Part shown: positions 1 to 64,000 of the stretch, piece by piece | Numbering within the stretch: the stretch's first letter is position 1 | Layout of the letters: every line of letters starts with the position of its first letter | DNA from: Pyrinomonadaceae bacterium | Lineage (GTDB): Bacteria > Acidobacteriota > Blastocatellia > Pyrinomonadales > Pyrinomonadaceae | DNA length: 64,000 nucleotides | Assembly (NCBI GenBank): GCA_044221625.1 | Contig: JBGAOU010000016.1 | Coordinates: forward strand, 12,709-76,708 | Direction of reading: 5' to 3' | Notes under the pieces: model-generated | The model's database searches: none | What the model saw: only the letters and a program-made list of their open reading frames with translations | Told to the model about the DNA's origin: nothing | Program-made: the position numbers and the translations under genes

Positions 1-697
1 TGTCGCTGGAACCTGCATAGGCCTCGAAGACCAGCATTCCGGTGTCGAGTATTTCGTCCAGTCCGCGGGCACGCGTCGCGGCTTCACTGAGCATTGATCT
101 CGCCGTGTTGTATGCCGCCTCGGCGTGCGGTGCCATTTTTGTGAACAGCGACGCCGATTGATAGGCTTTCGCGAGTTCGCTCTCGATCCTGAGCCGCTCG
201 CCGCTCTTTGCCGAGGGCCCGGCGATGTACTCGGCAAGCGTTTTCTCGGCCTGTTCGAACCGGCGTTGCTTGGCGGCGATCACCGCGAGAATCGACCGTG
301 CGGTCTGGAGCTTGTCGGGCGGGGCGTCGGCCGAGGCGGCAAATCGGGTCAGCCATTCGTCCGTTCCGTCGAGATTGTCGGCGACCCAGTACAGCAGGCC
401 GGTGAAGTACAGGTCTTCGGTCGATGGCTGCGGGCGGGCCGCGGCGATCGCCGCATTTTTGGCCGCGAGCTGTTTTTGCTCCTTGCGGGTCTGCTCCTGC
501 AGCTGCTCGCTGTACGGCACTTTCCGGTCGGCGTACTCGATGAACTTTGACCGCGTATAGTTGTTCGTTTCGTCGAAGAGCTGCTTGACGCCGGCCGCGG
601 TAACGGTATCAGGCGTCGGCACCGCGAGCGGCCTTCCCGATTGTGCGTTTGCGGCGGCCGCAAATATTAGGACTAAGAAAAAGGTGAAGTTACGCAT
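1..697 (-). CDS. secreted hypothetical protein, partial (runs off left edge of window)
   Basis: Open minus-strand frame from ATG at 697 to position 1. It is absent from the ORF track because there is no stop in the window. The N-terminus MRNFTFFLVLIFAAAANAQ looks like a signal peptide; the rest is Ala/Leu/Glu-rich and helical. Confidence 0.55.
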   Translation of the reverse strand, partial: MRNFTFFLVLIFAAAANAQSGRPLAVPTPDTVTAAGVKQLFDETNNYTRSKFIEYADRKVPYSEQLQEQTRKEQKQLAAKNAAIAAARPQPSTEDLYFTGLLYWVADNLDGTDEWLTRFAASADAPPDKLQTARSILAVIAAKQRRFEQAEKTLAEYIAGPSAKSGERLRIESELAKAYQSASLFTKMAPHAEAAYNTARSMLSEAATRARGLDEILDTGMLVFEAYAGSSD

Positions 698-713
698 TTA
701 CAATGAACGGTCT

Positions 714-1832
714 TTAGCTGCTTCTAAAACGCTCGGGGCCGAACGCCTCGAGATAGGGCGAGCGGCGGCCGTCGACCACAAGGTCGGCCAATATCTCGGA
801 CGTCCGCGGTGCCAGGAGTATGCCGTTGCGATAATGGCCGGTCGCGATATAAAGTCCGTCGATGCCGCTCAATTGGCCCAGTATCGGCATCCGGTCGGTC
901 CCGGCGGGCCTGAGTCCCGCCCAATGTTCAATGACCGGGAGTCCGCCGAGTGCCGGTGCGATCTTCGACGCGGTTTCGATCAGTCCGGCCGCGGCCGCGG
1001 CGGTGACGCCCTTGTCAAAACCGACGTCCTCGGACGTTGCACCGATCAGGACGCGGCCGTCGGCCCGCGGCACCATGTAGCCGCCGGTGCTGTAGATCAC
1101 GCGTTCAAAAAACCTCTTGGCCGTACGAAACGCGATCATCTGGCCGCGAATAGGTTTGACCGCTACAGGAACCGGGAACGCTCCGATTTTGATGAGCGAC
1201 GTCCACGCTCCGGTTGCAAGTATCGTTTTGCCGGCCGACATCGCTCCGGCGGCGGTTTCGACACCGGTCACGACGCCGCTGCCGTTTTTGAGCGAGGTCA
1301 CGGCCGTGTTTTCGACGATGGTGATCCCTCGAAGTTCGGCATATCGCCGCAAGGCGGACAGCAGTTTGCGGTTCTCGACCTGCCAGTCATTCGGGAAAAG
1401 GGCACCGCCGATCACTTCGGGCGATACGAACGGTTCGGTCTTTCGGGCGTCAGGGCCGGTCAGCATCTGGGCGTCGAGTCCGGCATTTTGCTGCCAGCGA
1501 ACTCTTTCAGAGATCCGCGTGACATCGTCTTCATCAAATGCGAGGTAAAGGGTGCCTTTTTGGTCAAGTTCTATGTCAACACCGGTGTCTTCGAGGAGTG
1601 AAGCGGCAAGTGCGGGGTACATCGAGCGTGATTCGACGCAAAAACTCAACATATCGCCCGGTTCGTCAGTTTCGGCCTGTGCACCGAGCATTCCGGCGGC
1701 GGCCCATGACGACTGCTCGCCGCACCGGCCTTGTTCGACGACCGTAATGCCGCGAAGGCCGCGGAGGTCGAGTTCGCGGGCGATACTGAGGCCGATAATG
1801 CCGCCGCCGATGATCAATATTTCTGAATTCAT
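714..1832 (-). CDS. thiO: FAD-dependent glycine oxidase / D-amino-acid oxidase family (ThiO-like)
   Basis: ORF 714..2039 trimmed to ATG 1832. This places MNSEILIIGGGIIGLSIAREL (Rossmann GxGxxG) at the N-terminus. The C-terminal ATGHYRNGILLAP is typical of ThiO/DAO enzymes. The longer start would overlap the divergent gene at 1942. Confidence 0.75.
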   Translation of the reverse strand: MNSEILIIGGGIIGLSIARELDLRGLRGITVVEQGRCGEQSSWAAAGMLGAQAETDEPGDMLSFCVESRSMYPALAASLLEDTGVDIELDQKGTLYLAFDEDDVTRISERVRWQQNAGLDAQMLTGPDARKTEPFVSPEVIGGALFPNDWQVENRKLLSALRRYAELRGITIVENTAVTSLKNGSGVVTGVETAAGAMSAGKTILATGAWTSLIKIGAFPVPVAVKPIRGQMIAFRTAKRFFERVIYSTGGYMVPRADGRVLIGATSEDVGFDKGVTAAAAAGLIETASKIAPALGGLPVIEHWAGLRPAGTDRMPILGQLSGIDGLYIATGHYRNGILLAPRTSEILADLVVDGRRSPYLEAFGPERFRSS

Positions 1833-1941
1833 TAGAGTTTTAGCCTCTGACTTTGCTTGAATTATAGATGATGAACCGGATCCGCCGAAACCGTTGAATT
1901 TGTCCTGGTGCGTTATTTCGCTAAAATAGAGGATCGAAATT

Positions 1942-2961
1942 ATGAAACACACAATCACATTGATCCCCGGCGACGGCATCGGGCCCGAGATCACGGCGGC
2001 AACCGTCCGCGTGATCGAGGCAACGGGCGTTGATATCAACTGGGAAACTCAGATACTCGGTTCACAGGCCCTGGAAAAGTACGGCGAGACCCTGCCGTCG
2101 GCATCTATCGACTCGATGCGGTCGACCAAGGTCGCCCTCAAGGGTCCCATCATGACGCCGATCGGCAAGGGATTTACGTCTGTCAATGTCGGCCTGCGGC
2201 GGGCGTTGGACCTCTATGCGAACGTGCGGCCGGTCAAGGCCCTGCCAAATGTCGAATGCCGCTACCCGGAACTTGATCTTGTGATCGTTCGCGAAAATAC
2301 CGAAGGGCTATATTCCGGCCTGGAGCATGTGGTCGTGCCCGGCGTGGTCGAGAGTCTCAAGGTCATTACCGAAATGGCGTCGACCCGGATCGCCAGATAC
2401 GCCTTCGAGTTTGCCCGGAGCAATGGCCGGAAAAAGGTCACGGCCGTCCACAAGGCGAACATTATGAAGCTCTCGGACGGGCTTTTCCTCGAGTGTTTTA
2501 ACAACGTGGCCAAGGACTATCCCGATATCGAGGCCGACGACAAGATCATCGATAACTGCTGCATGCAGCTCGTGATGCGGCCCGAGCAGTTTGACGTGCT
2601 GGTAATGGAAAACCTCTACGGTGACATCCTTTCGGACCTTTGCGCCGGATTGATCGGCGGGCTCGGGCTTGCTCCGGGTGCGAATATTGGCGAACTCGGC
2701 GCCGTGTTCGAGGCGGTCCACGGATCGGCTCCCGACATCGCGGGCCAGGGCAACGCCAACCCGACCGCATTGATGCTGTCGGCGATACAGATGCTGCGTC
2801 ATATCGGCGAAAAGGAAGCCGCTCAAAAATTCGAGAGTGCCTTGTTGGCCACGTTCAGGGACGGTGTTAAGACGAGGGACCTCGGCGGCGAAGCCCGCAC
2901 GGCCGAGTTTGCCAACGCTATCATCGAACGCATCGGCACCGGAGCGACGGCAGCGGTCTGA
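1942..2961 (+). CDS. isocitrate/isopropylmalate dehydrogenase family protein (NAD-dependent IDH-like, 339 aa)
   Basis: Motifs TLIPGDGIGPE, NLYGDILSD and GSAPDIAG of the beta-decarboxylating dehydrogenase family. The size fits the NAD-IDH/homoisocitrate type. Confidence 0.85.
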   Translation: MKHTITLIPGDGIGPEITAATVRVIEATGVDINWETQILGSQALEKYGETLPSASIDSMRSTKVALKGPIMTPIGKGFTSVNVGLRRALDLYANVRPVKALPNVECRYPELDLVIVRENTEGLYSGLEHVVVPGVVESLKVITEMASTRIARYAFEFARSNGRKKVTAVHKANIMKLSDGLFLECFNNVAKDYPDIEADDKIIDNCCMQLVMRPEQFDVLVMENLYGDILSDLCAGLIGGLGLAPGANIGELGAVFEAVHGSAPDIAGQGNANPTALMLSAIQMLRHIGEKEAAQKFESALLATFRDGVKTRDLGGEARTAEFANAIIERIGTGATAAV

Positions 2962-3042
2962 CTTTCCCGTGCAACGGTTTGACCGGCCGTTCGTTCTAAC
3001 TGTGCGGGCGGTCGTCACGGCCGCCGCGCATGGGAGGTTGCT

Positions 3043-3438
3043 ATGAGACTATTTCTAACATTGGCTTTGCTGGCTGTCGTCATGGTGTCGTCGGCGTACT
3101 CATATACCCCTGAAACGGTTTCGGTAAAGGCCGGTAAGCAGGCGGTCGCGAAAAGGAGCAAGCTCAAGATCAAGTTTCTCGAAGTTGTCGAAGACTCTAG
3201 GTGCCCGGCCGGAGCCCAATGCGTGTGGGCCGGCAACGCAAAGATAAAGGTTGAGATCTCAGTACCGAAAGGCGAGAAAAAGACCTTTGAGATAAATACC
3301 GAAACGGGGCCGAAGGGCGATCAGATCGGCGGTTACGCGGTGACGCTCGATTCGTTGACACCGTACCCGAATGCCAGTAAACCGACCGACCCTAAGAAGT
3401 ACGCGGCCAAGTTCACCATTATCCGGCTTCAAAGGTGA
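3043..3438 (+). CDS. small secreted hypothetical protein
   Basis: Signal-peptide-like MRLFLTLALLAVVMVSSAYS and a Cys pair in EDSRCPAGAQCVWAG. No family recognised. Confidence 0.5.
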   Translation: MRLFLTLALLAVVMVSSAYSYTPETVSVKAGKQAVAKRSKLKIKFLEVVEDSRCPAGAQCVWAGNAKIKVEISVPKGEKKTFEINTETGPKGDQIGGYAVTLDSLTPYPNASKPTDPKKYAAKFTIIRLQR

Positions 3439-3445
3439 TCAGGTG

Positions 3446-3850
3446 TCACTTGGCGCTCAGGACCATCATTATTAACTGGAGAATGAAGTAGGGGACAAGC
3501 ACGGCGGCACCTGCATAGTCTTTCGCCAGCCGCTGGCCAAAAAACAATCCGGTGATCGTTGCGGCCCCGACAATTGACGCGTAAAAGATCACCAAATTAG
3601 AGCCGGTCAGAACGAAATAGACGATCCCTGCGGCACTCCCGAAGCCTGTTATCAGTTCGAGGGCCGTTATCTTTGCAAGCATTAGCGGAACCATTCCGCT
3701 CACAAAGGTCTTTGAAAAATGATCGGTCAACCAACTCAGGTTGCCCTTCCAGTCGAGCACCTTATCGAGGCCCGACTGGATGAACAAAATGGCCGTGAAC
3801 AAAGCGGCGAAGAGTACCGGAAGATCTTTTACGAACAGGTCGAACTGCAT
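3446..3850 (-). CDS. small 4-TM membrane protein (DoxX-like)
   Basis: 134 aa with four hydrophobic helices. Resemblance to the DoxX family is by composition and size only. Confidence 0.45.
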   Translation of the reverse strand: MQFDLFVKDLPVLFAALFTAILFIQSGLDKVLDWKGNLSWLTDHFSKTFVSGMVPLMLAKITALELITGFGSAAGIVYFVLTGSNLVIFYASIVGAATITGLFFGQRLAKDYAGAAVLVPYFILQLIMMVLSAK

Positions 3851-3868
3851 ATTGCAAAATCGTCGTTG

Positions 3869-5179
3869 CTACTTGCGGCCGGATTTCTGCATTATCGCCT
3901 CGATCTCGTCCGGATCCTTGGTCACGCCGGCAGTGAGATTCAGATTGCCATCCTTTGTTACGAGGACATCGTCCTCGATGCGGACGCCGATGCCGCGAAA
4001 CTTGGCCGGGGCGGACTTGTCGTCGGGCGGAATGTATAGGCCGGGCTCGACTGTCAGCACCATTCCCGGGGCATAGGGCTTCGACTGTTTTGCCTGCTGA
4101 TCGACATAATAGCGGCCGGCGTCATGAACGTCGAGGCCGAGCCAATGGCCGACGCCGTGCATGTAATACTTCATGTACGCCTTTTTCTTGATCAGGTCCT
4201 TGGTCTTGCCCTTGAGCAGTCCAAGCTTTTTCATTCCTTCGGTCAGAAGCTCGATCGAATATTCCTGACGCTGCAAATGCGTGTTTCCGGTCTTTGTAAA
4301 TTCGATGCACTGCAGTTGGACGTCGAGCACGACATCGTAAACCTCGCGTTGAGCCTTGGTAAACTTGCCGTTGATCGGAAATGTCCTTGTGATATCTGAA
4401 GCGTAGCCCTGATACTCGGCACCGGCATCGATCAGGATCAGATCACCGTCCTTGAGCGGCATATTATTCTCGACATAGTGCAGGATGGTCGCGTTATCGC
4501 CGCCGCCGATGATCGAGTTATACGCAACGCCGCTTGCGCCCTGATCACGCATATAAGCTTCGAGCAGCGATTCGACCTGGCCCTCGTTCATGCCGGGTTT
4601 AACCTTTTTCATCGCCAAAACGTGAGCTTCGGCGGCGATGTCAGCGGCACGCTGCATCAACTTGATCTCGTCAGCCGACTTGTAGAGCCGCATTTCGCCG
4701 GTGATGATTGTCGGATCGATGATTGTGTGCGGCGGATATGCTGTCTTCAGGCGGCGAACTCGCTGTTCGGCAAGATAGTCCAGAATGCGTGAATCGAGGT
4801 TGCGGTCAACCGAAAAACGATAGTAGAGAGTGTCTTTACCGTCGAGGAGTTTGCCCATATCGGCTCCGAAACGCTCGACCGAGAATGCCCGGTCCGCTCC
4901 GTAATTCTTGACGGCACCTTCGACGCCCTGACGACGGCCGTACCACGTTTCCATCATCGGATCACGCGGGCGAACGTAAAGTGTAAACGGCTTCTTCGAC
5001 GAAGGATCGATCACAGCGATCGCGTCCGGTTCGGGAAATCCGGTCAGGTACCAAAAGTCTGAGTCCTGGCGAAATTTGAATTCTGAGTCGTAACTGCGCG
5101 TTACCTCGTGGGCGGCCGGAATGATCGCGATCGAATTGGGTTCCATTGACTCGATGAACTTTTTGAGCTGTATTCGCAT
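3869..5179 (-). CDS. pepP: Xaa-Pro aminopeptidase (M24B)
   Basis: 436 aa. HGVGHWLGLDVHD, DAGAEYQGYASDITRTF and VLTVEPGLY are metal-ligand motifs of M24B aminopeptidase P. Confidence 0.9.
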   Translation of the reverse strand: MRIQLKKFIESMEPNSIAIIPAAHEVTRSYDSEFKFRQDSDFWYLTGFPEPDAIAVIDPSSKKPFTLYVRPRDPMMETWYGRRQGVEGAVKNYGADRAFSVERFGADMGKLLDGKDTLYYRFSVDRNLDSRILDYLAEQRVRRLKTAYPPHTIIDPTIITGEMRLYKSADEIKLMQRAADIAAEAHVLAMKKVKPGMNEGQVESLLEAYMRDQGASGVAYNSIIGGGDNATILHYVENNMPLKDGDLILIDAGAEYQGYASDITRTFPINGKFTKAQREVYDVVLDVQLQCIEFTKTGNTHLQRQEYSIELLTEGMKKLGLLKGKTKDLIKKKAYMKYYMHGVGHWLGLDVHDAGRYYVDQQAKQSKPYAPGMVLTVEPGLYIPPDDKSAPAKFRGIGVRIEDDVLVTKDGNLNLTAGVTKDPDEIEAIMQKSGRK

Positions 5180-5361
5180 AATTCTCCTCGTTTTGGAGAA
5201 TTGTAACCCAAAAGCCGAACATTGTCAGAAGTTCTGTCGTTTGCGGCCGATAAAATAAATAAATCGGCATGGATCAAAAATATGCATCCAAGGTTCGACC
5301 TTTGAAACAGATTTGTTGTTATAATCACCAAAATTTTGCTACCAACAAGGAGATGCCCCCA

Positions 5362-5958
5362 ATGAAAAGAACACTCTGGCTTACTATTCTTGTGCTTGCG
5401 GTTTCGACGATCGGCCTTGCCGATATTCCGCGGCCTGAACCGTCAAAAACCCCGAAGGCGAGACCGGCGATCGATTCGACGATGAACATCAGGATAAGCA
5501 GCGATGTCAGCGAAGCAAAGCTCGTCATCCCGAGATCGCAGATCAAACAGCTGCGTGCCGAACTCGAAAGGCTTGACGACGGTTCCGACGATACCGCCGT
5601 GGTGCCGCGAGCCAATGGAGTGACGAGGATTCAAACCGTTGTCAGCGGGACACTTCTGAGCCTGGCATTAGTCTTTGGCGGAATTTGGTTCGTCCGTTCT
5701 GGCAAGGCCGGATCAAAGGCCGGGCGTACATTGACGGTCATTGCTCTTGTCGCCGGCGTTGGTTCGGTCGCCTCTTACGTGTATGCCAACGCGGGCCCTC
5801 CGCCGGAGGTCAGGAGCATAACGGGCAAGATGTTTTCACAAACGCTGCAGACTTGGAAATGGGGCGGTGGAAAGATAAAGGTCGAGACCAAGACTGACGG
5901 TAATTCGATCGACCTTATCGTTCCCGAAGCACCAAAGGCTCCGAGCGGCGAAGAATGA
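5362..5958 (+). CDS. envelope protein, paralog 1 (signal peptide, ADIPRP motif, conserved double-TM hairpin)
   Basis: ORF 5269..5958 trimmed to ATG 5362, 9 nt after AAGGAG. MKRTLWLTILVLAVSTIGLADIPRP. It shares SLALVFGGIWFVRSGKA and the overall layout with the next gene. Confidence 0.6.
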   Translation: MKRTLWLTILVLAVSTIGLADIPRPEPSKTPKARPAIDSTMNIRISSDVSEAKLVIPRSQIKQLRAELERLDDGSDDTAVVPRANGVTRIQTVVSGTLLSLALVFGGIWFVRSGKAGSKAGRTLTVIALVAGVGSVASYVYANAGPPPEVRSITGKMFSQTLQTWKWGGGKIKVETKTDGNSIDLIVPEAPKAPSGEE

Positions 5959-6025
5959 TCTGACGAAAAGCAGTCTGACCGCAGATCCTGAATTAGAAAT
6001 CAAAAAAAGGAACTTGGAGAAAAAT

Positions 6026-6631
6026 ATGAAAAAAGTGTTAGTGTTGGCGGCTGTACTTTTGCTTGCCTCAGTCGCGATGTTTGCCGATATTGCCCGTCCC
6101 GGGACTAAGAAGCCCACGCCGGTACCTAAACCAGGGTCGAACACGGTTGCTAAGATGACGATCACCCTCGATGCAAACGTCAGCCAGCCCACACTTAACA
6201 TTCCCCGATCGAGCCTGAAATACCTTCGGGCCGCTATCGATGAATCCGGCGTCGATCAAGATAGTACGGCCGCCGTGACCGCTCCGTCGTATTCACGGAC
6301 TCAGACATTTGTCAGCGGTATGTTCCTCAGCCTGGCGATAGTGTTTGGCGGTATCTGGTTCGTTCGCTCGGGAAAAGCGGCGACGAAGCAGGGAAAAGCA
6401 CTGGTGATCGTTGCCGTGCTCGCCGGCATCGGCTCCGCCGCGACCTACGTTTATGGCGACATTGCATTGCCGCGGCGTGATGAGATAAACAGTCGGCTGT
6501 TCAATATGGACAAAGCGTCGGAAGGGTGCTGCACTGCCACGTCAGACTTTGTCCAGATCAGGGTGTCAAATGGCGACGGTGTCATCCTGCAGATCCCCAA
6601 AACGGATGGTAATGAAGAAAAGGCTCGCTAG
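6026..6631 (+). CDS. envelope protein, paralog 2
   Basis: ATG 6026 within ORF 6014..6631. MKKVLVLAAVLLLASVAMFADIARP and SLAIVFGGIWFVRSGKA. Collinear with 5362..5958. Confidence 0.6.
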   Translation: MKKVLVLAAVLLLASVAMFADIARPGTKKPTPVPKPGSNTVAKMTITLDANVSQPTLNIPRSSLKYLRAAIDESGVDQDSTAAVTAPSYSRTQTFVSGMFLSLAIVFGGIWFVRSGKAATKQGKALVIVAVLAGIGSAATYVYGDIALPRRDEINSRLFNMDKASEGCCTATSDFVQIRVSNGDGVILQIPKTDGNEEKAR

Positions 6632-6658
6632 ACCACTAGCAGCAGCCGTTAGCTGAAA

Positions 6659-7663
6659 ATGCAGGAAATTCGAACAACGCGCATCGCGGTTACGGACGCA
6701 CACTATTTTTTAGCGGCGTTCGTGGCTGCGTGCGCGTTGGCGGCGGTTTTAATCGGGAGTTTCCCCTTGCAGGCCTCGATCGTAACCATCTTCCTGTTTG
6801 CCGGAGTCCACAATTTTATGGAATTCCGGTATTTCGCCGCCCGTATGCCTTTGCGGTGGGGGCGGTCGAGACTTTACTACACGGTCGGGATCGGCGGCGT
6901 TCTGGTGTTAACGGCGGCGTACCTCCTGCTTTATTTCGGCGGCGGCAACTGGCTTTGGAATCTTGGCGATTGGCCGTCGTTGATCGCCGGTTGGAATACG
7001 GCCTTCATTCTGTGGGTCGGGTCGCTTTTCTACCTTCGCGGCCGTCAACGGCCAAAAATCGACTGGTCATGGGCGTTTCCTGTCGCGTTCCTGCTTTCGG
7101 CCCTGGCTTGGCTCGTGCCGCAATACTGGAGCCTCGCATTGGTCTATTTTCATCCGTTTGTCGCCATGTGGTTTTTAGAACGCCAGATACGGCGGACAAG
7201 GCCTGAGTGGCTTCGGGCTTATCACGCGTGCTTGGCGTCTATCCCGGTATTCGTTCTGGGACTATGGGCAGTATTTGCGTCAAGGCCTGCTCTGAGCGAA
7301 GAAACAACACTCTTTTGGCGAATCACGCAGCACGCGGGCAGCGAGATATTGCCGGGTGTTTCGAGCCATTTCCTTGTGGCGACCCATGTATTTCTTGAGT
7401 CGATCCATTATTCGGTTTGGATCGTACTGATTCCGCTGATAGATCGTCGTGCCATCCCGTGGAAATTGAAGGAAATACCTCTGTTTTCTCAAAAGGGCGG
7501 GTGGCCGAAACTCGTAGTTGGAGCATTTGCCGTAAGCTTGATGCTGGTCTTTGCTTTCTGGACAGGTTTTGCTGTCGATTATACGCTTACGCGCGACGTG
7601 TATTTTGCGTTTGCGATCGGGCACGTAATGGCAGAATTTCCGTTTTTGATCAAGATGTTATGA
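6659..7663 (+). CDS. polytopic membrane protein with repeated His-x3-Glu motifs in TM helices
   Basis: 334 aa with about 9 hydrophobic helices. Motifs VHNFMEF, FHPFVAMWFLE, THVFLESIHY and GHVMAEF. No family assigned with confidence. Confidence 0.55.
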   Translation: MQEIRTTRIAVTDAHYFLAAFVAACALAAVLIGSFPLQASIVTIFLFAGVHNFMEFRYFAARMPLRWGRSRLYYTVGIGGVLVLTAAYLLLYFGGGNWLWNLGDWPSLIAGWNTAFILWVGSLFYLRGRQRPKIDWSWAFPVAFLLSALAWLVPQYWSLALVYFHPFVAMWFLERQIRRTRPEWLRAYHACLASIPVFVLGLWAVFASRPALSEETTLFWRITQHAGSEILPGVSSHFLVATHVFLESIHYSVWIVLIPLIDRRAIPWKLKEIPLFSQKGGWPKLVVGAFAVSLMLVFAFWTGFAVDYTLTRDVYFAFAIGHVMAEFPFLIKML

Positions 7664-7706
7664 CGATCAATATTCGACGCTACGGAAAACCACTCAGTAT
7701 TTTGCG

Positions 7707-8141
7707 ATGTTTTTGTTTGACCTGATAAATGACCCACCGGTCCAAAATCTGCCGATGGCCGACCTTTGGCGATTTTTGCCGATCGGTTATTTCTTTACGA
7801 TCTTGATCGAAACGCCGGTCCTCCTTGTCGGTCTTTCACCCAAGGTCACCTTGAAACAAAAACTGCTTTGCGGCGTGTGGCTTACGGCATGCACCTATCC
7901 GATCGTCATCCTTGTCCTGCCGGCAGTCTTTTTTGGGTCTTCGCGATTCGTTTACCTTACGGTTGCTGAGATCTTTGCCCCGGTTGCCGAGTGTATTTTC
8001 TTTTGGCTGGCATTTCGCGGAAAGGGTGAACTCTCGCCGACGGATTGGGTTCGCTCGCTCGCGGCCATCGTCGCGGCCAATCTTGCTTCCTTCGGCTTTG
8101 GAGAGATAATGAATAGTAACGCTTGGTTTGGATTATTTTGA
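7707..8141 (+). CDS. small 4-TM membrane protein
   Basis: 144 aa, hydrophobic. Its stop lies 1 nt before the ATG of the next gene, suggesting an operon. Confidence 0.5.
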   Translation: MFLFDLINDPPVQNLPMADLWRFLPIGYFFTILIETPVLLVGLSPKVTLKQKLLCGVWLTACTYPIVILVLPAVFFGSSRFVYLTVAEIFAPVAECIFFWLAFRGKGELSPTDWVRSLAAIVAANLASFGFGEIMNSNAWFGLF

Positions 8142-8142
8142 T

Positions 8143-8634
8143 ATGCGAAAACTATTCACAACATCGCTGTTCATCATATTGCTTGCGGCGGCCGTGATCG
8201 GCCAGTCCAAGTTCACGACCTATGACAACGACCGATTCTACTTTTCGATCGAGTATCCGTCCGACGTTCTAAAAATGCAGGCTCCGCCGGCGAATAACGA
8301 CGGGCGGACGTTTCGTTCGAAAGACAAGGCGGTTGAAATGCGCGTTTGGGGCCAGTACAACGCACTCGACCGAACCTTGAGCGAGGAGTACAACGAGGCT
8401 CTTGCCGGCTATGGGCCGGGCGTGACATACAAGGTGCTCGGCGAAAGTAGTTTCGTGATCTCGGGCACGGCGGGCGGTAAGATCTATTACCAAAAGACGA
8501 TGCTACGGACCGGCGGTGTTGAGGTCTTTTATACATTTACGATCGAGTATCCCAAGGCTCAAAAGAGTAAATTCGACCGGGCCGTCACACGGATCGCCCG
8601 TTCATTCAAATTTGACCCCGATGCCGAACCCTGA
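8143..8634 (+). CDS. secreted hypothetical protein
   Basis: ORF 8128..8634 trimmed to ATG 8143. MRKLFTTSLFIILLAAAVIGQ is a signal peptide. Confidence 0.5.
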   Translation: MRKLFTTSLFIILLAAAVIGQSKFTTYDNDRFYFSIEYPSDVLKMQAPPANNDGRTFRSKDKAVEMRVWGQYNALDRTLSEEYNEALAGYGPGVTYKVLGESSFVISGTAGGKIYYQKTMLRTGGVEVFYTFTIEYPKAQKSKFDRAVTRIARSFKFDPDAEP

Positions 8635-9280
8635 CCGATCGCTCCGAATAACGGAAATATTTCTTTCGATACAGGGCGAATCGTCCCATGCCGGGCGGCC
8701 GTGCTCATTTGTGCGGCTGACGGGCTGCCCGATGCGTTGCGTCTGGTGCGACAGCGAATACACCTTTACGGGCGGAGAGCGGATGTCGTTTGATGAGATA
8801 TTCGAAAAGCTGGAGGAATTCGGCTGTGATCTCGTCGAAGTCACGGGCGGTGAACCGCTCGCACAAAAGTCGGTGTTCCCATTCATCACCGCGCTTTGCG
8901 ACCGCGGTTACGAGGTGCTGATCGAGACCGGCGGTTTTGTCTCGACTGAAGGCGTGGACCGGCGGGCCGCTGTTATTCTTGACGTGAAATGCCCCGCGTC
9001 GGGCGAAGCCGAAAGGAATCACTGGCCCAACCTCGACCGACTTCGGCGAGACATGGATGAGGTAAAATTCGTTGTCGCTGACCTCGCCGATTGGGAATTT
9101 GCAATGGCGATCATTGAGGTGCATGACCTCGTTTCTCGAACAAAAGAGGTCTTGATATCGCCGGTTCACGGCATTGATATGCGGCCGTTGGCCGAGGCGG
9201 TATCCCGGAGCGGATTACCGGTAAGGTTTAATTTGCAGCTTCATAAGTACATTTGGGGAGCGGACGTTCATGGTGTCTAG
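8621..9280 (+). CDS. queE: 7-carboxy-7-deazaguanine synthase (radical SAM)
   Basis: EIFLSIQGES and LTGCPMRCVWCDSEY radical-SAM cluster motif. ORF 8516..9280 trimmed to ATG 8621, leaving a 14-nt overlap with the upstream gene. Confidence 0.85.
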   Translation: MPNPDRSLRITEIFLSIQGESSHAGRPCSFVRLTGCPMRCVWCDSEYTFTGGERMSFDEIFEKLEEFGCDLVEVTGGEPLAQKSVFPFITALCDRGYEVLIETGGFVSTEGVDRRAAVILDVKCPASGEAERNHWPNLDRLRRDMDEVKFVVADLADWEFAMAIIEVHDLVSRTKEVLISPVHGIDMRPLAEAVSRSGLPVRFNLQLHKYIWGADVHGV

Positions 9281-9938
9281 TGCGATAGTTTTGGTTTCGG
9301 GCGGTATGGACAGCTGTGTAACGGCGGCCATCGCTCGTGCTGAAAATCAGGATCTTGCATTTCTCCACATCTCATACGGCCAGCGGACCGAGGCTCGTGA
9401 AAGAAAAGCGTTCAATGACATCGCAGGTCATTACGGCATCGAACGTCGAATGGACGTTTCGATCGAGTATCTCGCAAAGATCGGCGGTTCGTCGCTGACA
9501 GATGTGAGTATGGAGGTCACCGATGCCGATCTTGGATCGAGAGAGGTGCCGACCAGCTATGTGCCTTTTCGAAACGCAAATATGCTGTCGATCGCAGTGA
9601 GTTGGGCGGAGGTTATTGGAGCCGGCTCGATCTATATTGGAGCAGTTGCCGAGGATTCGAACGGCTATCCGGACTGTCGGCCTGAGTTCTACGCGGCGTT
9701 TCAACAAGCGATAAACGCCGGCACAAAACCTGACACCCAAATTGAGATCCGCACGCCGATCATTGATCTATCAAAGGCCGAGATAGTCAGTAAGGGAGTG
9801 GATCTGGGCGCGCCGCTGCACATGACGTGGTCATGTTACCGGGCAGAACGCCTGGCATGTGGAACGTGTGACTCGTGTGCTTTGCGGTTGCGAGGGTTCC
9901 TACAAGCCGGCGTTACTGATCCGATCGCATATCTCTAA
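9270..9938 (+). CDS. queC: 7-cyano-7-deazaguanine synthase
   Basis: PP-loop LVSGGMDS and the C-terminal zinc motif CGTCDSCALR. It overlaps queE by 11 nt. Confidence 0.9.
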   Translation: MVSSAIVLVSGGMDSCVTAAIARAENQDLAFLHISYGQRTEARERKAFNDIAGHYGIERRMDVSIEYLAKIGGSSLTDVSMEVTDADLGSREVPTSYVPFRNANMLSIAVSWAEVIGAGSIYIGAVAEDSNGYPDCRPEFYAAFQQAINAGTKPDTQIEIRTPIIDLSKAEIVSKGVDLGAPLHMTWSCYRAERLACGTCDSCALRLRGFLQAGVTDPIAYL

Positions 9939-9947
9939 CGGATCGAG

Positions 9948-10649
9948 CTAGTTGGACGAGCTATCGCCAGAGCCCTCAAATTCGGCCTTTTTCGCCTCTA
10001 GTATCGCGATCTGATCTTTTAGTTTGGCGATCTCGGCATCGATCTTTGCCGCGTTTGTTTCGCCGGTGCTCAGTTTGTGAAAGACCGGCGTGACTACCGT
10101 GATCGACGCAATAATTATCGACAGGACCCCGATCGTTCTAGAAACAACGTCGCTGTCACCTTCGGGTTCGAACCACAGTATCCATAGCAAAATACCGTCG
10201 AGCACGATCGATGCCGCAAAGGCTAGGTTTCGCGACCAAATGAATTTGCGGTCGAGATCCGCCAGCGAAATGAGACTCAAAAGCCCACATGTTGCGGCCA
10301 GCATGGTCGCCGTAACGGTGACCTTCGCGTATACATCGCCAGTCCGTTCGTGAAACCAGATCACTCCGATGACCATTATCCCGGCTATGATCGAAAAGGC
10401 GATCCCGGCAAATGGCAATTGTCTGGCTCCTTTCGCCTCAAAATATGCTCCGCACGCTAATCCCAGGATGCTTGTGCATGTGATGGTGAATGTCGTCGCA
10501 AGAACTTTTGACTCAAACTCGCCGAATTCGCCAAAAAGCAAAACGCTGATGCCGATCAGGGCGCAGGTTGCGACCGACGCTATCAATATGTAAAGAAAGA
10601 ATTTTCGAAGATCCATTTTTACGTCCTCCGCGTGATGCGCCATTTTCAA
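9948..10649 (-). CDS. 6-TM membrane protein with C-terminal coiled coil
   Basis: Hydrophobic helices followed by AAKIDAEIAKLKDQIAILEAKKAEFE. No family recognised. Confidence 0.5.
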   Translation of the reverse strand: MKMAHHAEDVKMDLRKFFLYILIASVATCALIGISVLLFGEFGEFESKVLATTFTITCTSILGLACGAYFEAKGARQLPFAGIAFSIIAGIMVIGVIWFHERTGDVYAKVTVTATMLAATCGLLSLISLADLDRKFIWSRNLAFAASIVLDGILLWILWFEPEGDSDVVSRTIGVLSIIIASITVVTPVFHKLSTGETNAAKIDAEIAKLKDQIAILEAKKAEFEGSGDSSSN

Positions 10650-10671
10650 GCCAAATATAAGTCGCGTTCAA

Positions 10672-11940
10672 CTAAATAGCAAAGCGTTCGCGGTCCAACG
10701 AGAGTCCGGCGATGTCACCGAGTGCCGCGAATGCGACCTGATCTGTCGTAAATGATGAGGCGATAAGGGCATTTATCTCGTCGGATGTAACGGCGTTGAT
10801 CTTTGCGATGGCCTCGTCAACCGCGATCTGTCGGCCGTGAAGCATCTCAGATTGGGCAAGTGTCGCCGCTCGGGCCGCCGAATCTTCCAAACCGAGCAGT
10901 ATCGAGGAGACGGTCTGTTGTTTGGCAAGGTCAAGTTCGCCGGCAGTGATGCCGCGGTTCACAACGTCCCGCATCTCGGCAACCGCCAGATCGACGACCT
11001 CGCCCACCTGACCCGGCGAAGTGCCGGCAAAGATCGAAAACATACCGCAATCGTGATACATCACGGCAGACGCTCCGACGCTGTACGCCAGCCCGCGTTC
11101 CTCGCGGATCTTTTGCCACAAACGGCTCGACGTGCCGCCGCCAATGACGTTTGCAAGCAGGTCGGCAGCATAACGGCGATCATCGCGTGCCGAAACCAAC
11201 GGCGTTGCCAAGATCAAATGAACCTGTTCGAGATTGGCATTATGTCTCAGAAGGATCGGGGCAGCTATTTTCGGCGACGTCGTGACCTGAGCAGAAACCG
11301 TGGCCGGCGAGGAAGCGAAGGCTCTTCGAGCCATATCTACTAATTGGCCGTGTTCGAGATTTCCGGCGGCAGCAATGACAAGATTCGAAGGCGTAAATGC
11401 CGCATTGTGATATTCCCGTGTTCTCTCGGGGTCAAATCTTCTAACCGATTCGGGTGTGCCGGCGATAGACATCCCGAGGGGATGGCCGGGAAAGTATGCT
11501 TCGCTGAAGATCTCACCCAAAAACTCCTCGGGCGAATCCTCGACCATCTTCATTTCTTCGATTATCACCCGCTGTTCGCTCTCCAGGTCAGCGGCGTCAA
11601 ATCTGGGTGCTGTCAGCATATCAGCGATCAGGTCGAAGGCCTGAGGCAACTGGTCGTCGATGACCTTGATCGCAAAGCCGGTCTCCTCGTGTGTCGTAAA
11701 CGCATCGAGATTACCGCCGAGGCGATCCTGTTCAATTGCGATGTCGAGAGCGCTTCGTTTCGCTGTGCCCTTAAAGACAGTATGTTCGATAAAATGCGAA
11801 ATGCCGTTCAGCTCGACCGGTTCGTGCCGCGACCCGACCCGGAAAAAGAACCCAAGCGTCGCCGAGCGCACGCCCGGCATCCCGTCCGTAAGTATCGTCA
11901 GGCCGTTATCAAATCGTGTTTCTGTGATGTTTTCTTTCAC
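10672..11940 (-). CDS. M16 family zinc peptidase (pitrilysin-like)
   Basis: HFIEHTVFKGT is the inverted zincin motif HxxEH. 422 aa, typical M16 size. Confidence 0.85.
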   Translation of the reverse strand: MKENITETRFDNGLTILTDGMPGVRSATLGFFFRVGSRHEPVELNGISHFIEHTVFKGTAKRSALDIAIEQDRLGGNLDAFTTHEETGFAIKVIDDQLPQAFDLIADMLTAPRFDAADLESEQRVIIEEMKMVEDSPEEFLGEIFSEAYFPGHPLGMSIAGTPESVRRFDPERTREYHNAAFTPSNLVIAAAGNLEHGQLVDMARRAFASSPATVSAQVTTSPKIAAPILLRHNANLEQVHLILATPLVSARDDRRYAADLLANVIGGGTSSRLWQKIREERGLAYSVGASAVMYHDCGMFSIFAGTSPGQVGEVVDLAVAEMRDVVNRGITAGELDLAKQQTVSSILLGLEDSAARAATLAQSEMLHGRQIAVDEAIAKINAVTSDEINALIASSFTTDQVAFAALGDIAGLSLDRERFAI

Positions 11941-11954
11941 TTAAGAATATGTAA

Positions 11955-12030
11955 CCACAGATGAATACAGATAAACACCGCCTGGGAATCAATTAATCTC
12001 TTATCAGTGTCTATCTGCATTTATCTGTGG
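11955..12030. repeat. 24-bp imperfect inverted repeat (long hairpin) between M14 and M16 peptidase genes
   Basis: CCACAGATGAATACAGATAAACAC (11955-11978) pairs with GTGTCTATCTGCATTTATCTGTGG (12007-12030). 21/24 positions are complementary, with a 28-nt loop. Confidence 0.6.
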
Positions 12031-12043
12031 TAAAAACTGCGTC

Positions 12044-14494
12044 TCACTGACTTATCGCATTGAAAAGCAGCGGAAAGGTGGCAAGGCTTTGGCCGCGGTA
12101 TTGGGGGCGAAAGCCGAATAGGATGATCTTGCCCTTGCCCATTCTAACCTCGACCAACGCGGCCTTGCCGGCGATCTTTTCCGCTCCGAGTGCCCAACCG
12201 GAGAGCAGGATATTTTTCGGGTCGGACGGATAGCGGGCGATGACGCGGATGCCAGAACCGCCTGCATTAGCGGGCGGCGAGTTCGGGCCGGCAGACTGGC
12301 CGCCCCCTGACGGAGGCGGTTCCGACAACTCAAACGCTGGACCATTCTCGAACCACGCGATCGACTGCGCGGGCATTCCCTTGGCGATGGGATGCGTCGT
12401 ATCCAGTTCGGTGCGGAGGATCGCGCCGGGGATGTAGAAATCTTTGCGGGTTAAGCCCTTTGTTACGTCGCGGACGGGTAAGATAAATTGCTCGATGGCA
12501 AACTGTGATGAGCGGTTCATAAAGACGAGCGTCCCGCCGGCCTCGACAAACTTCTTCAGATTCTCAACGCCTTCTTTACCAACGCCGCCCGTGTATTCGT
12601 CCGGCATCGAGCCTTTTGCATAGCCGTTTAGGATCTGCGCGGCGGGTTGGTCGGGGAAGACAATCGTTCTATATTTTGGGTCTAATTTCTTCTCAGCAAT
12701 TAGTTTTGGAGCCATACCTCCAAAAGGAGGCTTCTTTGGGTCGAAGTTGCCCGCACGAATCTCTCCGTTGCCCACAGACTCGTTTTCGGTGCATGGTTTG
12801 AATATCCACCGTGTCCAACCTTCGTCCATGGATGGTATTGAGGATTTGTAAAGGCCTATTTTATTTTGCCACCCGAGCAAACAATCACCACGACCGATTA
12901 AAACCTTTGCCTTTTTTAGAGATTGTAAGTTCTTGTTTGAGTAGATTGGACTCACCGAAATATCAAACAGCAGTGGCAAAGTATGGGCGGTCACGTCGTA
13001 AGGTTGAATCGGATTCCCGGTTTCATCGAGTAGATGGGGATATTCTTGAGCCTCTATCAAAGCTTTGGCAAAAGCTCCATAAGGTTGATCTAGCCCAACA
13101 AGTACGGTCTGCGACGGGTATGTTCCATCTCCAGCTTTAGTAGTTTTTTGATTCGCCTCAAAACCGTACTGAACATCACCGCGTTCGAGTATGTTCAAGA
13201 GTGGCTCTGGATCACCCTCAAGTTTGATGCGATAGCCTAAAAGCTCGCCCTCTTTTCTCGGCCGCACCGCTTCTTTGCCGATATCGTAAAACCTCGACAG
13301 CCATTTCTCACGGTTATCGGCTGCGTGAGTCATTAAACTGAACGCGGCGGTGGTCATGGTGTCGGTGATGTTGCGGAGTTTCCATTCGCCGCCTTTCCAC
13401 ACCGGGCCGAAGTTTTCAGTTTCTTTACGGACGTCGTAGCCCTCGCCGCTGCGGAGCTGGTCGTAGGTGACGTTGATCGGCGTCGCGAGGCGTGCGGAGG
13501 CGGTCTCACTTAGGATCCGTACGCCGCCGTGATAGTGCGAATACGCACGCGCGGGCGTCCATGCGTCGTAGGTCGAGTTGGTCGTGATGCCCTGATACCC
13601 GAGGCCACGCATCTTAGTCGCCATGTAATTTCCGAGCTCGGTGTAGCCCTCAACGATCTGCTTCGGCACGTTTGGTTCGACGGGCTGCATGTACGGGGGC
13701 AGGAAAAGCCGGGAACCATAAGCCCCTTGTTGATGAATGTCGTGGACGATCTGCGGGTGCCAGACGTTGTGGATCTTGTCGACCGTCAACTGTGTCTCGA
13801 CCTGCGTGAACGCGTACCAGTCGCGGTTGTTATCGTGGCCGACGTATCTGTGATAGAGCTCCGGCGGATCGGTGCCTTCGTATGGCGTGCCGAGCGTCTT
13901 GTCGTACCATTTCTTAACAATATCGACGCCGTCCGGGTTGAGACTCGGCACGAGCAGGATGATAGTGTTGTCGAGGATCTTCTTGATATCGGCGTCGTTG
14001 CTCGATGCCAGCCGCTCCGCGATCAGCATCGACGACAGCGTCGAGCCGACCTCGGTCGAGTGCACTCCGCAGGTGATGAGGACGATGGTTTTGCCATCCT
14101 CGATCAAACGCTCGGCAAATTTGGCTCTGCTCTTGAATGTCCGCGGGTCCGCTAGTTGGGCATTTATCTTCTTATATTTTTCGAGATCCTTGAGATTTGC
14201 GGGCGAGCTGATCGTTGCGTAAACAAACGGTGCTCCCATTGTCGTCTTGCCGATCTCCTCGAACACAACACGGTCGCTGGCCGCGTCGAGCTTCTTAAAG
14301 TAATCGACCATGCTAGCCCAGCTGGCCAGCTTTCGGTCGTCACCCGGCGTAAAGCCGATGACTTCCTTTGGAGCGGGAATGCTCTGGGCCGCCGCTGCCG
14401 CCGCAAAGGAAAGAACGAGAGCGGCGATCAAGACGAGATACGACACAGGCCGTTCAGCTCGGCCCGTAATGGTCACAAAGCGGTCATTTTTCAT
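12044..14494 (-). CDS. M14 family metallocarboxypeptidase-like protein, 816 aa, secreted
   Basis: HSTE (HxxE zinc site) in CGVHSTEVGS, plus GHDNNRDW. N-terminal hydrophobic signal anchor. The long C-terminal extension resembles a GATase1/ThuA-like domain. Confidence 0.8.
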   Translation of the reverse strand: MKNDRFVTITGRAERPVSYLVLIAALVLSFAAAAAAQSIPAPKEVIGFTPGDDRKLASWASMVDYFKKLDAASDRVVFEEIGKTTMGAPFVYATISSPANLKDLEKYKKINAQLADPRTFKSRAKFAERLIEDGKTIVLITCGVHSTEVGSTLSSMLIAERLASSNDADIKKILDNTIILLVPSLNPDGVDIVKKWYDKTLGTPYEGTDPPELYHRYVGHDNNRDWYAFTQVETQLTVDKIHNVWHPQIVHDIHQQGAYGSRLFLPPYMQPVEPNVPKQIVEGYTELGNYMATKMRGLGYQGITTNSTYDAWTPARAYSHYHGGVRILSETASARLATPINVTYDQLRSGEGYDVRKETENFGPVWKGGEWKLRNITDTMTTAAFSLMTHAADNREKWLSRFYDIGKEAVRPRKEGELLGYRIKLEGDPEPLLNILERGDVQYGFEANQKTTKAGDGTYPSQTVLVGLDQPYGAFAKALIEAQEYPHLLDETGNPIQPYDVTAHTLPLLFDISVSPIYSNKNLQSLKKAKVLIGRGDCLLGWQNKIGLYKSSIPSMDEGWTRWIFKPCTENESVGNGEIRAGNFDPKKPPFGGMAPKLIAEKKLDPKYRTIVFPDQPAAQILNGYAKGSMPDEYTGGVGKEGVENLKKFVEAGGTLVFMNRSSQFAIEQFILPVRDVTKGLTRKDFYIPGAILRTELDTTHPIAKGMPAQSIAWFENGPAFELSEPPPSGGGQSAGPNSPPANAGGSGIRVIARYPSDPKNILLSGWALGAEKIAGKAALVEVRMGKGKIILFGFRPQYRGQSLATFPLLFNAISQ

Positions 14495-14642
14495 ATGGCA
14501 AAGTCGATTCCAGTACTTCGGCTAGTTTAGGTCATTTATCTCTGATAGCTAAACGCCTCAGTGTGACGCATGACACATATTGCCACCAGATCGAAGGTGT
14601 AACATCAGGTACAGGACGCATTTTCTATGGATTTCGACGGAT

Positions 14643-17180
14643 ATGAAATTTAGCGAAAAATTGCCGACTGAATACTGGGAACTGGCCGCGGCGGACCTGA
14701 TGAAAGCTCTCGGTTCGTCAGCCGAAGGCCTAACCCGCCATGAAGCCAGAGCCCGCCTCTCGGCAGCGGGCCCCAATCTGCTCGAGATCCGACGCGACGA
14801 GACAGCGGTCAGATTACTTATAAAACAATTCACCAGTCCGCTTGTCCTGATCCTGATCTTCGCCGTGGCCGTGTCGGTTTTTGTCGGCGAATGGACCGAT
14901 GCAGCCGTTATCTCTGCAATTGTGATGGGCAGCGGGATCATCTCGTTCGTCCAGGAATATTCTGCCGGCAACGCGGTCGCCAAACTGCGTGCCCGACTGC
15001 GTCACCGCGTCACTGCCGTTCGCGAGGCGACAGCAAAACAGGTCGACGCCGAGAGCATCGTGCCGGGCGACATTGTTTTATTATCGGCCGGAAGCCTGAT
15101 ACCTGCCGATGGGGTGGTGATAGAGGCCAACGATTGCTTTGTAAATCAGGCGGTCCTCACGGGCGAGACATTTCCGGTCGAGAAGAATACAGGCCCTTCG
15201 CCGCGCGACGCCGTACTTGCGGCAAGGACAAACTGCGTCTTTATGGGCACGTCGGTTCGCAGTGGTTTCGCCAAGGTTTTGATCACCCAGACCGCAAGGG
15301 CGACCGAGTACGGCAAGATCGCGGACCAGCTGAGCCTGCGGCCGCCGGAGACTGAATTTCAGCGTGGCATACACAAGTTCGGCTTGATGCTGAGCCGGAT
15401 AATGATCATGCTCGTGCTGGTCGTATTTGCCGTAAATGTCGTGATGGAGCGGCCTGCTGTTGAGGCCCTGCTCTTTGCGATCGCACTTGCCGTAGGGATT
15501 TCGCCGGAGCTGTTGCCGGCGATCATTACGATAAATCTCTCAAAAGGTGCCCGCGAAATGGCTCGCAGCGGCGTCATTGTGCGGCGGCTCGAGGCGATCG
15601 AGAATCTCGGCAGCATGGACATCCTTTGTACTGACAAGACCGGAACTCTGACCGAAGGCGTTGTCCGACTGGACGCTGCTCTCGACACTGCCGGGAAAAA
15701 TTCGGATGCGGTTTATCGGCTCGCCTACCTAAATGCACATTATCAATCCGGCATACCAAATCCTCTCGACGTGGCCATAACATCTGGCCGCCCTGTCGAT
15801 CTTGCCGGCACAAAAAAGGCCGGCGAAGTGCCTTATGATTTCACGCGAAAGCGTTTGAGCGTACTCGTCAGTGACGCTAGAGGATCGCGTTTGATCACGA
15901 AAGGGGCTCTCGATAATGTGCTGGATGTTTGTTCCGCCATACGCAGCGAAGCAGGGGTGATACCGTTGACCGACGAGGCGCGTAACGAGATCACCGATCG
16001 GTTTGAGGCGTGGAGCGAGGACGGATTCAGGGTTCTGGGCGTTGCTGCGAAAGAAATGGGTCAGGCGACTGTTGTTTCTCGCCGAGATGAAAGCGATATG
16101 ACCCTGGAGGGGTTTTTGCTTTTTCTCGATCCGCCGAAAAAGGACGCCGGAGCCGCCATCCAAGCCCTCGCTGACCTTAGGGTCGGGCTAAAGATCATAA
16201 CCGGGGATAATCGGTATGTTGCCAGACATGTCGCCGATGCGGTTGGGATGCCCGTCGAGGGAGTGATGACCGGAGCCGAACTTGCCGGACTGGGCGACGA
16301 GGCGCTGATGCACCAGGCCGTACACACGACGCTCTTCGTTGAGGTTGATCCAAATCAGAAAGAACGTATCATCAGGGCCCTTCAGAAAATGGGCCACGTC
16401 GTCGGTTATATGGGTGACGGCATCAACGACGCCCCGGCATTGCACGATGCCGATGTCGGGATCTCGGTCGAAGGGGCCGTTGATGTCGCCAGGGAAGCCG
16501 CGGATTTCGTCCTGCTCAGGTCGGGTCTGGAAATACTCGAAAAGGGGATCAAAGAGGGCCGGATCACATTCGCAAATTCGCTAAAATACATCTTTACTAC
16601 CACAAGTGCGAATTTTGGAAATATGTTCAGCATGGCCGGTGCATCGCTCTTTCTGCCGTTCTTACCTCTGCTCGCAAAACAGATCCTGTTGAATAATTTC
16701 CTTTCCGACATTCCCGCGATAGCGATAGCCAGTGACAATGTCGACTCGGAATACATCGCTACGCCTCATCGGTGGGATGTGAGATTTATTCGCAATTTCA
16801 TGATCGTATTCGGATTTGTGAGTTCGGTATTCGATTTTATTACTTTCGGGTTGCTGCTGCTCGTCGTGCGGGCAGCCGAACCCGAATTTCAAACCGGATG
16901 GTTCATCGAATCTTTACTGACCGAACTGGTCGTTGCTCTGATAGTACGTACTCGGCGCCCGTTCTATCGAAGCAAGCCCGGCCGTTGGCTGTGGATCACG
17001 ACGCTGGCAGTTTCGGTCCTTACCATCTCGATCCCGTATTTGCCTTACACGAACGTGATGGGATTTGTTCCGCTTCCGGCGTGGGTCACGGCGTCGATCG
17101 TAGCTATAGCCTTGCTTTACGCGATCGCCACAGAGGCCGCGAAAAAGGCCTTTTACGGCAGAATGGGCACTGCCGTATAG
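14643..17180 (+). CDS. mgtA: magnesium-translocating P-type ATPase
   Basis: DKTGTLT phosphorylation motif, MGDGINDAPAL, and the MgtA-type C-terminal LFLPFLPLLAKQILLNNFLSD. ORF 14580 trimmed to ATG 14643 (MKFSEKL). Confidence 0.9.
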   Translation: MKFSEKLPTEYWELAAADLMKALGSSAEGLTRHEARARLSAAGPNLLEIRRDETAVRLLIKQFTSPLVLILIFAVAVSVFVGEWTDAAVISAIVMGSGIISFVQEYSAGNAVAKLRARLRHRVTAVREATAKQVDAESIVPGDIVLLSAGSLIPADGVVIEANDCFVNQAVLTGETFPVEKNTGPSPRDAVLAARTNCVFMGTSVRSGFAKVLITQTARATEYGKIADQLSLRPPETEFQRGIHKFGLMLSRIMIMLVLVVFAVNVVMERPAVEALLFAIALAVGISPELLPAIITINLSKGAREMARSGVIVRRLEAIENLGSMDILCTDKTGTLTEGVVRLDAALDTAGKNSDAVYRLAYLNAHYQSGIPNPLDVAITSGRPVDLAGTKKAGEVPYDFTRKRLSVLVSDARGSRLITKGALDNVLDVCSAIRSEAGVIPLTDEARNEITDRFEAWSEDGFRVLGVAAKEMGQATVVSRRDESDMTLEGFLLFLDPPKKDAGAAIQALADLRVGLKIITGDNRYVARHVADAVGMPVEGVMTGAELAGLGDEALMHQAVHTTLFVEVDPNQKERIIRALQKMGHVVGYMGDGINDAPALHDADVGISVEGAVDVAREAADFVLLRSGLEILEKGIKEGRITFANSLKYIFTTTSANFGNMFSMAGASLFLPFLPLLAKQILLNNFLSDIPAIAIASDNVDSEYIATPHRWDVRFIRNFMIVFGFVSSVFDFITFGLLLLVVRAAEPEFQTGWFIESLLTELVVALIVRTRRPFYRSKPGRWLWITTLAVSVLTISIPYLPYTNVMGFVPLPAWVTASIVAIALLYAIATEAAKKAFYGRMGTAV

Positions 17181-17348
17181 ATGGATTTAAGGTCATGTAA
17201 AATGTCCGGATCATTTGAGGGTTACTCGGCGTCGAGCATTGCGTTTTTTTGAGTGTGCCTGTAAATTTAACCCAAGTTCCAACCCTCTTCCCAAAACAGC
17301 CGTATTTTGGCGGCGTTATAAAGTTCGATTTCAAGGAGACAACCAGGG

Positions 17349-19679
17349 ATGAAAAATCCGTTTCTCGAGAATTTCAAGCCGTATATCCCCGATGCGTCAA
17401 CGCTTCGTGAACTGACGCCATTTCCGCTGATCGTCGGTACGTTGCTCGGTATTATTTTTGGAGCGTCATCGCTGTATCTTGTGCTCAAGACCGGACTGAC
17501 GGTCTCAGCCTCGATACCCGTCGCGGTTATCGCGATCACGTTGTTCAGGCTCCTTTCAAAGATCGGGATGCGGGATGCGACCATCCTCGAATCCAACGTG
17601 ATGCAGACCGCGGGCAGTGCCGGCGAATCTATCGCGTTCGGTGTCGGCGTCACAATGCCGGCGATCATGATCCTTGGATTCGATCTCGACTTTACCCGGG
17701 TTATGCTCGTCGCCGTTATGGGCGGCCTGCTGGGCATCCTGATGATGATCCCGCTCAGGCGTGCGCTGATACGCGACCAGCACGGCTATCTGAAATATCC
17801 TGAGGGCACCGCCTGCGCCGAGGTCCTCAAGGCCGGTGCGTCAAAAGAATCGCGTGACGCCTCACATGAGGCCGGGGCTGACGGCGACGACGACGCTGCT
17901 CTACGGGGCGGCAAGATCATTGCGATCGGGTTTGCGATGGGCTTTATTTTCAATGCACTGATGAAGGTGCTGTTCTTTTGGAAAGAGTCGCCCGGCTATG
18001 ATTTTTCGAATAAGGGGTTCAAAGGCGGGTCTATCAACTCCGATAATGATCCGACACTGCTTGGCGTCGGCTACATTATTGGCCCTAAGATCGCGGGTCT
18101 GATGATGGGCGGCGGTGTACTTTCGTACCTCGTTCTGATCCCGATGATCAAATTCTTCGGCGACTCGCTGACCTCGCCGGTCGCCCCGGAACTCAGCAAG
18201 ACCATTGCCGAAATGTCGCCGTCAGGTGTGCGAAGCGCCTATGTTCTTTACATCGGTGCAGGTGCCGTTGCGATGGCAGGTATCATTTCGCTAGTGCGGA
18301 GCCTGCCGACGATCTGGCACGGACTCAAGGGCGGCCTCGCTGACCTCCGCGGCGGATCAAGCGAAGCAAACGGCAAACTGCCGAGGACCGATCAGGACCT
18401 GTCGATGAAATGGGTCGTCGTCGGTGTAGTGCTGCTGATCGCCGGCATAATGCTGTTCCCGCAATTGGGACTGAGCATCTTTCAGCATCCGTTCGTGTCG
18501 TTCTTTGGCGCGGTGCTGATCATTATTCTCGGATTCCTTTTTGTTACTGTTTCGTCCCGGTTGACCGGTGAAGTGGGTTCCTCGTCGAATCCGATCTCGG
18601 GTATGACCGTGGCAACGTTGCTGATCACATGTCTGGTCTTCCTCGGGCTCGGCTGGACCGCTGCCGATCCTTATTTTGTGACGGCTCTGTCGATCGGCGG
18701 TATTGTTTGCATCGCCGCCTCTAACGGCGGGACCACATCGCAGGATCTCAAGACAGGATTTTGGGTTGGCGGCACGCCGCGTAACCAGCAGATCGCGATC
18801 CTGGTCGGAGCTCTTGCTTCGGCACTCGTACTCGGATCACTGCTGATCTTTCTTAATAGCTCGAGAACCTATTATCAAAAGGTCGACCCGGCTTCGCCCG
18901 AAGCAAAAGTGATCGTGCCGAAAGAGAAGTTCTTTACCGAGGGCGGAAAGGCCAAGGTCGAAAAGGCCGGCGGTAAGTTCAAAGATACCGATGCGGCTGA
19001 ATACCACGTATGGCAGAACACCGAGCCGAAAGACGGCCAGATCGGCAAATATCTGATCGACGCGTCAGGCAAACCGGTCTACTTTGTCGATCCAGGTATC
19101 AATGGCATCCTCAAAAAGGATGACGAAGGAAAAGATCTCGAGCGGTTCGACGCTCCGAAGGCGACGCTGATGAGCTATATCATCAAGGGCGTGCTCGGAC
19201 AGAATCTGCCATGGGGATTGGTTATCCTCGGCGCAATGATCGCCGTCGTGCTTGAGCTTGCCGGCGTGCCGTCGCTTGCCTTTGCGGTCGGCATCTACCT
19301 GCCTATTTCGACCTCGACGCCGATCTTTATTGGCGGCATCGTTCGTTATCTGGTAGACATCTATCTGAAACGTAAACTCGCTAAGCAAAACCTGACGGAA
19401 GATCAGATACTTGCCGAAACCGACAAATCGAACGGCGTTCTGCTTGCCTCGGGCTACATCGCGGGTGGTGCCATTGCCGGTATTCTCATCGCGGTCTTTG
19501 CCGTGATCGAGAGCCTGAAACTTTTCCAGGATGGAATGGAAAAATGGTCGCACGGCGGCAATCCATTTTATGAAGGAGCAGCTTCCGATATCCTTGGGCT
19601 CTTGCCCTTCCTTGGATTGGCGATCGTTTTGTATTTCGTTGGCCGCGAATGGCTGCTTGCCGGTAAGAAGAGCAGTTAG
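17349..19679 (+). CDS. OPT-family oligopeptide transporter
   Basis: 776 aa, polytopic. The N-terminal RELTPFPLIVGTLLGIIFGASSLYLVLKTGLTVSASIP is typical of bacterial OPT proteins. Called from memory of the family. Confidence 0.75.
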   Translation: MKNPFLENFKPYIPDASTLRELTPFPLIVGTLLGIIFGASSLYLVLKTGLTVSASIPVAVIAITLFRLLSKIGMRDATILESNVMQTAGSAGESIAFGVGVTMPAIMILGFDLDFTRVMLVAVMGGLLGILMMIPLRRALIRDQHGYLKYPEGTACAEVLKAGASKESRDASHEAGADGDDDAALRGGKIIAIGFAMGFIFNALMKVLFFWKESPGYDFSNKGFKGGSINSDNDPTLLGVGYIIGPKIAGLMMGGGVLSYLVLIPMIKFFGDSLTSPVAPELSKTIAEMSPSGVRSAYVLYIGAGAVAMAGIISLVRSLPTIWHGLKGGLADLRGGSSEANGKLPRTDQDLSMKWVVVGVVLLIAGIMLFPQLGLSIFQHPFVSFFGAVLIIILGFLFVTVSSRLTGEVGSSSNPISGMTVATLLITCLVFLGLGWTAADPYFVTALSIGGIVCIAASNGGTTSQDLKTGFWVGGTPRNQQIAILVGALASALVLGSLLIFLNSSRTYYQKVDPASPEAKVIVPKEKFFTEGGKAKVEKAGGKFKDTDAAEYHVWQNTEPKDGQIGKYLIDASGKPVYFVDPGINGILKKDDEGKDLERFDAPKATLMSYIIKGVLGQNLPWGLVILGAMIAVVLELAGVPSLAFAVGIYLPISTSTPIFIGGIVRYLVDIYLKRKLAKQNLTEDQILAETDKSNGVLLASGYIAGGAIAGILIAVFAVIESLKLFQDGMEKWSHGGNPFYEGAASDILGLLPFLGLAIVLYFVGREWLLAGKKSS

Positions 19680-19709
19680 TTGGCCTGAAGATGTTTTACG
19701 TTTTTGAAC

Positions 19710-19742
19710 GCGACACGCTATAATTTTAGCGTGTCGCTTTTT
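19710..19742 (+). terminator. rho-independent terminator after OPT gene
   Basis: GCGACACGC - 10-nt loop - GCGTGTCGC followed by TTTTT. Confidence 0.8.
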
Positions 19743-19797
19743 CATTGATCGTTTTTCGATCCGACGCAAGTATCTCGGCAACATCAACTAATTCATT

Positions 19798-20682
19798 ATG
19801 TGTTTCCATTTTCACAGAGGCGGTTGTTTGCTGATAGCCGGCACAATTCTCAGCGTGGCTTTTGGATGCTCGACCGTTTCGCCTAAGAATGGTTTGGAGA
19901 CGGGGCCTGTCGCCAATTCCGTTTCATCCAATTCAGCCGAAGCGGTAAAAAGCAACGGCGGAGCTAAGATCACGATCGACCCGAACGGGCCCGCGGATAC
20001 CGTGCGCGTCTTTTATAAGTACCTGCGTGAGAAGAAGTTTCGCGAGGCGATCTTTCTCACAAACCTGCGGCCGGCGGTCGAGGGACTGACTGAAGCAGAA
20101 CTCGGAGAGTTTGCGGTCGATTTTGAGGCACTGGCCGGACAGATTCCCGCCGAGGTACAGATCAACGGCGAGATCATCAGCGGTGATCAGGCGACTGTTA
20201 CCGCCAACTTGCCCGATCCGGACGAAGACGGCAAAAACTCGATCCAGGAGATCAAGCTCAAACGCTCAGGCGACGTTTGGATCATCCAGACGGTCGACGA
20301 GGCCGCCGCGGCAAAAATAAAAAAGGACGGCAAATCATACTTCTTCAACCTGCGGATCGAAACCCACGAGGAAGAGGCGAAGAAGATGCTCGAACGAATA
20401 TCGAAAGCTCAGCTTGCCCACTCGCTCCAAAACGGCGGAGTGTTTACCGATATGGCGACCCTGGTCGCCGCCGGCCTCTTGCCCGATGATGTCGCTTCCA
20501 GTGCGTCGACCGGATATAATTACGCGATCAAGGTTGATGAAAACAAGATCAGCTATTTTGCCACGGCGACTCCCGAAACCTACGGAAAAACCGGCCGGCT
20601 CTCTTTTCTGCTCCAACTCGACGGAAAGGGCATCTCGCACGTGACGAGCAGGGACACGCGCGGCCAGCCGATGAAAAAATAG
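19798..20682 (+). CDS. lipoprotein, hypothetical
   Basis: Lipobox-like LSVAFGCS after a hydrophobic N-terminus. No family recognised. Confidence 0.55.
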   Translation: MCFHFHRGGCLLIAGTILSVAFGCSTVSPKNGLETGPVANSVSSNSAEAVKSNGGAKITIDPNGPADTVRVFYKYLREKKFREAIFLTNLRPAVEGLTEAELGEFAVDFEALAGQIPAEVQINGEIISGDQATVTANLPDPDEDGKNSIQEIKLKRSGDVWIIQTVDEAAAAKIKKDGKSYFFNLRIETHEEEAKKMLERISKAQLAHSLQNGGVFTDMATLVAAGLLPDDVASSASTGYNYAIKVDENKISYFATATPETYGKTGRLSFLLQLDGKGISHVTSRDTRGQPMKK

Positions 20683-20785
20683 TTCCATTGTAAAAAAATG
20701 CGCAAACTGTTTTGATTTAGGTGTACTATTGCATTTAGATGGTCTATAAATAGGTTCTTGATCTTGGGGGCACAGTTCAAACTTA

Positions 20786-21250
20786 ATGATCAGAAAGCTA
20801 ATCTCGAGACTAAACCGCTCGTTGTCGGAAAAGATGGTTCCGCCGCGCCGGCGATATACCGCACCGGTAAAGGTTTGGTTCGATCCCGACATCAATTCCG
20901 AACGGCACCGTGCCGCCGCGATGAGCCGATGCATTATCGGCGAGACGGTCGATATGAGCAGGTCGGGTGTCGGCTTTTTGTCACCATCGATCCGGATCAG
21001 TGAAAAATACCTGGTCGGACATGAACGCCGTTTAAATATCGAGATCGATCTGCCGAACGGAAAAGTGCGAATTTTGGCGATCGGCAAACGCTACAAAAAG
21101 GGCGGAGCCGGAGCCACCGATGACCGCTTTCTGATCGGAGCGGAGATCATCGGATACGAGCCGGGCAGCGAAGAAGCGTATCTGCATTTTTTGAAGCACG
21201 GCCGTCGTTCCCGAAAGGCCGCCGGAGCGCTCGAACTGGGGATCGACTAG
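20786..21250 (+). CDS. PilZ domain protein
   Basis: PPRRRYTAPV (RxxxR) and DMSRSGVGF (DxSxxG) at the spacing expected for c-di-GMP-binding PilZ domains. Confidence 0.65.
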   Translation: MIRKLISRLNRSLSEKMVPPRRRYTAPVKVWFDPDINSERHRAAAMSRCIIGETVDMSRSGVGFLSPSIRISEKYLVGHERRLNIEIDLPNGKVRILAIGKRYKKGGAGATDDRFLIGAEIIGYEPGSEEAYLHFLKHGRRSRKAAGALELGID

Positions 21251-21273
21251 GTCGACCAATCTTTATCAACGCG

Positions 21274-21301
21274 GCGCAGGTTTTACAGCCTGCGCTTTTT
21301 T
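21274..21301 (+). terminator. rho-independent terminator after PilZ gene
   Basis: GCGCAGG - 8-nt loop - CCTGCGC followed by TTTTTT. Confidence 0.75.
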
Positions 21302-21332
21302 GTTTCCCGCGATCGCGAGTATATTAGTTCAA

Positions 21333-22421
21333 ATGTCAAACATCATTGGAATCGGCATTATCGGCACGGGCTTTGCCCGAAAGGTTCAAATACCGGCCTT
21401 CCTGCATTGTGAAGGCGTGCAGATCGCGTCGGTCGCCAGTTTCCGGCTCGAAAACGCTCGAGCCGCCGCACTCGAGTCGGCGGCCGGCCACTACACAGAT
21501 GACTGGCGGCAAACGGTCGATCGCGATGACGTCGATCTCGTTTGCATCACTACGCCGCCGCCGGATCATCGCGAAATGACGCTTTTCGCGATCGAACGCG
21601 GCAAACACATTCTGTGCGAAAAGCCGATGGCGATGAATGTCGCCGAGGCGGCCGAAATGACCGCTGCCGCCGCACTATCAGCGAAGCTCGCGTTGATCGA
21701 TCACGAACTGAGATTCCAGCCGGGTCGTCAGGTCGCGTACAAGATGCTTCGTGACGGTGCGATCGGCAAGATACGTCACGTCAAATCATTTTTCCAGGCA
21801 CCGCACCGCGGCGATCCGACGCTAGCATGGAATTGGTGGTCCGATGCCGCTGCGGGCGGCGGAGCACTTGGTGCTATCGGGTCGCATGTCATCGATTCGC
21901 TTCACTGGTTCCTCGGCACCGAGATCAGCTCGGTTGACTGCCATCTTCAGACCGATATTAAAGAGCGTCGTGATGCCGCGGGCGAAATGCGGGCGGTGAC
22001 AAGTGACGATAGCAGTTATCTGCTGCTAAAACTGGCCGACGGCGAACTAACCGAAGGGGCAAGCGGACTCGCCTCTATCTCGATGACCGAAGGCCCGCGA
22101 TATATGAATCGCGTTGAGTTTTACGGCACCGGCGGAGCGATGCGGGTCGACCATCTCGGCGAGGTGTTCGTCGCGAGATCGGGCGCCGCCGATTGGGAAA
22201 TTGTCCCGACCGACCTCGGCATACATCTGCCTGGTATGCCCGACACCGGATTTGCTCGCGGGTTCATGGAGATCGCCCCCAAGATCGTCAATGCTATCCG
22301 GACGGGAAGTGCCGAGATCGAGCACGCCGCCACATTTGCCGACGGCCTGCGGGTCCAAAGGGTGCTCGATGCGGCCCGCGAGTCTGACCGAACCGGCAGA
22401 CGAATATCGATCGGAGAATAA
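21333..22421 (+). CDS. Gfo/Idh/MocA family oxidoreductase
   Basis: N-terminal Rossmann IGIGIIGTGFARKVQIPAF and the LCEKPMA motif. ORF 21300 trimmed to ATG 21333. Confidence 0.8.
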   Translation: MSNIIGIGIIGTGFARKVQIPAFLHCEGVQIASVASFRLENARAAALESAAGHYTDDWRQTVDRDDVDLVCITTPPPDHREMTLFAIERGKHILCEKPMAMNVAEAAEMTAAAALSAKLALIDHELRFQPGRQVAYKMLRDGAIGKIRHVKSFFQAPHRGDPTLAWNWWSDAAAGGGALGAIGSHVIDSLHWFLGTEISSVDCHLQTDIKERRDAAGEMRAVTSDDSSYLLLKLADGELTEGASGLASISMTEGPRYMNRVEFYGTGGAMRVDHLGEVFVARSGAADWEIVPTDLGIHLPGMPDTGFARGFMEIAPKIVNAIRTGSAEIEHAATFADGLRVQRVLDAARESDRTGRRISIGE

Positions 22422-22427
22422 CCGCCA

Positions 22428-23600
22428 ATGCGAAAGGCTATCAAGATCTTCGCGGCGGTGTCCGCGGTCGTGACCATCTTGTTCGTCATCTTCTTTTTCT
22501 CTTTCGCCGCTTCGGTGACCGAGCGCATGTTGAACCCGGTCATAAACAAACCGCCGTACACGGTCAGCCAACGGGCAGCAAAGCTCCATGAGACGTTGTT
22601 TGTCGCCGATATGCATGCCGATTCGCTCTTGTGGGCCCGCGACATTAACGCCAACGCCGCTGTCGCACAGGTCGATGTACCAAAGCTCGTCCGCGGCAAC
22701 GTCGCTCTTCAGGCGTTCACGGTAGTTACGAAAACGCCCCGCGGTTTGAATATCGAGCGCAATGACGACTCGACCGACAACATCCTTTTGCTCGCTCTCG
22801 CACAGCGTCAGCCTTTCGAAAACCTTTCCAGCCTGACCAAGCGGGCACTGTGGCAGGCCGGACGGCTGCACGAGTACGCTGCGGCGTCCGGCGGTGCACT
22901 GACGGTCATCGAAAACAAGCGCGATCTCGCGGCATTTGTCGAACGCCGTAAAACCCGGAAGGCCGTCGGCGGTTGGCTGGGCATCGAGGGTGCTCACGCA
23001 CTCGACGGCGATCTGAACAACCTCGACGCGTTTTATGCCGCCGGTTTCAGGATGATCTCGCCGACACACTTTTTCGACAATGACATTGCCGGCTCGGCCC
23101 ACGGCATCGAAAAATACGGCCTTACGGACAAAGGCCGTGAGTTCGTCCGGCGGATGGAGGCAAAACGGATGTTCATCGACATCGCACACGCCTCGCCAAA
23201 GACCATCGACGACATTCTCGCGGTTGCGACGCGACCGGTGGTCGTTTCTCATACGGGCGTCAAGGGCACCTGTGACAACAACCGCAACCTTTCGGACGAT
23301 CAACTGCGGCGGGTCGCGGCGACCGGCGGCGTTATCGGCATCGGATTTTGGGACACCGCCATTTGCGGCACCGATGCTGCGGCGATCGCCCGGGCGATAA
23401 AGTACGCTGCGTCCAAAGCCGGTGTCGAACACGTCGCCCTCGGCTCTGATTTCGACGGTTCGGTCAAGGTGCCCTTTGACGCGAGCGGCGTGCCGCTGAT
23501 CACCGACGCGCTGATCGCCGAGGGGTTCAGCGACAATGACATCGCACTCATAATGGGCGGTAATGTCCTCAGGCTTTTGTCGGAATATTTGCCTGAATGA
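22428..23600 (+). CDS. membrane-anchored dipeptidase (M19, renal dipeptidase family)
   Basis: N-terminal TM segment, then ADMHADSLLW, VSHTGV and LGSDFDGS motifs of M19. Confidence 0.8.
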   Translation: MRKAIKIFAAVSAVVTILFVIFFFSFAASVTERMLNPVINKPPYTVSQRAAKLHETLFVADMHADSLLWARDINANAAVAQVDVPKLVRGNVALQAFTVVTKTPRGLNIERNDDSTDNILLLALAQRQPFENLSSLTKRALWQAGRLHEYAAASGGALTVIENKRDLAAFVERRKTRKAVGGWLGIEGAHALDGDLNNLDAFYAAGFRMISPTHFFDNDIAGSAHGIEKYGLTDKGREFVRRMEAKRMFIDIAHASPKTIDDILAVATRPVVVSHTGVKGTCDNNRNLSDDQLRRVAATGGVIGIGFWDTAICGTDAAAIARAIKYAASKAGVEHVALGSDFDGSVKVPFDASGVPLITDALIAEGFSDNDIALIMGGNVLRLLSEYLPE

Positions 23601-23785
23601 CCCACACCTGCAAAATACCTTTTCAAAATGGCCCGTGATAATTGTATAATCGCGCCAACGACCTCCGGAGTTCATGGTCAGGCCGCTGCGGCGGTACGGC
23701 CGATCAGGATCCATACTTACAGACCCATTGGCAAGAATAGTGTGTTTGGCTATATAGCCGGACGCTCGTGTTCCAGGAGCATTTG

Positions 23786-26700
23786 ATGAAAAAGTTTTTA
23801 GCATTGTTCGGTTTGATCGTCCTTGTTTTAGTCGCGGCGGCCGCGGTATTCCTGCCGCTCGAAAGTTCCGAAGCTCAATCCGAGCTCGGTGTTGATCCGG
23901 CCGAACCCGATATGCCCCGCATTTGGGACAGATCGCGTTCGACCTTCGGCAAGGAAGAGTTCCTAATGGAGCGGGCAGACGCATTTGCCATAAAGCGCGG
24001 CATCATTGACGGCAAACTCCCCGATCCGGGACTCAGGTCGGCGGCGGTCCGGAAAATGGCCAATCAGGAGGCCGCACGTGACCGCATGCCGGACTCATTT
24101 GAGAAAGGTGCATTGCTTGCCGCCTGGAACCCGATCGGGCCCAATCCGATCCCGAATGGATCATTTCCCTGGTCGGGCCGCGTGATCTCGATAGCCGTTC
24201 ATCCGACCAATCCGAACATCGTTTATGTCGGCGCCGCACAGGGAGGGCTTTATCGTTCGACCGACGGCGGTACCAATTGGACCGCATTGATGGACAACGC
24301 TCAGAGCCTCGCGATCGGTGCGATCGCCATCTCGCCGTCACAGCCCGAAACGATTTACATCGGTACCGGCGAACCAAACTTCTCATCGGACAGCTTTTTC
24401 GGCGTCGGCATCTACCGCATCGACAACGCCAGCACGACTGCCAACATCTCGGGCCCGTTCAATAAGACGGCGGCAAATGCCGACATCTTTACCGGCCGCG
24501 GTATCGGCGAGATCATCGTCCACCCGACCAACCCCAACGTCATATTCGCCGCCTCGACCTCGGGCGTCGGCGGCATCTCGGGCTCGGCAAACAACGTTTT
24601 GCCGTCACGCGGCATTTACCGTTCGGACAACGCTGCCGGAGCGACACCGACATTTACCAAAATGACGGGGCTCGCGGCTAACGCCAACGCCAGCGTCCGC
24701 GATCTCGCGATCGACCCTAATGACCCGAATATCCTTATCGCCAATGTCATCATCGGCGGCGGAACCGGCGGCATTTACCGCTCGACCAACGCGATGGCGG
24801 CCGACCCGGCGACGGCGACATTTACACTGGTCGAGGCATTTAACAGCACCTCGACGAGCGAGTTGACCGCCGAATTTGCCGCGATCCACCCGGTCGGGAA
24901 CGCCGATGCGACGTTCTACGCCGCTACTGGAAATCTCGGCGGCCGTGTGTTGCGTTCGACCAACGGCGGAGCGACCTGGGTCCAGCAGATCGATAATAAT
25001 TTCTGTACGCCGCAGTGCTTTTACGACATCGGCGTCGCGGTCGATCCGACCAACGCCGACAAGCTCTATCTCGCGGGTTCGCCGAACATGGTCATCGGAT
25101 TTTCGACCAACGCCGGAGTTTCGTTTACCAATTCGGGAGCGGGCGTTCACGTCGATTCCCATGCGATCGCCGTCGCACCGTCAGACCCGAACACGCTCTA
25201 CCTCGGTACCGACGGAGGTATCTACAAGTCGGTCAATGGGGCGTCGTCGCTGACATCGCTCAATAACAGCCAGTTCTTCGCGACACAGTTCATGGGCCTT
25301 TCGGTTCATCCGACCGATCCCAATTTCACCATCGGCGGCACACAGGACAACGGGACAAACTATTACAGCCCGACGGGTACATGGGCCCGTGTTGACGGCG
25401 GCGACGGCGGTTATACCGTCATCGATCAAAATGCCGCGGACACGACCAACGTCCGTATGTACCACACTTATTACAACTCGATCTCGGGTACCCTGGTCGG
25501 ATACGCGACCCGCGGCACAACATCGGCAAGCTGGGCATTCCGCGGGTGTAACGGTGCACCGGCCAACGGCATCAACTGTACGGACACCGCGGTGCTGTTT
25601 TACGCCCCGCTCGAGGCCGGCCCGGGCAATCCGAATACGATCTATTACGGCTCTGACCGCGTTTACCGGTCGAATGACACAGGCGTCAGCCATACGGTCG
25701 TCAGCCAGGCCCCGATCGAGTCGGGCGTGGCCGTCAGTGCCATCGGCATCTCGCCTCAGGATGATAATGTCCGTCTCGTCGGCCTCGCTAATGGCGGCAT
25801 TTACGGAACGACGACCGGTTCATCGACGCTCACCAATCTGGACCTCGGCGGCACGATCCCCAATTTCTTTATCGCACGTGCCGTTATCGACCCGAACAAC
25901 GTGAATACGGCGTATGTGACGATGTCGGGTTTCGGCTTTGCACAGGTTTACAAAACGACAAACCTTAACAGCGGCACGCCGACCTGGACGCCGGCTGCGG
26001 GTTCGGGCGGTAACGCACTTCCGCTCGTCCCGGTGAGCGGTTTTGTCATCGATCCGCTCGATTCCAACACGCTTTACGCGGGTACGGACATCGGCGTTTA
26101 CAAGTCGGCTGACGCCGGAGCGACATGGGCTCCGTTCGGTACCGGTTTGCCGCGGGTCGCCGTCTTTGACGTCGCGATCGCTCCGGGTTCGCCGCGAAAG
26201 CTGCGGATCGCGACGCACGGCAAGGGAATGTACGAGATCAGCCTCGCTACGGCACCGACGGTCCGTTCGCCGTTCGATTTTGACGGCGACAACAAGACCG
26301 ACATCTCGATCTTCCGTCCGGTACCGGGCGAATGGTGGTACTCCAAGAGCAGCAACGGCGGCAATGGCGCCGTTACATTCGGCTCGTCGTCCGACACGCT
26401 GACGCCGGCCGATTTTACCGGCGACGCCAAGACGGACATCGCATTTTTCCGTCCGTCGAGCGGCCTCTGGTACGTACTCAGGAGTGAAGACCTGACATTC
26501 TACGCGTTCCCGTTCGGTACGACCGGCGACGTTCCGGTCCCGGCGGATTACGACGGTGACAACAAGGCAGACGCGGCCGTTTACCGTCCGTCGGCCAATA
26601 CGTGGTACATCAGCAACTCGGGCGGCGGCACGACCATCACCGGATTTGGTGCGGCGGGCGACCTGCCCGTTCCGGCCGATTACGACGGCGACGGCAAGGC

Positions 26701-27091
26701 CGACATCGGCATATACCGTCCCGGCCCGGGCCAGTGGTGGATCCAGCGGAGCACGGCCGGCCTGGTCGCGGTGCAGTTTGGACAGACCGGCGACAAGACC
26801 GTTTCGGGCGACTACACCGGCGACGGCAAAGCGGACATTGCCTATTTCCGTCCGTCGACGGGCAACTGGACGATCCTCAGAAGCGAAGATTTTTCATTCT
26901 ACGCTTTCCCGTTCGGTACCACGGGCGATGTCCCGAGCCCGGGCGACTATGACGGCGACGGCAAGACCGACGCGGCCATTTTCCGTCCGTCAACGTCCAC
27001 CTGGTACGCCCAACGCTCGACTGCCGGAACTCTCATTCAGGCCTTCGGACAAGCGGGCGATATCGCGGTGCCGAATGCCTATGTTCGCTAA
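23786..27091 (+). CDS. secreted BNR/Asp-box repeat + FG-GAP/VCBS repeat protein (1101 aa)
   Basis: Signal peptide MKKFLALFGLIVLVLVAAAAV. Asp-box motifs YRSTDGGTNW, LRSTNGGATW and YKSADAGATW. Six C-terminal repeats follow the pattern D(Y/F)DGDGK(A/T)D..(F/Y)RP..G.W. Confidence 0.85.
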   Translation: MKKFLALFGLIVLVLVAAAAVFLPLESSEAQSELGVDPAEPDMPRIWDRSRSTFGKEEFLMERADAFAIKRGIIDGKLPDPGLRSAAVRKMANQEAARDRMPDSFEKGALLAAWNPIGPNPIPNGSFPWSGRVISIAVHPTNPNIVYVGAAQGGLYRSTDGGTNWTALMDNAQSLAIGAIAISPSQPETIYIGTGEPNFSSDSFFGVGIYRIDNASTTANISGPFNKTAANADIFTGRGIGEIIVHPTNPNVIFAASTSGVGGISGSANNVLPSRGIYRSDNAAGATPTFTKMTGLAANANASVRDLAIDPNDPNILIANVIIGGGTGGIYRSTNAMAADPATATFTLVEAFNSTSTSELTAEFAAIHPVGNADATFYAATGNLGGRVLRSTNGGATWVQQIDNNFCTPQCFYDIGVAVDPTNADKLYLAGSPNMVIGFSTNAGVSFTNSGAGVHVDSHAIAVAPSDPNTLYLGTDGGIYKSVNGASSLTSLNNSQFFATQFMGLSVHPTDPNFTIGGTQDNGTNYYSPTGTWARVDGGDGGYTVIDQNAADTTNVRMYHTYYNSISGTLVGYATRGTTSASWAFRGCNGAPANGINCTDTAVLFYAPLEAGPGNPNTIYYGSDRVYRSNDTGVSHTVVSQAPIESGVAVSAIGISPQDDNVRLVGLANGGIYGTTTGSSTLTNLDLGGTIPNFFIARAVIDPNNVNTAYVTMSGFGFAQVYKTTNLNSGTPTWTPAAGSGGNALPLVPVSGFVIDPLDSNTLYAGTDIGVYKSADAGATWAPFGTGLPRVAVFDVAIAPGSPRKLRIATHGKGMYEISLATAPTVRSPFDFDGDNKTDISIFRPVPGEWWYSKSSNGGNGAVTFGSSSDTLTPADFTGDAKTDIAFFRPSSGLWYVLRSEDLTFYAFPFGTTGDVPVPADYDGDNKADAAVYRPSANTWYISNSGGGTTITGFGAAGDLPVPADYDGDGKADIGIYRPGPGQWWIQRSTAGLVAVQFGQTGDKTVSGDYTGDGKADIAYFRPSTGNWTILRSEDFSFYAFPFGTTGDVPSPGDYDGDGKTDAAIFRPSTSTWYAQRSTAGTLIQAFGQAGDIAVPNAYVR
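26271..27088 (+). repeat. six tandem ~45-aa FG-GAP/VCBS-like coding repeats inside 23786..27091
   Basis: FDFDGDNKTDISIFRP.., ADFTGDAKTDIAFFRP.., ADYDGDNKADAAVYRP.., ADYDGDGKADIGIYRP.., GDYTGDGKADIAYFRP.. and GDYDGDGKTDAAIFRP... Units 2 and 5 are nearly identical (RSED.(T/S)FYAFPFGTTGDVP). Confidence 0.85.
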
Positions 27092-27135
27092 CTAGACTGG
27101 ATAACCACGGCCCCTAACGGCCGTAACGATCCGTA

Positions 27136-27168
27136 AAATGGCCGTGAGTTCAAAGCTCGCGGCCATTT
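27136..27168 (+). terminator. hairpin downstream of BNR/FG-GAP gene (weak terminator)
   Basis: AAATGGCCG - 15-nt loop - CGGCCATTT. Only a short T run follows. Confidence 0.4.
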
Positions 27169-27288
27169 GTCGTATCACGCTGCGGAGCAGATCAAAACGC
27201 CGGTCTGCGTACCTGGCAGGCCCAAACAGATTGAAATTAACGTCCGGAGCAGTTGTGCCTGAGACTGAAAAGGCCGATCACCGGACAA

Positions 27289-27475
27289 TTTTTGCAAAAA
27301 ACTACGCGAAAATGCCCTAAAACTGTGCATTTTTGCGGGGAAATGGGCGCGTTTTGCACAAAAGGTCGACAATTTGTCGCCAAAACTGCGCAGTTTTGTA
27401 ATAAAACTCTATAGTTTTGCGGAAAACGCGCGCGTTTTGCGCGAAAAGTCGATAAAATCTTTGGAAAACTGCGCA
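27289..27475. repeat. array of phased A4/T4 tracts and TTTTGC-armed palindromes (non-coding)
   Basis: Perfect palindromes: TTTTTGCAAAAA (27289-27300), CAAAACTGCGCAGTTTTG (27381-27398) and AAAACGCGCGCGTTTT (27423-27438). Near-palindrome: AAAACTCTATAGTTTT (27403-27418). TTTTG(C/T) starts at 27290, 27331, 27352, 27394, 27415 and 27435, giving spacings of 41, 21, 42, 21 and 20. Confidence 0.8.
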
Positions 27476-27704
27476 ATAGATCGCCATTTTCATACGGTTT
27501 TTCGCAGATCGTGTTAAGCGCCGGAGTGTTTTTGAACGAGCTTCTAAACGAAGGTCAATGCCGCCGGTAATGAACTGCCGGGGCCGGATGACCGATGCTG
27601 CAAATTCGACTAAAACGCAGTCTTCTGAGGTGCGGTGTTTTCCCTTCTTAACGATCCCTCAAGATTGATGCCGTCAGCGGCAATTTATGATACGTTCAAA
27701 AACC

Positions 27705-27732
27705 TTGACAAAGATTCGAAAGAGCGTAGATT
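27705..27732 (+). promoter_or_regulatory. candidate sigma70-type promoter facing the island
   Basis: TTGACA (27705-27710), a 16-nt spacer, then TAGATT (27727-27732). It lies about 50 nt upstream of an AAGGAG-ATG at 27784. Confidence 0.35.
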
Positions 27733-27875
27733 GTTCGTATCAACCGACAACAACCAAGCGGCTCTAACCACACAAGGAGCAATATGCCCACATCCTCACG
27801 GCCCGACGGAGCAGGCGGTTTCCGGCCCGGGCGGTTCCCGCGTGCAAGTTCCTGACCAACTATCGCTGTCCAACA

Positions 27876-28938
27876 ATGTGGTGGAAGATCGGGATTGTTG
27901 CCTTTCTGGTCATTGGTGTTCGGGTGCCATCCTGAAATACCTTGACGACGATGCCAAGCGGCAAAAGCTGCTTCCGGCCAAAGGATCGCTCGGTACTTTC
28001 GAGCATCAATCCGTTCATCCCCGCACCGACGCCGACGCCGACGCCGCAGCTTTGAAAGAGTACATATACGCGGGCAGCCGAATGCTTCAGGTCGTGGACG
28101 CCAATGCCGCTGAGACGCCGCCCGCCGATCTGGCGTCTGGCGGCCTTCGAGCGGTGTCTGGTATGTGTACAACCTCGTGACGGCGGCGTGGACCTCGTAT
28201 GGGTGGGGCAACAGTTCCGGACATTCCGGTCAGGGCGACTTTGACGGTGACGGCAAGACGGACTTTGCGATCTACCGCCCGACAGACAACAACTGGTGGA
28301 TCACGACATCAGGTAACAGCAGCTACTACTCGACGTTTGGCCAGCGGCGATATTTCCGTCGAAGCGGATTATGACGGAGACGGCAGGACCAACATCGCCG
28401 TCTTCCGCCCGGGGACGACCAATGCCAATTGGTACGTCTATCAATCCTCGACAAGTTCGACCGTCCAGACGCAATACGGCCTCTCGACCGACAAGCCGGC
28501 ACCGGCTGACCTCGACGGCGACGGCAAAGCGGATATTACGGTCTGGCGTCTGAGCAAACGACCTTTACGCTTGAGTACTTGTACTACCACCCAATCGGCG
28601 GTAATGTCGTTCGCGGGCTACACGCTGACCTCGGGCGACAAGGTCGTCTCGGCCGACTTCGACGGCGACGGACGGGCCAATTACGCATTGCGCAATGGCT
28701 CAAGCTGGCTGATGCTCAACTCCGCCTTCGCCAACGACGGTCGCTCAACCGGAGGCGGCGACCAAATATCGATTACTTGTCCAGAACGACTTCGACGGCG
28801 ACGGCAAAGTCGGTACAAGCGTCTGGCGCGACTCGAACGGCCCTAAAAAATATACGCAAATCAGGCTCGGGGGCTCTCCGCGAAGAAGCCTGGGGCACAT
28901 CCGGCGATATACCCGTACCGGCACTCTGGAGAAGATAA
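27876..28938 (+). pseudogene. FG-GAP/VCBS repeat protein pseudogene (at least 5 frame breaks)
   Basis: Repeat consensus pieces lie in all three + frames. They include MWWKIGIVAFLVIGV (27876), GQGDFDGDGKTDFAIYRPTDNNWW (ORF 28165) and ADYDGDGRTNIAVFRPGTTNANWYVY / ADLDGDGKADITVWR / ADFDGDGRANYAL (ORF 28199). QNDFDGDGKVGTSVWRD is in the third frame and WGTSGDIPVPALWRR is in ORF 28579. Confidence 0.7.
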
Positions 28939-28950
28939 CGGAGGCACCCA

Positions 28951-30175
28951 ATGAACAAACTCACATTCACAATACTCATCACGTTGGCCGCCATCTTTTC
29001 GGCGTTGGCACAAGAGCCTGATCGAGGCTTTCGTACCGCGAACTCATATGCTGCAACCGGGCTTGAGGTTGTCAACACAACGAACTGAAAACCGCTTGTT
29101 GCTCAATATACCATTGGCTTCATTGCCCGCAGGAAGAGGCACGAGTCCGGGCTATACGGTCTTCCTTCGGTACGACAGCAAACTGTTCGATTCGATACAT
29201 ACCACTCGTGATGACGGCTACCCGGACGAGAATGGCAGCAGCTATTTTTCGACCGATAGCCTATCTCTGAGCGAACGGGGCGGCTGGAAGATGCCGATCG
29301 GCTACCAACTCCAGATCACCGATCGACGAAATCTACAAACGGCAGATGTGTGCCACATGCACGACCCGGTCGAACAACTTTCCTTCGTTTGGAAGGTCGA
29401 AATGGTGATGCCGGACGGCAGTATTCGGACATTTCTTCCGGTTGCCGCAAACGGAACTTTTATCGGAACCGGAGCAGATGGATATTCCAACGTAAACTAT
29501 AACGGTGAGGAACTGACCGCAATTCAGGGGACCCATCCCGGATCGGGGACATGCTACACCGATGTAAGCAGCACCGGGCCAAACACAAGCGGAATGAACT
29601 ATGTCACGATGGACGGTTCGCGGCTTCGGTTGTTCATACCGTATTCGGCGACCGTCCAGCCGAACCTCCGCAATTGGAGGATGTATTATCCGGACGGCAC
29701 CGTTGTTGAACGAGCGCCGGCCAACTCAAGTGCATGGCAGACGATCACTGACAGAAACGGAAATAAGATCGAGTTTATCGACAACAAGATCCAGGATTCG
29801 GCCGGGAGATACATTGAATTTGCGTCTGACTCAACCGGGCAGATCGTTCGGACAAAAGGGGTCGGAGCAGCCGTTGTCGAAACCCACATCGAGTGGGAAA
29901 ACCGCTGGATACAGAAAAAATATCGAACAACAACAGCGAATAACGCTCAATCCTCGCAGCAATACGCGACGCTGGCCGCGAGCGTTTACGGTGTAAAGAA
30001 GATCACGTTTCCGACTCAGGCGGGCGGCCAAACGATGGCGTTTGAGTACTTTTCAAATGCGACCCAGCCCGGAGCCAATGTCTACACCGATGAGTGGGGT
30101 GAAATAAAGTCGATAGAATTACCGACCGGTGCGGAGAGCAGTTTTGTTTCGATCAGTTCGTCAGGGCGGCTATGA
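28951..30175 (+). pseudogene. N-terminal part of the main rhs gene, interrupted by a frameshift near 29086
   Basis: ATG 28951 (RBS ACGGAGG) encodes MNKLTFTILITLAAIFSALAQEP...GLEVVNTTN and stops at 29086-29088. ORF 29048..30175 continues in another frame with ENRLLLNIPLASLPAGRGTSPGYTVFLRYDS, the usual start of Rhs-family shells. The 3' end overlaps the next fragment. Confidence 0.7.
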
Positions 30176-33100
30176 AACGCTGGCGTCGGATGTTCTGACC
30201 AGAAGCGTCTCAAATAAGGAACTGGCGTACGACGAGGTGTACGAGGGGACGACTTCGCAACGAGTTGACCCATGGCTATATTCCATTTCGAAATGGGTCA
30301 GCACCATCACGATCCCGAGCGGAGCCGTGAGCAGCGAATATCTCTTTTACAATTCGAATGGATCGTATTGGGATTCCGGCATGTCGTATCGGTCGACCGG
30401 CCCGAATGGCGGGATCACTGAACGATTATGGGCGTACAACCTACCGTTCGCAATGTCAGGCAGCATTCCGCCGGCGAGTGGTGGCTGGTCGGGGGTCGGA
30501 AGCGCCAATTCCTACGTAAAAGCAGAGTTTTCGACGCTGCCCGACGCGAGTGGAAATATCTCATCATCATCACCGACCGCGATCAAGGAATTCAAATTCG
30601 ACAAGAACGGAAACGTCCTCGAAGTACTTGAATACGATTGGGTCACTTATGGTTCCGTACCGCGAAGCGGCAGCGGCATAAATGCCAAGGTCACCGGCCT
30701 GCCGACCAGCGGCCTGACGCTCAAGCGGAAGACGGTAAACACCTATTACAATCAAGCGGCGGATGCTGACAGCACGAGTGTGAACGGCAATGAGTATATG
30801 AGTCCTTCATCGCCGTCGCTTAAGAATCTCATCAGATCGACCGAGGTCCGCGATGGCAGCGGCGTTGTGAAGGCACGCTCAGAGTTCTACTATGACAGCA
30901 CCACCACAACGGGCAACCTGACGGAGACACGCGTTTGGGATTCGACCAAGGGAGCAGTTTCCGACCCGCTGACCACCGGTACGAGCGGAAACGCGGTTTC
31001 GACACAGGCGACTTATGATGCGTTCGGAAACCCGACGACCGCAACGGATGCAAAAGGCATCGTCTCAAAGATAACCTATGGGGCGGTATCGGGCCCGAAC
31101 GGAAACGTTACCGGACTTTACCCGACTGAGACGATCCTTGCCGACGGCACGTCGCTTGCCCGTACTTCAACGGCGAGTTACGATTTCTACACCGGAGCCG
31201 TACTTGCGACGACCGACGAAGACAACGACATCACGAACGCGACAGAATACGACGACATCGGTCGCCCGATAAAGGCGATCACGGCTCAGGGAACCGCTCT
31301 CGAATCCTGGACGATCACTGAGTATCACGACGATGACAGATTCGTAGTGGTCAAGTCAGATCTCGAAGCAAAAGGCGATGGCAAAAAGGTCGCGACGCAG
31401 TTCTACGATCAGCTTGGACGGGTGCGCCTGACAAAGACGTTGGAGGATGCGGCCACGCAATCCGCAACGAATGAAACTGACGGGATCAAGGTGCAGACGC
31501 GGTACGGTATCAACGACCCGACGCCGAGCGTGACAACCGACCCGGAGAACAGCCTCGGAAGCTATTCGCTGGTGTCAAATCCGTATCGGGCAGGCTCGTT
31601 GGCGGCGGCCTCGGCGGAGACGACAATGGGTTGGACATTATCGTATTCGTCAAAAACAGGACGACACAGCGACGCCACCACGTATTCGGGCTCGACCGTT
31701 CCGACAGTTGGAAGCACGACGAACTCGACGGGCGTCGTCCAGACGGACATCGACGCCAACGCCACCACGGTCACCGATCAGGCAAACAAGGTGCGCCGTT
31801 CGCTGACGAACGCACTTGGGCAGCTTATTCGCGTGGACGAGCCCAATTCGAGCAACCAATTAGGTACAGTAAGCAGTCCAAACCAAGCGACGAATTATAC
31901 TTACAACACGTTAGGCAAAATGGTTCGTGTGGAGCAAGGCAGTCAGAACCGGTATTTCATGTACGACTCGTTGGGTCGGACGCTGAGAATCAGGCAGCCG
32001 GAACAGGAGGTGAACACTGGGCTGAATACTTCTGGCGACCCGTATAACAATAGCTGGACTGGTGGTTTTACTTACGACAACAACGGCAATGTTCTGACCA
32101 CGACCGACGCCAAAGGCACGACGATAACAAACACCTACGACGCTCTCAATCGGCCTTTGACACGGACTTACAACGACAGTCCGCAAACAGCGACGGTTAC
32201 GAACACGTACGGCACCACTGCTCCTGCCATTGGCAAACTGATAAAGGTCTCAAGCAGCGTTTCGGAAACGCAGTACAGCGGGTTTGACGTGCTTGGACGC
32301 CTGACCGAGAGCAAGCAGATAACGCCTCTGGATGGCGAGACCATTTCGACGGCACCTGTGCGAACCAGCAGCTACCAATACAATCTGTCGGGTGCCCTTA
32401 TCCAGCAAACATACCCAAGCGGCCGCGTCGTCGAAACCGACCTCGATGCGAGTGGCGATATCGAAAAGATCACAGGACGTGCTACATCTAGTGGAATCAA
32501 CCACAACTTTGCTACTGCGTTTTCATACCTGCCCGATGGCAAGATCGCGAGTTTGAAACTTGGGAATGGTCTGTGGGAAGCTGCAAAGGTGAACTCAAGG
32601 CTGCAAGTAACTGAGATCGCGATGGGACATTCGATCGGAGACGGTGCGATGATGAAGCTCAATTACGAGTACGGCGAACTTCAGACAAACGGCACTGTCG
32701 ATGCGACTCAGAATGCAGGCAACATAGCCAAACAAACCGTGACTTTCAGTGGACTAGCTAATCCTTTCGTCCAAACTTACAAATATGATTCGTTAGATCG
32801 AATCAAAGAAGCGAAAGAAGCCGTGAATGGAAACCAAACGTGGATTCAGACGTTTGGGTATGATCGATTTGGTAATAGGAATTCACTCGCTGAAACCGTT
32901 AATGGACAAGCGAAATCGATCAATGAATTGACTCTTCCAACGGTTGACGCAAATACAAATCGGTTTTCTAGCACGACAAATTATGAGTATGACGAAGTTG
33001 GGAATTTGATCCGCGATGCGAATGGACGACAGTTCATTTTCAACGGCGATAATAAGCAGACTCAAGTAAAGGATGTCTCAGACAATGTTGTCGGAACCTA

Positions 33101-34265
33101 TGTTTACGACGGAAATGGCAAACGTGTAAAGAAGATAACCGCAAGTGAGGTAACGGTTTTCGTTTACGACGGGATGGGTAAACTTGTCGCAGAGTATTCA
33201 ACAGCAACGCCGCCTACAAATCCAACGGTCAATTACACAGCGACAGACACGCTTGGTTCGCCTCGCGTGCTGACAGATCAACTTGGTCAAGTCAGATCCC
33301 GCCGAGACTTTATGCCATTTGGCGAAGAAGTAGCCCTAGACTCCAACTATCGCACTACTGCCAACAAATACGGCACCGGTGACAAGGTCCGACAGAAATT
33401 CACCGGCTATCAGCGCGACGAAGAGACCGATCTAGATTTTGCAGAGGCTCGCTATTACTACAACGATCACGGCAGATTCACGGCAGTTGATCCGTTGCTT
33501 GCCTCTGGAAAAAATGTCAATCCCCAAACGTTTAATCGCTATGTCTACGTATTGAACTGTCCGCTTATGTTCACCGATCCTAGTGGACTACAGGCAGGAA
33601 GACAACAATACGGCACACAACCCCCGCCGACTAAAATCATCGATATTTTCGTCACGATTACCGTGAAGGAAAGGCAGAACACAGGTTCACAAAGAGATTG
33701 GAACGCGTTGGCAAAGTCGGCCCCGGGTTATCAAACGGTAAACGTCTACACTGTCGACGATGGCTCAGCTACGGTTGATCGTTTCAAATCATCGTTAGAG
33801 AGCGAAGGTCGAACCGTTGTCGTTTTCGGTCACTCCGTGGCTGAGAGCAAGGCGGTTAAGCAATCGACTGCAACCGGTAGCCGACTGGGGGGTATGGGCC
33901 TTTCCTTCTCGAATGGCACATTTCAGGGCAATGTCGCACTTCCGGATAACTCTCTTGGCCAGCCGGTTGACACGGTCAAGGCAGATAACGTGCTACTTTT
34001 CACTTGCGACTCTGGGACTGTTCCGACTGAGATTTGGTCGAGGATGGATGTGGGGGGCGAAGTGATCCAGAACGGTGGAGGGCCGAATGGCGCGTCGAGT
34101 GTAAAATATCAAGAGGAGGCCGCATATGCTGCAACAAGCAAACTTATAAATGGCGGAAGCATGAAGGAGGCACAAACTGCCGCGCAAAATGCTATAAACA
34201 AATCCACGATCCCAACACAGGATAAGGGGGATGTGATTTTGCGCTTTCAGCGGAGGGATCAGTGA
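30129..34265 (+). CDS. rhs: Rhs/YD-repeat protein core with C-terminal polymorphic toxin domain (main rhs, continues from 28951 across a frameshift)
   Basis: Many YD repeats: YDAFGNP, YDQLGRV, YDSLGRT, YDNNGNV, YDALNRP, YDSLDRI, YDRFGNR, YDEVGNL. Core end is FTGYQRDEETDLDFAEARYYYNDHGRFTAVDPL...NCPLMFTDPSGL at 33590. A unique 224-aa tail (33591-34262) follows. There is no in-frame ATG for the first 85 codons. Confidence 0.85.
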   Translation: MRRAVLFRSVRQGGYETLASDVLTRSVSNKELAYDEVYEGTTSQRVDPWLYSISKWVSTITIPSGAVSSEYLFYNSNGSYWDSGMSYRSTGPNGGITERLWAYNLPFAMSGSIPPASGGWSGVGSANSYVKAEFSTLPDASGNISSSSPTAIKEFKFDKNGNVLEVLEYDWVTYGSVPRSGSGINAKVTGLPTSGLTLKRKTVNTYYNQAADADSTSVNGNEYMSPSSPSLKNLIRSTEVRDGSGVVKARSEFYYDSTTTTGNLTETRVWDSTKGAVSDPLTTGTSGNAVSTQATYDAFGNPTTATDAKGIVSKITYGAVSGPNGNVTGLYPTETILADGTSLARTSTASYDFYTGAVLATTDEDNDITNATEYDDIGRPIKAITAQGTALESWTITEYHDDDRFVVVKSDLEAKGDGKKVATQFYDQLGRVRLTKTLEDAATQSATNETDGIKVQTRYGINDPTPSVTTDPENSLGSYSLVSNPYRAGSLAAASAETTMGWTLSYSSKTGRHSDATTYSGSTVPTVGSTTNSTGVVQTDIDANATTVTDQANKVRRSLTNALGQLIRVDEPNSSNQLGTVSSPNQATNYTYNTLGKMVRVEQGSQNRYFMYDSLGRTLRIRQPEQEVNTGLNTSGDPYNNSWTGGFTYDNNGNVLTTTDAKGTTITNTYDALNRPLTRTYNDSPQTATVTNTYGTTAPAIGKLIKVSSSVSETQYSGFDVLGRLTESKQITPLDGETISTAPVRTSSYQYNLSGALIQQTYPSGRVVETDLDASGDIEKITGRATSSGINHNFATAFSYLPDGKIASLKLGNGLWEAAKVNSRLQVTEIAMGHSIGDGAMMKLNYEYGELQTNGTVDATQNAGNIAKQTVTFSGLANPFVQTYKYDSLDRIKEAKEAVNGNQTWIQTFGYDRFGNRNSLAETVNGQAKSINELTLPTVDANTNRFSSTTNYEYDEVGNLIRDANGRQFIFNGDNKQTQVKDVSDNVVGTYVYDGNGKRVKKITASEVTVFVYDGMGKLVAEYSTATPPTNPTVNYTATDTLGSPRVLTDQLGQVRSRRDFMPFGEEVALDSNYRTTANKYGTGDKVRQKFTGYQRDEETDLDFAEARYYYNDHGRFTAVDPLLASGKNVNPQTFNRYVYVLNCPLMFTDPSGLQAGRQQYGTQPPPTKIIDIFVTITVKERQNTGSQRDWNALAKSAPGYQTVNVYTVDDGSATVDRFKSSLESEGRTVVVFGHSVAESKAVKQSTATGSRLGGMGLSFSNGTFQGNVALPDNSLGQPVDTVKADNVLLFTCDSGTVPTEIWSRMDVGGEVIQNGGGPNGASSVKYQEEAAYAATSKLINGGSMKEAQTAAQNAINKSTIPTQDKGDVILRFQRRDQ

Positions 34266-34882
34266 AGATTGTAAAATTCAAATCTGTGAGAATGTTTGTA
34301 CTTGTTGCAGCAATGACTGCTGGAATTATCAGTTGTGGTTCTGAAGATCCGACCACAACGGGCTCTGGCCCTGTTGCCAGCGCCCAAAATACCCGAACTG
34401 TTACGCCACAGGGGATTCGACGCTCAGACGGCGGCACGACCTTCCTGCGGGTGGACGGCTGGCCGATTCCATCATTTGCCGGAGCGGAAAGGGAGGAATT
34501 CGAAACTTCGATCATGACCTCCGATGGACGAAGCGTTAAGGCCCACCTCACGGTCATACGAACGGATCCGCTCTCCCTGATTATCGATAATCCCCTCTAC
34601 TTTACGGGCACAGGCCTTGAGAAAGTTCGAGTTAACAAGGTGAAGGAATATCGCACGTCGGCAGGTGTTTTCTCATACAGGTTTCTCGTAAATGACGCTG
34701 ACGTCGATAAAAACACGAACGAAGTTCGCTCAACTCGGGGCTTCCTATACTCCTACTCGTATTACGATGAGGACGGCGACGGCGTGTTCGAGTCGCTGGT
34801 CGTCAGCGAACAGGACCGCAGCGGGTTGAAAGGGTTCCAGAATGAACCCCACCTTCCTGAGTGGTCCACTTTGTCCAGATAA
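34262..34882 (+). CDS. putative cognate immunity lipoprotein for the main Rhs toxin
   Basis: The start overlaps the rhs stop (GTGA). Lipoprotein-like MFVLVAAMTAGIISCGS and an EF-hand-like YYDEDGDGVFE. Position is immediately 3' of the toxin tail. Confidence 0.6.
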   Translation: MKIVKFKSVRMFVLVAAMTAGIISCGSEDPTTTGSGPVASAQNTRTVTPQGIRRSDGGTTFLRVDGWPIPSFAGAEREEFETSIMTSDGRSVKAHLTVIRTDPLSLIIDNPLYFTGTGLEKVRVNKVKEYRTSAGVFSYRFLVNDADVDKNTNEVRSTRGFLYSYSYYDEDGDGVFESLVVSEQDRSGLKGFQNEPHLPEWSTLSR

Positions 34883-35029
34883 CGGAGAAGACGGGGTCAT
34901 CTATGAAGTTCACCGAATAAGTCAAACTCACGGGGTCCTGGACGACGGTCGCTGACGCGGTCGGTGTGCTGGTTCGGTGACAAGGGAAATGGCCATGGCC
35001 TGAGATGTTGCGGACTTGAATTGATTGAT

Positions 35030-37330
35030 ATGTACGGGACCGCGAGGACCAACGACACGCTCAAATACCTGACGACGGTCACACAAGGCTCGCAGACGAG
35101 GACATTCACTTACAACAGCCTTTCGAGGCTGCTTTCGGCGGCGAATCCGGAATCGGGCACGATCAGCTACGGCTATGATCCAAATGGCAATCTGACGAGC
35201 AAGGTTGATGCAAGGTCGATAACGACAAGCTACCTTTACGATGCCCTGAATCGCGTGACGGATCGCAACTACACGAACGAGCCAAGCGGTTCCGAAACGC
35301 CGGATGTTGACTACTTCTACGGCACCACGGCGCCGAAAGTCGGAAAGCTGACGAAAGTTAGTTCGTCCGTTTCGACAACCGAATACACGTCGTTCGACAT
35401 CTTAGGACGTGTGACCGCTCACAAACAAACAACCGATAGCAACGAGTACACGACCGGCTACACATACAAGCTCAGTGGTGCGTTAGACGAGCAAACATAT
35501 CCCTCAGGTCGGGTTGTGAAAAATGAGTTAGACGCATCGGGCGATCTGTCGTTGGTTACAAGTAAGGAAAACTCTTCGGCGATCTACAAGACTTACGCCA
35601 ACGATTTTACTTACACGGCGGCTGGTGCAATATCGAGCCTAAAACTCGGAAATGGAAGATTTGAATCAACGCAGTTCAATAACCGCTTGCAACCGACTCA
35701 AATCGCGTTGGGTTCGTCCGTTGGTAATGCCGGACTTCTGAAAATCGACTACACCTACAACACGACCGGCAACGCCGACAACAACGGAAATCTGCTAAGC
35801 CAAACGATCACGGTTCCCGGTCTAAGCCATCCGTTCGTTCAAACCTACACTTACGACGAGCTCAATCGTTTGAAGTCAGCCACCGAAACCAACAACTCGA
35901 CACAGACTTGGAAGCAGACCTTCACGTTCGACAGATACGGTAATCGGCGTTTTGACGAGGCGAATACCACGATGCCAACTTCGTTCTCGAACCAGGCTTT
36001 GACGAATCCGACTATTTCGACGAGTAATAATCGGCTGACTTCGACGGGTTGGACGTACGATTCGGCGGGAAACACTATTGGCGATCCTGACGGCCGTAGT
36101 TTCATTTACGACGCTGAGAATAAGCAAGTCGAAGTAAAGAACTCAAGCAATGCCAGTATCGGAACTTACTTTTTCGACGGCGACGGAAAGCGCGTCAAAA
36201 AGGTTGTGCCCGTAACAGGCGAAACAACGATTTTCGTCTACGACGCGAGCGGAAAATCCATCGCCGAATACTCAACCGTCGTCGCAAATACCGAAGATGC
36301 AAAGGTAAACTACCTAACCGCCGATCATCTTGGTTCGCCCAGAATCAACACAGATGCTACAGGCACCGTCATCGCCCGGCACGATTACCATCCGTTTGGT
36401 GAAGAAGTTACGACCACCCAACGAACAGGCGGTCTCGGATATGCCTTGGACACAATTCGTAAGCAATTCACTGGGTATGAACGGGATATTGAGTCAGAAC
36501 TGGACTTTGCTCGAAATCGTTATTACAACTCAAATCACGGAAGGTTCACTACGACCGATCCGTTACTGACTTCTGGGAGACTTGAAGACCCGCAGTCGTG
36601 GCATCGCTACTCTTACGTGCTGAACAGCCCGCTTCGATATGTTGATCCGTTAGGACTATATGAATGTGGCACAAGTCTAAAAGAAAAACAGTGTCAGAAG
36701 TTTGAACAAGCTCGCCTAGACCTGGAAAAGGCCCGTGATTATTACCAAAAGAAAGGGGATACAACGAAGGCGGATGCACTAAGCAACGCGCTGAAAGCAA
36801 TTGGAACATTGAACGACAAAAATGGACTTACAATTGAGATTGGTAAGGTCTCAAAAGGAGCGGCGGCAGAAACAAGCTTTGGAATAGGTGCTGACGGGAA
36901 ACCTCTTCTGGCGAAGGACGCAGACGGTAAAGGAAATTATGTCGCTAATGTTGTCATGACGTTTAAATCTGCCGATGACATGACCGCAGAGGTCCTTTCT
37001 CACGAAGGAAGTCATACAGAAGATCGGCAGAAGTTTATTGCTGCGATGTTTGCAGCTTCCGCAAAAGATCCTCTTTTTACTGATGAGATGGCTAAGAGTT
37101 TACCGGAAAATCTAACGAAATACGCAACTGAGTCAAAAGCCTATCATAACTCATCGTATGTTCAAGAATATAAAGGAACTGAAGGGGATTATTGGAAACG
37201 TGGTTGGGCAGAGGTAGATCGACAGAAGGCTATCGATTATACGCTTCGCACAAGCGATCTTTATAAGGTTACTCCGAAGCCTGGGGAACAGGGTCGAAGA
37301 CTCTACGAAACAGCACCACCTAAGCCATGA
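35030..37330 (+). CDS. orphan Rhs fragment 1: about 545 aa of Rhs core plus HExxH metallopeptidase-like toxin tail
   Basis: ORF 34964..37330; first ATG is at 35030. It is collinear with the 3' half of the main rhs (TAPKVGKLTKVSSSVSTTEY, YPSGRVVKNELDASGD, YDRYGNR, FTGYERDIESELDFARNRYYNSNHGRFTTTDPL, DPLGL at 36644-36658). The 223-aa tail contains HEGSH (37001-37015). Confidence 0.8.
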   Translation: MYGTARTNDTLKYLTTVTQGSQTRTFTYNSLSRLLSAANPESGTISYGYDPNGNLTSKVDARSITTSYLYDALNRVTDRNYTNEPSGSETPDVDYFYGTTAPKVGKLTKVSSSVSTTEYTSFDILGRVTAHKQTTDSNEYTTGYTYKLSGALDEQTYPSGRVVKNELDASGDLSLVTSKENSSAIYKTYANDFTYTAAGAISSLKLGNGRFESTQFNNRLQPTQIALGSSVGNAGLLKIDYTYNTTGNADNNGNLLSQTITVPGLSHPFVQTYTYDELNRLKSATETNNSTQTWKQTFTFDRYGNRRFDEANTTMPTSFSNQALTNPTISTSNNRLTSTGWTYDSAGNTIGDPDGRSFIYDAENKQVEVKNSSNASIGTYFFDGDGKRVKKVVPVTGETTIFVYDASGKSIAEYSTVVANTEDAKVNYLTADHLGSPRINTDATGTVIARHDYHPFGEEVTTTQRTGGLGYALDTIRKQFTGYERDIESELDFARNRYYNSNHGRFTTTDPLLTSGRLEDPQSWHRYSYVLNSPLRYVDPLGLYECGTSLKEKQCQKFEQARLDLEKARDYYQKKGDTTKADALSNALKAIGTLNDKNGLTIEIGKVSKGAAAETSFGIGADGKPLLAKDADGKGNYVANVVMTFKSADDMTAEVLSHEGSHTEDRQKFIAAMFAASAKDPLFTDEMAKSLPENLTKYATESKAYHNSSYVQEYKGTEGDYWKRGWAEVDRQKAIDYTLRTSDLYKVTPKPGEQGRRLYETAPPKP

Positions 37331-37782
37331 GAAGAAAAATGCTTGTCAAAATGTTAATTTCTGCTGTGCTTTGTATTTGTCTCGGAAACGGACATCAGGT
37401 TTTGTGTCAGCAAGCTGATTCGAATCCACCTGTAGTTGAGGCAGTGATCCCTGTTTTTCCAGCTACAGCGATTGCTACAGCACAAGAAGGACAGGTTTTG
37501 CTTCTTGTTATGGTCCGAAATGACGGTAAGGTTAAATCAGTGGAATTCAAATCGGGTCCGTCCATATTTAGACCGGTTGCAAAGCTGGTTGCATCGCGCT
37601 GGAAGTTTGCTCCAACGAAGAGTTCTACGACATGTTCGGTACAACTCTCATTCATTTTCAAATTAATGCCTGATGAAACCAAATCTGAGGACATGCTTCC
37701 TGTTTATCGGCCCCCATATGAAGTTGAAGTACGAGCGAAGCTTCCGAGCGTGTCAAAGGATGCAGGTCAAGATCAAAATTAG
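37327..37782 (+). CDS. secreted TonB C-terminal-domain-like protein, putative immunity for orphan toxin 1
   Basis: ATGA overlap with the upstream stop. Signal peptide MRRKMLVKMLISAVLCICLG. VIPVFPATAIATAQEGQVLLLVMVRNDGKVKSVEF...ASRWKFAP matches the TonB_C pattern. Confidence 0.6.
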   Translation: MRRKMLVKMLISAVLCICLGNGHQVLCQQADSNPPVVEAVIPVFPATAIATAQEGQVLLLVMVRNDGKVKSVEFKSGPSIFRPVAKLVASRWKFAPTKSSTTCSVQLSFIFKLMPDETKSEDMLPVYRPPYEVEVRAKLPSVSKDAGQDQN

Positions 37783-37833
37783 CCGTAATACTTCTAACCT
37801 GTGATCGGGTCGGAAATCGAAAATAATGCTTGA

Positions 37834-37859
37834 CAGCCTTTTTGCGAAGGCTGTTTTTT
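37834..37859 (+). terminator. rho-independent terminator closing the rhs / orphan-1 transcription unit
   Basis: CAGCCTT - 6-nt loop - AAGGCTG followed by TTTTTT. Confidence 0.75.
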
Positions 37860-38346
37860 ATGCTTTTTGCTGGTTGCTCTCTAAGACTGTGTCGAGGAAT
37901 TGCAGGATGAAGTCCTGCTTTTTCTTTGGCAGGCGGCGGACTTCCTGGAATCTTCTCTCTAAGGGCGTAACTGGTCCGGTCTTTTTCTTTTTCAGTGTCG
38001 GCTCGTCGTCCGCTCCGACGAGGTAGGAAGCGGAAACGTCCAGGACTTTGGCGCAGGCCTGCACGACTTCTAGGGCGGGGTTGACGGCCCGCCGCTCGTA
38101 GTCGTCGATCATCTTCACGTTCGTATCGATGGCGTCGGCGAGCACCTCGGGCACATCGCCCTCGCTGATCTTGAGCGCAAGGCCCTCGGCAAGAGCGGTC
38201 TTGCCGACGCCGGGTTCGCCGACGTAGAGCGGGTTATTCTTCTTGCGGCGGCAGCTGGGACTCAAGCAGTCGTATCCACGCCTGCGGCTGCGACTGCCGC
38301 AACGACCGCATCTAGCGGACAAGGCGATGTAATCGCATTGCCGCAT
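37858..38346 (-). pseudogene. chimeric gene remnant: ClpA-like Walker-A fragment fused to the C-terminal part of an XRE-type HTH protein
   Basis: aa 33-72 are [40 protein letters not shown], the ClpA/ClpB D1 P-loop region (about 38131-38250). They join directly to ..[39 protein letters not shown], helices 2-5 of an XRE HTH. The N-terminal 32 aa are Arg/Cys junk. Confidence 0.65.
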
Positions 38347-38955
38347 GCTCCAGCGTCAGAGTCGGCGTCGATTTTTCCGTGCCAAAAACTACTCGAAGAC
38401 TGTAGTTCGCCGTCATCAAGCGGTTCATTGGACACGTCTCAGAACGAAGAACTGGATACGGTCAAGGCTATCAAGGCCGCATACAATATTTGTTCCTTGA
38501 TACCGGGAATCGGATCTGCGTGCGCAGCAGCGTCGGTAATAGTAAGTGCGGGACAAGGAAACCTTGGTGAGGCCGGAACCAATGCTCTAATGGTAATCCC
38601 CGGGCTCAAGCAGCTTAAAGGTGTCGGTTCTGTTGTACGGGCAGCTGATGATGTAGCCGTCTACGTGTCGCGTGTAGGAAACGACATTCAATATGTTGGA
38701 CTTACCAGTAATATAATTAGACGGGCGGGGGAACATTTTAGATCTACGGGAATTGCAATCGAACCGTTGATCGGAGGTCTAACGAGAGCCGAAGCGAGAG
38801 GTGTAGAACAGGCGTTAATTAAAATACATGGTCTTCAGAAAAATGGTGGTACGTTACTAAATAAAATCAACAGCATTGCAAAATCCAATCCGAAATATGA
38901 ACAACTAACCAAAAGAGGGTTTGAGATTTTACGTGAAAATGGCTACACATGGTAA
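38338..38955 (+). CDS. orphan toxin cassette 2: pre-toxin Gly-rich linker plus GIY-YIG-like nuclease domain (no Rhs arm, no ATG start)
   Basis: [27 protein letters not shown]...[15 protein letters not shown]...LLNKIN reproduces the GIY..YIG..R..H..E..N order of GIY-YIG (URI) nucleases. The upstream [13 protein letters not shown]...[21 protein letters not shown] resembles a pre-toxin TG linker. The frame opens with TTG; the first in-frame ATG is at codon 85. Confidence 0.55.
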
Positions 38956-39416
38956 GAACAATGAAGATACAAATGGGTGATACATTCGAAATCAAGACAG
39001 CTCAGGGATTAGGTTATATACAGTTTGCTTACCGCGATAAAAACGGAATTGAATATGTTCGAGTTATACGTGGACTGTTTGATAGTCGACCAGCTGGTTT
39101 GGTCGATTTGGTTGGCAAAAAAGAACAGTTCATTGTTGGATTTCCGTTAACTATTGCCGCTAACAAGGAACTTGTAAATTACGTCGCCCGCTTCCTGCTC
39201 CCAGCAGATTTTGAAATGCCGCGATATATGAGGGCAAAGCATTATGTCAGAGGAAAGTTTCTTGGTTGGCATATCGTAGATATTAGTAATTGGAAAAGAA
39301 AGCTAGTCTCGAATTTAAGTGAACAAGAAGTGAAAATGTCTCCGTTGGGAGTTTGGAATGACACATTGTTAAAAGAGCGGATAGCTACCGGTTGGTGTTT
39401 AGAAAACTGGGTCTGA
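38949..39416 (+). CDS. putative immunity protein for orphan toxin 2
   Basis: Its ATG overlaps the toxin stop by 7 nt. 155 aa, low GC, no family recognised. The call is positional. Confidence 0.5.
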   Translation: MVRTMKIQMGDTFEIKTAQGLGYIQFAYRDKNGIEYVRVIRGLFDSRPAGLVDLVGKKEQFIVGFPLTIAANKELVNYVARFLLPADFEMPRYMRAKHYVRGKFLGWHIVDISNWKRKLVSNLSEQEVKMSPLGVWNDTLLKERIATGWCLENWV

Positions 39417-39512
39417 CGGTTTTCTTTCCAGCTATTCGTTTACGACGCCGGAGGTGCGCTTGCGGCGGAGTATTCGACACAGGTCGAGACGGCAAACCCA
39501 CAAGAAAGCTAT

Positions 39513-40790
39513 TTGACAACAGACCACCTGGGAAGCCCGCGCGTGATCACCGACAAGAGCGGCAACGTTATTTATCGCAGAGACTTCATGCCATTTGGTG
39601 AAGAACTCTCAGAAGGAGTCGGGACCAGAAGCACGACTCTGAAATATGCCGCCAGCGGAACTGATGGCGTTCGTAAACGCTTTACGGGCTACGAGAAGGA
39701 TGCTGAGACCGATCTCGATTTCGCCGAGGCCCGAATGTATCAAAACAAACACGGGCGATTCACCGCCGTCGATCCATTGATGGCTTCCGCCAGTCCCGGC
39801 GACCCTCAGACTTACAACCGATATTCATACACTGGAAACAACCCCATCAATCGCACCGATCCGGCAGGTTTGAAGTGGTGTAGAGAGGACGCAACGGGCA
39901 ATGCCAAATTCACCGGTGAAGGAACCGCTTTTGATAAAGGATGGACGGGTTTTGATGATCAAGAGAGAAGAGTGTCCAACGGGGGTAATTTCAATGGAAC
40001 GTATTTAGCCACTGGCCAAATTGCGTTTTTCAACTCTAATGGATCGATAGAGCTTCGTGAGAAGCCGAGTGAATCAGATCAAGTTGAAAGACAAAATCAG
40101 AATGTAGTACAGGGTCAAAATGAAGTTATAGAGTCATCTGTAACGGAACTGGCGACCAATATCACGATCAGACCACGAGCCGATCTTCCGCTGCCTCCTT
40201 GCGTCCCAGGCACGGGTTGTCAGGATGTCTCAAAACCAAGCCCGCCGTCACTAGAAGTGGGGGCAAGCGCCGACGAAGTCCTCGACGCGACGCAGACAGT
40301 AACAGAAACGATCGGTCTCGTCCCGGGTCTCGAAGTTGCAGATCTGGCTTCCGGGGCGATTAGTGGATTTCGCGGTGATTACACCGGGATGATCCTGAGC
40401 GCCGGGGCTATTCTTCCGGTTGGCGGTCAAGTATTTACAGGTGTTAAATGGGCTCGGCGTTTAGAAAAGGCTCGAGAACTTGGTAAAGCTGGAGAATTAG
40501 CCGCTGGCATTACCGAAGCTAAAAAAGCAATCGAAGTTGGTGGTCGAAAACTGTTTCCGGACGCGGTTGATAACGTTGCAGGCGTACTTACAGAAGTCAA
40601 AAATCTCGGAAAGCAGAGTTATACTAGACAACTGCGAGAATATAGCAAATATGCGCGGTCGCAGCCTGAAAAGATGGATTTTGTCCTATTTACTCGAAGT
40701 GACACGATCTTGTCCGGCCCGCTTAAGCGAGAAATTAGCAGCGGCAACATCATTCACAAATGTTTCGATGGTCCGTGCAAACAATTCTAG
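39513..40790 (+). CDS. orphan Rhs fragment 3: last ~150 aa of Rhs core plus PD-(D/E)xK (Tox-REase-7-like) nuclease tail
   Basis: The open frame actually begins at 39417, directly after and in frame with the TGA of the preceding gene (..FVYDAGGALAAEYS..). DHLGSPRVITD, FMPFGEE, FTGYEKDAETDLDFAEARMYQNKHGRFTAVDPL and DPAGL mark the core, whose end is at 39872. The tail has a PT-TG-like GLVPGLEVADLASGA.. and then FPDAVDNVAGVLTEVKNLGKQSYTRQLREY (PD..E.K). Confidence 0.7.
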   Translation: MTTDHLGSPRVITDKSGNVIYRRDFMPFGEELSEGVGTRSTTLKYAASGTDGVRKRFTGYEKDAETDLDFAEARMYQNKHGRFTAVDPLMASASPGDPQTYNRYSYTGNNPINRTDPAGLKWCREDATGNAKFTGEGTAFDKGWTGFDDQERRVSNGGNFNGTYLATGQIAFFNSNGSIELREKPSESDQVERQNQNVVQGQNEVIESSVTELATNITIRPRADLPLPPCVPGTGCQDVSKPSPPSLEVGASADEVLDATQTVTETIGLVPGLEVADLASGAISGFRGDYTGMILSAGAILPVGGQVFTGVKWARRLEKARELGKAGELAAGITEAKKAIEVGGRKLFPDAVDNVAGVLTEVKNLGKQSYTRQLREYSKYARSQPEKMDFVLFTRSDTILSGPLKREISSGNIIHKCFDGPCKQF

Positions 40791-40805
40791 AGAACTCAGT
40801 TAGAT

Positions 40806-41444
40806 ATGAACTTGAACGAACGCATTTACGAATTAAACGCTAGGTTCAATGAACTAGTTGGGAAATCACCTAAAACGCCAACGGAAATGGAGGAGAAGGA
40901 GTTGGTTCGGGCCGAATTAGAAAAAGCACTGCTAAAACAGTCGCAACCTCTTCACGATGACGTTTTGGCAGTCGGCATTCGAATCAAATCCGTTTCGGAT
41001 TTCGTTAATACTGCAGATAAATACCCAGAGGCAATTCCGGTACTTGTCAAGCACCTGACAAGACCGTACCACCAACGAACAAGGGCAGGCATAGTCCGGG
41101 CTTTGACTGTAAAAGAGGCCAAAGGCATCGCCAATAAAGCAATACTTGCGGAGTACCGTAAGGCTCCGAAGGACGACTTTCATTTTGCCTGGTTATTTGG
41201 AAATGCCATGAGCGTCATAGTGACGGCGGACGATCTAGAAGAATTGATCGATATCGTCAAGGATGAAAGCAACGGCGAATCGCGAACCGGATTCATCGAG
41301 GCCTTGGCGAAGATCAGATCGCCCCGAGTTATTGAAGTACTCCATCAACTCGAAAAAGATAAGAATCGGATAGTGGCCGAACGGGCAATGAAAATGCTCG
41401 CCCGAAAAGCGAAATCACCAGACCGAAAAACACGTTCACGCTGA
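40806..41444 (+). CDS. HEAT-repeat-like protein, putative immunity for orphan toxin 3
   Basis: AIPVLVKHLTRPYHQRTRAGIVRALT and ESRTGFIEALAKIRSPRVIEVLHQLEKDKNRIVAERAMKML resemble PBS-lyase/HEAT repeats. It lies 15 nt after the toxin stop. Confidence 0.55.
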   Translation: MNLNERIYELNARFNELVGKSPKTPTEMEEKELVRAELEKALLKQSQPLHDDVLAVGIRIKSVSDFVNTADKYPEAIPVLVKHLTRPYHQRTRAGIVRALTVKEAKGIANKAILAEYRKAPKDDFHFAWLFGNAMSVIVTADDLEELIDIVKDESNGESRTGFIEALAKIRSPRVIEVLHQLEKDKNRIVAERAMKMLARKAKSPDRKTRSR

Positions 41445-41866
41445 AGCCAACCAGATCCTTTGCCGTGAACTTTGCGGCTCCTGAGTCTCAAACGATCTAT
41501 TCATGAAAAGGTCAACTCACATAAGTGTTGATATTTGACGACTTAGAGTAACGCATACAACGTGAGACTCATTCCGGCATTTGCCTTATCGCGGGTTTCG
41601 GGCGTTTAGGCGATGTCGGGCTTTGGTGCTGATCTGGAGCGTTTGGACTCGCGCTTGTGAAGCCGGAGAAGCAGGCGTTCGGCTCGGCGGCCGGTATGAT
41701 GGCGACCGGCGGCGAAAACGACATTACCGACGAGCCGGAACGCGGCTTTCCGTTTGCGGCCCGATGGGCGATTCTTGCCTCAAATTCGATTTCAGAATAA
41801 ACTCTGCCTAGCAGCAATTCTTATACGACTATTCGATATCGTAATAGCTCGGCCATTTTTATACAG

Positions 41867-43234
41867 ATGAAATTTTATAACGACATTCTCGGACTGATCG
41901 GCAAGACGCCGCTCGTACGGATCAACAATATTACCAAGCAGCTCAAGATCAAGGCGCCGATCTATGCCAAGATGGAGAGTTTGAACCCCGGATATTCGGT
42001 CAAGGACCGCATCGGCATCTCGATGATCGACTGGGCCGAGCGCGAGGGCGTCTTGAAAAAGGGCGGCACGATCATCGAGGCGACATCGGGCAACACCGGC
42101 ATCGGTCTCGCACTGGTCGCGGCCGTACGCGGCTATAAGTGCATATTTGTGCTGACGGAAAAGGCGTCGACCGAAAAGGTGCGTTATCTGAAGGGTTTGG
42201 GGGCCGACATCGTCGTCTGTCCGGCGGCGGCCAAGCCCGGCACGCCCGACCACTATGTCGCCACGGCAAAACGCATAGCCGAGGAAACGCCGAATTCGTT
42301 TTACCCCGACCAGTACAATCACCCCGAGAATCCGGCGGCGCACTATCGCACGACCGGCCCCGAGATCTGGGAGGACACCGAGCATAAGATCACGCACTTT
42401 GTCGCCTCGATCGGCACGGGCGGCACGATCAGCGGCACTGGCCGATTTCTAAAGGAAATGAATCCCGACATCAAGGTGATCGGCGCCGACCCGTACGGTT
42501 CGATCTTTAAGACCTACAAGGAATCGGGCTTTATCCCCGAGGCGACGCCGTACCTGGTCGAGGGCATCGGGCAAAACCTGCCCGTCGGCAACGCCGACCT
42601 CAACACGATCGACGAGATCATCAACATCACCGACCGCGAATCATTTGACATGGCACGCCAGCTCGGCCGCCGCGAAGGCATCTTTTGCGGGGGCTCGGCC
42701 GGCACGATCTTCGCCGCCGCACTCAAGGTGGCCAAGGACCTCGACGAATCGGCCTGCATAGTCTTTATCGTCTGCGATACGGGCGAGCATTACCTAAGCA
42801 AGTTCCACTCCGACGAGTGGATGAAGGAAAAGCTGCTGCTCGAACCGCAGCGGATCACCGCCAGCCTGATCGCCGACACCAAGAGCGCCGGTTCACCGCG
42901 GCAGCTGATCTCGGTCGGGCCTGACGAAAAGGTCTCGGCGGCACTGGCCCTGATGAGCGAGAACGGCGTCACACAGCTGCCCGTCATCGACGGCCACACG
43001 TCGGTCGGCAGCCTTCGCGAAAGCCACATTTTGACCAATCTGCTCAAGGACCGCGAACTGCTCGACGCCAAGGTCAGCGACATTATGGACAAGAGCTTTC
43101 CGGTCGTGGACGTTGACGAGAGCTTTGATTCGATCAAGAATAAGCTGACCAAGTCGCCGGCCGTCGTGATCGAGGATTTTAAGCGGATCACGGGTATAAT
43201 TACGCGTTCGGACGTTTTGGACCTGCCGCACTAG
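41867..43234 (+). CDS. cystathionine beta-synthase (PLP CysK-like domain + tandem CBS domains)
   Basis: [23 protein letters not shown] (PLP lysine), GNTGIGLA, and a C-terminal CBS pair (VTQLPVIDG.., [11 protein letters not shown]). 455 aa. Confidence 0.85.
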
Positions 43235-43251
43235 CCGGCACCGGGACACAA

Positions 43252-43707
43252 ATGAGCGATAACAAATGGACAATGCCTGAACCGGTGTTTCGCAGCTCGA
43301 CGGGCGAGCTCGTCCGCCCGGGCGTGGCCGAGCCGATCGATCCGGAACCGGACACGCTCCAGCCCGAGGCTCCGGACGAGGATGAGGTCGTACTCGAGTT
43401 GCCGGACGACCCGCTGGCAAAGCTCTATGCCCCGCCCGAGGGCATGGCCGAACCCAAACCGCCCGCATCGGCCGCACCGGCAGCAGCCCATGTGCCGGCT
43501 GTCGAGATCGAACCCCAACCCTTTATTTCCGAGGAGTTTACTGCCGAGATCGCCGTGGCCGAGGTACGGCCCGCCGACCCGAAACGGTCTTCGGGGTCGG
43601 TGGTCGCGGCGCTCGTGTTCTTTGCCCTGGCGGCAATCGTGGTCGGGTTTATCGCGATCGTTTACTACCTGTTTTTCACCGGCCGCTCCGACGCCGGCGG
43701 ATTCTGA
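43252..43707 (+). CDS. acidic Pro-rich protein with C-terminal TM anchor
   Basis: 151 aa. PEP-rich low-complexity region followed by VVAALVFFALAAIVVGFIAIVYYLFF. Confidence 0.45.
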   Translation: MSDNKWTMPEPVFRSSTGELVRPGVAEPIDPEPDTLQPEAPDEDEVVLELPDDPLAKLYAPPEGMAEPKPPASAAPAAAHVPAVEIEPQPFISEEFTAEIAVAEVRPADPKRSSGSVVAALVFFALAAIVVGFIAIVYYLFFTGRSDAGGF

Positions 43708-43774
43708 TCTGCAACGGCGGCGATCTGCCGCCGCAAACCGCAAATAGTTTGGTACGATATCGTCGTAAACTAGT

Positions 43775-45385
43775 ATGCAGGACGCGATACTAAAATTCGG
43801 CGGCGTTCAACGTGTGATCGACAGCGACGTTACCGCTATCGGCCGCACGTCGGACAACGCGGTCGCCTTTACGTCCGATACCAACGTGTCGCGCTATCAC
43901 GCCGAGATCGAACGCCGCGGCGGCGATCATTACCTCATCGACCTGCAGAGCAGCAACGGCACGACCGTCAACGGGACGCGCGTCAGCGGCGAGGTGCTAT
44001 TGGCTCCCGGAGACGTCATCGTATTTGGAGGTTCGAGCGAGGCCGTTTTTGACCTTGCTGACAGTTCGGCAAACCGCGCCGCCTCCGGCACCGACGCCGC
44101 GGGTGATAGCGGCCCGTCACTCGCCGACGCTCCGGGAATGTCGGCCGCCGGCAGCGAGTTCTCATCGCTCGGTTCACAGGCGTCGAGCGAGGCCGAATAT
44201 GCCGCCCGCAACGCCCTCCAACAGGGCATCAGCAACGCGACGGGCGCCGATGTGCCGACGTCGTCGTCAAATCCGACCGTGCTGATCGCCGGCATCGTCG
44301 TCGGGCTGGCGGTCGTCTGTGCGGTCGCGGCCGGTGCGTTTTACCTGACGCGCGGAACCTCCGCCTGCAACGCGACGGCCCGGATCGTCAAGCCCGAAGC
44401 CGGCGACACGATCAGCTCGCCGGTCGAGATCGAGGTCGAGTCCGACAACACCTCGTGCGTCGAACGTGCCGTCTTTCTACTTGACGGCCAGGAAGTCGCG
44501 ACGGCCGCCGGGCCTAATTTTTCGGCGACCCTCGACCCGAAAGAGCACCCCGAACTCGCCGACGGTGTCGATCACAGCCTCGAGATAGTGCTGATCGATC
44601 AGGACGGCCGTCAGATACCGCAGGGCGGCGGTATTGCCCTTGCTTTTGAAACGCGGGCCGTCGCCAAACCGTCGCAAACGCCGGTCGTCGCCCAGGCGAA
44701 CACCCAGCCCGGCAAGCCGGCGGGCCGCGGACAGCCTTCGCTGGTGCAGGTGAGCGATATGACACAGCGTCTGGTCAGGCAATTTTCGGGTAGTTTCAGC
44801 TACAACGTCTCGAACAAGCAATTTTTGCAAGAGGTGCAAAAGCGTGCGGCCGAATACGCGGTCGAGGGTTATTCGCAGCGGGCCGCAGTTTATCGCGACA
44901 CTATCAACACGGCGTTCGTCCGCGAACAGAACATCGATCCGCCGTTTGCCTACTTTACGGCGATGGCCCGCAGCCGGTTCGCCGTCGAAAAACAGGGCTC
45001 GGACGAGGGGCTTTGGCGATTGACGGCCGCCTTTGTCACCGACAACAAATACAACGGAATGTGCGGGACCGAGACGCTCTCCGACCCGTCGCAGACATGC
45101 GCCGCACGCTCGGCCGCACTGTACGCCAAGGCGTTGATCTTCGGCGTTTTTGACGGCGACACGATCTACGGCGCCATCGCCTTTGGCAAATCGCCGCAGG
45201 ACGCCGCCGCGTGGAAGGCGACTCTGCCGCAGAACCGCTCCGACGTTTGGAATTCGGTCCGGACACCGGCCGAACGCGAGCAGTTGGTGCGTTTTTTCGC
45301 GGCCGGGATCGTCGCCGAAAACCCGCAGGCGTTCGGGCTCACGAAGGACCGTCCGCTGTCGGACCTCTACCGCGTGGCGATGTAA
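43775..45385 (+). CDS. FHA domain - TM - Ig-like - degenerate SLT-like domain protein (paralog A)
   Basis: FHA: GRTSDNAVAFTSDTNVSRYHAEI..DLQSSNGTTVNG. TM: LIAGIVVGLAVVCAVAAGAFYL. The C-terminus is collinear with paralog B, but the catalytic E-S is replaced (AMARSR) and GLMQ becomes GLWRL. Confidence 0.75.
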   Translation: MQDAILKFGGVQRVIDSDVTAIGRTSDNAVAFTSDTNVSRYHAEIERRGGDHYLIDLQSSNGTTVNGTRVSGEVLLAPGDVIVFGGSSEAVFDLADSSANRAASGTDAAGDSGPSLADAPGMSAAGSEFSSLGSQASSEAEYAARNALQQGISNATGADVPTSSSNPTVLIAGIVVGLAVVCAVAAGAFYLTRGTSACNATARIVKPEAGDTISSPVEIEVESDNTSCVERAVFLLDGQEVATAAGPNFSATLDPKEHPELADGVDHSLEIVLIDQDGRQIPQGGGIALAFETRAVAKPSQTPVVAQANTQPGKPAGRGQPSLVQVSDMTQRLVRQFSGSFSYNVSNKQFLQEVQKRAAEYAVEGYSQRAAVYRDTINTAFVREQNIDPPFAYFTAMARSRFAVEKQGSDEGLWRLTAAFVTDNKYNGMCGTETLSDPSQTCAARSAALYAKALIFGVFDGDTIYGAIAFGKSPQDAAAWKATLPQNRSDVWNSVRTPAEREQLVRFFAAGIVAENPQAFGLTKDRPLSDLYRVAM

Positions 45386-45386
45386 A

Positions 45387-46799
45387 ATGAAGCAGGTCAC
45401 CCTTACATACCGAACGCCCAATGGCACGCAAACGATCGCGATCGACGGCGAACGGCTGTCGTTCGGACGCGGCAGCGAGGCCGATCAGCGGTTTGCCGAC
45501 AATGGCCTTTCGCGGCTGCACGCGGTCATTTACCGCGAGGGCGACCGCATCTGGATCGTCGACGAAAATTCGACCAACGGCACCTTTGTCAACGGCGAAC
45601 GCGTCGCCGCGGCCGGAACGCCGCTGCGCGACGGCGACCGTATCAATCTCGGCGATAACACGACCCTGACCGTCAGCGTCGCCGAACCAACTCCCGCCGC
45701 AGCCGCGGAGCCGCCCGCCGTTCAGTCGGTTTCGGCCGGCGCACCGCCGGCAAGTTTCGGTATGCTGCCCGTCATCGTAATTGCGGTCGCGATAATGGTG
45801 ATCAGTGTTTCGGCCGTTTTGATCGGTTTTGCGGTATTCGACAGCGGGCCGCAGATAGCGTCGAACCGCGACTTTGATGAGCCGATCGATGACGACCCGC
45901 GGCCTTCGCCGACGCAAAAACCGTCGGGTTCGCCGGCGTCATCGCCGGGAACCGCCGGCAATTCGAACGCCGCTGCCGACGACCTGCCAGCCAACGGGCC
46001 GGCCGGGCCGACGAACAACCTGCCGCCCGGCAAGAAATATGCCGAGATGACCGATACCGAACGCCGCCAGTACATCGAAGCAAAGGCGATGCGGATCGCC
46101 CAGATCATCGGCAACAGCGGCAGCGAGGCGATACCCGCCGCGGCCGTCGATAAGATCAAGGGGTTTGTTGACGGATACGCATCGCGGGCGAAGGTAAAGC
46201 CGCTCGGCGGATGCCGGTTCGGCGATAATCTGCAGGTGACGTTTGAACGCGCGAGCAAGAACGCACCTTTTGTCGTTCGCGCGTTCAACGAAAAAGGCAT
46301 CGATCCGCGGATCGGGCTCTATCTCGCGATGATCGAATCGGAACACTGCGTTTGCCTGCAGAGCCCGACCGGGCCGCTCGGGATGTTTCAGTTTACAAAG
46401 GCCACCGCCGAGATCCACGGCCTCAAGGTGATCTCCGGCGCTTCGCCGTCAAACCCCGACGAACGCTGTCAGCCCGAGCCCGCCGCGAGGGCCGCCGCGT
46501 CGTATATGAAGGCTCTGACCGGCCGCTACGGCACGGGCCCGGCGAGCGTACCGCTGGCGATCGGCAGTTATAACAGCGGCGAGGGCGGCCTGAGTTCGAA
46601 CCTGCAAAAGGCACTCGACTCAAACTCCGGGCTGCCGCGTGATTTTTGGACACTTATCGCAAACGGCGACAAGCTTTCGAAACAATTCCAGTCGGAGAAC
46701 TTCAAGTACGTTCCGAAGTTCTTTGCGGCCGCCATCATCGGCGAAAACCCGCAGGATTTCGGGCTGAACCTACAGCCCGTCTCGACGTATACCAAGTAG
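45387..46799 (+). CDS. FHA domain - TM - lytic transglycosylase (SLT) domain protein (paralog B, catalytic motifs intact)
   Basis: ORF 45150 trimmed to ATG 45387, 2 nt after the upstream stop. FHA: FGRGSEADQRFADNGLSRLHAVI..DENSTNGTFVNG. TM: LPVIVIAVAIMVISVSAVLIGFAVF. SLT motifs: LAMIESE (Glu codon 46335-46337), GPLGMFQF and AIGSYNSGEG. Confidence 0.8.
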   Translation: MKQVTLTYRTPNGTQTIAIDGERLSFGRGSEADQRFADNGLSRLHAVIYREGDRIWIVDENSTNGTFVNGERVAAAGTPLRDGDRINLGDNTTLTVSVAEPTPAAAAEPPAVQSVSAGAPPASFGMLPVIVIAVAIMVISVSAVLIGFAVFDSGPQIASNRDFDEPIDDDPRPSPTQKPSGSPASSPGTAGNSNAAADDLPANGPAGPTNNLPPGKKYAEMTDTERRQYIEAKAMRIAQIIGNSGSEAIPAAAVDKIKGFVDGYASRAKVKPLGGCRFGDNLQVTFERASKNAPFVVRAFNEKGIDPRIGLYLAMIESEHCVCLQSPTGPLGMFQFTKATAEIHGLKVISGASPSNPDERCQPEPAARAAASYMKALTGRYGTGPASVPLAIGSYNSGEGGLSSNLQKALDSNSGLPRDFWTLIANGDKLSKQFQSENFKYVPKFFAAAIIGENPQDFGLNLQPVSTYTK

Positions 46800-46815
46800 G
46801 ACCGCCGTCGCAACG

Positions 46816-48060
46816 ATGCCTGAACTTTTTCTCAAATTTAAGGACATCAACGGCCAGGAGCAACGCGTCCCGGTCGATAAGGTCAAGTTTGCCGTCGGGC
46901 GGCACTCGGCAAATGACCTCGCGATCGCTGACGGCCGGCTTTCGCGTGAGCACCTGCTGATCGAGCGTTTCGGAGATGTTTTTGTGGTCTCGGATCGCGG
47001 ATCGAGCAACGGCTCGAAACTGAACGGCGAGGCCCTGACCGCACCGGCGGCGATCACCGAAAATTGCCGTCTCGACCTGGGCGGATTTGAGATCGATGCC
47101 GAATTCGAGACGGACCAGCCGGAAGCTCAGCCCGCCGAGGAACCCGCGGCCGCCGCCGCACCTCCGGCCGCGCCGCCAGCCGCCCCTGCACCGGGTGGCA
47201 TCCCGACGAGCTTTTTTTATATTGCGCCGGCGGTCGCCGTTTTCATACTTGTCGGCGTGGGGCTGGCCTTGTTTCTGTTTGGCGGCAATGGGAAACAGCA
47301 AAATCGCGACATCGTCATAACCGACGACCCGATCGACGAGCCGGTCAAGCGAAAAACGCCGGTTGGACCGACCACTTCGGCCGCAAATTTGGGTGACGTT
47401 GTGCCGTCAGGCCCGACTCCGACGGGCAACACCGATGTGCCCGCGATGCCGCCCGCGGGTGACCTGACAGAAACCGCGAAACTCGAGGAAAACGCCAAGA
47501 GCTTTCTGCGGGCGATCGCACAGAATGACAAACGCGGCTTTATTACGGGTGCCAACGCCCAAATCGTCGGTGCCCGGATCGCCTCGATCAAGTCGAGTTC
47601 GTCGCTAGCCGACAACATCGCCTCGGCGCGAAAGAGCGCGGGCCAGATCCGCACGCTGGCACAATCAAAGAACCTAAAACCGCAGCTGCTCGCGGCGGCG
47701 GCGATCACAAAACTCGGTTCGCAACGCGGCGACGTGCTTCAGACCGCCCAGTCGATGGCCGATACGCTCGACAAATTGAGCGTTCAGGTCGGCAACGAGC
47801 TCGGCGACGATTGCCTGTTGATGATCGCCGCGTATGACCAGGGAGCCTCGGGCGACTTTATGCGGATGCGCAATATGCTGCAGAAACTTGCTACCGACTC
47901 GCCGCAGCTCGTCCGCGAGATCCGCACGATCTGGTACTTGAAAAAGAACGGCAAGATCACCGACAGCGAATACGATTTTGCCGTCCGTTTCCTTGCCGTC
48001 GGAACGATTATGCAAAATCCCAAGGCGTTTGGCGTCAATACTGAGGCACCTGGACTATAA
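46816..48060 (+). CDS. FHA domain - TM - degenerate SLT-like domain protein (paralog C)
   Basis: FHA: VGRHSANDLAIADGRLSREHLLI..DRGSSNGSKLNG. TM: FFYIAPAVAVFILVGVGLALFLF. The C-terminus keeps MIAAYDQGASG and the ..VGTIMQNPKAFGVN tail shared with A and B, but lacks the E-S catalytic motif. Confidence 0.75.
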   Translation: MPELFLKFKDINGQEQRVPVDKVKFAVGRHSANDLAIADGRLSREHLLIERFGDVFVVSDRGSSNGSKLNGEALTAPAAITENCRLDLGGFEIDAEFETDQPEAQPAEEPAAAAAPPAAPPAAPAPGGIPTSFFYIAPAVAVFILVGVGLALFLFGGNGKQQNRDIVITDDPIDEPVKRKTPVGPTTSAANLGDVVPSGPTPTGNTDVPAMPPAGDLTETAKLEENAKSFLRAIAQNDKRGFITGANAQIVGARIASIKSSSSLADNIASARKSAGQIRTLAQSKNLKPQLLAAAAITKLGSQRGDVLQTAQSMADTLDKLSVQVGNELGDDCLLMIAAYDQGASGDFMRMRNMLQKLATDSPQLVREIRTIWYLKKNGKITDSEYDFAVRFLAVGTIMQNPKAFGVNTEAPGL

Positions 48061-48064
48061 GATT

Positions 48065-48868
48065 ATGGAAAATGAAGAATGGGTAACCGGCAACATCGTT
48101 TTACGGGTACATGGTGAACCGCTCGAGATGCAGCTGACGGTACCGGCGGCACCGGTCAAACCGCAGCGGATGCTGCCGATCTTTCAGCAAATGTCGAGCG
48201 CAGTGGTCGATCTGAGCGTAAACTCGCTGGCCGGCGACAACATCGAGGTCTCGTGCAAGGCCGGCTGCGGAGCGTGCTGCCGTCAGGCGGTACCGATCTC
48301 GGAGGTCGAGGCATATCAGCTGGCCGACCTCGTCGCGGCGATGCCCGAGCCGCGTCAGTCAGTTATCAGAAAGCGGTTTGCCGACGCGCTCGCACATTTT
48401 GTCTCGATCAGGTGGTTTGACGAGCTGACCGACCTGCAGGACATGGCGTCGGCGCATCTGCCCGGATTTTCGCCAGAAAAGTACACTGAAACGGTCACGA
48501 ACTATATGAAGGAAGGCATTCCCTGCCCGTTCCTCGAGGACGAATCGTGTTCGATCCATCCCGACCGACCGCTGGTCTGCCGCGAATACCTGGTGACGTC
48601 GCCGGCCGAAAACTGTGCAAATCCGACCGCCGAAACCATCAAAAAGGTCCCGATCATCCTCAAGCCGTCAAAAGCGTTGCTAAAGGTCGGTCAGACCCGC
48701 AACACCGAGGGGCTCTCGTCGCTGATGATGATCGAGGCACTGGACTTTGTCGAGCGGCATCCGGACATCTTTGAGGAAAAGACCGGCGAGCGCTGGGCGG
48801 CCGATTTTTTCGGGCAGCTGACCCAGACCGAAATACCGGCCCCCGAAACGCCGGCCGACACGCTGTAG
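48065..48868 (+). CDS. YkgJ/UPF0153-type Cys-rich (CxxCxxCC) putative Fe-S/Zn protein
   Basis: CKAGCGACCRQ and CPFLEDESCSIHPDRPLVCREY. ORF 47978 trimmed to ATG 48065. Confidence 0.6.
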   Translation: MENEEWVTGNIVLRVHGEPLEMQLTVPAAPVKPQRMLPIFQQMSSAVVDLSVNSLAGDNIEVSCKAGCGACCRQAVPISEVEAYQLADLVAAMPEPRQSVIRKRFADALAHFVSIRWFDELTDLQDMASAHLPGFSPEKYTETVTNYMKEGIPCPFLEDESCSIHPDRPLVCREYLVTSPAENCANPTAETIKKVPIILKPSKALLKVGQTRNTEGLSSLMMIEALDFVERHPDIFEEKTGERWAADFFGQLTQTEIPAPETPADTL

Positions 48869-48976
48869 CGCTTGTTTCAACTGACCGGAAACTATCGCCC
48901 TGCAACGGGTTATTACGTGTTTTGCGCCATTTACTAATTGGCGAACTCGGTTTACTATTTACCTCTAAACTGGCTT

Positions 48977-50329
48977 ATGAGCAAATACCGAAAGATCGTC
49001 TGGAATGAAGGGATGCTGCTCACGCCGCATCACTTTCAGCAGTGGGACAACTACCACGAAGACCTGCTTCACTCACGTATCGGGTCGGTCGCCCCATTTT
49101 GCTACGGCATCCTCGACCTCAAGGTCAATAACGAGGCGATCGCTAACGCCAATTTTCAGATCACCCGCTGCCGGGCTGTGATGCCGGACGGCCTGATCGT
49201 AAATGTGCCCGATGTCGAATCGGTGCCCGATCTGCGGCCGGTCGGCGATCATTTTCACGCCGAGGCCGAGAAATTGGGCGTGCATCTGGCGATCCCGGCG
49301 ATGAAGGCCGGCGAGGCCAATTTTCAGGCAAACGGTGCAAAGGCAAGTTCGACGCTCAGGTACCTGCAGGAAGGCTCGCTCGCCAAGGACGAGACCAGCG
49401 GGACCAACGAACAGCCGCTCGCCTACGCCAAGAACAACCTTCGGATAATCTTTGACGACGAGCTCCGGGACGGATTTACCTCGATCAAGATCGCCGAACT
49501 CGAGCGAACGCCGACCGGGCAGCTGAAGATCTCGGACGACTACATTCCGCCGACGCTCAACTCGTCGAGCTCGGTTTGGCTCGGCGATATGATGCGCCAG
49601 TTCGTTGAGATATTGATCACCAAGAGCGGCAGCCTCGGCGAACAGCGTCGTCAGCGGCAGGCCGGATTGGCCGATTTTACGACCTCGGACACTGGCGTTT
49701 TCTGGCTGCTGCACACGATCAACTCGGCGATACCGGCGATGTCGCATTTTTTCCATTCGCCGCTGGTCCATCCGGAAAGGCTCTATCTCGAAATGGCGGG
49801 GCTGGTCGGAAAGTTGATGACATTTTCGACCGACTTTCACCCGCGGGACATCGTCAAGTACGACCACGACGACCTTTACTTTACGTTCTTTAACCTTGCG
49901 GCCCAGTTGCGGGAGCTGCTCGAAACGGTGATCCCGAGCCGGTGCGTCGCGATCCCGCTCGAAAAGACCCGCGAAACGCTCTACGTCGGCCGCGTCGAGG
50001 ACGAAAGGCTGCTCAAGGACGCCGCGTTCTATCTGGCCGTCCGTTCGCAGATCCCCGAGGCGAAGGTCATCGAGGGCGTTCCGCGTGTGGTTAAGATCGC
50101 CTCGCGCGACGTGATCGATTCGGTCATCGGGTCGGCACTGCCGGGCGTTGTTTTGACGCACGCCAATCCGCCGCCGGCCCCGATCCCGGCCCGTGTCGGC
50201 TTTAAGTACTTCCAACTTGATTCGATCGGACCGTATTGGGACGGGATCAAGGGCTCAAAGGTTTTGTCGGTGTACGTCCCCGACGAGATAACCGACGTCA
50301 AGCTCGAAATGTACGCGGTAAAACCCTAA
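48977..50329 (+). CDS. tssK: type VI secretion baseplate protein TssK
   Basis: N-terminal KIVWNEGMLLTPHHFQQWDNYHE is the TssK signature. ORF 48938 trimmed to ATG 48977. Context also supports the call. Confidence 0.85.
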   Translation: MSKYRKIVWNEGMLLTPHHFQQWDNYHEDLLHSRIGSVAPFCYGILDLKVNNEAIANANFQITRCRAVMPDGLIVNVPDVESVPDLRPVGDHFHAEAEKLGVHLAIPAMKAGEANFQANGAKASSTLRYLQEGSLAKDETSGTNEQPLAYAKNNLRIIFDDELRDGFTSIKIAELERTPTGQLKISDDYIPPTLNSSSSVWLGDMMRQFVEILITKSGSLGEQRRQRQAGLADFTTSDTGVFWLLHTINSAIPAMSHFFHSPLVHPERLYLEMAGLVGKLMTFSTDFHPRDIVKYDHDDLYFTFFNLAAQLRELLETVIPSRCVAIPLEKTRETLYVGRVEDERLLKDAAFYLAVRSQIPEAKVIEGVPRVVKIASRDVIDSVIGSALPGVVLTHANPPPAPIPARVGFKYFQLDSIGPYWDGIKGSKVLSVYVPDEITDVKLEMYAVKP

Positions 50330-50336
50330 TTGTCAT

Positions 50337-51014
50337 ATGGCCGAAATTGCCAGCAAAAACGATCTCGTGACCTTTGCCGGGCCGATCTTTGATCTGATCC
50401 TGCGCCTAAAGGCGAACATCGTCGCGCCGTCAAACGACCTTCGGCCAAAGATCGCCGGGCTGTTGGACGATTTTGAAAAGCGTGCCGAGCGATACAAGTT
50501 CAATCACAAGATCGTGTCCGTCTCAAAGTTTGCGTTGGCGTCATTTGTGGACGAGACGATCCTGACGAACAACTTCCCTTTGCGGTCGGAGTGGGAACGC
50601 AATCCGCTGCAGCTTGAATATTTTGGCGAGCAGCTGGCCGGCAATAAGTTTTTTGACAAGCTCGAATCGATGCTCCGCCAGATCGATGTCACGCAGGATG
50701 CGGTCGAGATCTATTACTACTGCATGCTGCTGGGATTCAAGGGCCGGTACGGTGTCTATGAACAGGAAAAATTGCTGGCGATAATGCAGTCGACCGCCAA
50801 CGCCCTGGTGAAGGCCGGAAAGATCAAACCGGTCGAACTGTCGCCGCACTGGCTGGCGAACGACCAACCCGAGGTCCCGAAGGATCGCGGATTGCCGACG
50901 TGGGCGAAGATCGGTGCATTTGGCGGGCTCGGCCTGGCGATGATCACATATTTGATAATGTTTTTGATGTCGTCGATGTACCTGAAAGAGGCCGTCGATA
51001 AGCTTCAGCGATAG
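50337..51014 (+). CDS. tssL: type VI secretion membrane protein TssL (DotU family)
   Basis: DotU-like FALASFVDETIL...YYYCMLLGFKGRY plus a C-terminal TM segment. Position is between tssK and tssM. Confidence 0.85.
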   Translation: MAEIASKNDLVTFAGPIFDLILRLKANIVAPSNDLRPKIAGLLDDFEKRAERYKFNHKIVSVSKFALASFVDETILTNNFPLRSEWERNPLQLEYFGEQLAGNKFFDKLESMLRQIDVTQDAVEIYYYCMLLGFKGRYGVYEQEKLLAIMQSTANALVKAGKIKPVELSPHWLANDQPEVPKDRGLPTWAKIGAFGGLGLAMITYLIMFLMSSMYLKEAVDKLQR

Positions 51015-51026
51015 TTATACGGGAAT

Positions 51027-54000
51027 ATGAGCTCTTGGCACACAAGCCAATTATCATACGCGTTCGGCATCGGCGGGATGATGTCGTTTTACGGCATTGT
51101 CGGCGTGATCGTGTATATGCTGCCGCCGAGCAGTGTCGGTAATACCGAAAAGATCGTCATCATCGCCCTCGTTCTGCTGACGCTGCCGTTTGCGTTGCTC
51201 ATCGCGTTCTTTGGAGCCCGTCGACGCAAAAAGCGTGAAGCCGCCGAAGCCGCGGCAGCAGGTGCCGCCGACCCGGCCGCAGCGGAAACGACCGCTAAGG
51301 CCGTCGCCGCCCCGACCGGCAAATACCCCGAACTTGAACAAGGCATCAGCGAAACGGTCCAGTTCCTGCGATCGTCAAACCTGGGCGAAGGCGGCAAGGA
51401 CGCACTTTACTCACTGCCGTGGTACATAGTCGCGGGCCCGCCGCGAAGCGGAAAGACCTCGCTGATCGTCGGCTCGGACCTTGATTTTCAGACACTCCCG
51501 AGCCAACGGCAGTCCGAGCAGAAATTTGTCCGTGCGACAACCTCGGTCAGCTGGCGGGTCACCAGCGAAGCTGTCTTTATTGACACCTCGGGCCGATATC
51601 AGACCGAGGGTGCCGACAGCGACGAGTGGAGTTCTCTGTTGGAACTTATCCGCAAAAACCGGCCAAATCGACCGATCGACGGTTTTTTGATAGCGGTCGA
51701 TGTCGAACAGATCATAAAGGGCGACGACCGCGGATCGGAGGAGATCGCAAAGGTCCTCAGGGCCCGTATCGACGACGCGATCCAGCGGCTCAAGGTCCGG
51801 TTTCCGGTTTACACGGTATTTACACATGCCGACGGCATCGAGGGATTTCGGGATTCATTTTCGATCTCAAAGAACGACGGCCGGTCGCTCGTTTGGGGCT
51901 CGACGATACCGCTCGACAAGGGCGAAAACGGCCAGTCGATGTTTGACGGCGAATTTGAACTGCTGCATAACTCGGCGATGAAACGCCGGCTGCTCAGGCT
52001 TTCGGCGCCGTTCCCGCCGGTCAGGCAGCTTCGAATTTTCAATTTCCCGCTGCATTTCGGCTCGGCACGCCGCAAGATCGGAGCGTTTGTCGGGACGCTT
52101 TTCCGGCCCAATCCGTTCAGCGAAAATCCGCTGTTCCGCGGGTTCTATTTCAGTGCGTCGCCGGCTGCAAAGTCGAGCCCGAACGCACCGCAGACCGTCG
52201 CCGACACCTACTTTACACATCGCTTTTTCCGGGATGTCCTGCTGCGGGACAAGGATGTCGTCCGTGCCTTTCAGGCGCAGAAGCAGGGAGCCCCGCTGCT
52301 CGGATGGGCGTCGATCTTTCTCGGAGCGGCCTTGACCATTCTGCTGCTCGCGTTATCGGGTGTTTCGCTTTACAACAACAAGAAGATGCTTGAGGACGCG
52401 CGGGCCCGCGGCGAGGCATTGATAGCGATCACGCAGACCCAGGCGTACAAAGACCCGGCAAAAGCTGACGAAAAGGCGACGCGAAACGAGATCGAGGCGA
52501 CCGAGGGACTCCGCGAACTGATCGTCAAGCTCGATGATTACGAGCGGAACGGTGCCCCGTGGTATATGCGTTTCGGGCTGTATTCGGGCAACAAGGTTTA
52601 CAAACAGCACCTGCTGAAGGTCTATATGGACGTGATCGAACACCGGTACAAGACCGCGACGATCGCCAAGGTCCAGGCCGACCTGAAGAAGTTCGCCGCT
52701 TCGAATCCGGTCATAAACCCGTCTCAGTTGACCGATGCCGAAGAGGCTCTGCTCGGCAAGAATTACGATCTGCTCAAGGCCTATCTGATGCTCGCCGGGC
52801 CGTACAAGGACAAAGCCGATTCGGCCCACATCGCCAGCGCGCTAAAAGATTACTGGACGACCGAGGGCAAGATCCCGGCCGACCTTAAGCCGAAAGCCGC
52901 GTTGCAGCTCGAGTTTTGGGCAAAACAGGTCGACCGCGACGATGAGGATTACGGATTTCCGCGGATACCGGTCGATGACAAACTGGTCGCCGACACACGG
53001 GCAAAACTGCAGGCTTTTCCCGCGGTCTTCAGATACTACAAGCGAAAGGTCACCGAGATATCCAAGACCGTCGATGAAAAGGTCGGCCCCACGACCGTCG
53101 ATGCAATTCTCGCCCGCAACGGCGCTGACGCCCGCTTTCTGGATGGCGCGTTTCAAGTCCGCAGCATCTTTACTCGTTCCGGCAACGAGTTGATGAAAAA
53201 AGCGATCGCCGAGGCTGACGAAAAACTGAGCGAAGACGATTGGGTAATGGGCGAGGTCGGCAAGTCGAAGATCGCTCAAACGACCGATTCCAAGAAACTC
53301 GAGGACCGCTATTACCGCGATTACGCCGATGAGTGGCGTGCGTTTGCCAAAGGGATCACCGTCAAACCGTACAAGACAAAAGAGGACGCGGCAGCGGCAC
53401 TGCAGGTATTTTCGCTCGAAAACTCGCCGATGAAGGTGCTGATGATCGAGATCTCGCGCAATACAAACCTCTCGGCACCGCCCGAAGTGGTCGGTTGGTG
53501 GGACTGGATCAAAAGCTTTTTTGTCTCACAGGAGAACGCCAACGCCGGTGGCACGCCGCCCGAAAAGGAATTTCAGCCGCTCTTTGAATTTGTCGGAAAG
53601 AAGGGCCAGAAGGACCGTGCCCCGATCGACAATTACGCAGCGGCACTGCAAAACGTCTATAAGAACCTGAACGGCATTTCGGCCGAAAAGCTCAAACAGG
53701 TCTCAGACGACCTCGCTAACGAAAAGGACGACGGCCTGAAACTGGTCTCGAATGAGCGTGCGATCACCGGCATGATCCAGAGCTTTACCACATCCTCAAC
53801 GCAGGAACTGGCGACCGTTCTGCAGCAGCCGCTCGGCAATCTCAAGAGCCTGCTCGGCCAGGGTGCTCAGGATCAGCTCAAAAAGGCCTGGAACGAACAG
53901 ATCATGCCCGCCGCCAAGGAGATCGAAAAGGGATTTCCGTTCGAAGACGGCCAGACCGAATCTGACCTGACAAAGCTGACGGCGTTCCTTAACCCGACGG

Positions 54001-54608
54001 ACGGCAAGCTTTCCAAATTCTACGACGACAGGCTGAAGAAGTATTTTGAGGAATCTAACGGTCAGTTGAAGCTCAAAGAAACGGCCGAGATCAAGTTTAG
54101 CGACGAGTTCGTGGCGTATCTGAACAACGCATTCGCCCTTAGAAAGGCTCTGTACGGGTCGGGCAACACGCCGAAGTTCGAATATGCATTTGCACTGAAG
54201 GTCGGCAAGGATTCGCTGGTCGAGGTGACCATCGACGGTCAAAAGGTCACGTCCGAGGGAACCGCGTCGATCAACGGCACGTTCCCCGCCGCCCAGTCGG
54301 CCGAAACGGGCGTGATCGTCAGTTCAGGTGCATCGGGTGCAACGACAACGGGACCGCCCGCCAGCACAAACTCAGCTGTGCCGCCGCCGACATCGTCAGA
54401 CTCGTCATCGCTTAAATTCCCTGGCACGTGGGGATTGTTCCGGTTCGTTGATGCCGGCAAGCCGCAGAAACAGGCGGGCGGTGAATACAATCTCAGCTAT
54501 TCGGTAGGCGGCAAGTCGGTCTCGGCGACGATCAAACCGAGCGGCGGAGACCTTTTTGACAAGAGCATATTCAGACGGGTCAAGGCTCCGCAAAATATGC
54601 TCAAGTAG
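51027..54608 (+). CDS. tssM: type VI secretion membrane ATPase-like protein TssM (IcmF family)
   Basis: 1193 aa with N-terminal TM helices and Walker A GPPRSGKTS. IcmF-like length and context. Confidence 0.9.
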   Translation: MSSWHTSQLSYAFGIGGMMSFYGIVGVIVYMLPPSSVGNTEKIVIIALVLLTLPFALLIAFFGARRRKKREAAEAAAAGAADPAAAETTAKAVAAPTGKYPELEQGISETVQFLRSSNLGEGGKDALYSLPWYIVAGPPRSGKTSLIVGSDLDFQTLPSQRQSEQKFVRATTSVSWRVTSEAVFIDTSGRYQTEGADSDEWSSLLELIRKNRPNRPIDGFLIAVDVEQIIKGDDRGSEEIAKVLRARIDDAIQRLKVRFPVYTVFTHADGIEGFRDSFSISKNDGRSLVWGSTIPLDKGENGQSMFDGEFELLHNSAMKRRLLRLSAPFPPVRQLRIFNFPLHFGSARRKIGAFVGTLFRPNPFSENPLFRGFYFSASPAAKSSPNAPQTVADTYFTHRFFRDVLLRDKDVVRAFQAQKQGAPLLGWASIFLGAALTILLLALSGVSLYNNKKMLEDARARGEALIAITQTQAYKDPAKADEKATRNEIEATEGLRELIVKLDDYERNGAPWYMRFGLYSGNKVYKQHLLKVYMDVIEHRYKTATIAKVQADLKKFAASNPVINPSQLTDAEEALLGKNYDLLKAYLMLAGPYKDKADSAHIASALKDYWTTEGKIPADLKPKAALQLEFWAKQVDRDDEDYGFPRIPVDDKLVADTRAKLQAFPAVFRYYKRKVTEISKTVDEKVGPTTVDAILARNGADARFLDGAFQVRSIFTRSGNELMKKAIAEADEKLSEDDWVMGEVGKSKIAQTTDSKKLEDRYYRDYADEWRAFAKGITVKPYKTKEDAAAALQVFSLENSPMKVLMIEISRNTNLSAPPEVVGWWDWIKSFFVSQENANAGGTPPEKEFQPLFEFVGKKGQKDRAPIDNYAAALQNVYKNLNGISAEKLKQVSDDLANEKDDGLKLVSNERAITGMIQSFTTSSTQELATVLQQPLGNLKSLLGQGAQDQLKKAWNEQIMPAAKEIEKGFPFEDGQTESDLTKLTAFLNPTDGKLSKFYDDRLKKYFEESNGQLKLKETAEIKFSDEFVAYLNNAFALRKALYGSGNTPKFEYAFALKVGKDSLVEVTIDGQKVTSEGTASINGTFPAAQSAETGVIVSSGASGATTTGPPASTNSAVPPPTSSDSSSLKFPGTWGLFRFVDAGKPQKQAGGEYNLSYSVGGKSVSATIKPSGGDLFDKSIFRRVKAPQNMLK

Positions 54609-54628
54609 CCGTCGAATTGGAGGATATT

Positions 54629-55423
54629 ATGCAAAACGCAAAACAATTGCTGGAGTCGGGCGATCTGACGGGTTCGATCGCGTCGGTGCTGGATCACGTT
54701 CGTGATAATCCGACCGACATTCCGGCGAGAATATTCCTGTTCGAACTTTCGTGCTTTTCCGGTGACTGGGATCGGGCCGAAAAGCAGCTCGACGTTATAG
54801 GCCATCAGGATGCCAACGCGATGATCGGATCGCTGATCTACCGTAATAATTTCAAGGCCGAACGCGATCGCGAGCGTTATTTTACCGACGGGCTCAAGCC
54901 CGGCATCATCGCACCGCCGCCGACCTATGTCGAGGACCTGATCCAGGCCAACAATCGTATCCGTGAGGGCAATGTCGCCGAGGCCCGCGAGATGCTCGAC
55001 CGGATCGAAGAAGAACGTCCGGCATTCAAGGCGTCCGTGAACGGCGGCGAGGTCAGTGATTTTCGCGACTATAACGACTCGACGATGTGCATCTTTGAGG
55101 TGATATTCAAGGATTCGTACGTCTGGCTGCCGATCGAACAGGTGCAGAGCATCGAGTTCTTTAAACCGGCGTCGCTGCGGGACCTTTTCTGGATACAAGC
55201 CAAGGTCGAACTTGTCGACGGCACCAACGGCGAGATGTTCTTCCCGTCGCTCTATTCGGGCTCATACCATAGCGGCAATGACATGGTCAGACTCGGCCGA
55301 ATGACGGATTGGCGTGACCTCGGGTCGGAGCTTTTCGCCGGCGAAGGACTAAAATTATATTGGATGGACGGCAGGGACAGGTCGATACTTGACCTCGAAA
55401 CCATCGTGTTCGAGCACGAGTAG
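54629..55423 (+). CDS. tagJ: T6SS accessory protein TagJ (ImpE/SciE family)
   Basis: TPR-like N-terminus (AKQLLESGDLTGSIASVLDHVRDNPTD...) and an ImpE-like C-terminal half. ATG 54629 within ORF 54617. Confidence 0.65.
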   Translation: MQNAKQLLESGDLTGSIASVLDHVRDNPTDIPARIFLFELSCFSGDWDRAEKQLDVIGHQDANAMIGSLIYRNNFKAERDRERYFTDGLKPGIIAPPPTYVEDLIQANNRIREGNVAEAREMLDRIEEERPAFKASVNGGEVSDFRDYNDSTMCIFEVIFKDSYVWLPIEQVQSIEFFKPASLRDLFWIQAKVELVDGTNGEMFFPSLYSGSYHSGNDMVRLGRMTDWRDLGSELFAGEGLKLYWMDGRDRSILDLETIVFEHE

Positions 55424-55539
55424 GCCGTCGATCAAGAAAAATAGTGATTTATATCTATTTTTCGGATAGAATGAAGCGTATTTCAGCAAATTCTTGAGAT
55501 CCGAACGTCTTTGTCTATTAGTAGCAAGGAGTTTTTCGA

Positions 55540-56733
55540 ATGAATGAGGAATTGTCGGTTCCGCAAGTGATCGACCTCGATGCACTGCTTCAACCGGTGT
55601 CGGAAGAGTCGCCGTCGGGCGAAAGCCTGCGATATTCGGGCCTCTACGACGAGATCGTCGAAGCACGCCGCTCGGATGACAACCTGAGCCAGGGCGAGTG
55701 GCAGACCGAACTTAAGGTCGCTGATTACCGAAAGGTCGTGGAACTTGCCGTTCCCGCCCTGACCTCAAAGGCCAAGGATCTGCAGGTCGCCGCCTGGCTC
55801 TCAGAATCGCTGATAAAAAATTACGGCTTTGCCGGCCTCCGCGACAGCCTCAAACTCGTCAGCGGGCTGCAGGATCATTTTTGGGATACGCTCCATCCGG
55901 TTATCGACGAAGGCGACATGGAGGGGCGGGCAAACGCGATCTCGTGGCTCGACGTCCAGGGAGCAAATGCCATCAAGACCTGTCCGATCACGGGCGGGCC
56001 CGGCTATTCATACAATGATTGGCTGACGGCACGGTCGCTCGAAACGCCGGCCAATTTTGACTCGCTCGACCCTGAAAAACAACAGGAATTCAACAACCTG
56101 AAAGCGCAGGCCGAAACTGACGGCCGCGTGACCGGCGACCTTTGGAAGATAGCGGTCGGCAAGACAAAACGTGCCCAGGCAGAGTCGATCAATCACACGA
56201 TCGAAGAGTGCTGGGAGGCATTTGCCGAACTTAATCGCGTCATCGAGGAAAAATACGACCGCAATCAAATGCCCGGACTCGGGGCCCTAAAACGCGCGCT
56301 TGATGATGTTCACGGACAGGTCAAAAAGATACTCGAACGAAAACGCCTCGAAGAACCCGATGAAACCGATGCGAGTGAAGAATGGACGTCAACCGAAGAC
56401 GACGGGGCCGAGGTCCCGGAAACCGGCGGTTCGTCGTCGATGACGGGTGCGGTCAAGTCGCGGGCCGACGCGCTCAAGCGGCTGTCCGAGATCGCTGTTT
56501 TCTTTCAGCGGACCGAACCGCACAGCCCGGTCGCGTACCTGGTAAACCGGGCTGTCAAGTGGGGCAATATGCCGCTCGACAGCTGGCTTCAGGAGGTCAT
56601 TAAAGACACGGCCACGCTCGAGCAGGTGAACGAAATGCTCGGTATCGGCGGTTCCTCCGGCGGCGGCGACTATTACTCGGCACCGGCGGAAGAAACCCCG
56701 GATCAAGGTTCGAGTTCGAGTGATGAGTGGTAA
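55540..56733 (+). CDS. tssA: type VI secretion protein TssA (ImpA N-terminal domain)
   Basis: LLQPVSEESPSGESLRYSGLYDEIVEARR (ImpA_N signature) and the C-terminal EPHSPVAYLVNRAVKWGNMPL. RBS AAGGAG. Confidence 0.85.
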   Translation: MNEELSVPQVIDLDALLQPVSEESPSGESLRYSGLYDEIVEARRSDDNLSQGEWQTELKVADYRKVVELAVPALTSKAKDLQVAAWLSESLIKNYGFAGLRDSLKLVSGLQDHFWDTLHPVIDEGDMEGRANAISWLDVQGANAIKTCPITGGPGYSYNDWLTARSLETPANFDSLDPEKQQEFNNLKAQAETDGRVTGDLWKIAVGKTKRAQAESINHTIEECWEAFAELNRVIEEKYDRNQMPGLGALKRALDDVHGQVKKILERKRLEEPDETDASEEWTSTEDDGAEVPETGGSSSMTGAVKSRADALKRLSEIAVFFQRTEPHSPVAYLVNRAVKWGNMPLDSWLQEVIKDTATLEQVNEMLGIGGSSGGGDYYSAPAEETPDQGSSSSDEW

Positions 56734-56842
56734 CGCCGCGGGCTGAAACGGAAGCGCCCTTTTCAGACGTACCCGATGCCCGATGAGATTTTGCAATTAT
56801 TGGTCTTAGATAAATGGTTAAAGCCTAAGGAGAAAATAGAAC

Positions 56843-57295
56843 ATGCCTAAAAAAGAGAGTTTGCAGCATAAGATCGACCGGGTTCGCCCGCCTCGTGTTC
56901 AGATCACCTACGATGTTGAGGTTGGCGGAGCGATCGAACTCAAGGAGCTTCCGTTCGTGCTCGGCGTTATGGGCGATTTTGTCGGAAAGCCCGAGGAGCC
57001 GCTGCCGGGATTCAAGAATCGTAAATTCGTCGAGATCGATCCGGACAACTTCAATCAGGTTCTGGCGGGAATGGCTCCGAGGCTTGCCTATACGGTGGAC
57101 AACAAGGTCCAGGATGACGGCAGCAAGATGGGTATCGAGTTGAAATTCAACAGCATCGAGGACTTTGAGCCCGATCGCATCGTCCAGCAGGTCGAACCGC
57201 TGAGGAAGCTGGTTGAGGCACGCTTGGTTCGAAGGAGGACTAAACGAAAATGGCAAAAACTAAAGAACAAGATGCTGCCGCCCAAACCGTCGTGA
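56843..57295 (+). CDS. tssB: T6SS contractile sheath small subunit TssB (VipA)
   Basis: RVQITYDVEVGGAIELKELPFVLGVMGDF..FVEIDPDNFNQV is typical of TssB. The 3' end overlaps tssC by 46 nt. Confidence 0.85.
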   Translation: MPKKESLQHKIDRVRPPRVQITYDVEVGGAIELKELPFVLGVMGDFVGKPEEPLPGFKNRKFVEIDPDNFNQVLAGMAPRLAYTVDNKVQDDGSKMGIELKFNSIEDFEPDRIVQQVEPLRKLVEARLVRRRTKRKWQKLKNKMLPPKPS

Positions 57296-58740
57296 CCGAA
57301 GAGTCCGGCGGACTGCTCGACAAGATTTTGAGCGAGGGCAGAATGGCCCGTGACGAATATCAGAAGGAACGCGCCAAGGATATGATCGGCGAATTCGTCA
57401 ATCAGGTGATGAGCGGCGAACTCACGATGTCCAAGAACATGGACGTTGCCATCAACTCGCGCATCGCCGAGATCGACCGGCTCGTCTCGGCCCAGATGAA
57501 TGCGATCATGCACCACGAGGACTTTCAGAAACTCGAGGCGTCGTGGCGCGGACTCCATCATTTGATCAAGAATTCGCTGACCGGCACACAGCTCAAGATC
57601 AAGGTCATGAGCGTGACCAAGGGCGACCTCCTTAAGGACTTTGAGCGTGCGCTTGAGTTTGACCAGTCGTCGCTCTTTAAGAAGGTTTACGAAGAGGAAT
57701 ACGGCACGTTCGGCGGAGCTCCGTTCGGCGCGTTGATCGGGGATTTCGAATTCGGCAATCATCCGCAGGACATGGCGTTGCTCGAGAGCATTTCGCAGGT
57801 CGCCGCCGCTGCCCATGCACCGTTCCTCAGTGCCGCCTCGGCCGGAATGTTTGGCTGGGACACCTTCAGCGAAATGTCCGAGGTCCGCGATGTCGCGAAG
57901 ATATTTGACCGGACCGAGTATATGAAGTGGCGCAGCTTCCGCGAGTCGGAAGATTCGCGTTACGTCGGGCTGACGCTGCCGCACGTGCTGATGCGCGAGC
58001 CGTACGGTGCCGCGACCAAGCCGACCGAAACCTTCAGATTTGAAGAGGACGTCGACGGAAAGGACCACAAGAAATATCTGTGGGGCAACGCGGCAAATGC
58101 CCTGGGAACACGTTTGACCGAGGCGTTTTCGATGTACGGCTGGTGCGTCGCGATCCGCGGCGTCGAAGGCGGCGGACTCGTACAGGGACTGCCGACGCAT
58201 ACATTTGAAACGGACGAAGGCGAGATCGCGATGAAGTGCCCGACCGAGGTCGCGGTAACGGATCGCCGCGAGAAGGAGTTTGCCGACAACGGCTTTATTC
58301 CCCTGGTTCACTGCAAGGGAACGGATTATGCCGCGTTCTTCGGGGCACAGTCCGCCAACAAGGCCAAAAAGTACGACTCTGACGCCGCCAACGCCAACGC
58401 GCGGCTCTCGACTCAGCTGCAATACATCTTTGCGGTATCGCGTTTCGCTCATTACCTGAAGGCAATGATGCGGGACAAGATCGGCAGCTTTATGTCGCGT
58501 ACCGAATGCGAGATGTTCCTGAACAAGTGGATCATGAACTACGTCACCGAGGACGACAACGCGTCGCCGGCGACCAAGTCACAGTATCCGCTTCGCGAGG
58601 CCAAGGTCGAGGTGGCTGAGATACCGGGGAAACCCGGTTGCTACCGCGCCGTGGCTTTCCTGAGGCCGCACTTCCAACTCGACGAACTTTCAGTTTCGCT
58701 GCGTTTGGTCGCGGATTTGCCGCAGCCGGCTAACGGCTAG
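57250..58740 (+). CDS. tssC: T6SS contractile sheath large subunit TssC (VipB)
   Basis: 496 aa. GGLLDKIL.., WRGLHHLI, GAPFGALIGDFEF and PLVHCKGTDYAAFFGAQS are TssC motifs. Strong RBS AAGGAGGA 8 nt upstream. Confidence 0.9.
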   Translation: MAKTKEQDAAAQTVVTEESGGLLDKILSEGRMARDEYQKERAKDMIGEFVNQVMSGELTMSKNMDVAINSRIAEIDRLVSAQMNAIMHHEDFQKLEASWRGLHHLIKNSLTGTQLKIKVMSVTKGDLLKDFERALEFDQSSLFKKVYEEEYGTFGGAPFGALIGDFEFGNHPQDMALLESISQVAAAAHAPFLSAASAGMFGWDTFSEMSEVRDVAKIFDRTEYMKWRSFRESEDSRYVGLTLPHVLMREPYGAATKPTETFRFEEDVDGKDHKKYLWGNAANALGTRLTEAFSMYGWCVAIRGVEGGGLVQGLPTHTFETDEGEIAMKCPTEVAVTDRREKEFADNGFIPLVHCKGTDYAAFFGAQSANKAKKYDSDAANANARLSTQLQYIFAVSRFAHYLKAMMRDKIGSFMSRTECEMFLNKWIMNYVTEDDNASPATKSQYPLREAKVEVAEIPGKPGCYRAVAFLRPHFQLDELSVSLRLVADLPQPANG

Positions 58741-58758
58741 CATTCGCCGACGCCGACG

Positions 58759-58789
58759 GGCACGGAGTTTCGCAACTGAACTCCGTGCC
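58759..58789 (+). terminator. 11-bp-stem hairpin between tssC and hcp (attenuator/partial terminator candidate)
   Basis: GGCACGGAGTT - 9-nt loop - AACTCCGTGCC. The T-rich run comes only 16 nt further on. Confidence 0.4.
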
Positions 58790-58914
58790 GGTCGCCCGGC
58801 TAGTTTATTTTTTTCGCTTACTTCGCAAAAAAAACTATCGGTATCGTCTTTATGATGTGGGTAGTTCGGAGATAGCAGAAACGCTTTTCCATCAAATAAA
58901 AGGAGCAAAATAAA

Positions 58915-59400
58915 ATGGCAGTAGATTATTTTTTGAAACTAGACGGCGTTGACGGTGAGAGTCACGATCACAAACACAAAGGCGAGATCGACCTCCAATC
59001 ATGGTCATTCGGTGCGACAAATTCCGGTTCGTTCTCGACGGGCGGCGGCGGCGGTGCGGGCAAGGTCTCGATGCAGGATTTTCACTTCGTGATGAGCTCC
59101 AGCAAGGCGTCACCGAAACTGATGCTCGCCTGTGCGACCGGCGAACACATCAAGAAAGCGGTCCTTATCTGCCGCAAGGCCGGTACGGAACAGCAGGAAT
59201 ATCTCAAGGTCACGATGTCGGACGTTTTAGTCTCGTCATACCAGACCGGCGGCGCGGCTCACGGCGGCGACACTTCGACCGACCAGATCTCGCTCAACTT
59301 TGCGAAGATCGAGATCGAGTACAAAGAGCAGAAGCCGGACGGTTCGCTCGGCGGTGCCATCAAGGCCGGCTACGACGTCAAGGCCAACAAGAAGGTCTAA
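58915..59400 (+). CDS. hcp: T6SS tube protein Hcp (TssD)
   Basis: MAVDYFLKLDGVDGESHDHKHKGEIDLQSWSFG is the classic Hcp N-terminus. 161 aa. Confidence 0.9.
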   Translation: MAVDYFLKLDGVDGESHDHKHKGEIDLQSWSFGATNSGSFSTGGGGGAGKVSMQDFHFVMSSSKASPKLMLACATGEHIKKAVLICRKAGTEQQEYLKVTMSDVLVSSYQTGGAAHGGDTSTDQISLNFAKIEIEYKEQKPDGSLGGAIKAGYDVKANKKV

Positions 59401-59439
59401 CTTTACACCTCAGCCCGGCTTCGGTCGGCAGGCAGATCG

Positions 59440-59486
59440 GCAGGGCTGTATCGCGAATCGGTGCAGCCCTGCAAATTAGTTTTTTG
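59440..59486 (+). terminator. hairpin + T-run after hcp
   Basis: GCAGGGCTG - 15-nt loop - CAGCCCTGC, then AAATTAG and TTTTTT. Confidence 0.5.
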
Positions 59487-59503
59487 TCCGGTATTTGGCT
59501 TTT

Positions 59504-59983
59504 ATGTCCCGCAGCAACTCCGAGATACGCGTCACGCCGTCGGTCCTGGATCGCCTGATCGATCTTGATCCGCTGGAGAGCCGCGAGGCCGCGAAATCGC
59601 GTTCGGCAGGCCTGCAGGACCTCAAGGCATCGGTCCGACGCGACCTCGAATGGCTGCTCAACACACGCTGCCACGTTGACGAGAGCGGCGTGCAGCTTGA
59701 GGAGGCAAAACGTTCACTGGCATTCTACGGCCTGCCCGACATAATGGGTATGAACGCAAAGAACAGCCACGAACAGGTGAGGCTCACCAAATCGCTTGAA
59801 AATGCGATCAGGACGTTTGAGCCGCGGTTCGTAAATCTTAAGGTGACGATGGACCCGGTCGAACACACCGACCGGCATCTGCGGTTCAGGATCGAAGCCA
59901 ATCTGGATATCGAGCCGACGCCGGAACCGATCGTTTTTGACACAATGCTGGAACTCGGCAGCGGCGAATTTACTATGGCATAG
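59504..59983 (+). CDS. tssE: T6SS baseplate protein TssE (gp25-like)
   Basis: VTPSVLDRLIDLDP.., WLLNTR and YGLPD motifs of the GPW/gp25 family. ATG 59504 within ORF 59495. Confidence 0.85.
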   Translation: MSRSNSEIRVTPSVLDRLIDLDPLESREAAKSRSAGLQDLKASVRRDLEWLLNTRCHVDESGVQLEEAKRSLAFYGLPDIMGMNAKNSHEQVRLTKSLENAIRTFEPRFVNLKVTMDPVEHTDRHLRFRIEANLDIEPTPEPIVFDTMLELGSGEFTMA

Positions 59984-60015
59984 GCTGCAGGCGGCCGTAG
60001 CAGAACTGTTACTTT

Positions 60016-61908
60016 ATGCGCGATGAACTCCTAGGGTATTACGAGCGTGAACTCGTATTTCTGCGCCGTATGGGTGCGGAGTTTGCCCGCAAATACCCTA
60101 AGATCGCGGCTCGTCTGCAGCTCGACGAGGACAAGGTCGAGGATCCGCATGTTGAGCGGATGATCGAGGCTTTTGCCTACCTGACGGCTCGTATCAGCCA
60201 CAAACTCGACGACGAACTGCCCGAGATCACCGAGGCATTTCTCAACATACTCTACCCGCATTACCTGTCGCCGATCCCGTCAATGGCGGTCGTCCAATTC
60301 TCGTACGGTTCGCCGAACGACAAACTGACCGCAGTCCAGAATATCGAGCGAGGTACGAGGCTCAATTCGCGGCCGGTCGACGGAACTCCGTGCCGATTCC
60401 GAACGGCTTATGACACGAGCTTGATGCCGATCGAGATCGAATCGGCCGCACTCGAATCGCCGGCACCGAAGGACGCCCGCGGCAAGATGAGCGAAGCGAC
60501 GATCCGCCTCAGCATGCGGTGTTTCGGCAACGCAAATCTGAGCGAGCTCAAGGACGGTGTGACCTCACAGCCGCCTGAAAAGATACGTTTTTACCTCGAC
60601 GGCGAACCGCAACTCGTCTTTCCGCTCTACGAGATGCTGATGAATCACGCATCCGCGGTGGAATTTAGGCCGAAGGACGCTCCGATCGGCGACCGCACGT
60701 TAAAGACGATGACCAACATCCAGCTGAAAAAGCCGGATCCGGTCATCCTCGCGGCGAGCGACGCCATAAAGCCGGTCGGGTTTAACGAAGATGAGGCGAT
60801 GCTTCCCTTCACGAAACGCTCATTTGCCGGATATCGTCTGCTGACGGAGTATTTCGCGTTTCCGTACAAATTCCTGTTCTTCGACCTGTTCGGCGTCGAT
60901 CAAGCGATCGCGAAGAAGTTCGGCAGCCATTTTGACATCCTGATCCATCTGCGGGACATAACGCCGCCGGTCGCCCCGATCTCGAACGAGACGTTTCGGA
61001 TGGGTTGCTCACCGATAATCAATCTGTTTTCGAAACTCTCGGATCCGATATATTTGTCTCAGCAAAAGTACGAATACCAGATCATCCCGGATGTCCATCG
61101 TCAATCGACCACCGAGATATATTCGGTGAACGAGGTGATCACCACCGACCCACGCTCGAATCAGACTCGTGAATTCTCGCCTTTTTACTCGATGCGTCAT
61201 GCATATGGCGAACAGATGGAAAAGTCCTTCTGGTACGCCGTCAGACGGCCGTCGCAAAGGACGGACGACGCCGGAACCGAGGTCTTTTTGTCGCTGGTCG
61301 ACCTCAATTTTGACCCGCTCATCCCGGCGGTCGAGGTCCTGAACGTCAAAACGACATGTACTAACCGCGATCTGCCGGCAAAGCTGCCTTTTGGCGGTAA
61401 AGAGGGTGATTTTGAGGTCGAGGGCACGGCTCTGCTGTCGCGTGTGAGGTGCCTGACCAAACCGACCGAGACGATACGGCCGCCGCAGCGGCGTTCGGCC
61501 CAATGGCGGCTGATCTCACATCTCAATCTGAATTATCTGTCGATAGTTAACAGCGAGAACGGAACGCCCGAAGCACTGCAGGAACTGCTGCAATTGTACA
61601 ATTTTGACGACTCGTCGGTGATCAGAAAACAGATCCTGGGCATCACCCGGATCGAATCACGCAAGGTCGTCCGGCAGATCGGCGGCCGGATCGGGGCCGG
61701 ATTTGTCCGCGGGCTCGAGACGACCCTGACATTTGACGAAGAGCAGTTTGTCGGCAGCGGACTGTTTCTGTTCGCAAGCGTTTTAGAGCGTTTTCTCGGC
61801 CTGTATTCGTCGATAAATTCATTCAACCAACTTGTTATCAGGACCGAACAGCGAGAGGAGATCGTGCGCCGATTTGCCCCGCGGGCGGGTGAACAGGAAT
61901 TGTCATAA
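60016..61908 (+). CDS. tssF: T6SS baseplate protein TssF
   Basis: LLGYYERELVFLRRMGAEFARKYPKIAARL is the TssF N-terminal signature. 630 aa. Confidence 0.9.
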   Translation: MRDELLGYYERELVFLRRMGAEFARKYPKIAARLQLDEDKVEDPHVERMIEAFAYLTARISHKLDDELPEITEAFLNILYPHYLSPIPSMAVVQFSYGSPNDKLTAVQNIERGTRLNSRPVDGTPCRFRTAYDTSLMPIEIESAALESPAPKDARGKMSEATIRLSMRCFGNANLSELKDGVTSQPPEKIRFYLDGEPQLVFPLYEMLMNHASAVEFRPKDAPIGDRTLKTMTNIQLKKPDPVILAASDAIKPVGFNEDEAMLPFTKRSFAGYRLLTEYFAFPYKFLFFDLFGVDQAIAKKFGSHFDILIHLRDITPPVAPISNETFRMGCSPIINLFSKLSDPIYLSQQKYEYQIIPDVHRQSTTEIYSVNEVITTDPRSNQTREFSPFYSMRHAYGEQMEKSFWYAVRRPSQRTDDAGTEVFLSLVDLNFDPLIPAVEVLNVKTTCTNRDLPAKLPFGGKEGDFEVEGTALLSRVRCLTKPTETIRPPQRRSAQWRLISHLNLNYLSIVNSENGTPEALQELLQLYNFDDSSVIRKQILGITRIESRKVVRQIGGRIGAGFVRGLETTLTFDEEQFVGSGLFLFASVLERFLGLYSSINSFNQLVIRTEQREEIVRRFAPRAGEQELS

Positions 61909-61912
61909 AGAG

Positions 61913-62938
61913 GTGCCAAAGAAACCGCTAAATCAAGAACTGTTCGACGAGCCATTCGCGTTCGAGTTCTTTCAGGCTGTCCGCTTGCTCGAGAAGATCT
62001 ACTCGGACCGCAAGACCGTCGGCAAAGACGCCCTTCCCAACGAAGAGGTCGTCCGCTTTCGGTCTCGCATCGGCCTTGATTTTCCGGCAAGCGAGATACA
62101 GGAGATCCACGAGATCGCCGACGCCGAGTCAAACGAGCGCCGCGTCGAGATGCTGGTTAACTTTATGGGTATGGCGGGCGTCAGCGGCGTTTTGCCTACG
62201 CATTACACAGAACTCGTACTCGACCGCATCCGTCATCGCGACACCACGCTCTGGTCATTTCTGGATATCTTCACTCATCGATCAGTTTCGATGTTTTACA
62301 GGGCGTGGGCCAAATATCGGTTTCCGATCGCATACGAGCGCGGCGACCGCGAGTTTACGTCGTATATTTTTGACCTTGCGGGCCTCGGTACGGACGGGCT
62401 CCGCGGGCGGATGGACATCGACGACGAATCGATGCTTCCCTACGTCGGCCTGATCGGGCAAAAACCGCACTCGGTGAACGCGGTCGAGAATATGATCAGC
62501 GATCATTTCTCAGTGGCCGCCAAGGTCGAACAGTACTTCGGGCAGTGGCTCCAATTGGCCGATGAGGACACCACCAAACTGGGCCGGAGCAATTCGGAAC
62601 TCGGCAAAAGCTCGATCGCCGGAACGCGGGTCTGGGACCAGCAGTCAAAGATCCGGATTCAAGTAGGCCCGCTGAGCTTTAAACAATATCAGGCATTTTT
62701 GCCGAACGGCTCGGCTTATCGCGAACTGTGTTCGATGATCCGGTTCATGATCGGATTTGAGTTCGATTTTGATGTTCAGCTTGTTTTGGCGGCCAAGCAA
62801 GTGCCGGGGTCGGTGCTTACGACCAAGGCCGTGCGGCGGCCGATGCTGGGTTGGACAACGTGGCTTAAGACCAAGCCGTTCGCGGCGGACGATGATCAGT
62901 TGGTACTGCAGACCGACGGGGCACCCTCAGAAAATTAG
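61913..62938 (+). CDS. tssG: T6SS baseplate protein TssG
   Basis: EPFAFEFFQAVRLLE signature. ORF 61832 overlaps tssF, so GTG 61913 just after the tssF stop is preferred. The start is uncertain. Confidence 0.8.
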   Translation: MPKKPLNQELFDEPFAFEFFQAVRLLEKIYSDRKTVGKDALPNEEVVRFRSRIGLDFPASEIQEIHEIADAESNERRVEMLVNFMGMAGVSGVLPTHYTELVLDRIRHRDTTLWSFLDIFTHRSVSMFYRAWAKYRFPIAYERGDREFTSYIFDLAGLGTDGLRGRMDIDDESMLPYVGLIGQKPHSVNAVENMISDHFSVAAKVEQYFGQWLQLADEDTTKLGRSNSELGKSSIAGTRVWDQQSKIRIQVGPLSFKQYQAFLPNGSAYRELCSMIRFMIGFEFDFDVQLVLAAKQVPGSVLTTKAVRRPMLGWTTWLKTKPFAADDDQLVLQTDGAPSEN

Positions 62939-62951
62939 GAGATGACTAGTA

Positions 62952-64000
62952 ATGAACGTTAACTTAAAATCACTGATCGGAAGATTAAACGACACCTGCC
63001 GTGAAGCTCTGGAAGGTGCGGCCGGACTCTGCCTCACTCGAACGAATTATGATGTCGAGATCGAGCATATCCTGGCCAAACTGCTCGAACAGGACAACAC
63101 CGACCTTCATCGGATCTGCAATCATTACGAGGTCAGCGTGGACCGTCTCGCTAAGGACGTGACGGAAGCTCTCGGCCGGCTGAAGACCGGAAATACGCGT
63201 ACGCCCGGGCTCAGCGACCGTCTGCCGCGTTGGATACAGGACGCATGGCTCCTGGCCTCGGTCGATTATGGCGCAGCCCGTGTCCGAAGCGGCCACTTGG
63301 TATTGGCGTTGGTCGCTAACGAGAGCTATGCGCGAATTGCCCGCGAGATCTCACGCGAATTTAACCACATTTCCGCTGAGTCGCTGCAAACCAAGCTGCC
63401 GGAGATCACCGCCGACTCGAACGAAGAACGGGATGCGGTCCTCCTTGGCGAAACAGCCGGCTTATCTGACGGTTCGCCGGTCGCGAGCGGTGTTCCCGGC
63501 AAGACCAAGGCCCTCGATCAGTATACTGAGGATCTGACGGCGAAGGCCGCCGCCGGCAAGATCGACCCGATCCTCGGGCGTGAGGGTGAGATACGTCAGA
63601 TCGTCGATATCCTGACCCGACGACGCCAGAATAATCCGATCCTGACGGGCGAGGCCGGCGTCGGCAAGACCGCCGTCGTCGAGGGTTTTGCCGCACGGAT
63701 CGCGGCCGGCGATGTGCCCGATCCGCTCAAAAATGTCTCGGTTCGCTCGCTCGACCTCGGCCTGCTGCAGGCAGGTGCCGGCGTCAAGGGTGAATTCGAG
63801 CAGCGACTGAAGAACGTCATCGACGAGGTCAAGGCGTCGCCGCAGCCGATAATCATGTTTATCGACGAGGCACACACGATGATCGGCGCCGGCGGCCAGG
63901 CCGGACAGAACGACGCCGCAAATCTGCTGAAACCGGCTCTTGCCCGCGGTGAACTGCGAACGATCGCGGCAACGACGTGGGCCGAATATAAGAAATATTT
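62952..64000 (+). CDS. clpV: T6SS AAA+ ATPase ClpV (TssH), 5' part; runs off right edge
   Basis: Open frame from ATG 62952, not in the ORF track because there is no stop. It has a Clp N-domain and then ILGREGEIRQIVDILTRRRQNNPILTGEAGVGKTAVVEGFAARIAAGDVPDPL (D1 Walker A) and MFIDEAHT (Walker B). Confidence 0.9.
   Translation, partial: MNVNLKSLIGRLNDTCREALEGAAGLCLTRTNYDVEIEHILAKLLEQDNTDLHRICNHYEVSVDRLAKDVTEALGRLKTGNTRTPGLSDRLPRWIQDAWLLASVDYGAARVRSGHLVLALVANESYARIAREISREFNHISAESLQTKLPEITADSNEERDAVLLGETAGLSDGSPVASGVPGKTKALDQYTEDLTAKAAAGKIDPILGREGEIRQIVDILTRRRQNNPILTGEAGVGKTAVVEGFAARIAAGDVPDPLKNVSVRSLDLGLLQAGAGVKGEFEQRLKNVIDEVKASPQPIIMFIDEAHTMIGAGGQAGQNDAANLLKPALARGELRTIAATTWAEYKKY

Follow-up and report, generated by a model that had tools for sequence, protein, structure and literature searches.

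Displacement of the C-terminal ends of enterobacterial rhs genes was reportedly described by Jackson in 2009. Several enterobacterial rhs loci harbour orphan rhs-CT/rhsI modules (Poole 2011, PMC3150448; Koskiniemi 2014, PMC3967940). Comparable Rhs arrays of Snodgrassella alvi consist of a complete rhs gene followed by many orphan toxin/immunity pairs, and their diversity is generated via recombination and horizontal transfer among co-resident strains (Steele 2017, PMC5727410). As far as the toxins themselves are concerned, the catalogue of Zhang 2012 includes Tox-REase-7/Imm-HEAT, Tox-URI1, Tox-Caspase and Tox-MPTase entries (PMC3482391).

The window analysed here, a stretch of 64,000 nt from a soil Acidobacterium (Pyrinomonadaceae bacterium, Acidobacteriota), contains an array that is ordinary in type yet well preserved. 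As in enterobacterial loci, three toxin/immunity cassettes truncated at the 5' end lie downstream of a full-length rhs gene with its immunity candidate, all on the same strand, and the position of the complete gene ahead of the orphan pairs in a non-enterobacterial host is reminiscent of Snodgrassella alvi. The locus is flanked by an FG-GAP gene and a cystathionine-beta-synthase (CBS) gene, with a T6SS cluster beyond the latter. An earlier sequence-only reading had proposed this overall layout (one rhs and three orphan cassettes with four different tails), and it was borne out, all members being encoded on one strand. RHS repeats (PF05593, TIGR01643) were detected in the main ORF (E = 4e-18) and in orphan 1 (E = 3e-13), while orphan 3 retains the core alone. 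The RHS-associated core (TIGR03696) was found three times (53-58 bits, cutoff 32.5), ending in DPSGL, DPLGL and DPAGL, respectively, and each time a variable tail comes next; DPxGL likewise delimits the variable tip in enterobacterial rhs. Repeats and/or core are present in all three shell-bearing frames searched (30129-34265, 34964-37330 and 39513-40790).

No two of the four tails, and no two of the four small ORFs behind them, are related (no BLASTP match better than E = 0.03), which upholds the earlier claim of four unrelated C-terminal tails. The coupling of the small ORFs to the upstream tails is also as initially described, with GTGA at 34262 and ATGA at 37327; the third small ORF overlaps its tail by 7 nt (38949), and the fourth follows after 15 nt (40806). 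Toxin-immunity pairs homologous to those of the array recur as linked genes in other genomes (L018, L100, L101, L102, L104 and L105), the exported immunity candidates being paired with two peptidase-like tips and the cytoplasmic ones with two nucleases. We infer that the tails are toxic and that their neighbours neutralise them. Taken together, the locus is best read, with a probability of roughly 0.8, as a Sec-exported Rhs polymorphic-toxin locus with three displaced cassettes, built by C-terminal displacement between strains; the three cassettes downstream of the main rhs are older toxin/immunity units.

The main rhs gene (28951..34265, plus strand) encodes a Sec-type signal peptide (MNKLTFTILITLAAIFSALA/QEP), a YD shell, an RHS core ending with DPSGL at 33590, and tail 1. 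The shell, the core end, the 224-aa tail and the overlapping small ORF were all recognised correctly from the sequence, but the gene is not the single ORF that had been assumed. Its 5315 nt are not divisible by 3, and the window copy is broken into 28951-29088, 29048-30175 and 30129-34265, which lie in three different frames. Compared with the intact alleles, which encode 1770 aa and were found in seven metagenome contigs (L007, L008, L010-L014), it carries a G>T substitution creating TGA at 29086 and three frameshifting indels: 4 nt are inserted at 29091, and 1 nt is missing at each of 30150 and 30161. The FG-GAP repeat gene located directly 5' of rhs (27784..28938, plus strand; Pfam FG-GAP_3 and FG-GAP) is split over at least four frames by approximately 30 indels, as revealed by three-frame translation and an indel map against L008, whereas in L008 and L009 it is intact at 391 aa and stops 12 nt short of the rhs start codon (ATG).

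Taken at face value, these lesions would point to a fossil array in a locus undergoing decay in this genome, with true pseudogenes in place of the main rhs and FG-GAP genes. If the disruption of the main gene is real, the strain would be unable to deploy tail 1. However, the distribution of the changes makes such decay unlikely. All 38 indels fall within a 2.7-kb stretch (27427-30161) and are unique to this assembly, whereas the 21 kb between 30806 and 51444 proved free of indels when the window was compared with metagenome contigs. Moreover, the ratio of indels to substitutions is ∼38:53, whereas independent metagenome contigs are 99.5-100% identical to one another and differ almost exclusively by substitutions, and short-read contigs break within the very same zone. 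This pattern is better explained by a low-quality assembly patch than by natural decay.

Tail 1 (33591..34265, plus strand; 224 aa) belongs to a small uncatalogued family of Rhs C-terminal toxins with 41 cluster representatives, nearly all of which are located C-terminal to an RHS core. His81 and Cys139 are the sole invariant columns across 34 family sequences, and in the AF2 model (pLDDT 92.9) they are placed just past strands 74-80 and 133-137. The top Foldseek matches of this model were MALT1 and caspase-8/-6 (E = 7e-4), with TM values of 0.40-0.44 that are weak for such a comparison, and weak CHAT matches were obtained for two of the 34 family members (E = 0.0015); the window copy itself matched neither a Pfam model nor a PDB sequence. 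Tail 1 is predicted to adopt a caspase-like fold with a catalytic-type His/Cys pair, and this pair and the predicted alpha/beta fold resemble those of the caspase class of the catalogue. The product of the adjacent ORF, immunity candidate 1 (34262..34882, plus strand), comprises 206 aa if initiated at GTG 34262 or 196 aa if initiated at 34292. It has a lipoprotein-type signal with the lipobox IISC (by inspection), and matches no model in Pfam or NCBIfam. In another genome (L018), a 68%-identical homologue of this protein is encoded directly downstream of a tail-1 homologue (P0001), where the cassette of tip 1 and its immunity gene occurs as an orphan (33402-34866, 76% identity). In the mechanism we propose, the YD shell of the Sec-exported, PAAR-less Rhs would enclose tail 1, self-cleavage after DPSGL would free it, and the co-transcribed lipoprotein would protect the producer.

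Orphan 1 (35030..37330, plus strand) encodes 766 aa from ATG 35030 in a frame that is open from 34964. In accordance with its earlier description, it consists of ∼540 aa of the 3' shell, a core ending with DPLGL at 36658 and a new tail, and is followed by the ATGA-coupled ORF. Tail 2 (36659-37330, plus strand) contains a conserved HEGSHxED (HExxH) motif, present in six of the six intact homologues, and matched no Pfam model and no PDB sequence. Judging from the motif, which is shared with the Tox-MPTase entries, tail 2 appears to be metallopeptidase-like. Immunity candidate 2 (37327..37782, plus strand; 151 aa) has a signal peptide and a TonB_C-like domain (Pfam TonB_C, E = 1e-9), and TonB_C proteins also come after tail-2 homologues in L102, L104 and L105. 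In the first displaced cassette, an HExxH tip of metallopeptidase-like character would be countered by a TonB_C-like immunity protein that is secreted. In the catalogue, no immunity protein is listed for Tox-MPTase families, lipoprotein immunity is termed exceptional and TonB is not mentioned (PMC3482391). Tails 1 and 2 depart from its entries in that they fit no Pfam model and are partnered by a lipoprotein and a TonB_C-like protein. Since their immunity proteins are exported, both tails may act in the periplasm.

Alternative alleles of the locus provide a direct view of tip exchange. In contigs L001 and L016, tip 2 and its immunity gene are carried at the same locus on a full-length Rhs of 1719 aa, just as an enterobacterial orphan tip may turn up fused to the full-length gene of another strain. 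Both contigs are ∼100% identical to the window from ∼35574 onward and ∼60-85% identical upstream. Sliding identity and blastn placed the recombination breakpoint zone at 35394..35574 (plus strand), within the orphan 1 shell: the identity to L001 is ∼60% before 35394, ∼84% within the zone and ∼100% from 35574 on. Contigs bearing the main-gene variant stop at 35591-35664. The 5' flank of L001 shows a 96% match to the 3' end of the FG-GAP gene, and sample ERZ28614995 holds both arrangements (L001 and L013). The comparison for recombinant arrangements suggested by the sequence-only reading thus has its answer in tip 2 on a full-length Rhs and a sharp breakpoint inside the shell near 35574. Because tip 2 sits on a full-length Rhs elsewhere and L018 carries tip 1 in orphan form, movement of cassettes between full-length and orphan positions (L001, L016, L018), as postulated by the displacement model, is supported.

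The other part of that model, according to which the retained 3'-core segments serve as homology arms within the array, was not supported. At the protein level the shells are clearly related (47% over 574 aa between main and orphan 1, 57% over 152 aa between main and orphan 3; the two orphans share 52% over 151 aa), but the main and orphan shell DNA is only ∼56% identical (∼54-57% overall), exact matches do not exceed 12-13 nt, and blastn aligned at best 83 bp at 73%. Lacking usable shared DNA homology, the array cannot reshuffle among its own members. This bears upon the view that the orphans are kept silent in reserve and that homologous recombination between an orphan shell and the main core re-arms them within the chromosome. 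Such a model is established in Salmonella LT2, where the orphan and main core DNA share 95% identity over 522 bp (PMC3967940), and the layout described here would fit it, as all the cassettes are on the same strand and two of the three orphans have kept shell fragments. However, given the divergence of the shells and a tail-only cassette that is entirely devoid of shell, re-arming of this kind seems very improbable. In the favoured reading, displacement proceeds by recombination between strains within shell-coding DNA: the array most probably arose by serial events of this type, every orphan shell deriving from a separate rhs lineage, and an exchange requires incoming DNA that matches the given orphan's own shell.

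The second displaced cassette was confirmed to be tail-only, with no Rhs core or shell in its toxin gene (38338..38955, plus strand) and with its own coupled ORF overlapping by 7 nt. The residues of the Tox-URI1 signature (Y, YxG, R, [RK]xxE, N; PMC3482391) are all there, i.e. Y79, Y89-x-G91, R99, R124-x-x-E127 and N145/N148 (numbering from 38428), and each is shared by no fewer than 80% of the 84 homologues. Many of these homologues match PF01541, and they are carried on RHS, PT-HINT and haemagglutinin proteins; the window copy scores below the threshold for the same model (15.9 bits, cutoff 22.6; E = 0.017). The product is a putative GIY-YIG nuclease of the Tox-URI1 type, the presumed partner being the cytoplasmic immunity candidate 3 (38949..39416, plus strand; 155 aa), which has no signal peptide and whose homologues (39% and 48% identity) are specified in L100 and L101 by the gene that immediately follows a GIY-YIG toxin homologue.

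Orphan 3 (39417..40790, plus strand) corresponds to what had been read earlier, namely a short shell and core of ∼150 aa, DPAGL at 39872, a 305-aa tail and a downstream ORF. Tail 3 contains Tox-REase-7 (PF15649; ∼40482-40724) with a score of 62.3 bits against a cutoff of 25, and immunity candidate 4 (40806..41444, plus strand; 212 aa) consists of HEAT repeats (Pfam HEAT_2, 38 bits vs 27.7) with no signal peptide. The catalogue pairs Tox-REase-7 with HEAT-repeat immunity (PMC3482391). The third displaced cassette would accordingly encode a Tox-REase-7 nuclease together with its HEAT-repeat partner, and the statement that none of the tails resembles a commonly annotated toxin no longer holds for this tail, nor for the tail-only cassette with its Tox-URI1 signature.

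It is conceivable that the orphans are mainly an immunity archive, in which selection acts on the immunity genes alone and the toxin halves are decaying, non-functional passengers. Orphan 3 has no start codon ahead of TTG 39513 or ATG 39588, so that none precedes its shell fragment, and a core is missing altogether from the tail-only cassette. Just 3' of the cassette of orphan 1 and its partner, a consensus scan alone indicated a terminator-like hairpin (37832..37855, plus strand; 10-bp stem followed by a T-run), and next to it lies a 162-aa chimeric ORF (37858..38346, minus strand) composed of a ClpA/B-like Walker-A fragment and half of an HTH_3 domain. The latter, also called as a gene in metagenome contigs, is probably a recombination scar between cassettes. 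Orphaned immunity genes are, in addition, known from other Rhs loci (PMC5727410). Nevertheless, none of the orphan toxins has lost its catalytic signature (HExxH, the URI1 residues, the Pfam match of REase-7), no orphan is frameshifted across contigs that are 99.4-100% identical, and co-occurring strains actively use tip 2 on a full-length gene. On balance, such an archive is less likely than not.

The route by which the toxins would leave the cell deserves separate consideration. Downstream, at a distance of ∼2.3 kb, begins a complete T6SS cluster (FHA proteins, TssK, L, M, A, B, C, Hcp, TssE, F and G), and it is tempting to regard the Rhs proteins as its cargo, by analogy with classical PAAR-Rhs effectors. 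Yet both Rhs alleles open with a Sec-type signal peptide, and the profile and motif search detected no PAAR, prePAAR or VgrG domain and no PVxxxxGE motif in them. Furthermore, the CBS-T6SS gene order is kept in ∼45 sister species, and an Rhs core is found upstream in none except L066, where it is on the opposite strand, hence the adjacency of the array and the T6SS is not conserved. Delivery by the neighbouring T6SS is therefore improbable. In these respects the locus differs both from enterobacterial rhs, lacking PAAR or vgrG linkage and residing in an Acidobacterium, and from the T6SS/VgrG-linked effectors of Snodgrassella alvi. A signal peptide in place of PAAR is, as generally known, a feature of B. 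subtilis WapA, a Sec-dependent Rhs/YD toxin. The coupled upstream FG-GAP protein, which has a weak TcdB_toxin_midN match (E = 9e-4, below the Pfam cutoff), recalls TcB/TcC cocoons, but no TcA-like gene was seen here. We would only tentatively suggest, leaning slightly against it, that tails 1 and 2 represent two uncatalogued envelope-acting pairs (caspase-fold/lipoprotein and HExxH/TonB-C-like) deployed by a Sec-exported, PAAR-less, FG-GAP-coupled, non-T6SS Rhs.

The right boundary of the variable Rhs island was mapped to 41445..41498, as the sister MAG contigs L020 and L021 become homologous to the window again at 41498, and upstream of the matching point L020 bears a different Rhs tip. The island is strain-specific. 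The array is an Rhs orphan array of known type, here in an Acidobacterium, and its orphans persist, most plausibly, because their immunity genes still guard against neighbours armed with those tips.

The locus carries a true array of Rhs polymorphic toxins that conforms to the known orphan/displacement type. ORF listing and translation yielded four toxin ORFs on the forward strand: the main-gene ORF (30129-34265, 1378 aa), orphan 1 (34964-37330, 788 aa), the tail-only cassette (38338-38955, 205 aa) and orphan 3 (39513-40790, 425 aa, with the frame open from 39417). Each is directly followed on its 3' side by a small ORF of the same strand, and these ORFs (34262-34882, 37327-37782, 38949-39416 and 40806-41444) are referred to below as immunity candidates 1 to 4. 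Pfam and NCBIfam searches detected RHS/YD repeats in the 1378-aa and 788-aa ORFs and the RHS-associated core (TIGR03696) in these two as well as in the 425-aa ORF, the cores ending at DPSGL (33590), DPLGL (36658) and DPAGL (39872) in the main gene, orphan 1 and orphan 3, respectively. The shell of the main gene shares 47% similarity with that of orphan 1 (574 aa) and 57% with that of orphan 3 (152 aa), and the two orphan shells are 52% similar over 151 aa. When the four tails were compared mutually, and likewise the four small ORFs, no relatedness was found. The array architecture proposed in the sequence-only reading is thus borne out by the repeats and cores detected and by the unrelated tails and small ORFs. 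To our knowledge, orphan/displacement Rhs arrays have been uncharacterised in the phylum of this host.

The same reading had treated 28951-34265 as a single main gene. While the structural description holds otherwise, this stretch of 5315 nt is distributed in the window over three reading frames (28951-29088, 29048-30175 and 30129-34265). A search of public assemblies with the window proteins revealed an intact rhs ORF of 1770 aa in seven contigs of the same species (L007, L008 and L010-L014), and an intact FG-GAP gene located 12 nt upstream of the rhs start codon in the metagenome contigs L008 and L009. According to the gene calls, the latter encodes a propeller protein of 391 aa (L008 3474-4649, corresponding to about 27784-28938 of the window). 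Base-by-base comparison with five independent, mutually agreeing metagenome contigs showed 38 small indels and about 50 substitutions, all of them confined to 27427-30161. Among them are a TGA at 29086, an insertion of 4 nt at 29091 and single-nucleotide deletions at 30150 and 30161, and the stretch as a whole breaks the FG-GAP gene together with the 5' portion of rhs. Lesions of this kind could also be read as true strain-specific decay. However, the 21 kb of 30806-51444 is free of indels when set against contigs of 99.4-100% identity, the independent contigs are mutually concordant, almost all of their differences being substitutions, and short-read assemblies break within the same zone as well. 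It is most likely, with somewhat better than three chances in four, that 27427-30161 represents a low-quality assembly patch, decay being the less probable alternative. The FG-GAP protein of L008 shows a sub-threshold match to TcdB_toxin_midN (E = 9e-4), and may be a TcB-like partner of Rhs. Upstream of its gene, the intergenic region 27138-27600 contains reiterated 'AAAACTGCGCA...TTTTGC'-like motifs, and self-blastn aligns 27318-27392 to 27402-27475 at 75%; neither repeats nor RNA families were returned for the intergenic regions, this one included, by TRF and Rfam searches.

The 3' shell segments retained in the orphans had also been proposed to serve as homology arms for the swapping of tips within the array. 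At the DNA level, blastn aligns the main and orphan shells over 83 bp at best (73%), exact matches extend to no more than 12-13 nt and the overall identity is about 54-57%, in contrast to Salmonella LT2, where main-orphan recombination has been demonstrated and the orphan and main DNA share 95% over 522 bp (PMC3967940). Since no usable main-orphan homology is present, swapping by homologous recombination within the locus is implausible, and this part of the proposal was not upheld.

Displacement itself, meanwhile, is supported by alternative alleles found in natural populations, where cassette mobility is directly visible. In each of the contigs L001 and L016 there is one full-length Rhs, of 1719 aa, and the last ~2 kb of its gene, together with everything downstream, is about 100% identical to the window from about 35574, the identity being 84% over 35394-35573 and about 60% before that. 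That the L001 gene lies at the same locus follows from its 5' flank, which aligns with the 3' end of the FG-GAP gene at 96% identity. Sample ERZ28614995 contains both arrangements, represented by L001 and L013, and the contigs with the main-gene variant end at 35591-35664, the point where the two variants converge. In addition, the cassette of tip 1 and its immunity gene (33402-34866) is 76% identical to an orphan cassette in contig L018, from another genome. The tip of orphan 1 is carried by a full-length gene in one strain and by the orphan in a co-occurring one, with the crossover inside the shell, which provides natural evidence for tip exchange. Orphan tips on full-length genes elsewhere have been described in other bacteria (Poole et al. 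2011, PMC3150448; Steele et al. 2017, PMC5727410). The substitutions between L007 and L008 cluster at window positions 31100-31500 and 35235-35285, and L010 lacks 15 nt, in frame, near 35220; judged from these alignments, further mosaic recombination inside the shell-coding DNA is suggested.

It had been stated that none of the four tails looks like a commonly annotated toxin, a view that does not stand, as at least two of the four tips are of catalogued types. Tail 3, carried by orphan 3, scores 62 bits with Pfam Tox-REase-7 (cutoff 25) and adjoins a HEAT-repeat protein (38 bits, cutoff 27.7), a combination catalogued as a toxin/immunity pair (Zhang et al. 2012, PMC3482391). The tail-only cassette has 84 homologues, many with PF01541, located C-terminally on RHS, PT-HINT and haemagglutinin proteins, and the window copy retains every residue of the Tox-URI1 signature (Y, YxG, R, RxxE, N) that the family conserves. 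Homologues of its 155-aa neighbour (39% and 48% identical) are located directly 3' of GIY-YIG toxins in two unrelated loci. A pre-toxin PT-TG domain guessed upstream of both nucleases was dropped, no Pfam match being found at E <= 5.

In the case of tail 1 (33591-34265), the window copy has no Pfam match, and a word-indexed search found only two close relatives; exhaustive profile searching extended the family to 41 cluster representatives, an RHS core lying N-terminal to nearly all of them, with His81 and Cys139 as the only invariant columns. AF2 modelling from a 3-sequence alignment reached a pLDDT of 39, and from a 34-sequence alignment a pLDDT of 92.9; in the latter model both residues are placed just after beta-strands. 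The best Foldseek matches of the model, albeit weak (E = 7e-4, TM 0.40-0.44), are MALT1 paracaspase and caspases 8 and 6, and two family members show weak CHAT matches. With moderate confidence, tail 1 is considered to be a putative caspase-like His/Cys peptidase toxin. Its immunity candidate possesses a lipobox (IISC), and a homologue of this candidate, 68% identical, follows the tail-1 homologue in L018.

Tail 2, carried by orphan 1, has six homologues, all intact ones of which retain HEGSHxED, and no profile or PDB match. A hit to Glyco_hydro_8 (E = 0.002, below the cutoff) was treated as chance, since it is absent from every other family member. The neighbouring product is a TonB_C-like protein with a signal peptide, and TonB_C-like proteins follow tail-2 homologues in three other contigs. 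PDB sequence searches with tails 1 and 2, the tail-only cassette and the family profiles A2 and A3 gave nothing meaningful. The immunity candidates are exported alongside the two peptidase-like tips and cytoplasmic alongside the two nucleases, an internally consistent pairing, which suggests that tails 1 and 2 may act in the envelope.

Clues to orphan expression are weak: an ATG is available to orphan 1 at 35030, no start codon precedes the shell fragment of orphan 3, and a promoter scan was uninformative (10 sites versus 12.3 expected). Cassette 2 is separated from the last two cassettes by a good terminator-like hairpin (37832-37855) and by a chimeric ORF of 162 aa on the reverse strand (37858-38346), which joins a ClpA/B-like Walker-A fragment to the C-terminal half of an HTH_3 domain. 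This ORF is kept in all related contigs and was probably left behind by illegitimate recombination between cassettes.

Just downstream of the array lies a cystathionine-beta-synthase (CBS) gene (41867-43234). Two MAGs designated 'uncultured Chloracidobacterium sp.' possess copies with 100% identity, and copies 76-90% identical occur in MAGs of Pyrinomonadaceae, Pyrinomonadales and Blastocatellia, which identifies the host as a member of the Pyrinomonadaceae (Acidobacteriota). The CBS gene is followed by a complete T6SS cluster (43775-64000: three FHA genes, TssK, TssL, TssM, TagJ, TssA, TssB, TssC, Hcp, TssE, TssF and TssG), in which the scanned ORFs included no VgrG or PAAR gene. CBS and the T6SS genes stand in the same order in about 45 sister species (Pyrinomonadaceae MAGs), none of which has an Rhs core upstream of CBS except L066, where the core is on the opposite strand. 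The two closest MAGs become homologous to the window again at 41498, and L020, one of the pair, has a different Rhs tip there. Given that sister species mostly lack the upstream core and that homology resumes at this point, the array is a strain- or species-level island with its right edge at about 41445-41498. On the left side of the array, an FG-GAP gene is common to L022 and L096 only among the sister contigs compared. Both Rhs alleles found at the locus start with Sec-type signal peptides and lack PAAR and VgrG domains as well as the N-terminal PVxxxxGE motif at which T6SS Rhs effectors are cleaved, so that delivery by the T6SS is not indicated.

Two further arrays were found in other contigs. 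Contig L018 (GCA_973514655.1) harbours at 4049-19232 a second array of the acidobacterial type, in which a 1813-aa Rhs precedes three orphans (271, 1246 and 985 aa). A small ORF lies downstream of each orphan, and one of the three bears a toxin of the tail-1 family. In contig L100 (5038-11886), a phage-type integrase precedes a row of toxin/immunity cassettes that lack a core (GIY-YIG, Ntox37/Tox-WTIP and others) and are adjoined by a divergently oriented Rhs; this integrase-associated array differs in style from that of the window.

The well-known orphan-cassette architecture of Rhs loci is hereby extended to Pyrinomonadaceae, uncultured Acidobacteria of soil and water. The novelty beyond this is modest and concerns, on the one hand, a Sec-signal, FG-GAP-coupled Rhs that adjoins a T6SS cluster and is apparently not part of it, and, on the other hand, the caspase-like and HExxH tips, which together with their exported lipoprotein and TonB_C-like immunity candidates are absent from current catalogues and are candidates for new envelope-targeting toxins. 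Because the shells of orphans can differ from that of the resident main gene, arrays of this kind can archive tips from different rhs lineages, in which case they would not be sets of cassettes ready for shuffling within the chromosome.

Follow-up and report, generated by a model that had tools for sequence, protein, structure and literature searches.

A predicted caspase-fold toxin tail and its candidate lipoprotein immunity protein in an acidobacterial Rhs locus

Introduction

What does the last domain of an acidobacterial Rhs protein do, and what keeps it from harming the cell that makes it? In the 64,000-nucleotide stretch of DNA that we analyzed (hereafter, the window), an rhs gene ends in a 224-residue tail that directly follows a DPSGL motif, and the tail is followed by a small gene whose product has a lipoprotein-type leader. 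A preliminary description of this DNA had pointed to a histidine and a cysteine, each at the end of a hydrophobic strand and 58 residues apart, and had read them as the catalytic residues of a clan CD peptidase. The tail, both codons, and their spacing in tail numbering are where that description had placed them (Table 1). We consider it probable that the tail serves as the toxic payload of a polymorphic toxin of the Rhs type, namely a caspase-fold His/Cys enzyme, and that it is blocked by the downstream lipoprotein.

Table 1. Features of the rhs locus, with positions counted from the first nucleotide of the window
Feature	Position	Strand	Basis
Full-length rhs gene	28953..34265	+	RHS_repeat, YD_repeat_2x, and Rhs_assc_core matches
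Predicted Sec signal peptide of the Rhs protein, MNKLTFTILITLAAIFSALA, followed by QEP	28953..29015	+	Read from sequence
DPSGL, end of the Rhs-associated core	33576..33590	+	Sequence and TIGR03696
Toxin tail, 224 aa, predicted clan CD (caspase-hemoglobinase) fold	33591..34262	+	AF2, Foldseek, relatives
His81 codon (cac), motif G-H-S in RTVVVFGHS, proposed general base	33831..33833	+	Invariance, profile alignment
Cys139 codon (tgc), motif F-[TS]-C in NVLLFTCDSG, proposed nucleophile	34005..34007	+	Invariance, profile alignment
Candidate cognate immunity protein, 206 aa	34262..34882	+	27 homologues, downstream position
Y-D-E-D-G-D-G-V-F-E-S-L, calcium-binding-type loop (DxDxDG)	34763..34798	+	Invariance in the immunity family
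Three orphan toxin/immunity cassettes downstream	34964..41444	+	Context
T6SS gene cluster	43775..64000	+	Context

Results

Two invariant residues in an unassigned family of Rhs tails

Searches of Pfam, NCBIfam, PADLOC, and PDB sequences with the tail and with its 30-sequence profile gave nothing meaningful, and the tail is therefore called unassigned here. A word-indexed search confined to the tail portion of the full-length Rhs protein retrieved one near-identical protein only; the family emerged through an exhaustive HMMER search of 1.84 billion representative proteins, which yielded 41 relatives. These are C-terminal in their proteins and come after DPxG[LK] where upstream sequence exists, with the exception of the three weakest matches, which match repeats. 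Cluster names among the relatives are just "Acidobacteria bacterium" and "RHS repeat-associated protein." Two genome loci were located with a 5-sequence alignment of the tails.

His81 and Cys139 are the sole invariant columns of a 30-sequence alignment in which the mean column identity is 27%. The histidine is kept in all 30 aligned sequences (36 of 37 in a wider count) and the cysteine in 39 of 39, and Cys139 is the sole cysteine of the domain in 26 of the 30 relatives. Judged from the aligned sequences, this invariance is far beyond chance. The preliminary description had made conservation of the two residues among homologues a test of its reading, and the alignment bears that expectation out. 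The same alignment is without any conserved stretch of 7 to 10 columns. Ser82, which follows the histidine, is replaced by G, T, N, A, or I in 6/30 relatives. The motif at His81 is G-H-S in 24/30 and GHG in just 2/30, and the family as a whole thus departs from the His-Gly pattern of clan CD. At the catalytic histidine of clan CD enzymes, that motif is frequent, not universal.

Predicted fold of the tail

The AF2 model of the tail (pLDDT, 89.8; pTM, 0.87) has the element order b1-a-b2-a-b3(His)-a-b4(Cys)-a-b5-a-b6, with strands at residues 15-22 (b1), 48-54 (b2), 74-80 (b3), 133-137 (b4), 157-161 (b5), and 216-220 (b6). His81 lies directly behind strand b3 and Cys139 lies two residues past strand b4, and the topology of the model suggests that the two side chains are close to each other. 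When the model was compared with the PDB using Foldseek, ranks 1 to 10 were occupied throughout by clan CD enzymes (MALT1, caspase-11, caspase-8, and caspase-6), with probabilities of 0.63-0.97 and TM scores of 0.33-0.46. Flavodoxin-like and kinase folds began at rank 11, gingipain R was found at rank 35, and no match to the PDB was better than E 1e-3. In BFVD, the best named viral matches, at ranks 2, 4, and 5, were metacaspase-like, Peptidase C14, and caspase-domain proteins (best E value, 8.4e-4; TM, 0.49). Overall, the Foldseek scores are marginal, at E values between 8e-4 and 1e-2 and TM scores of 0.33-0.49 (every TM is below 0.5).

Profile comparisons gave weak matches in the same direction. 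The clan CD models of Pfam and NCBIfam did not match the tail, and CHAT reached 1 of the 30 members (E 0.14). The alignment of the family to CHAT by hhalign (score, 30.0; P, 1.6e-3; 141-194 columns) was colinear, placing GHS on tHG and FsC on SAC. That to Peptidase_C14 (score, 20.6; P, 0.03) was also weak and superimposed the two histidines and the two cysteines. Decoys made by reversal or column shuffling scored 18 or less, and a Response_reg decoy scored 12.1 against the tail family. A P value of about 1.5e-3 is not specific, however, because the unrelated alpha/beta decoy pair of Peptidase_C14 and Response_reg attained the same value (P, 1.5e-3). The global mode of hhalign was uninformative.

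On the basis of the model, the tail most likely folds like a caspase (clan CD) with a His/Cys pair. Structure prediction had been named in the preliminary description as a check on its clan CD reading; it returned a caspase-type sandwich with the histidine after strand 3 and the cysteine after strand 4, and clan CD neighbors appeared in two Foldseek libraries, which supports that reading at marginal statistical strength.

A candidate immunity protein that diverges together with the toxin

The downstream open reading frame starts with GTG at 34262 and overlaps the TGA stop codon of the tail at 34263-34265 (GTGA). Its product consists of a lipoprotein leader, a linker of ~25 residues, and an all-beta domain. 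The leader reads VKIVKFKSVRMFVLVAAMTAGIIS-C; its residues 22-25 form a lipobox (I-I-S-C), the Cys of which is encoded at 34334-34336. Among 26 immunity homologues, the lipobox Cys column is kept in most, as in lipoproteins, and lipidation is predicted; to judge from these leaders, the immunity family is exported. Eight residues in and around the calcium-binding-type loop (Y168, D169, G172, D173, G174, F176, E177, and L179) are the same in all 26 sequences compared, some pairs of which are only 23-28% identical. The YDEDGDG part of the loop is encoded at 34763-34783, and this loop motif recurs in the immunity protein of G017. The leader and the DEDGDG loop, both noted in the preliminary description, are thus conserved across the family.

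A member of the immunity family lies downstream of the toxin in 6 of the 6 loci that have downstream DNA (the window, L001, L002, L003/L004, L005, and L093/L096). Toxin and immunity protein diverge together, down to about 28% identity each; identity is 28% for the toxin of locus L005 and 28% for its immunity protein (E 1e-8). The AF2 model of the immunity protein has a pLDDT of about 90 across residues 50-206, and the N-terminal 40 residues are disordered. For this fold, Foldseek gave no credible match in the PDB (best E, 0.07; TM, ≤0.24), and searches of Pfam, NCBIfam, PADLOC, and PDB sequences gave nothing meaningful.

The rhs gene, its neighborhood, and possible delivery routes

In its intact form, the rhs product is a 1770-aa protein composed of a Sec-type leader, a YD/RHS-repeat shell, an Rhs-associated core, and the toxin tail. 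The repeat shell was detected with PF05593 (E 4e-18, in 6 stretches) and TIGR01643 (E 4.5e-16). TIGR03696 (Rhs_assc_core) covers residues 1077-1154 of a 1378-aa frame and stops at DPSGL just before the tail. We take DPSGL to be the conserved site at which autoproteolysis sets free the toxin behind it. The window copy of rhs has two frame breaks (at about 29086-29094 and 30146-30159), and the tail there is the end of the 1378-codon frame, not of the intact 1770-aa gene; because of these breaks, this copy may be inactive or misassembled. Both breaks are absent in four independent sludge/wastewater metagenome runs, where the rhs frame is intact, and P0004, an intact 1770-aa protein of another metagenome assembly, has a tail 100% identical to that of the window.

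A leader of similar type is found on the 1746-aa Rhs protein of locus L005, a distant relative, and an FG-GAP repeat protein is encoded upstream of rhs both there and in the window. No PAAR domain was found in the Rhs protein; a Pfam search of its N-terminal 400 aa was without any match, and the Sec-type N terminus provides no PAAR or VgrG/adaptor linkage. Neither an Eag/DUF1795 gene nor a vgrG gene adjoining rhs was found. The only PAAR-like match has a marginal score and belongs to a different contig. The single vgrG is located past the T6SS cluster, ~2.4 kb beyond the end of the window; its downstream distance from the toxin is put at about 45 kb.

Of the three orphan cassettes behind the immunity gene, one comprises an Rhs fragment with an HEGSH tail and a TonB_C protein, the next a tail only and a small open reading frame, and the last an Rhs fragment with Tox-REase-7 and a HEAT protein. 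The genome's only T6SS cluster lies 9 kb from rhs, on the same strand. Its core set is complete (43.8-64 kb of the window) and includes genes for three FHA proteins, TssK, TssL, TssM, TagJ, TssA, TssB, TssC, Hcp, TssE, TssF, TssG, and an AAA ATPase. Gene content gives a divided picture of delivery, with the Sec leader without PAAR and the T6SS 9 kb away appearing to point in different directions. An uncultured acidobacterium with Rhs toxin arrays and a T6SS recurs across activated-sludge metagenomes.

Discussion

Proposed mechanism

In the mechanism that we favor, the Rhs shell would enclose the tail, and autoproteolysis at DPSGL would release it. The tail would adopt a clan CD fold in which His81 and Cys139, closing strands 3 and 4, respectively, form the catalytic dyad of a cysteine peptidase or of a closely related thiol amidase/transamidase. 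Delivered into neighboring bacteria, it would cut an essential envelope or periplasmic substrate. The downstream lipoprotein, tethered in the periplasm, would bind and block the toxin and so protect the producer and its kin. Periplasmic action of the toxin is proposed from the leader of the immunity protein. Since the Rhs protein is itself predicted to be Sec-exported, a periplasmic immunity protein might guard merely the producer's own periplasm. A more far-reaching claim combines a first clan CD interbacterial toxin acting in the periplasm, a new calcium-binding all-beta lipoprotein inhibitor that resembles no known structure, and an Rhs cage exported by Sec instead of being mounted on a PAAR/VgrG spike; we regard this combination as possible but rather doubtful.

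Alternative explanations

Because the structural scores are marginal, the fold itself has to be weighed. The tail might have another Rossmann-like or flavodoxin-like fold, with the histidine and cysteine binding a metal or cofactor or serving unrelated chemistry, and this would agree with TM scores below 0.5, with the flavodoxin-like and kinase folds from rank 11 onward, and with an hhalign P value within the range of an unrelated alpha/beta pair. Yet the ten best PDB matches and the best named viral matches are all caspase-fold enzymes, the invariant residues coincide exactly with the two sites of catalysis in that fold, the profile alignments run colinearly and pair both residues with catalytic ones, and the Response_reg decoy reaches a score of only 12.1 against the tail family. 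We therefore hold a misleading fold to be quite improbable. The motif around the histidine also invites comparison with alpha/beta-hydrolase-type serine esterases or lipases, in which G-H-S-x-A would form the "nucleophile elbow"; GHSVA resembles the GHSxG of lipases, the domain is alpha/beta, and one cutinase appears at Foldseek rank 42 (E 0.32). However, the serine on which such an enzyme would depend changes in 6/30 relatives while His81 and Cys139 are constant, position 84 is not a conserved Gly, a conserved later Asp/His pair is missing, and the best structural matches are clan CD enzymes. The variability of Ser82 all but rules out the serine-hydrolase reading, which the preliminary description had already disfavored and to which we assign next to no probability. 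Tox-HDC and LD-peptidase toxins were also considered; there was no Pfam match to either, and their folds presumably do not fit the predicted alpha/beta fold of the tail.

If the caspase-type fold and the dyad are right, the chemistry may still differ from that of a peptidase. A thiol amidase/transamidase whose substrate is a peptidoglycan stem, a lipoprotein anchor, or some other small molecule of the envelope would suit an immunity protein that is predicted to be exported and lipid anchored, and having just one Cys in each domain is in keeping with a thiol enzyme that works outside the cytoplasm. Many periplasm-acting antibacterial toxins target the cell wall, and clan CD comprises transamidases and ligase-like legumains, which also counts in favor of such an activity. 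Against it, we found no likeness to known cell-wall amidase families in Pfam, NCBIfam, or Foldseek comparisons, and the closest structural neighbors are all endopeptidases; we judge it unlikely. A different question is whether the domain is the toxic agent at all, since most caspase-like domains of polymorphic toxins are releasing peptidases (PMC3482391), and the tail could be such a processing enzyme or its remnant. The tail is the last domain, however, so that nothing further downstream would be left to release, and the Rhs core has a DPxGL autoproteolytic site of its own. Moreover, a dedicated, codiverging, overlapping immunity gene stands behind the domain at every locus, and further copies of the domain sit with the immunity gene in orphan cassettes. 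Given that the domain ends the protein and has an immunity gene of its own, we rejected a releasing role and attach very little probability to it.

Relationship to known systems

Caspase-like C-terminal toxin domains have been predicted in RHS polymorphic toxins, and a Tox-Caspase class of polymorphic-toxin domains was defined computationally by Zhang et al. in 2012 (PMC3482391). The kind has thus been described since 2012, although the tail family has not. The remark in the preliminary description that the tail was not recognized as a described toxin family accordingly holds for the family, which has no database match, and does not extend to the kind. Since the tail is always followed by an immunity gene whose product is predicted to be exported, we interpret it as a new family of the toxin type predicted in 2012. 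In common with the Tox-Caspase class (PMC3482391), it has a caspase-like alpha/beta fold (here predicted), a dyad in the order His then Cys, a position as the C-terminal-most domain of an RHS-repeat toxin with an immunity gene next to it, and a Sec-type (T2SS) leader, which is among the export modes listed for that class. In contrast, the tail has no sequence match to curated clan CD models and carries G-H-S instead of H-G. It comes from an acidobacterium, whereas the phyletic list of the class is without Acidobacteria (PMC3482391). The immunity proteins of the class are Imm36 and Imm57 (PMC3482391), and the candidate described here is an unrelated, exported (as predicted) all-beta lipoprotein with a DxDxDG loop.

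Among clan CD enzymes, caspases and the paracaspase MALT1 (C14), CHAT, and gingipain (C25) are the nearest structural neighbors of the tail. They share with it the element order, the placement of the two catalytic residues (His behind strand 3, Cys behind strand 4), and, for CHAT and C14, a weak colinear alignment. The tail domain differs from them in being compact (about 205 residues), without an intersubunit linker or prodomain, and in its helix 3-strand 4 loop, where the model shows a beta hairpin (103-113) and a stretch of low confidence. It would also differ in being used between bacteria as a toxin that has an inhibitor of its own. With the PAAR-Rhs T6SS effectors that have an Eag chaperone, and with Sec-dependent YD-repeat toxins such as WapA or the TcC subunit of Tc toxins, the Rhs protein shares a YD-repeat shell, a DPxGL core, and a variable tail, as well as an immunity gene next to it and orphan cassettes farther downstream; a T6SS is encoded on the same contig here. 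Unlike the PAAR-Rhs/Eag effectors, it has a Sec leader rather than PAAR, no Eag/DUF1795, and no neighboring vgrG.

Significance

Since 2012, caspase-like polymorphic-toxin domains have been known from computation only, and our literature searches on these domains found no tested example, substrate, or toxin-immunity structure. The tail family provides a clean test case, with about 205 residues, a single Cys, a dyad to mutate, and a compact cognate inhibitor. Contact-dependent competition is little studied in activated sludge, where this acidobacterium with its Rhs arrays and T6SS recurs. If the target is periplasmic, the tail would represent a new enzymatic class among antibacterial toxins directed at the cell envelope, and its partner would be a protein scaffold of a new kind for the inhibition of clan CD peptidases. 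If the Rhs cage is indeed Sec exported, the locus would represent either an undescribed, T6SS-independent route for Rhs proteins in Acidobacteriota or an unusual transfer of an Rhs protein from the periplasm to the adjacent T6SS.

A putative toxin tail with an invariant histidine and cysteine at the end of an Rhs protein

The frame carrying RHS/YD repeats together with an Rhs-associated core ends in a tail that lies after a release motif. The TIGR03696 core match ends at this motif, DPSGL (33576-33590), and the 224-residue tail therefore starts at 33591, as the preliminary description had placed it. Its readings of RTVVVFGHS (His codon at 33831) and NVLLFTCDSG (Cys codon at 34005, 58 residues after the His) were likewise confirmed. 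Sequence comparison with Pfam, NCBIfam, PADLOC, and the chains of the PDB gave no match for the tail, which had been called unassigned, or for the 206-aa open reading frame (ORF) directly downstream. A near-identical Rhs counterpart from another metagenome assembly is 1,770 aa long, has a 100% identical tail, and carries an N-terminal Sec-type leader (MNKLTFTILITLAAIFSALA-QEP). Relative to this version, the rhs gene of the window is interrupted twice. The frame is unbroken in contigs from four independent runs on activated sludge, wastewater, or bioreactors, so the breaks are private to the window's assembly and represent either consensus (assembly) errors or a recent, strain-private inactivation. 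The gene is intact in the wider population.

When 1.84 billion representative proteins were searched exhaustively with HMMER, the tail had 41 matches at an E value of <1e-3, 13 of which were below 1e-10. The three weakest matches were repeat proteins and were disregarded. In all of the others, the domain is C-terminal and, where upstream sequence exists, follows the DPxG[LK] end of the Rhs core. Of the two residues previously proposed as catalytic, His81 (tail numbering) was conserved in 36 of 37 sequences of a MAFFT alignment, with a fragment as the sole exception, and Cys139 in 39 of 39. These two residues formed the only invariant columns of A1, our 30-sequence alignment of the family (mean column identity, 27%), in which G8, G80, A131, G164, and D214 were near-invariant. 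An alpha/beta-hydrolase reading of GHSVA had been disfavored, and A1 bears this out: because 6 of the 30 sequences have G, T, N, A, or I in place of Ser82, GHSxA is ruled out as a serine nucleophile elbow. No Cys besides Cys139 occurs in 26 of the 30 domains, a composition that would suit a thiol enzyme acting outside the cytoplasm. The family is rare: of 121 genomes sampled from the phylum, 3 carry it, and such a patchy occurrence is typical of polymorphic toxin modules.

Positions of features in the window, in the tail, and at related loci
Feature	Position	Description
BNR/Sortilin-type propeller protein	23768-27091	Secreted; C-terminal FG-GAP repeats; upstream of rhs
Second FG-GAP ORF	27635-28846	Fragmented; just upstream of rhs
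rhs start	28953	ATG
rhs frame break 1	29086-29094	Four extra bases and a T-for-G change
rhs frame break 2	30146-30159	Two bases missing
RHS/YD repeats and core	30129-34265	Stop codon (TGA, 34263-34265) overlaps start of next ORF
Immunity candidate	34262-34882	Starts with GTG
Orphan cassette	34964-37782	HEGSH tail and secreted TonB_C-like protein; toxin without Pfam assignment
162-aa ORF	37858-38346 (-)	Clp/AAA Walker-A-like fragment and HTH_3 match
Orphan cassette	38338-39416	Tail only, GIY-YIG-like; toxin without Pfam assignment
Orphan cassette		Tox-REase-7 and HEAT protein
T6SS core set	43.8-64 kb	Complete
vgrG	G000:C8:79082-80059	About 2.4 kb beyond the 3' end of the window (L094/L097)
FG-GAP protein	L005 1-591	Ends in ...IPVPAYFRR; immediately upstream of a distantly related Rhs
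Immunity-family copy	L003 8341-8871 (-)	Diverged second copy
G017 partner	L096 9503-10528	341 aa
b1	Tail 15-22	Followed by two short helices
b2	Tail 48-54	Followed by a helix
b3	Tail 74-80	Followed directly by His81
Helix	Tail 86-95	Followed by a short hairpin
b4	Tail 133-137	Followed by Cys139 and a helix
b5	Tail 157-161	Followed by long helices
b6	Tail 216-220

Predicted clan CD fold

An AlphaFold2 model of the tail computed on A1 (pLDDT, 89.8; pTM, 0.87) shows the order of elements known for the caspase-hemoglobinase fold of clan CD, with His81 and Cys139 at its two catalytic positions. In agreement with the clan CD caspase-type fold suggested in the preliminary description, Foldseek comparison of the model with the PDB returned clan CD structures at all of ranks 1 to 10 (MALT1 paracaspase, caspase-11, caspase-8, and caspase-6; E values of 2e-3 to 1.6e-2, probabilities of 0.63 to 0.97, and TM scores of 0.33 to 0.46) and gingipain R at rank 35. 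The best match in BFVD was an unnamed protein (E value, 8.4e-4; TM score, 0.49), and giant-virus proteins of metacaspase-like, Peptidase C14, and caspase-domain types ranked second, fourth, and fifth. Each of these scores is marginal, and their weight lies in the agreement of the two libraries.

Peptidase_C14 and CHAT alignments built from acidobacterial genomes were compared pairwise with A1 using hhalign without secondary structure. The unrelated alpha/beta pair C14 and Response_reg reached a P value of ~1e-3, so that level alone is not specific, and a single-pair P value near 1e-3 between alpha/beta families is not to be taken as homology. With this caution, the matches of A1 to CHAT and C14 are regarded as supportive of clan CD but not as decisive. 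We infer, with good support, that the tail folds as a clan CD domain in which His81 and Cys139 form a dyad.

Pairwise hhalign comparisons of the tail family and control profiles
Pair	Score	P value	Remark
A1 vs CHAT	30.0	1.6e-3	141-194 aligned columns; GHS on tHG, FsC on SAC
A1 vs C14	20.6	0.032	Extended alignment: His on His, Cys on Cys
A1 vs reversed profiles	12.9-13.5	0.33-0.46
A1 vs 30 column-shuffled CHAT/C14 profiles	At most 15.6/18.1
A1 vs Response_reg	12.1	0.34	Alpha/beta decoy
A1 vs immunity family	15.8	0.19
C14 vs CHAT	59.0	6e-8	Positive control
C14 vs Response_reg	26.0	1.5e-3

Pairing with an exported candidate immunity family

The downstream ORF begins with VKIVKFKSVRMFVLVAAMTAGIIS-C, a signal peptide that terminates in a lipobox, and contains YYDEDGDGVFESL. 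The lipoprotein leader and EF-hand-like DEDGDG loop noted in the preliminary description are both present and are conserved among its homologs (27 at 52 to 99% identity and two at ~32%). The family alignment retains the lipobox Cys and the invariant F137, Y139, Y168-D-x-x-G-D-G-x-F-E-x-L, and P-x-x-P-x-W. In the AlphaFold2 model, the first 40 residues are disordered and precede an all-beta domain (pLDDT, ~90) with no fold match in the PDB.

An HMM scan and direct inspection of toxin loci extended the proposed pairing beyond the window. Members of this family lie directly downstream of the toxin in the window and L001, in L002 (orphan toxin of 271 aa), in L003/L004 (Pyrinomonadaceae MAG; orphan toxin 79% identical), in L005 (Acidobacteriota MAG; full 1,746-aa Rhs with a Sec leader), and in genome G017, whose orphan toxin bears the motifs GHG and FACDS and whose partner, a secreted protein of 341 aa, contains YVDEDGDGVFE. 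L092, the only other locus, is truncated by a contig end. For L005, identity is 28% for the toxin and 28% for the immunity protein (E value of the latter, 1e-8). The toxin is thus constantly paired with one exported protein family, most members of which have a lipobox, and the two partners diverge together while remaining adjacent.

The G017 partner is an apparent tandem duplication of the immunity domain, with the loop in the first copy only; it has a signal peptide and lacks a canonical lipobox. The second immunity-family copy in L003 (E value, 2.3e-9) lies ~1.6 kb from the toxin/immunity pair, on the strand opposite to it, and is an orphan immunity gene, because no toxin is adjacent.

Genomic context and delivery

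Three orphan cassettes follow the toxin/immunity pair, forming the usual Rhs array. The 162-aa ORF between cassettes looks like a chimeric remnant. The window encodes a complete T6SS core set, and the single vgrG of the genome lies nearby; the VgrG match sits in a 1,118-aa open frame, long enough for a C-terminal extension. The sole PAAR-like match in the genome is marginal and on another contig, and the Rhs N terminus is a Sec-type leader without PAAR in both the window locus and L005. Judging from these sequences, delivery of the toxin could either use the T6SS or depend on Sec. Both loci encode an FG-GAP repeat protein just before rhs, which might be a conserved partner of Rhs proteins with a Sec leader, serving as an accessory or in adhesion.

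Relationship to Tox-Caspase and proposed role

Tox-Caspase was defined by its caspase-like fold, which contains a His and a Cys, and serves as a releasing peptidase in most versions and as a C-terminal toxin in some; its listed contexts include RHS repeats and T2SS, its immunity proteins are Imm36 and Imm57, and Acidobacteria are absent from its phyletic list (Zhang et al. 2012, PMC3482391). The tail family fits this definition in its predicted fold and dyad and in its position. At the sequence level it is not linked to any curated clan CD model, and the immunity family with which it pairs is exported and new. In literature searches, no caspase-fold Rhs or T6SS toxin with experimental characterization was found. 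The initial observation is confirmed and its interpretation supported: the tail family and its immunity partner are new, and the kind of toxin is known from computational prediction, with no experimental test found in the literature. The tail would act on envelope or periplasmic targets in neighboring cells as a cysteine peptidase or as a thiol amidase of related type. Binding by the tethered lipoprotein would block the tail, and the DxDxDG loop might make this block dependent on calcium.

What the first reader, a model, noticed from the sequence alone, without database searches (positions are those of the whole stretch)
43775..48060. Three tandem FHA - TM - periplasmic SLT-like paralogs directly upstream of a TssJ-less T6SS: one enzyme and two pseudo-enzymes
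- All three proteins share the same layout: a cytoplasmic FHA domain, a low-complexity linker, a single TM helix, and a periplasmic C-terminal domain ending in a shared ..(A/V)(A/G)(I/T)I(G/M/V)(E/Q)NP(Q/K)(D/A)FG(L/V)N tail.
- Only the middle one (45387-46799) retains the lytic-transglycosylase motifs: MIESE, GPLGMFQF and SYNSGEG.
- Paralog A has AMARSR/GLWRL at those positions plus an extra Ig-like module. Paralog C has lost the E-S motif altogether.
- T6SS clusters commonly encode a soluble FHA scaffold (Fha/TagH) read by a PpkA/PppA phospho-switch. Some recruit a separate peptidoglycan hydrolase, such as MltE via TssJ, or TagX.
- Here no kinase, phosphatase or TssJ is visible.

The two functions, phosphothreonine reading in the cytoplasm and cell-wall opening in the periplasm, appear fused into one transmembrane protein and then triplicated. 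I do not know of this module being described.
Basis: partly seen in the sequence, partly recalled or inferred. Interest (0 to 1): 0.72.

Follow-up and report, generated by a model that had tools for sequence, protein, structure and literature searches.

The report
FHA–membrane–transglycosylase trio of acidobacterial T6SS
Three neighbouring genes at the head of a type VI secretion (T6SS) cluster in a soil acidobacterium each encode a membrane protein with a phosphothreonine-reading FHA domain inside the cell and a cell-wall-cutting (or catalytically dead) lysozyme-like domain outside; this looks like an undescribed accessory module that opens and grips the cell wall for the secretion machine.

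Summary
ORFs A (43775-45385), B (45387-46799) and C (46816-48060) are each FHA / one TM helix / periplasmic domain.

- **B** is a bona fide SLT lytic transglycosylase. Its E-S, GLMQ-like and AYNxG-like motifs are invariant in 121 orthologs.
- **A** has an Ig module plus an SLT fold, with an invariant Arg in place of the catalytic Glu.
- **C** is a divergent helical relative of the SLT domain that lacks the catalytic segment.

The trio sits upstream of TssK-L-M-TagJ-A-B-C-Hcp-E-F-G-ClpV-VgrG-PAAR, separated from TssK by one YkgJ-like gene. The cluster has no TssJ, kinase, phosphatase, TagH or TagL, and its TssL has no peptidoglycan-binding domain.

In Pyrinomonadaceae genomes, A precedes B in 75/75 loci, C follows B in 74/75, and TssK follows in 58/61. 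Five of six distant relatives (35-39% identity, different flanks) keep the link to the T6SS. One fuses the B and C periplasmic domains into a single chain and has a Ser/Thr kinase nearby.

Best reading: a T6SS-dedicated transmembrane cell-wall-opening and anchoring complex, docked through phosphothreonine. The genetic association is shown; the mechanism is inferred. I found no prior description. It is a new variant of known kinds (TagH, TagX, MltE).

The parts
43252..43707 (+). Small tail-anchored membrane protein (151 aa, one C-terminal TM helix). It is a conserved upstream neighbour and only a possible member of the module.
   Evidence: It has no Pfam or NCBIfam family. The TM helix lies at about residues 115-143. 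It is 38% identical to the gene at the same position in L001 and is detectable in about half of the family loci.
43775..45385 (+). Paralog A: FHA (res 21-85, nt 43835-44029), TM (~res 167-190, nt 44273-44344), Ig-like Big_7 module (res 201-261 by Pfam, ~201-291 in the model, nt 44375-44647), low-complexity linker, then a pseudo-lytic-transglycosylase domain (~res 323-536, nt 44741-45382). Arg399 (nt 44969-44971) occupies the catalytic-Glu position.
   Evidence: Pfam FHA E 2.3e-18 and Big_7 E 1.2e-6. The AF2 model has pLDDT 85. Foldseek hits FN3/Ig modules at E 1.7e-5, MltD at E 3.4e-4 and Slt at E 1e-3. hhalign against B gives 97.7%. R399 is invariant in 121 orthologs and is R or Q in four distant A-types.
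45387..46799 (+). Paralog B: FHA (res 25-89, nt 45459-45653), TM (~res 125-150, nt 45759-45836), Pro/Ser-rich linker, then a periplasmic module (res ~215-470, nt 46029-46796) containing an active-type SLT domain (res 301-408, nt 46287-46610). The catalytic Glu317 is at nt 46335-46337.
   Evidence: Pfam FHA E 1.1e-17 and SLT E 1.3e-14. The best PDB sequence matches are T7 gp16 transglycosylase (E 4e-10) and P. aeruginosa MltD (E 3.6e-7). E317-S318, GPLGMFQF and SYNSGEG are invariant in 121 orthologs. E317 is invariant in 28 distant representatives.
46816..48060 (+). Paralog C: FHA (res 27-89, nt 46894-47082), TM (~res 133-156, nt 47212-47283), linker, then an all-helical periplasmic domain (res ~217-414, nt 47464-48057). 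This domain is a degenerate SLT relative lacking the E-S/GLMQ segment.
   Evidence: Pfam FHA E 2e-12 and no SLT hit. The AF2 model has pLDDT >90 over the domain. The top Foldseek hits are MltD (E 0.1, prob 0.99), g-type lysozymes and MltE/F/C, all weak. hhalign against B gives 83.7%, E 8e-6, with the catalytic segment deleted. A C-type domain is fused behind a B-type domain in P0385.
48071..48868 (+). YkgJ-like CxxCxxCC (putative Zn/Fe-chelating) protein between paralog C and tssK.
   Evidence: Pfam PF03692 E 5.6e-9. It is present between C and TssK in 51 of 58 family loci and absent from the distant loci.
48938..54608 (+). tssK (48938-50329), tssL (50337-51014; 225 aa, ends just after its TM helix, so it has no peptidoglycan-binding domain) and tssM (51027-54608).
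   Evidence: Pfam T6SS_VasE E 4e-126, DotU E 7e-45 and IcmF-related domains. The TssL TM helix is at residues 192-216 of 225.
54617..64000 (+). tagJ/impE, tssA, tssB (3' end altered by a 109-nt deletion relative to close relatives), tssC, hcp, tssE, tssF, tssG and clpV (starts 62951 and runs off the window).
   Evidence: Pfam assignments. ClpV N-terminus. In the 99%-identical contig L091 the cluster continues with ClpV, a 198-aa unknown protein, VgrG, a 264-aa unknown protein and a PAAR-like protein, then ends. tssB deletion.

Best explanation
A, B and C are accessory subunits of the adjacent TssJ-less T6SS. Together they form a transmembrane cell-wall module.

**Periplasmic side.** B's MltD-like lytic transglycosylase domain cuts glycan strands locally so that the TssL-TssM membrane complex and the tube can cross the murein. 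The catalytically dead domains of A (with its extra Ig module) and C act as partners of B. They could bind peptidoglycan or regulate the enzyme. That would supply the wall anchoring this system lacks, because TssL has no PG-binding domain and there is no TagL or TssJ.

**Cytoplasmic side.** The three FHA domains keep every canonical phosphothreonine-binding residue. I propose they dock the module onto phosphorylated sites. The kinase would be encoded elsewhere in this lineage and next to the module in a distant one. The target could be TssL, as in Agrobacterium, or the trio's own linkers. Wall cutting would then occur only where and when a T6SS assembles.

**Shown:** domain architecture, active versus dead catalytic sites, deep conservation, synteny with the T6SS, and a B-C domain fusion.

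**Inferred:** complex formation with A, PG binding by A and C, the pThr ligand, and the requirement for T6SS activity.
For: **Architecture and catalytic status.**
- establish the domains and the active site of B.
- Searches show an SLT fold for A; searches show a weak resemblance for C.
- The enzyme/pseudo-enzyme split is ancient: all distant B-types keep IE(S/T)E and all distant A-types have R or Q.

**Synteny within the family** (80 Pyrinomonadaceae/Blastocatellia species genomes plus one further genome contig, L001).
- A lies upstream of B in 75/75 loci, C downstream in 74/75, and TssK downstream in 58/61.
- Intergenic gaps are 1-69 nt and all genes are on the same strand.

**Synteny in distant relatives.** Relatives 35-39% identical to B keep the FHA genes immediately before TssK-TssL-TssM, even though their upstream flanks differ or, in two loci, were not visible. 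These are L085/86, L087, L096, L097 and L098. In L098 TssM has been inverted to the other side, yet the FHA pair still abuts TssK.

**Rosetta-stone fusion.** P0385 carries a B-type domain (res 211-451) followed by a C-type domain (res 458-652, E 1e-22) in one chain, and that locus has no separate C gene.

**FHA domains.**
- The GR, SxxH and NG residues are invariant in about 121 orthologs of each paralog.
- The closest solved FHA domains are the pThr-binders Rv0020c and GarA.
- A Pkinase-FGE-sulfatase gene lies about 3 kb upstream of the FHA pair in L098.

**The cluster lacks the usual parts for these roles.**
- No TssJ, TagL, TagX, TagH, PpkA or PppA.
- TssL has no PG-binding domain.

**Precedents.** TagX (a locus-encoded PG hydrolase anchored in the inner membrane), MltE recruited to the membrane complex, and Agrobacterium p-TssL binding Fha (review PMC13584744).
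Against: - No experiment and no direct interaction evidence exists.
- Three of 61 family loci (L054, L080, L083) keep A-B(-C) with no T6SS gene within about 9 kb downstream. One distant locus (L084) has B and C followed by outer-membrane barrels. The genes may therefore work without an adjacent T6SS, or the T6SS may lie elsewhere in those genomes.
- Within the family, a housekeeping CBS-PLP gene is just as syntenic. Family-level synteny alone is therefore weak, and the argument rests on the distant loci.
- The same ectodomain family is fused to Ser/Thr kinases in non-T6SS contexts.
- Six of 28 distant B-type proteins have lost pThr-binding residues.
- C's structural resemblance to LTs is statistically weak.
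- The membrane topology is inferred from domain logic, not predicted robustly.
Confidence: 0.5

Rival explanations
1. **Phospho-independent structural scaffold.** The three proteins are structural inner-membrane components of the T6SS membrane complex. Their FHA folds would serve as phosphate-independent protein-protein modules, as in the T3SS proteins YscD/PrgH. Their periplasmic domains would form a collar that substitutes for TssJ. Catalysis by B would be secondary.
For: - All three FHA domains score above the gathering threshold for Yop-YscD_cpl, PF16697.
- The locus has no kinase or phosphatase.
- 6 of 28 distant B-types have lost the Arg/Ser/Asn pThr-binding residues, and Pfam no longer detects FHA in P0431.
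- TssJ is absent.
Against: - The pThr-binding residues are invariant in about 121 orthologs of each of the three paralogs.
- A Hanks-type kinase is adjacent in L098.
- B's catalytic motifs are also invariant, which argues that catalysis matters.
- None of the three proteins has a lipobox or an obvious way to reach the outer membrane, so they cannot replace TssJ's outer-membrane anchoring.
Confidence: 0.2
2. **General cell-wall regulators.** The trio is a housekeeping, phospho-regulated murein-remodelling complex, comparable in logic to the actinobacterial FhaA/FhaB-PknB wall regulation. It would merely be a conserved chromosomal neighbour of the T6SS.
For: - L054, L080 and L083 keep the genes without an adjacent T6SS, and L084 likewise.
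- The housekeeping CBS gene is equally syntenic in the family.
- The ectodomain family also occurs alone or on kinases, DUF5715 proteins and TPR proteins outside T6SS loci.
- The FHA domains are most similar to mycobacterial FhaA/FhaB and GarA.
Against: - Five of six informative distant loci, with different flanks or with the upstream side not visible, still place the FHA genes directly before TssK. This holds even after the cluster rearrangement in L098.
- The genes are tightly packed on the same strand as the T6SS genes.
- In L054, C appears frameshifted where the T6SS is missing, which is what decay after loss of the partner system would look like.
Confidence: 0.15
3. **Periplasmic damage or contact sensor.** The lysozyme-like ectodomains, especially the dead ones, bind muropeptides or damaged murein produced by an attacker. 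They would transmit this across the membrane to nucleate T6SS assembly at that site. This would be functionally analogous to the TagQRST-PpkA-Fha1 tit-for-tat pathway.
For: - The same ectodomain sits on transmembrane Ser/Thr kinases, a classic sensor architecture.
- Two of the three paralogs are conserved pseudo-enzymes, which are typical binding modules.
- FGE-sulfatase-domain kinase and sensor genes accompany the module in distant loci.
Against: - There is no evidence for ligand binding or signalling.
- An FHA domain is a reader, not a transmitter, so a single-pass FHA protein has no obvious output.
- B's strictly conserved catalytic site points to cutting rather than sensing.
Confidence: 0.1

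Closest known systems
TagH / Fha1 (T6SS-associated FHA protein, TIGR03354)
   Same: It has an N-terminal FHA domain and is encoded in T6SS loci. In characterised systems it reads pThr on PpkA/TagE or on TssL to licence assembly (PMC13584744).
   Different: TagH has no SLT domain. A, B and C match the TagH model only over the FHA part (30-40 bits against a cut-off of 120). Each has a TM helix and a periplasmic SLT-type domain. No PpkA, PppA or TagF is in this locus.
TagX (Acinetobacter/Burkholderia T6SS L,D-endopeptidase)
   Same: It is a T6SS-locus-encoded, inner-membrane-anchored peptidoglycan hydrolase with a periplasmic catalytic domain. In Acinetobacter it works in a TssJ-less system and interacts with TssL/TssM (PMC13584744).
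   Different: TagX is a VanY-type peptidase, not a GH23 lytic transglycosylase. It has no cytoplasmic FHA domain and no pseudo-enzyme paralogs.
MltE recruited by the EAEC T6SS membrane complex
   Same: It is a family-1 lytic transglycosylase that opens the murein for T6SS membrane-complex assembly (PMC13584744).
   Different: MltE is a housekeeping outer-membrane lipoprotein encoded outside the T6SS locus and recruited by the membrane complex. Here the LT is locus-encoded, anchored in the inner membrane, fused to FHA, and TssJ is absent.
MltD-type (family 1D) lytic transglycosylases and phage T7 gp16 N-terminal transglycosylase
   Same: They are the closest sequence and structure relatives of B's catalytic domain (E 3.6e-7 and 4e-10). 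MltD is also the best structural match for A and C.
   Different: MltD has LysM domains, which B lacks. T7 gp16 is a phage internal core protein. Neither has a cytoplasmic signalling domain.
FHA-TM-periplasmic subunits of other envelope machines (T3SS YscD/PrgH; Myxococcus GltG)
   Same: They share the overall layout: a cytoplasmic FHA fold, one TM helix and a periplasmic domain that builds or anchors a trans-envelope machine. A, B and C hit Yop-YscD_cpl and, weakly, GltG.
   Different: From my own knowledge, their periplasmic parts are ring-building motifs or TonB-C-like domains, not lysozyme-like domains, and the YscD FHA lacks pThr-binding residues. A, B and C keep those residues.
TagL / TagN / TagP / TagW (OmpA-like PG-anchoring T6SS accessories)
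   Same: They have the role proposed for the dead domains of A and C: anchoring the membrane complex to murein when TssL lacks its own PG-binding domain (PMC13584744).
   Different: The fold is unrelated (OmpA/MotB-like rather than lysozyme-like), and PG binding by A and C is untested.

Membership tests
Family-1 lytic transglycosylase (SLT, PF01464 / GH23) | Sequence match to the SLT domain above Pfam's gathering score | tested here: met
   B scores 54.2 bits against a cut-off of 21.3. A and C have no hit, so this row is met for B only.
Family-1 lytic transglycosylase (SLT, PF01464 / GH23) | Catalytic Glu in the E-S motif, plus the GLMQ-like and AYNxG-like motifs | tested here: met
   In B, E317-S318, GPLGMFQF and SYNSGEG are invariant in 121 orthologs, and E317 is invariant in 28 distant representatives.
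Family-1 lytic transglycosylase (applied to paralogs A and C) | Catalytic Glu present | tested here: not met
   A has Arg399, invariant in 121/121 orthologs and R or Q in distant A-types. In C the E-S/GLMQ segment is deleted in the profile alignment. A and C are therefore homologs of the fold but not enzymes of the family.
Family-1 lytic transglycosylase (applied to paralogs A and C) | Lysozyme-like/SLT fold | tested here: inconclusive
   For A this is met: Foldseek hits MltD at E 3.4e-4 and Slt at E 1e-3 over about 210 columns, and hhalign against B gives 97.7%. For C it is weak: the best hit is MltD at E 0.1 with TM 0.38-0.47 normalised to the targets, and hhalign against B gives 83.7%, E 8e-6.
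Family-1 lytic transglycosylase | Muralytic activity producing 1,6-anhydroMurNAc products | not testable with these tools
   This needs a biochemical assay.
FHA domain (PF00498), phosphothreonine-binding type | Domain match plus the conserved Arg (GR), Ser/His (SxxH) and Asn (NG) residues | tested here: met
   The E-values are 2e-18, 1e-17 and 2e-12. These residues are invariant in about 121 orthologs of A, B and C, except that B's His is Asn in 19. pThr binding itself was not tested.
TagH/Fha (TIGR03354, T6SS-associated FHA protein) | Full-length match above the NCBIfam cut-off, including the TagH C-terminal region | tested here: not met
   A scores 30.4 bits and B 40.5 bits against a cut-off of 120.25, covering only model positions about 16-116 of 420. 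C has no listed hit.
TagH/Fha (TIGR03354) | Partner PpkA/TagE kinase and PppA/TagG phosphatase in the locus | tested here: not met
   None is present among the scanned ORFs of the window or in the rest of the cluster. A Pkinase-FGE-sulfatase gene is adjacent only in the distant locus L098.
T3SS YscD/PrgH inner-ring protein | Cytoplasmic FHA-like domain matching PF16697 | tested here: met
   The scores are 33.4, 46.3 and 39.6 bits against a cut-off of 33.2. PF16697 overlaps the general FHA model.
T3SS YscD/PrgH inner-ring protein | Periplasmic ring-building motifs and a T3SS gene context | tested here: not met
   The periplasmic parts are Ig plus SLT-like domains, and the context is a T6SS.
Canonical T6SS-i cluster | Core genes TssA-G, K, L, M, Hcp, ClpV, VgrG and PAAR | tested here: met
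   All were found in the window or in the 99%-identical contig L091. tssB carries a 109-nt 3' deletion in the window.
Canonical T6SS-i cluster | TssJ outer-membrane lipoprotein | tested here: not met
   No T6SS-SciN hit and no candidate lipoprotein was found in the cluster. The unassigned 198-aa and 264-aa proteins lack a lipobox. A copy elsewhere in the genome cannot be excluded.

The most novel reading that the evidence does not exclude
Acidobacterial T6SSs may use a dedicated three-subunit transmembrane 'murein gate': one active lytic transglycosylase and two dead paralogs, each wired to its own cytoplasmic phosphothreonine reader. This gate would merge the TagH checkpoint, the MltE/TagX wall-breaching step and the TagL/TssJ anchoring role into a single complex. 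It would define a new membrane-complex architecture for TssJ-less T6SSs, and would be the first case in which the phospho-checkpoint is physically coupled to cell-wall opening.
Probability: 0.3. Interest if true: 0.75.

Novelty: new variant of a known kind. Interest (0 to 1): 0.6.

Why it matters
How T6SS membrane complexes cross and grip the peptidoglycan is understood in only a few proteobacterial models: MltE via TssJ-TssM, TagX, and TagL. How TssJ-less systems manage is largely open.

This module is conserved in hundreds of soil Acidobacteriota genomes. It offers a compact, testable alternative in which the wall-cutting enzyme is part of the locus, anchored in the inner membrane, and carries its own phosphothreonine reader. 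Two conserved pseudo-enzyme paralogs could explain anchoring.

It also gives a natural system for studying how dead lytic transglycosylases are re-used. The related kinase-SLT fusions hint at a wider family of transmembrane proteins that couple peptidoglycan-facing SLT domains to Ser/Thr phospho-signalling.

If the module is not T6SS-specific, it is still a new class of phospho-linked murein enzymes in a major soil phylum.

Tried and rejected
- **Defence-system models.** PADLOC found no hits for A, B, C or their neighbours.
- **Promoter and terminator scans** around the trio gave nothing above shuffled expectation. Co-transcription is therefore inferred only from spacing and strand.
- **TssJ candidates.**
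  - The 198-aa gene between clpV and vgrG is cytoplasmic-looking, with no signal peptide or lipobox.
  - The 264-aa gene after vgrG has one TM helix but no lipobox.
  - The 151-aa upstream gene is tail-anchored, not a lipoprotein.
- **Kinase or phosphatase in the window.** Pfam scans of most predicted ORFs of 150 aa or more, plus six-frame motif scans for HRDxKxxN and PP2C motifs, found none.
- **TagH membership** was rejected on score.
- **Contexts of kinase-TM-SLT relatives** (P0407, P0408, P0422) lay on short contigs with no T6SS genes. One was next to an ECF sigma factor and one next to another kinase. No link between these kinases and the T6SS could be made.
- **Taxonomy of the distant loci.** The genome-collection scan returned only the 80 closest (family-level) loci, and cluster look-ups gave a name for only one (Acidobacteriota, P0385). 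The taxonomy of most distant loci is therefore unknown.
- **Literature searches** for prior descriptions found nothing specific.
- **Not done.** The metagenome scan and the third fold search were not used.

Full report
**1. What is in the sequence**

Three same-strand ORFs occupy 43775-48060. A is 536 aa, B is 470 aa and C is 414 aa, separated by gaps of 1 and 16 nt.

- Pfam finds an N-terminal FHA domain in each (E 2e-18, 1e-17, 2e-12).
- A has a Big_7 Ig domain.
- Only B has an SLT lytic-transglycosylase domain (E 1.3e-14).
- Each protein has one hydrophobic helix between the FHA and the C-terminal region.

FHA domains are cytoplasmic and SLT domains act on murein. The topology is therefore taken to be N-in/C-out; this is inferred.

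**2. Are the C-terminal domains paralogous, and which are enzymes?**

*Paralogy*
- A and B align by BLASTP over about 200 residues (E 2e-9).
- Profiles built from 121 orthologs each give A-B 97.7% probability (E 1.4e-12).
- The same comparison gives C-B 83.7% (E 8e-6). C lacks about 25 residues that cover the E-S and GLMQ motifs.

*Structure models*
- The AF2 model of A's periplasmic part (pLDDT 85) consists of an Ig/FN3 module plus a helical domain. That domain matches MltD (E 3.4e-4) and Slt (E 1e-3).
- C's domain models with pLDDT >90. It finds lytic transglycosylases and goose-type lysozymes only weakly (best E 0.1).

*Catalytic residues*
- B's E317-S318, GPLGMFQF and SYNSGEG are invariant in 121 orthologs, and E317 is also invariant in 28 distant representatives.
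- A has an invariant Arg at the Glu position. Four distant A-types have R or Q there.

'One enzyme and two pseudo-enzymes' is therefore correct, and the split is old.

B's nearest solved relatives are the T7 gp16 transglycosylase and P. aeruginosa MltD. The shared C-terminal 'tail' lies within the stretch of B that aligns to the MltD chain.

**3. Context**

*Downstream.* Immediately after C come:
- a YkgJ-like CxxCxxCC gene;
- TssK, TssL, TssM, TagJ, TssA, TssB, TssC, Hcp, TssE, TssF and TssG;
- the start of ClpV.

A contig 99% identical to the window shows the rest: ClpV, a 198-aa cytoplasmic unknown, VgrG, a 264-aa unknown and a PAAR-like protein, followed by genes on the opposite strand.

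*What is absent.*
- The cluster has no TssJ, PpkA, PppA, TagF, TagH, TagL or TagX.
- No kinase or PP2C phosphatase was found anywhere in the 64 kb.
- TssL ends nine residues after its TM helix, so it has no PG-binding extension.

*Upstream.* There is a small tail-anchored protein, a CBS-PLP enzyme and, further up, Rhs and Tox-REase-7 toxin cassettes.

**4. Relatives**

All three proteins have hundreds of orthologs in Pyrinomonadaceae/Blastocatellia MAGs. These are annotated only as 'FHA domain-containing protein'.

| Measure (80 species-level genome loci plus L001) | Result |
|---|---|
| A precedes B | 75/75 |
| C follows B | 74/75 |
| TssK follows within reach | 58/61 |

A housekeeping CBS gene is equally syntenic. 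Family-level synteny alone therefore does not prove a functional link.

*Distant loci.* The decisive evidence comes from relatives only 35-39% identical to B, found through the 50%-cluster library.
- L085/86, L087, L096, L097 and L098 all place FHA / FHA-SLT / (FHA) directly before TssK-TssL.
- Where the upstream side could be read it differs from the window: FGE-sulfatase, DUF4384, trypsin-like and kinase genes in L087, L097 and L098. In L085/86 and L096 the upstream genes were not annotated.
- In L098 TssM is inverted to the far side of the locus, yet the FHA pair still abuts TssK.

*Exceptions.*
- L054, L080 and L083 keep the trio or pair with no T6SS within about 9 kb. In L054, C looks frameshifted.
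- L084 has B and C followed by outer-membrane barrels.

**5. Two extra clues**

- In P0385 (L098, an Acidobacteriota MAG) a B-type active domain is followed in the same chain by a C-type dead domain (E 1e-22). No separate C gene exists in that locus. This Rosetta-stone fusion argues that the B and C ectodomains work together physically.
- L098 encodes a Ser/Thr kinase with an FGE-sulfatase domain about 3 kb upstream of the FHA pair. The pThr-binding residues of all three FHA domains are invariant in the window's family, so phospho-reading is plausible. However, 6 of 28 distant B-types have lost these residues.

**6. Wider family**

The periplasmic module of B (about residues 210-470) also occurs in other architectures:
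- on its own;
- with DUF5715 or in a large protein that also carries TPR repeats;
- behind N-terminal Ser/Thr kinase domains (P0407, P0408, P0422).

The few contexts retrieved for these kinase fusions are not T6SS loci. This SLT subfamily is therefore a recurrent ectodomain of transmembrane phospho-signalling proteins in these bacteria.

**7. Interpretation**

The best-supported reading is a T6SS accessory complex.
- B opens the murein for the TssL-TssM complex.
- The dead A and C domains partner B and probably bind the wall. This would compensate for the missing TssJ/TagL and for the bare TssL.
- The FHA domains tether the module to phosphorylated sites on the cytoplasmic side.

Candidate pThr ligands include TssL. 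Its Thr12 is conserved in 51/58 relatives, and Agrobacterium p-TssL binds Fha (PMC13584744).

The association and the active/dead assignment are shown. The mechanism is inferred.

Three rivals remain open and are weighed in the report sections: a phospho-independent YscD-like scaffold, a general cell-wall regulator that is only a neighbour of the T6SS, and a damage sensor.

**8. Comparison with known systems and novelty**

The roles have precedents (review PMC13584744):
- TagH, an FHA reader;
- TagX, a locus-encoded, inner-membrane-anchored PG hydrolase in TssJ-less Acinetobacter;
- MltE, a lytic transglycosylase recruited to the membrane complex;
- TagL, a PG anchor.

A, B and C are not members of TagH (30-40 bits against a cut-off of 120), nor of TagX (a different enzyme class).

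The new elements are the fusion of an FHA reader to a lytic transglycosylase across the membrane, its triplication into one enzyme and two conserved pseudo-enzymes, and its consistent placement at the head of a TssJ-less T6SS. I found none of this in the literature I could search.

I rate it a new variant of known kinds, of solid but not extreme interest, pending experiments.

Noticed in passing
window ~57221 (tssB, 56843-57295): Relative to the closest contig (L091, 98.7-99.3% identical) the window lacks 109 nt inside the 3' part of tssB. The ORF is 150 aa with a frameshifted tail, against 169 aa in relatives. This could be a real inactivating deletion or an assembly error.
   Followed up: partly
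L098:10001-11959 (protein P0385, Acidobacteriota MAG GCA_040758525.1): A single 652-aa protein carries FHA, a TM helix, a B-type active SLT domain and then a C-type dead domain (hmmsearch E 1e-22). The locus has no separate C gene. This is a natural fusion of two of the window's paralogous ectodomains.
   Followed up: yes
L098:3347-7244; L097:2097-4343; L087:3763-4854: Distant versions of the module are preceded by FGE-sulfatase-domain proteins and, in L097 and L098, DUF4384 proteins. In L098 the FGE-sulfatase domain is fused to a Ser/Thr kinase. These may be the sensor and kinase arm that is missing from the window's locus.
   Followed up: no
proteins P0407, P0408, P0422 (loci L002, L089, L090): The same SLT-type periplasmic module is found behind N-terminal Hanks-type Ser/Thr kinase domains (kinase-TM-SLT, 646-828 aa). 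One such gene is next to an ECF sigma factor and one next to another kinase. No T6SS genes lie on these short contigs.
   Followed up: partly
window 48071-48868: A YkgJ-like CxxCxxCC (putative Zn/Fe-binding) gene is wedged between paralog C and tssK. It is present in 51 of 58 family loci and absent from the distant loci. Its role in a T6SS cluster is unknown.
   Followed up: partly
window 43252-43707: A small tail-anchored membrane protein has a conserved N-terminal W-x-(M/L)-P-x-PVFRS motif and no known family. It lies between the CBS gene and paralog A in many relatives.
   Followed up: partly
window 30129-41444: An array of Rhs-repeat proteins (30129-34265, 34964-37330) sits with small downstream ORFs, a Tox-REase-7 toxin (39513-40790) and a HEAT-repeat protein. 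GC content here is 46-50%, against 55-64% around it. These are probably T6SS effector/immunity and orphan cassettes.
   Followed up: no
L091:15675-16271 and L091:19117-19911: Two conserved genes of unknown function lie in the cluster. One is a 198-aa cytoplasmic protein between clpV and vgrG. The other is a 264-aa single-TM protein between vgrG and the PAAR-like gene. Neither is a lipoprotein.
   Followed up: partly
L054:11630-12926; L080; L083: Three family genomes keep the FHA genes with no adjacent T6SS. L054 has CRISPR-Cas genes downstream and an apparently frameshifted C. L080 has only A-B, flanked by an OmpA-family gene and a beta-propeller protein. L083 has a heptosyltransferase gene downstream.
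   Followed up: partly
window 50337-51014 (TssL): Thr12 in the TssL N-terminus is conserved in 51 of 58 relatives. This recalls the phosphorylated N-terminal Thr of Agrobacterium TssL that recruits Fha. It is a speculative candidate ligand for the FHA domains.
   Followed up: no
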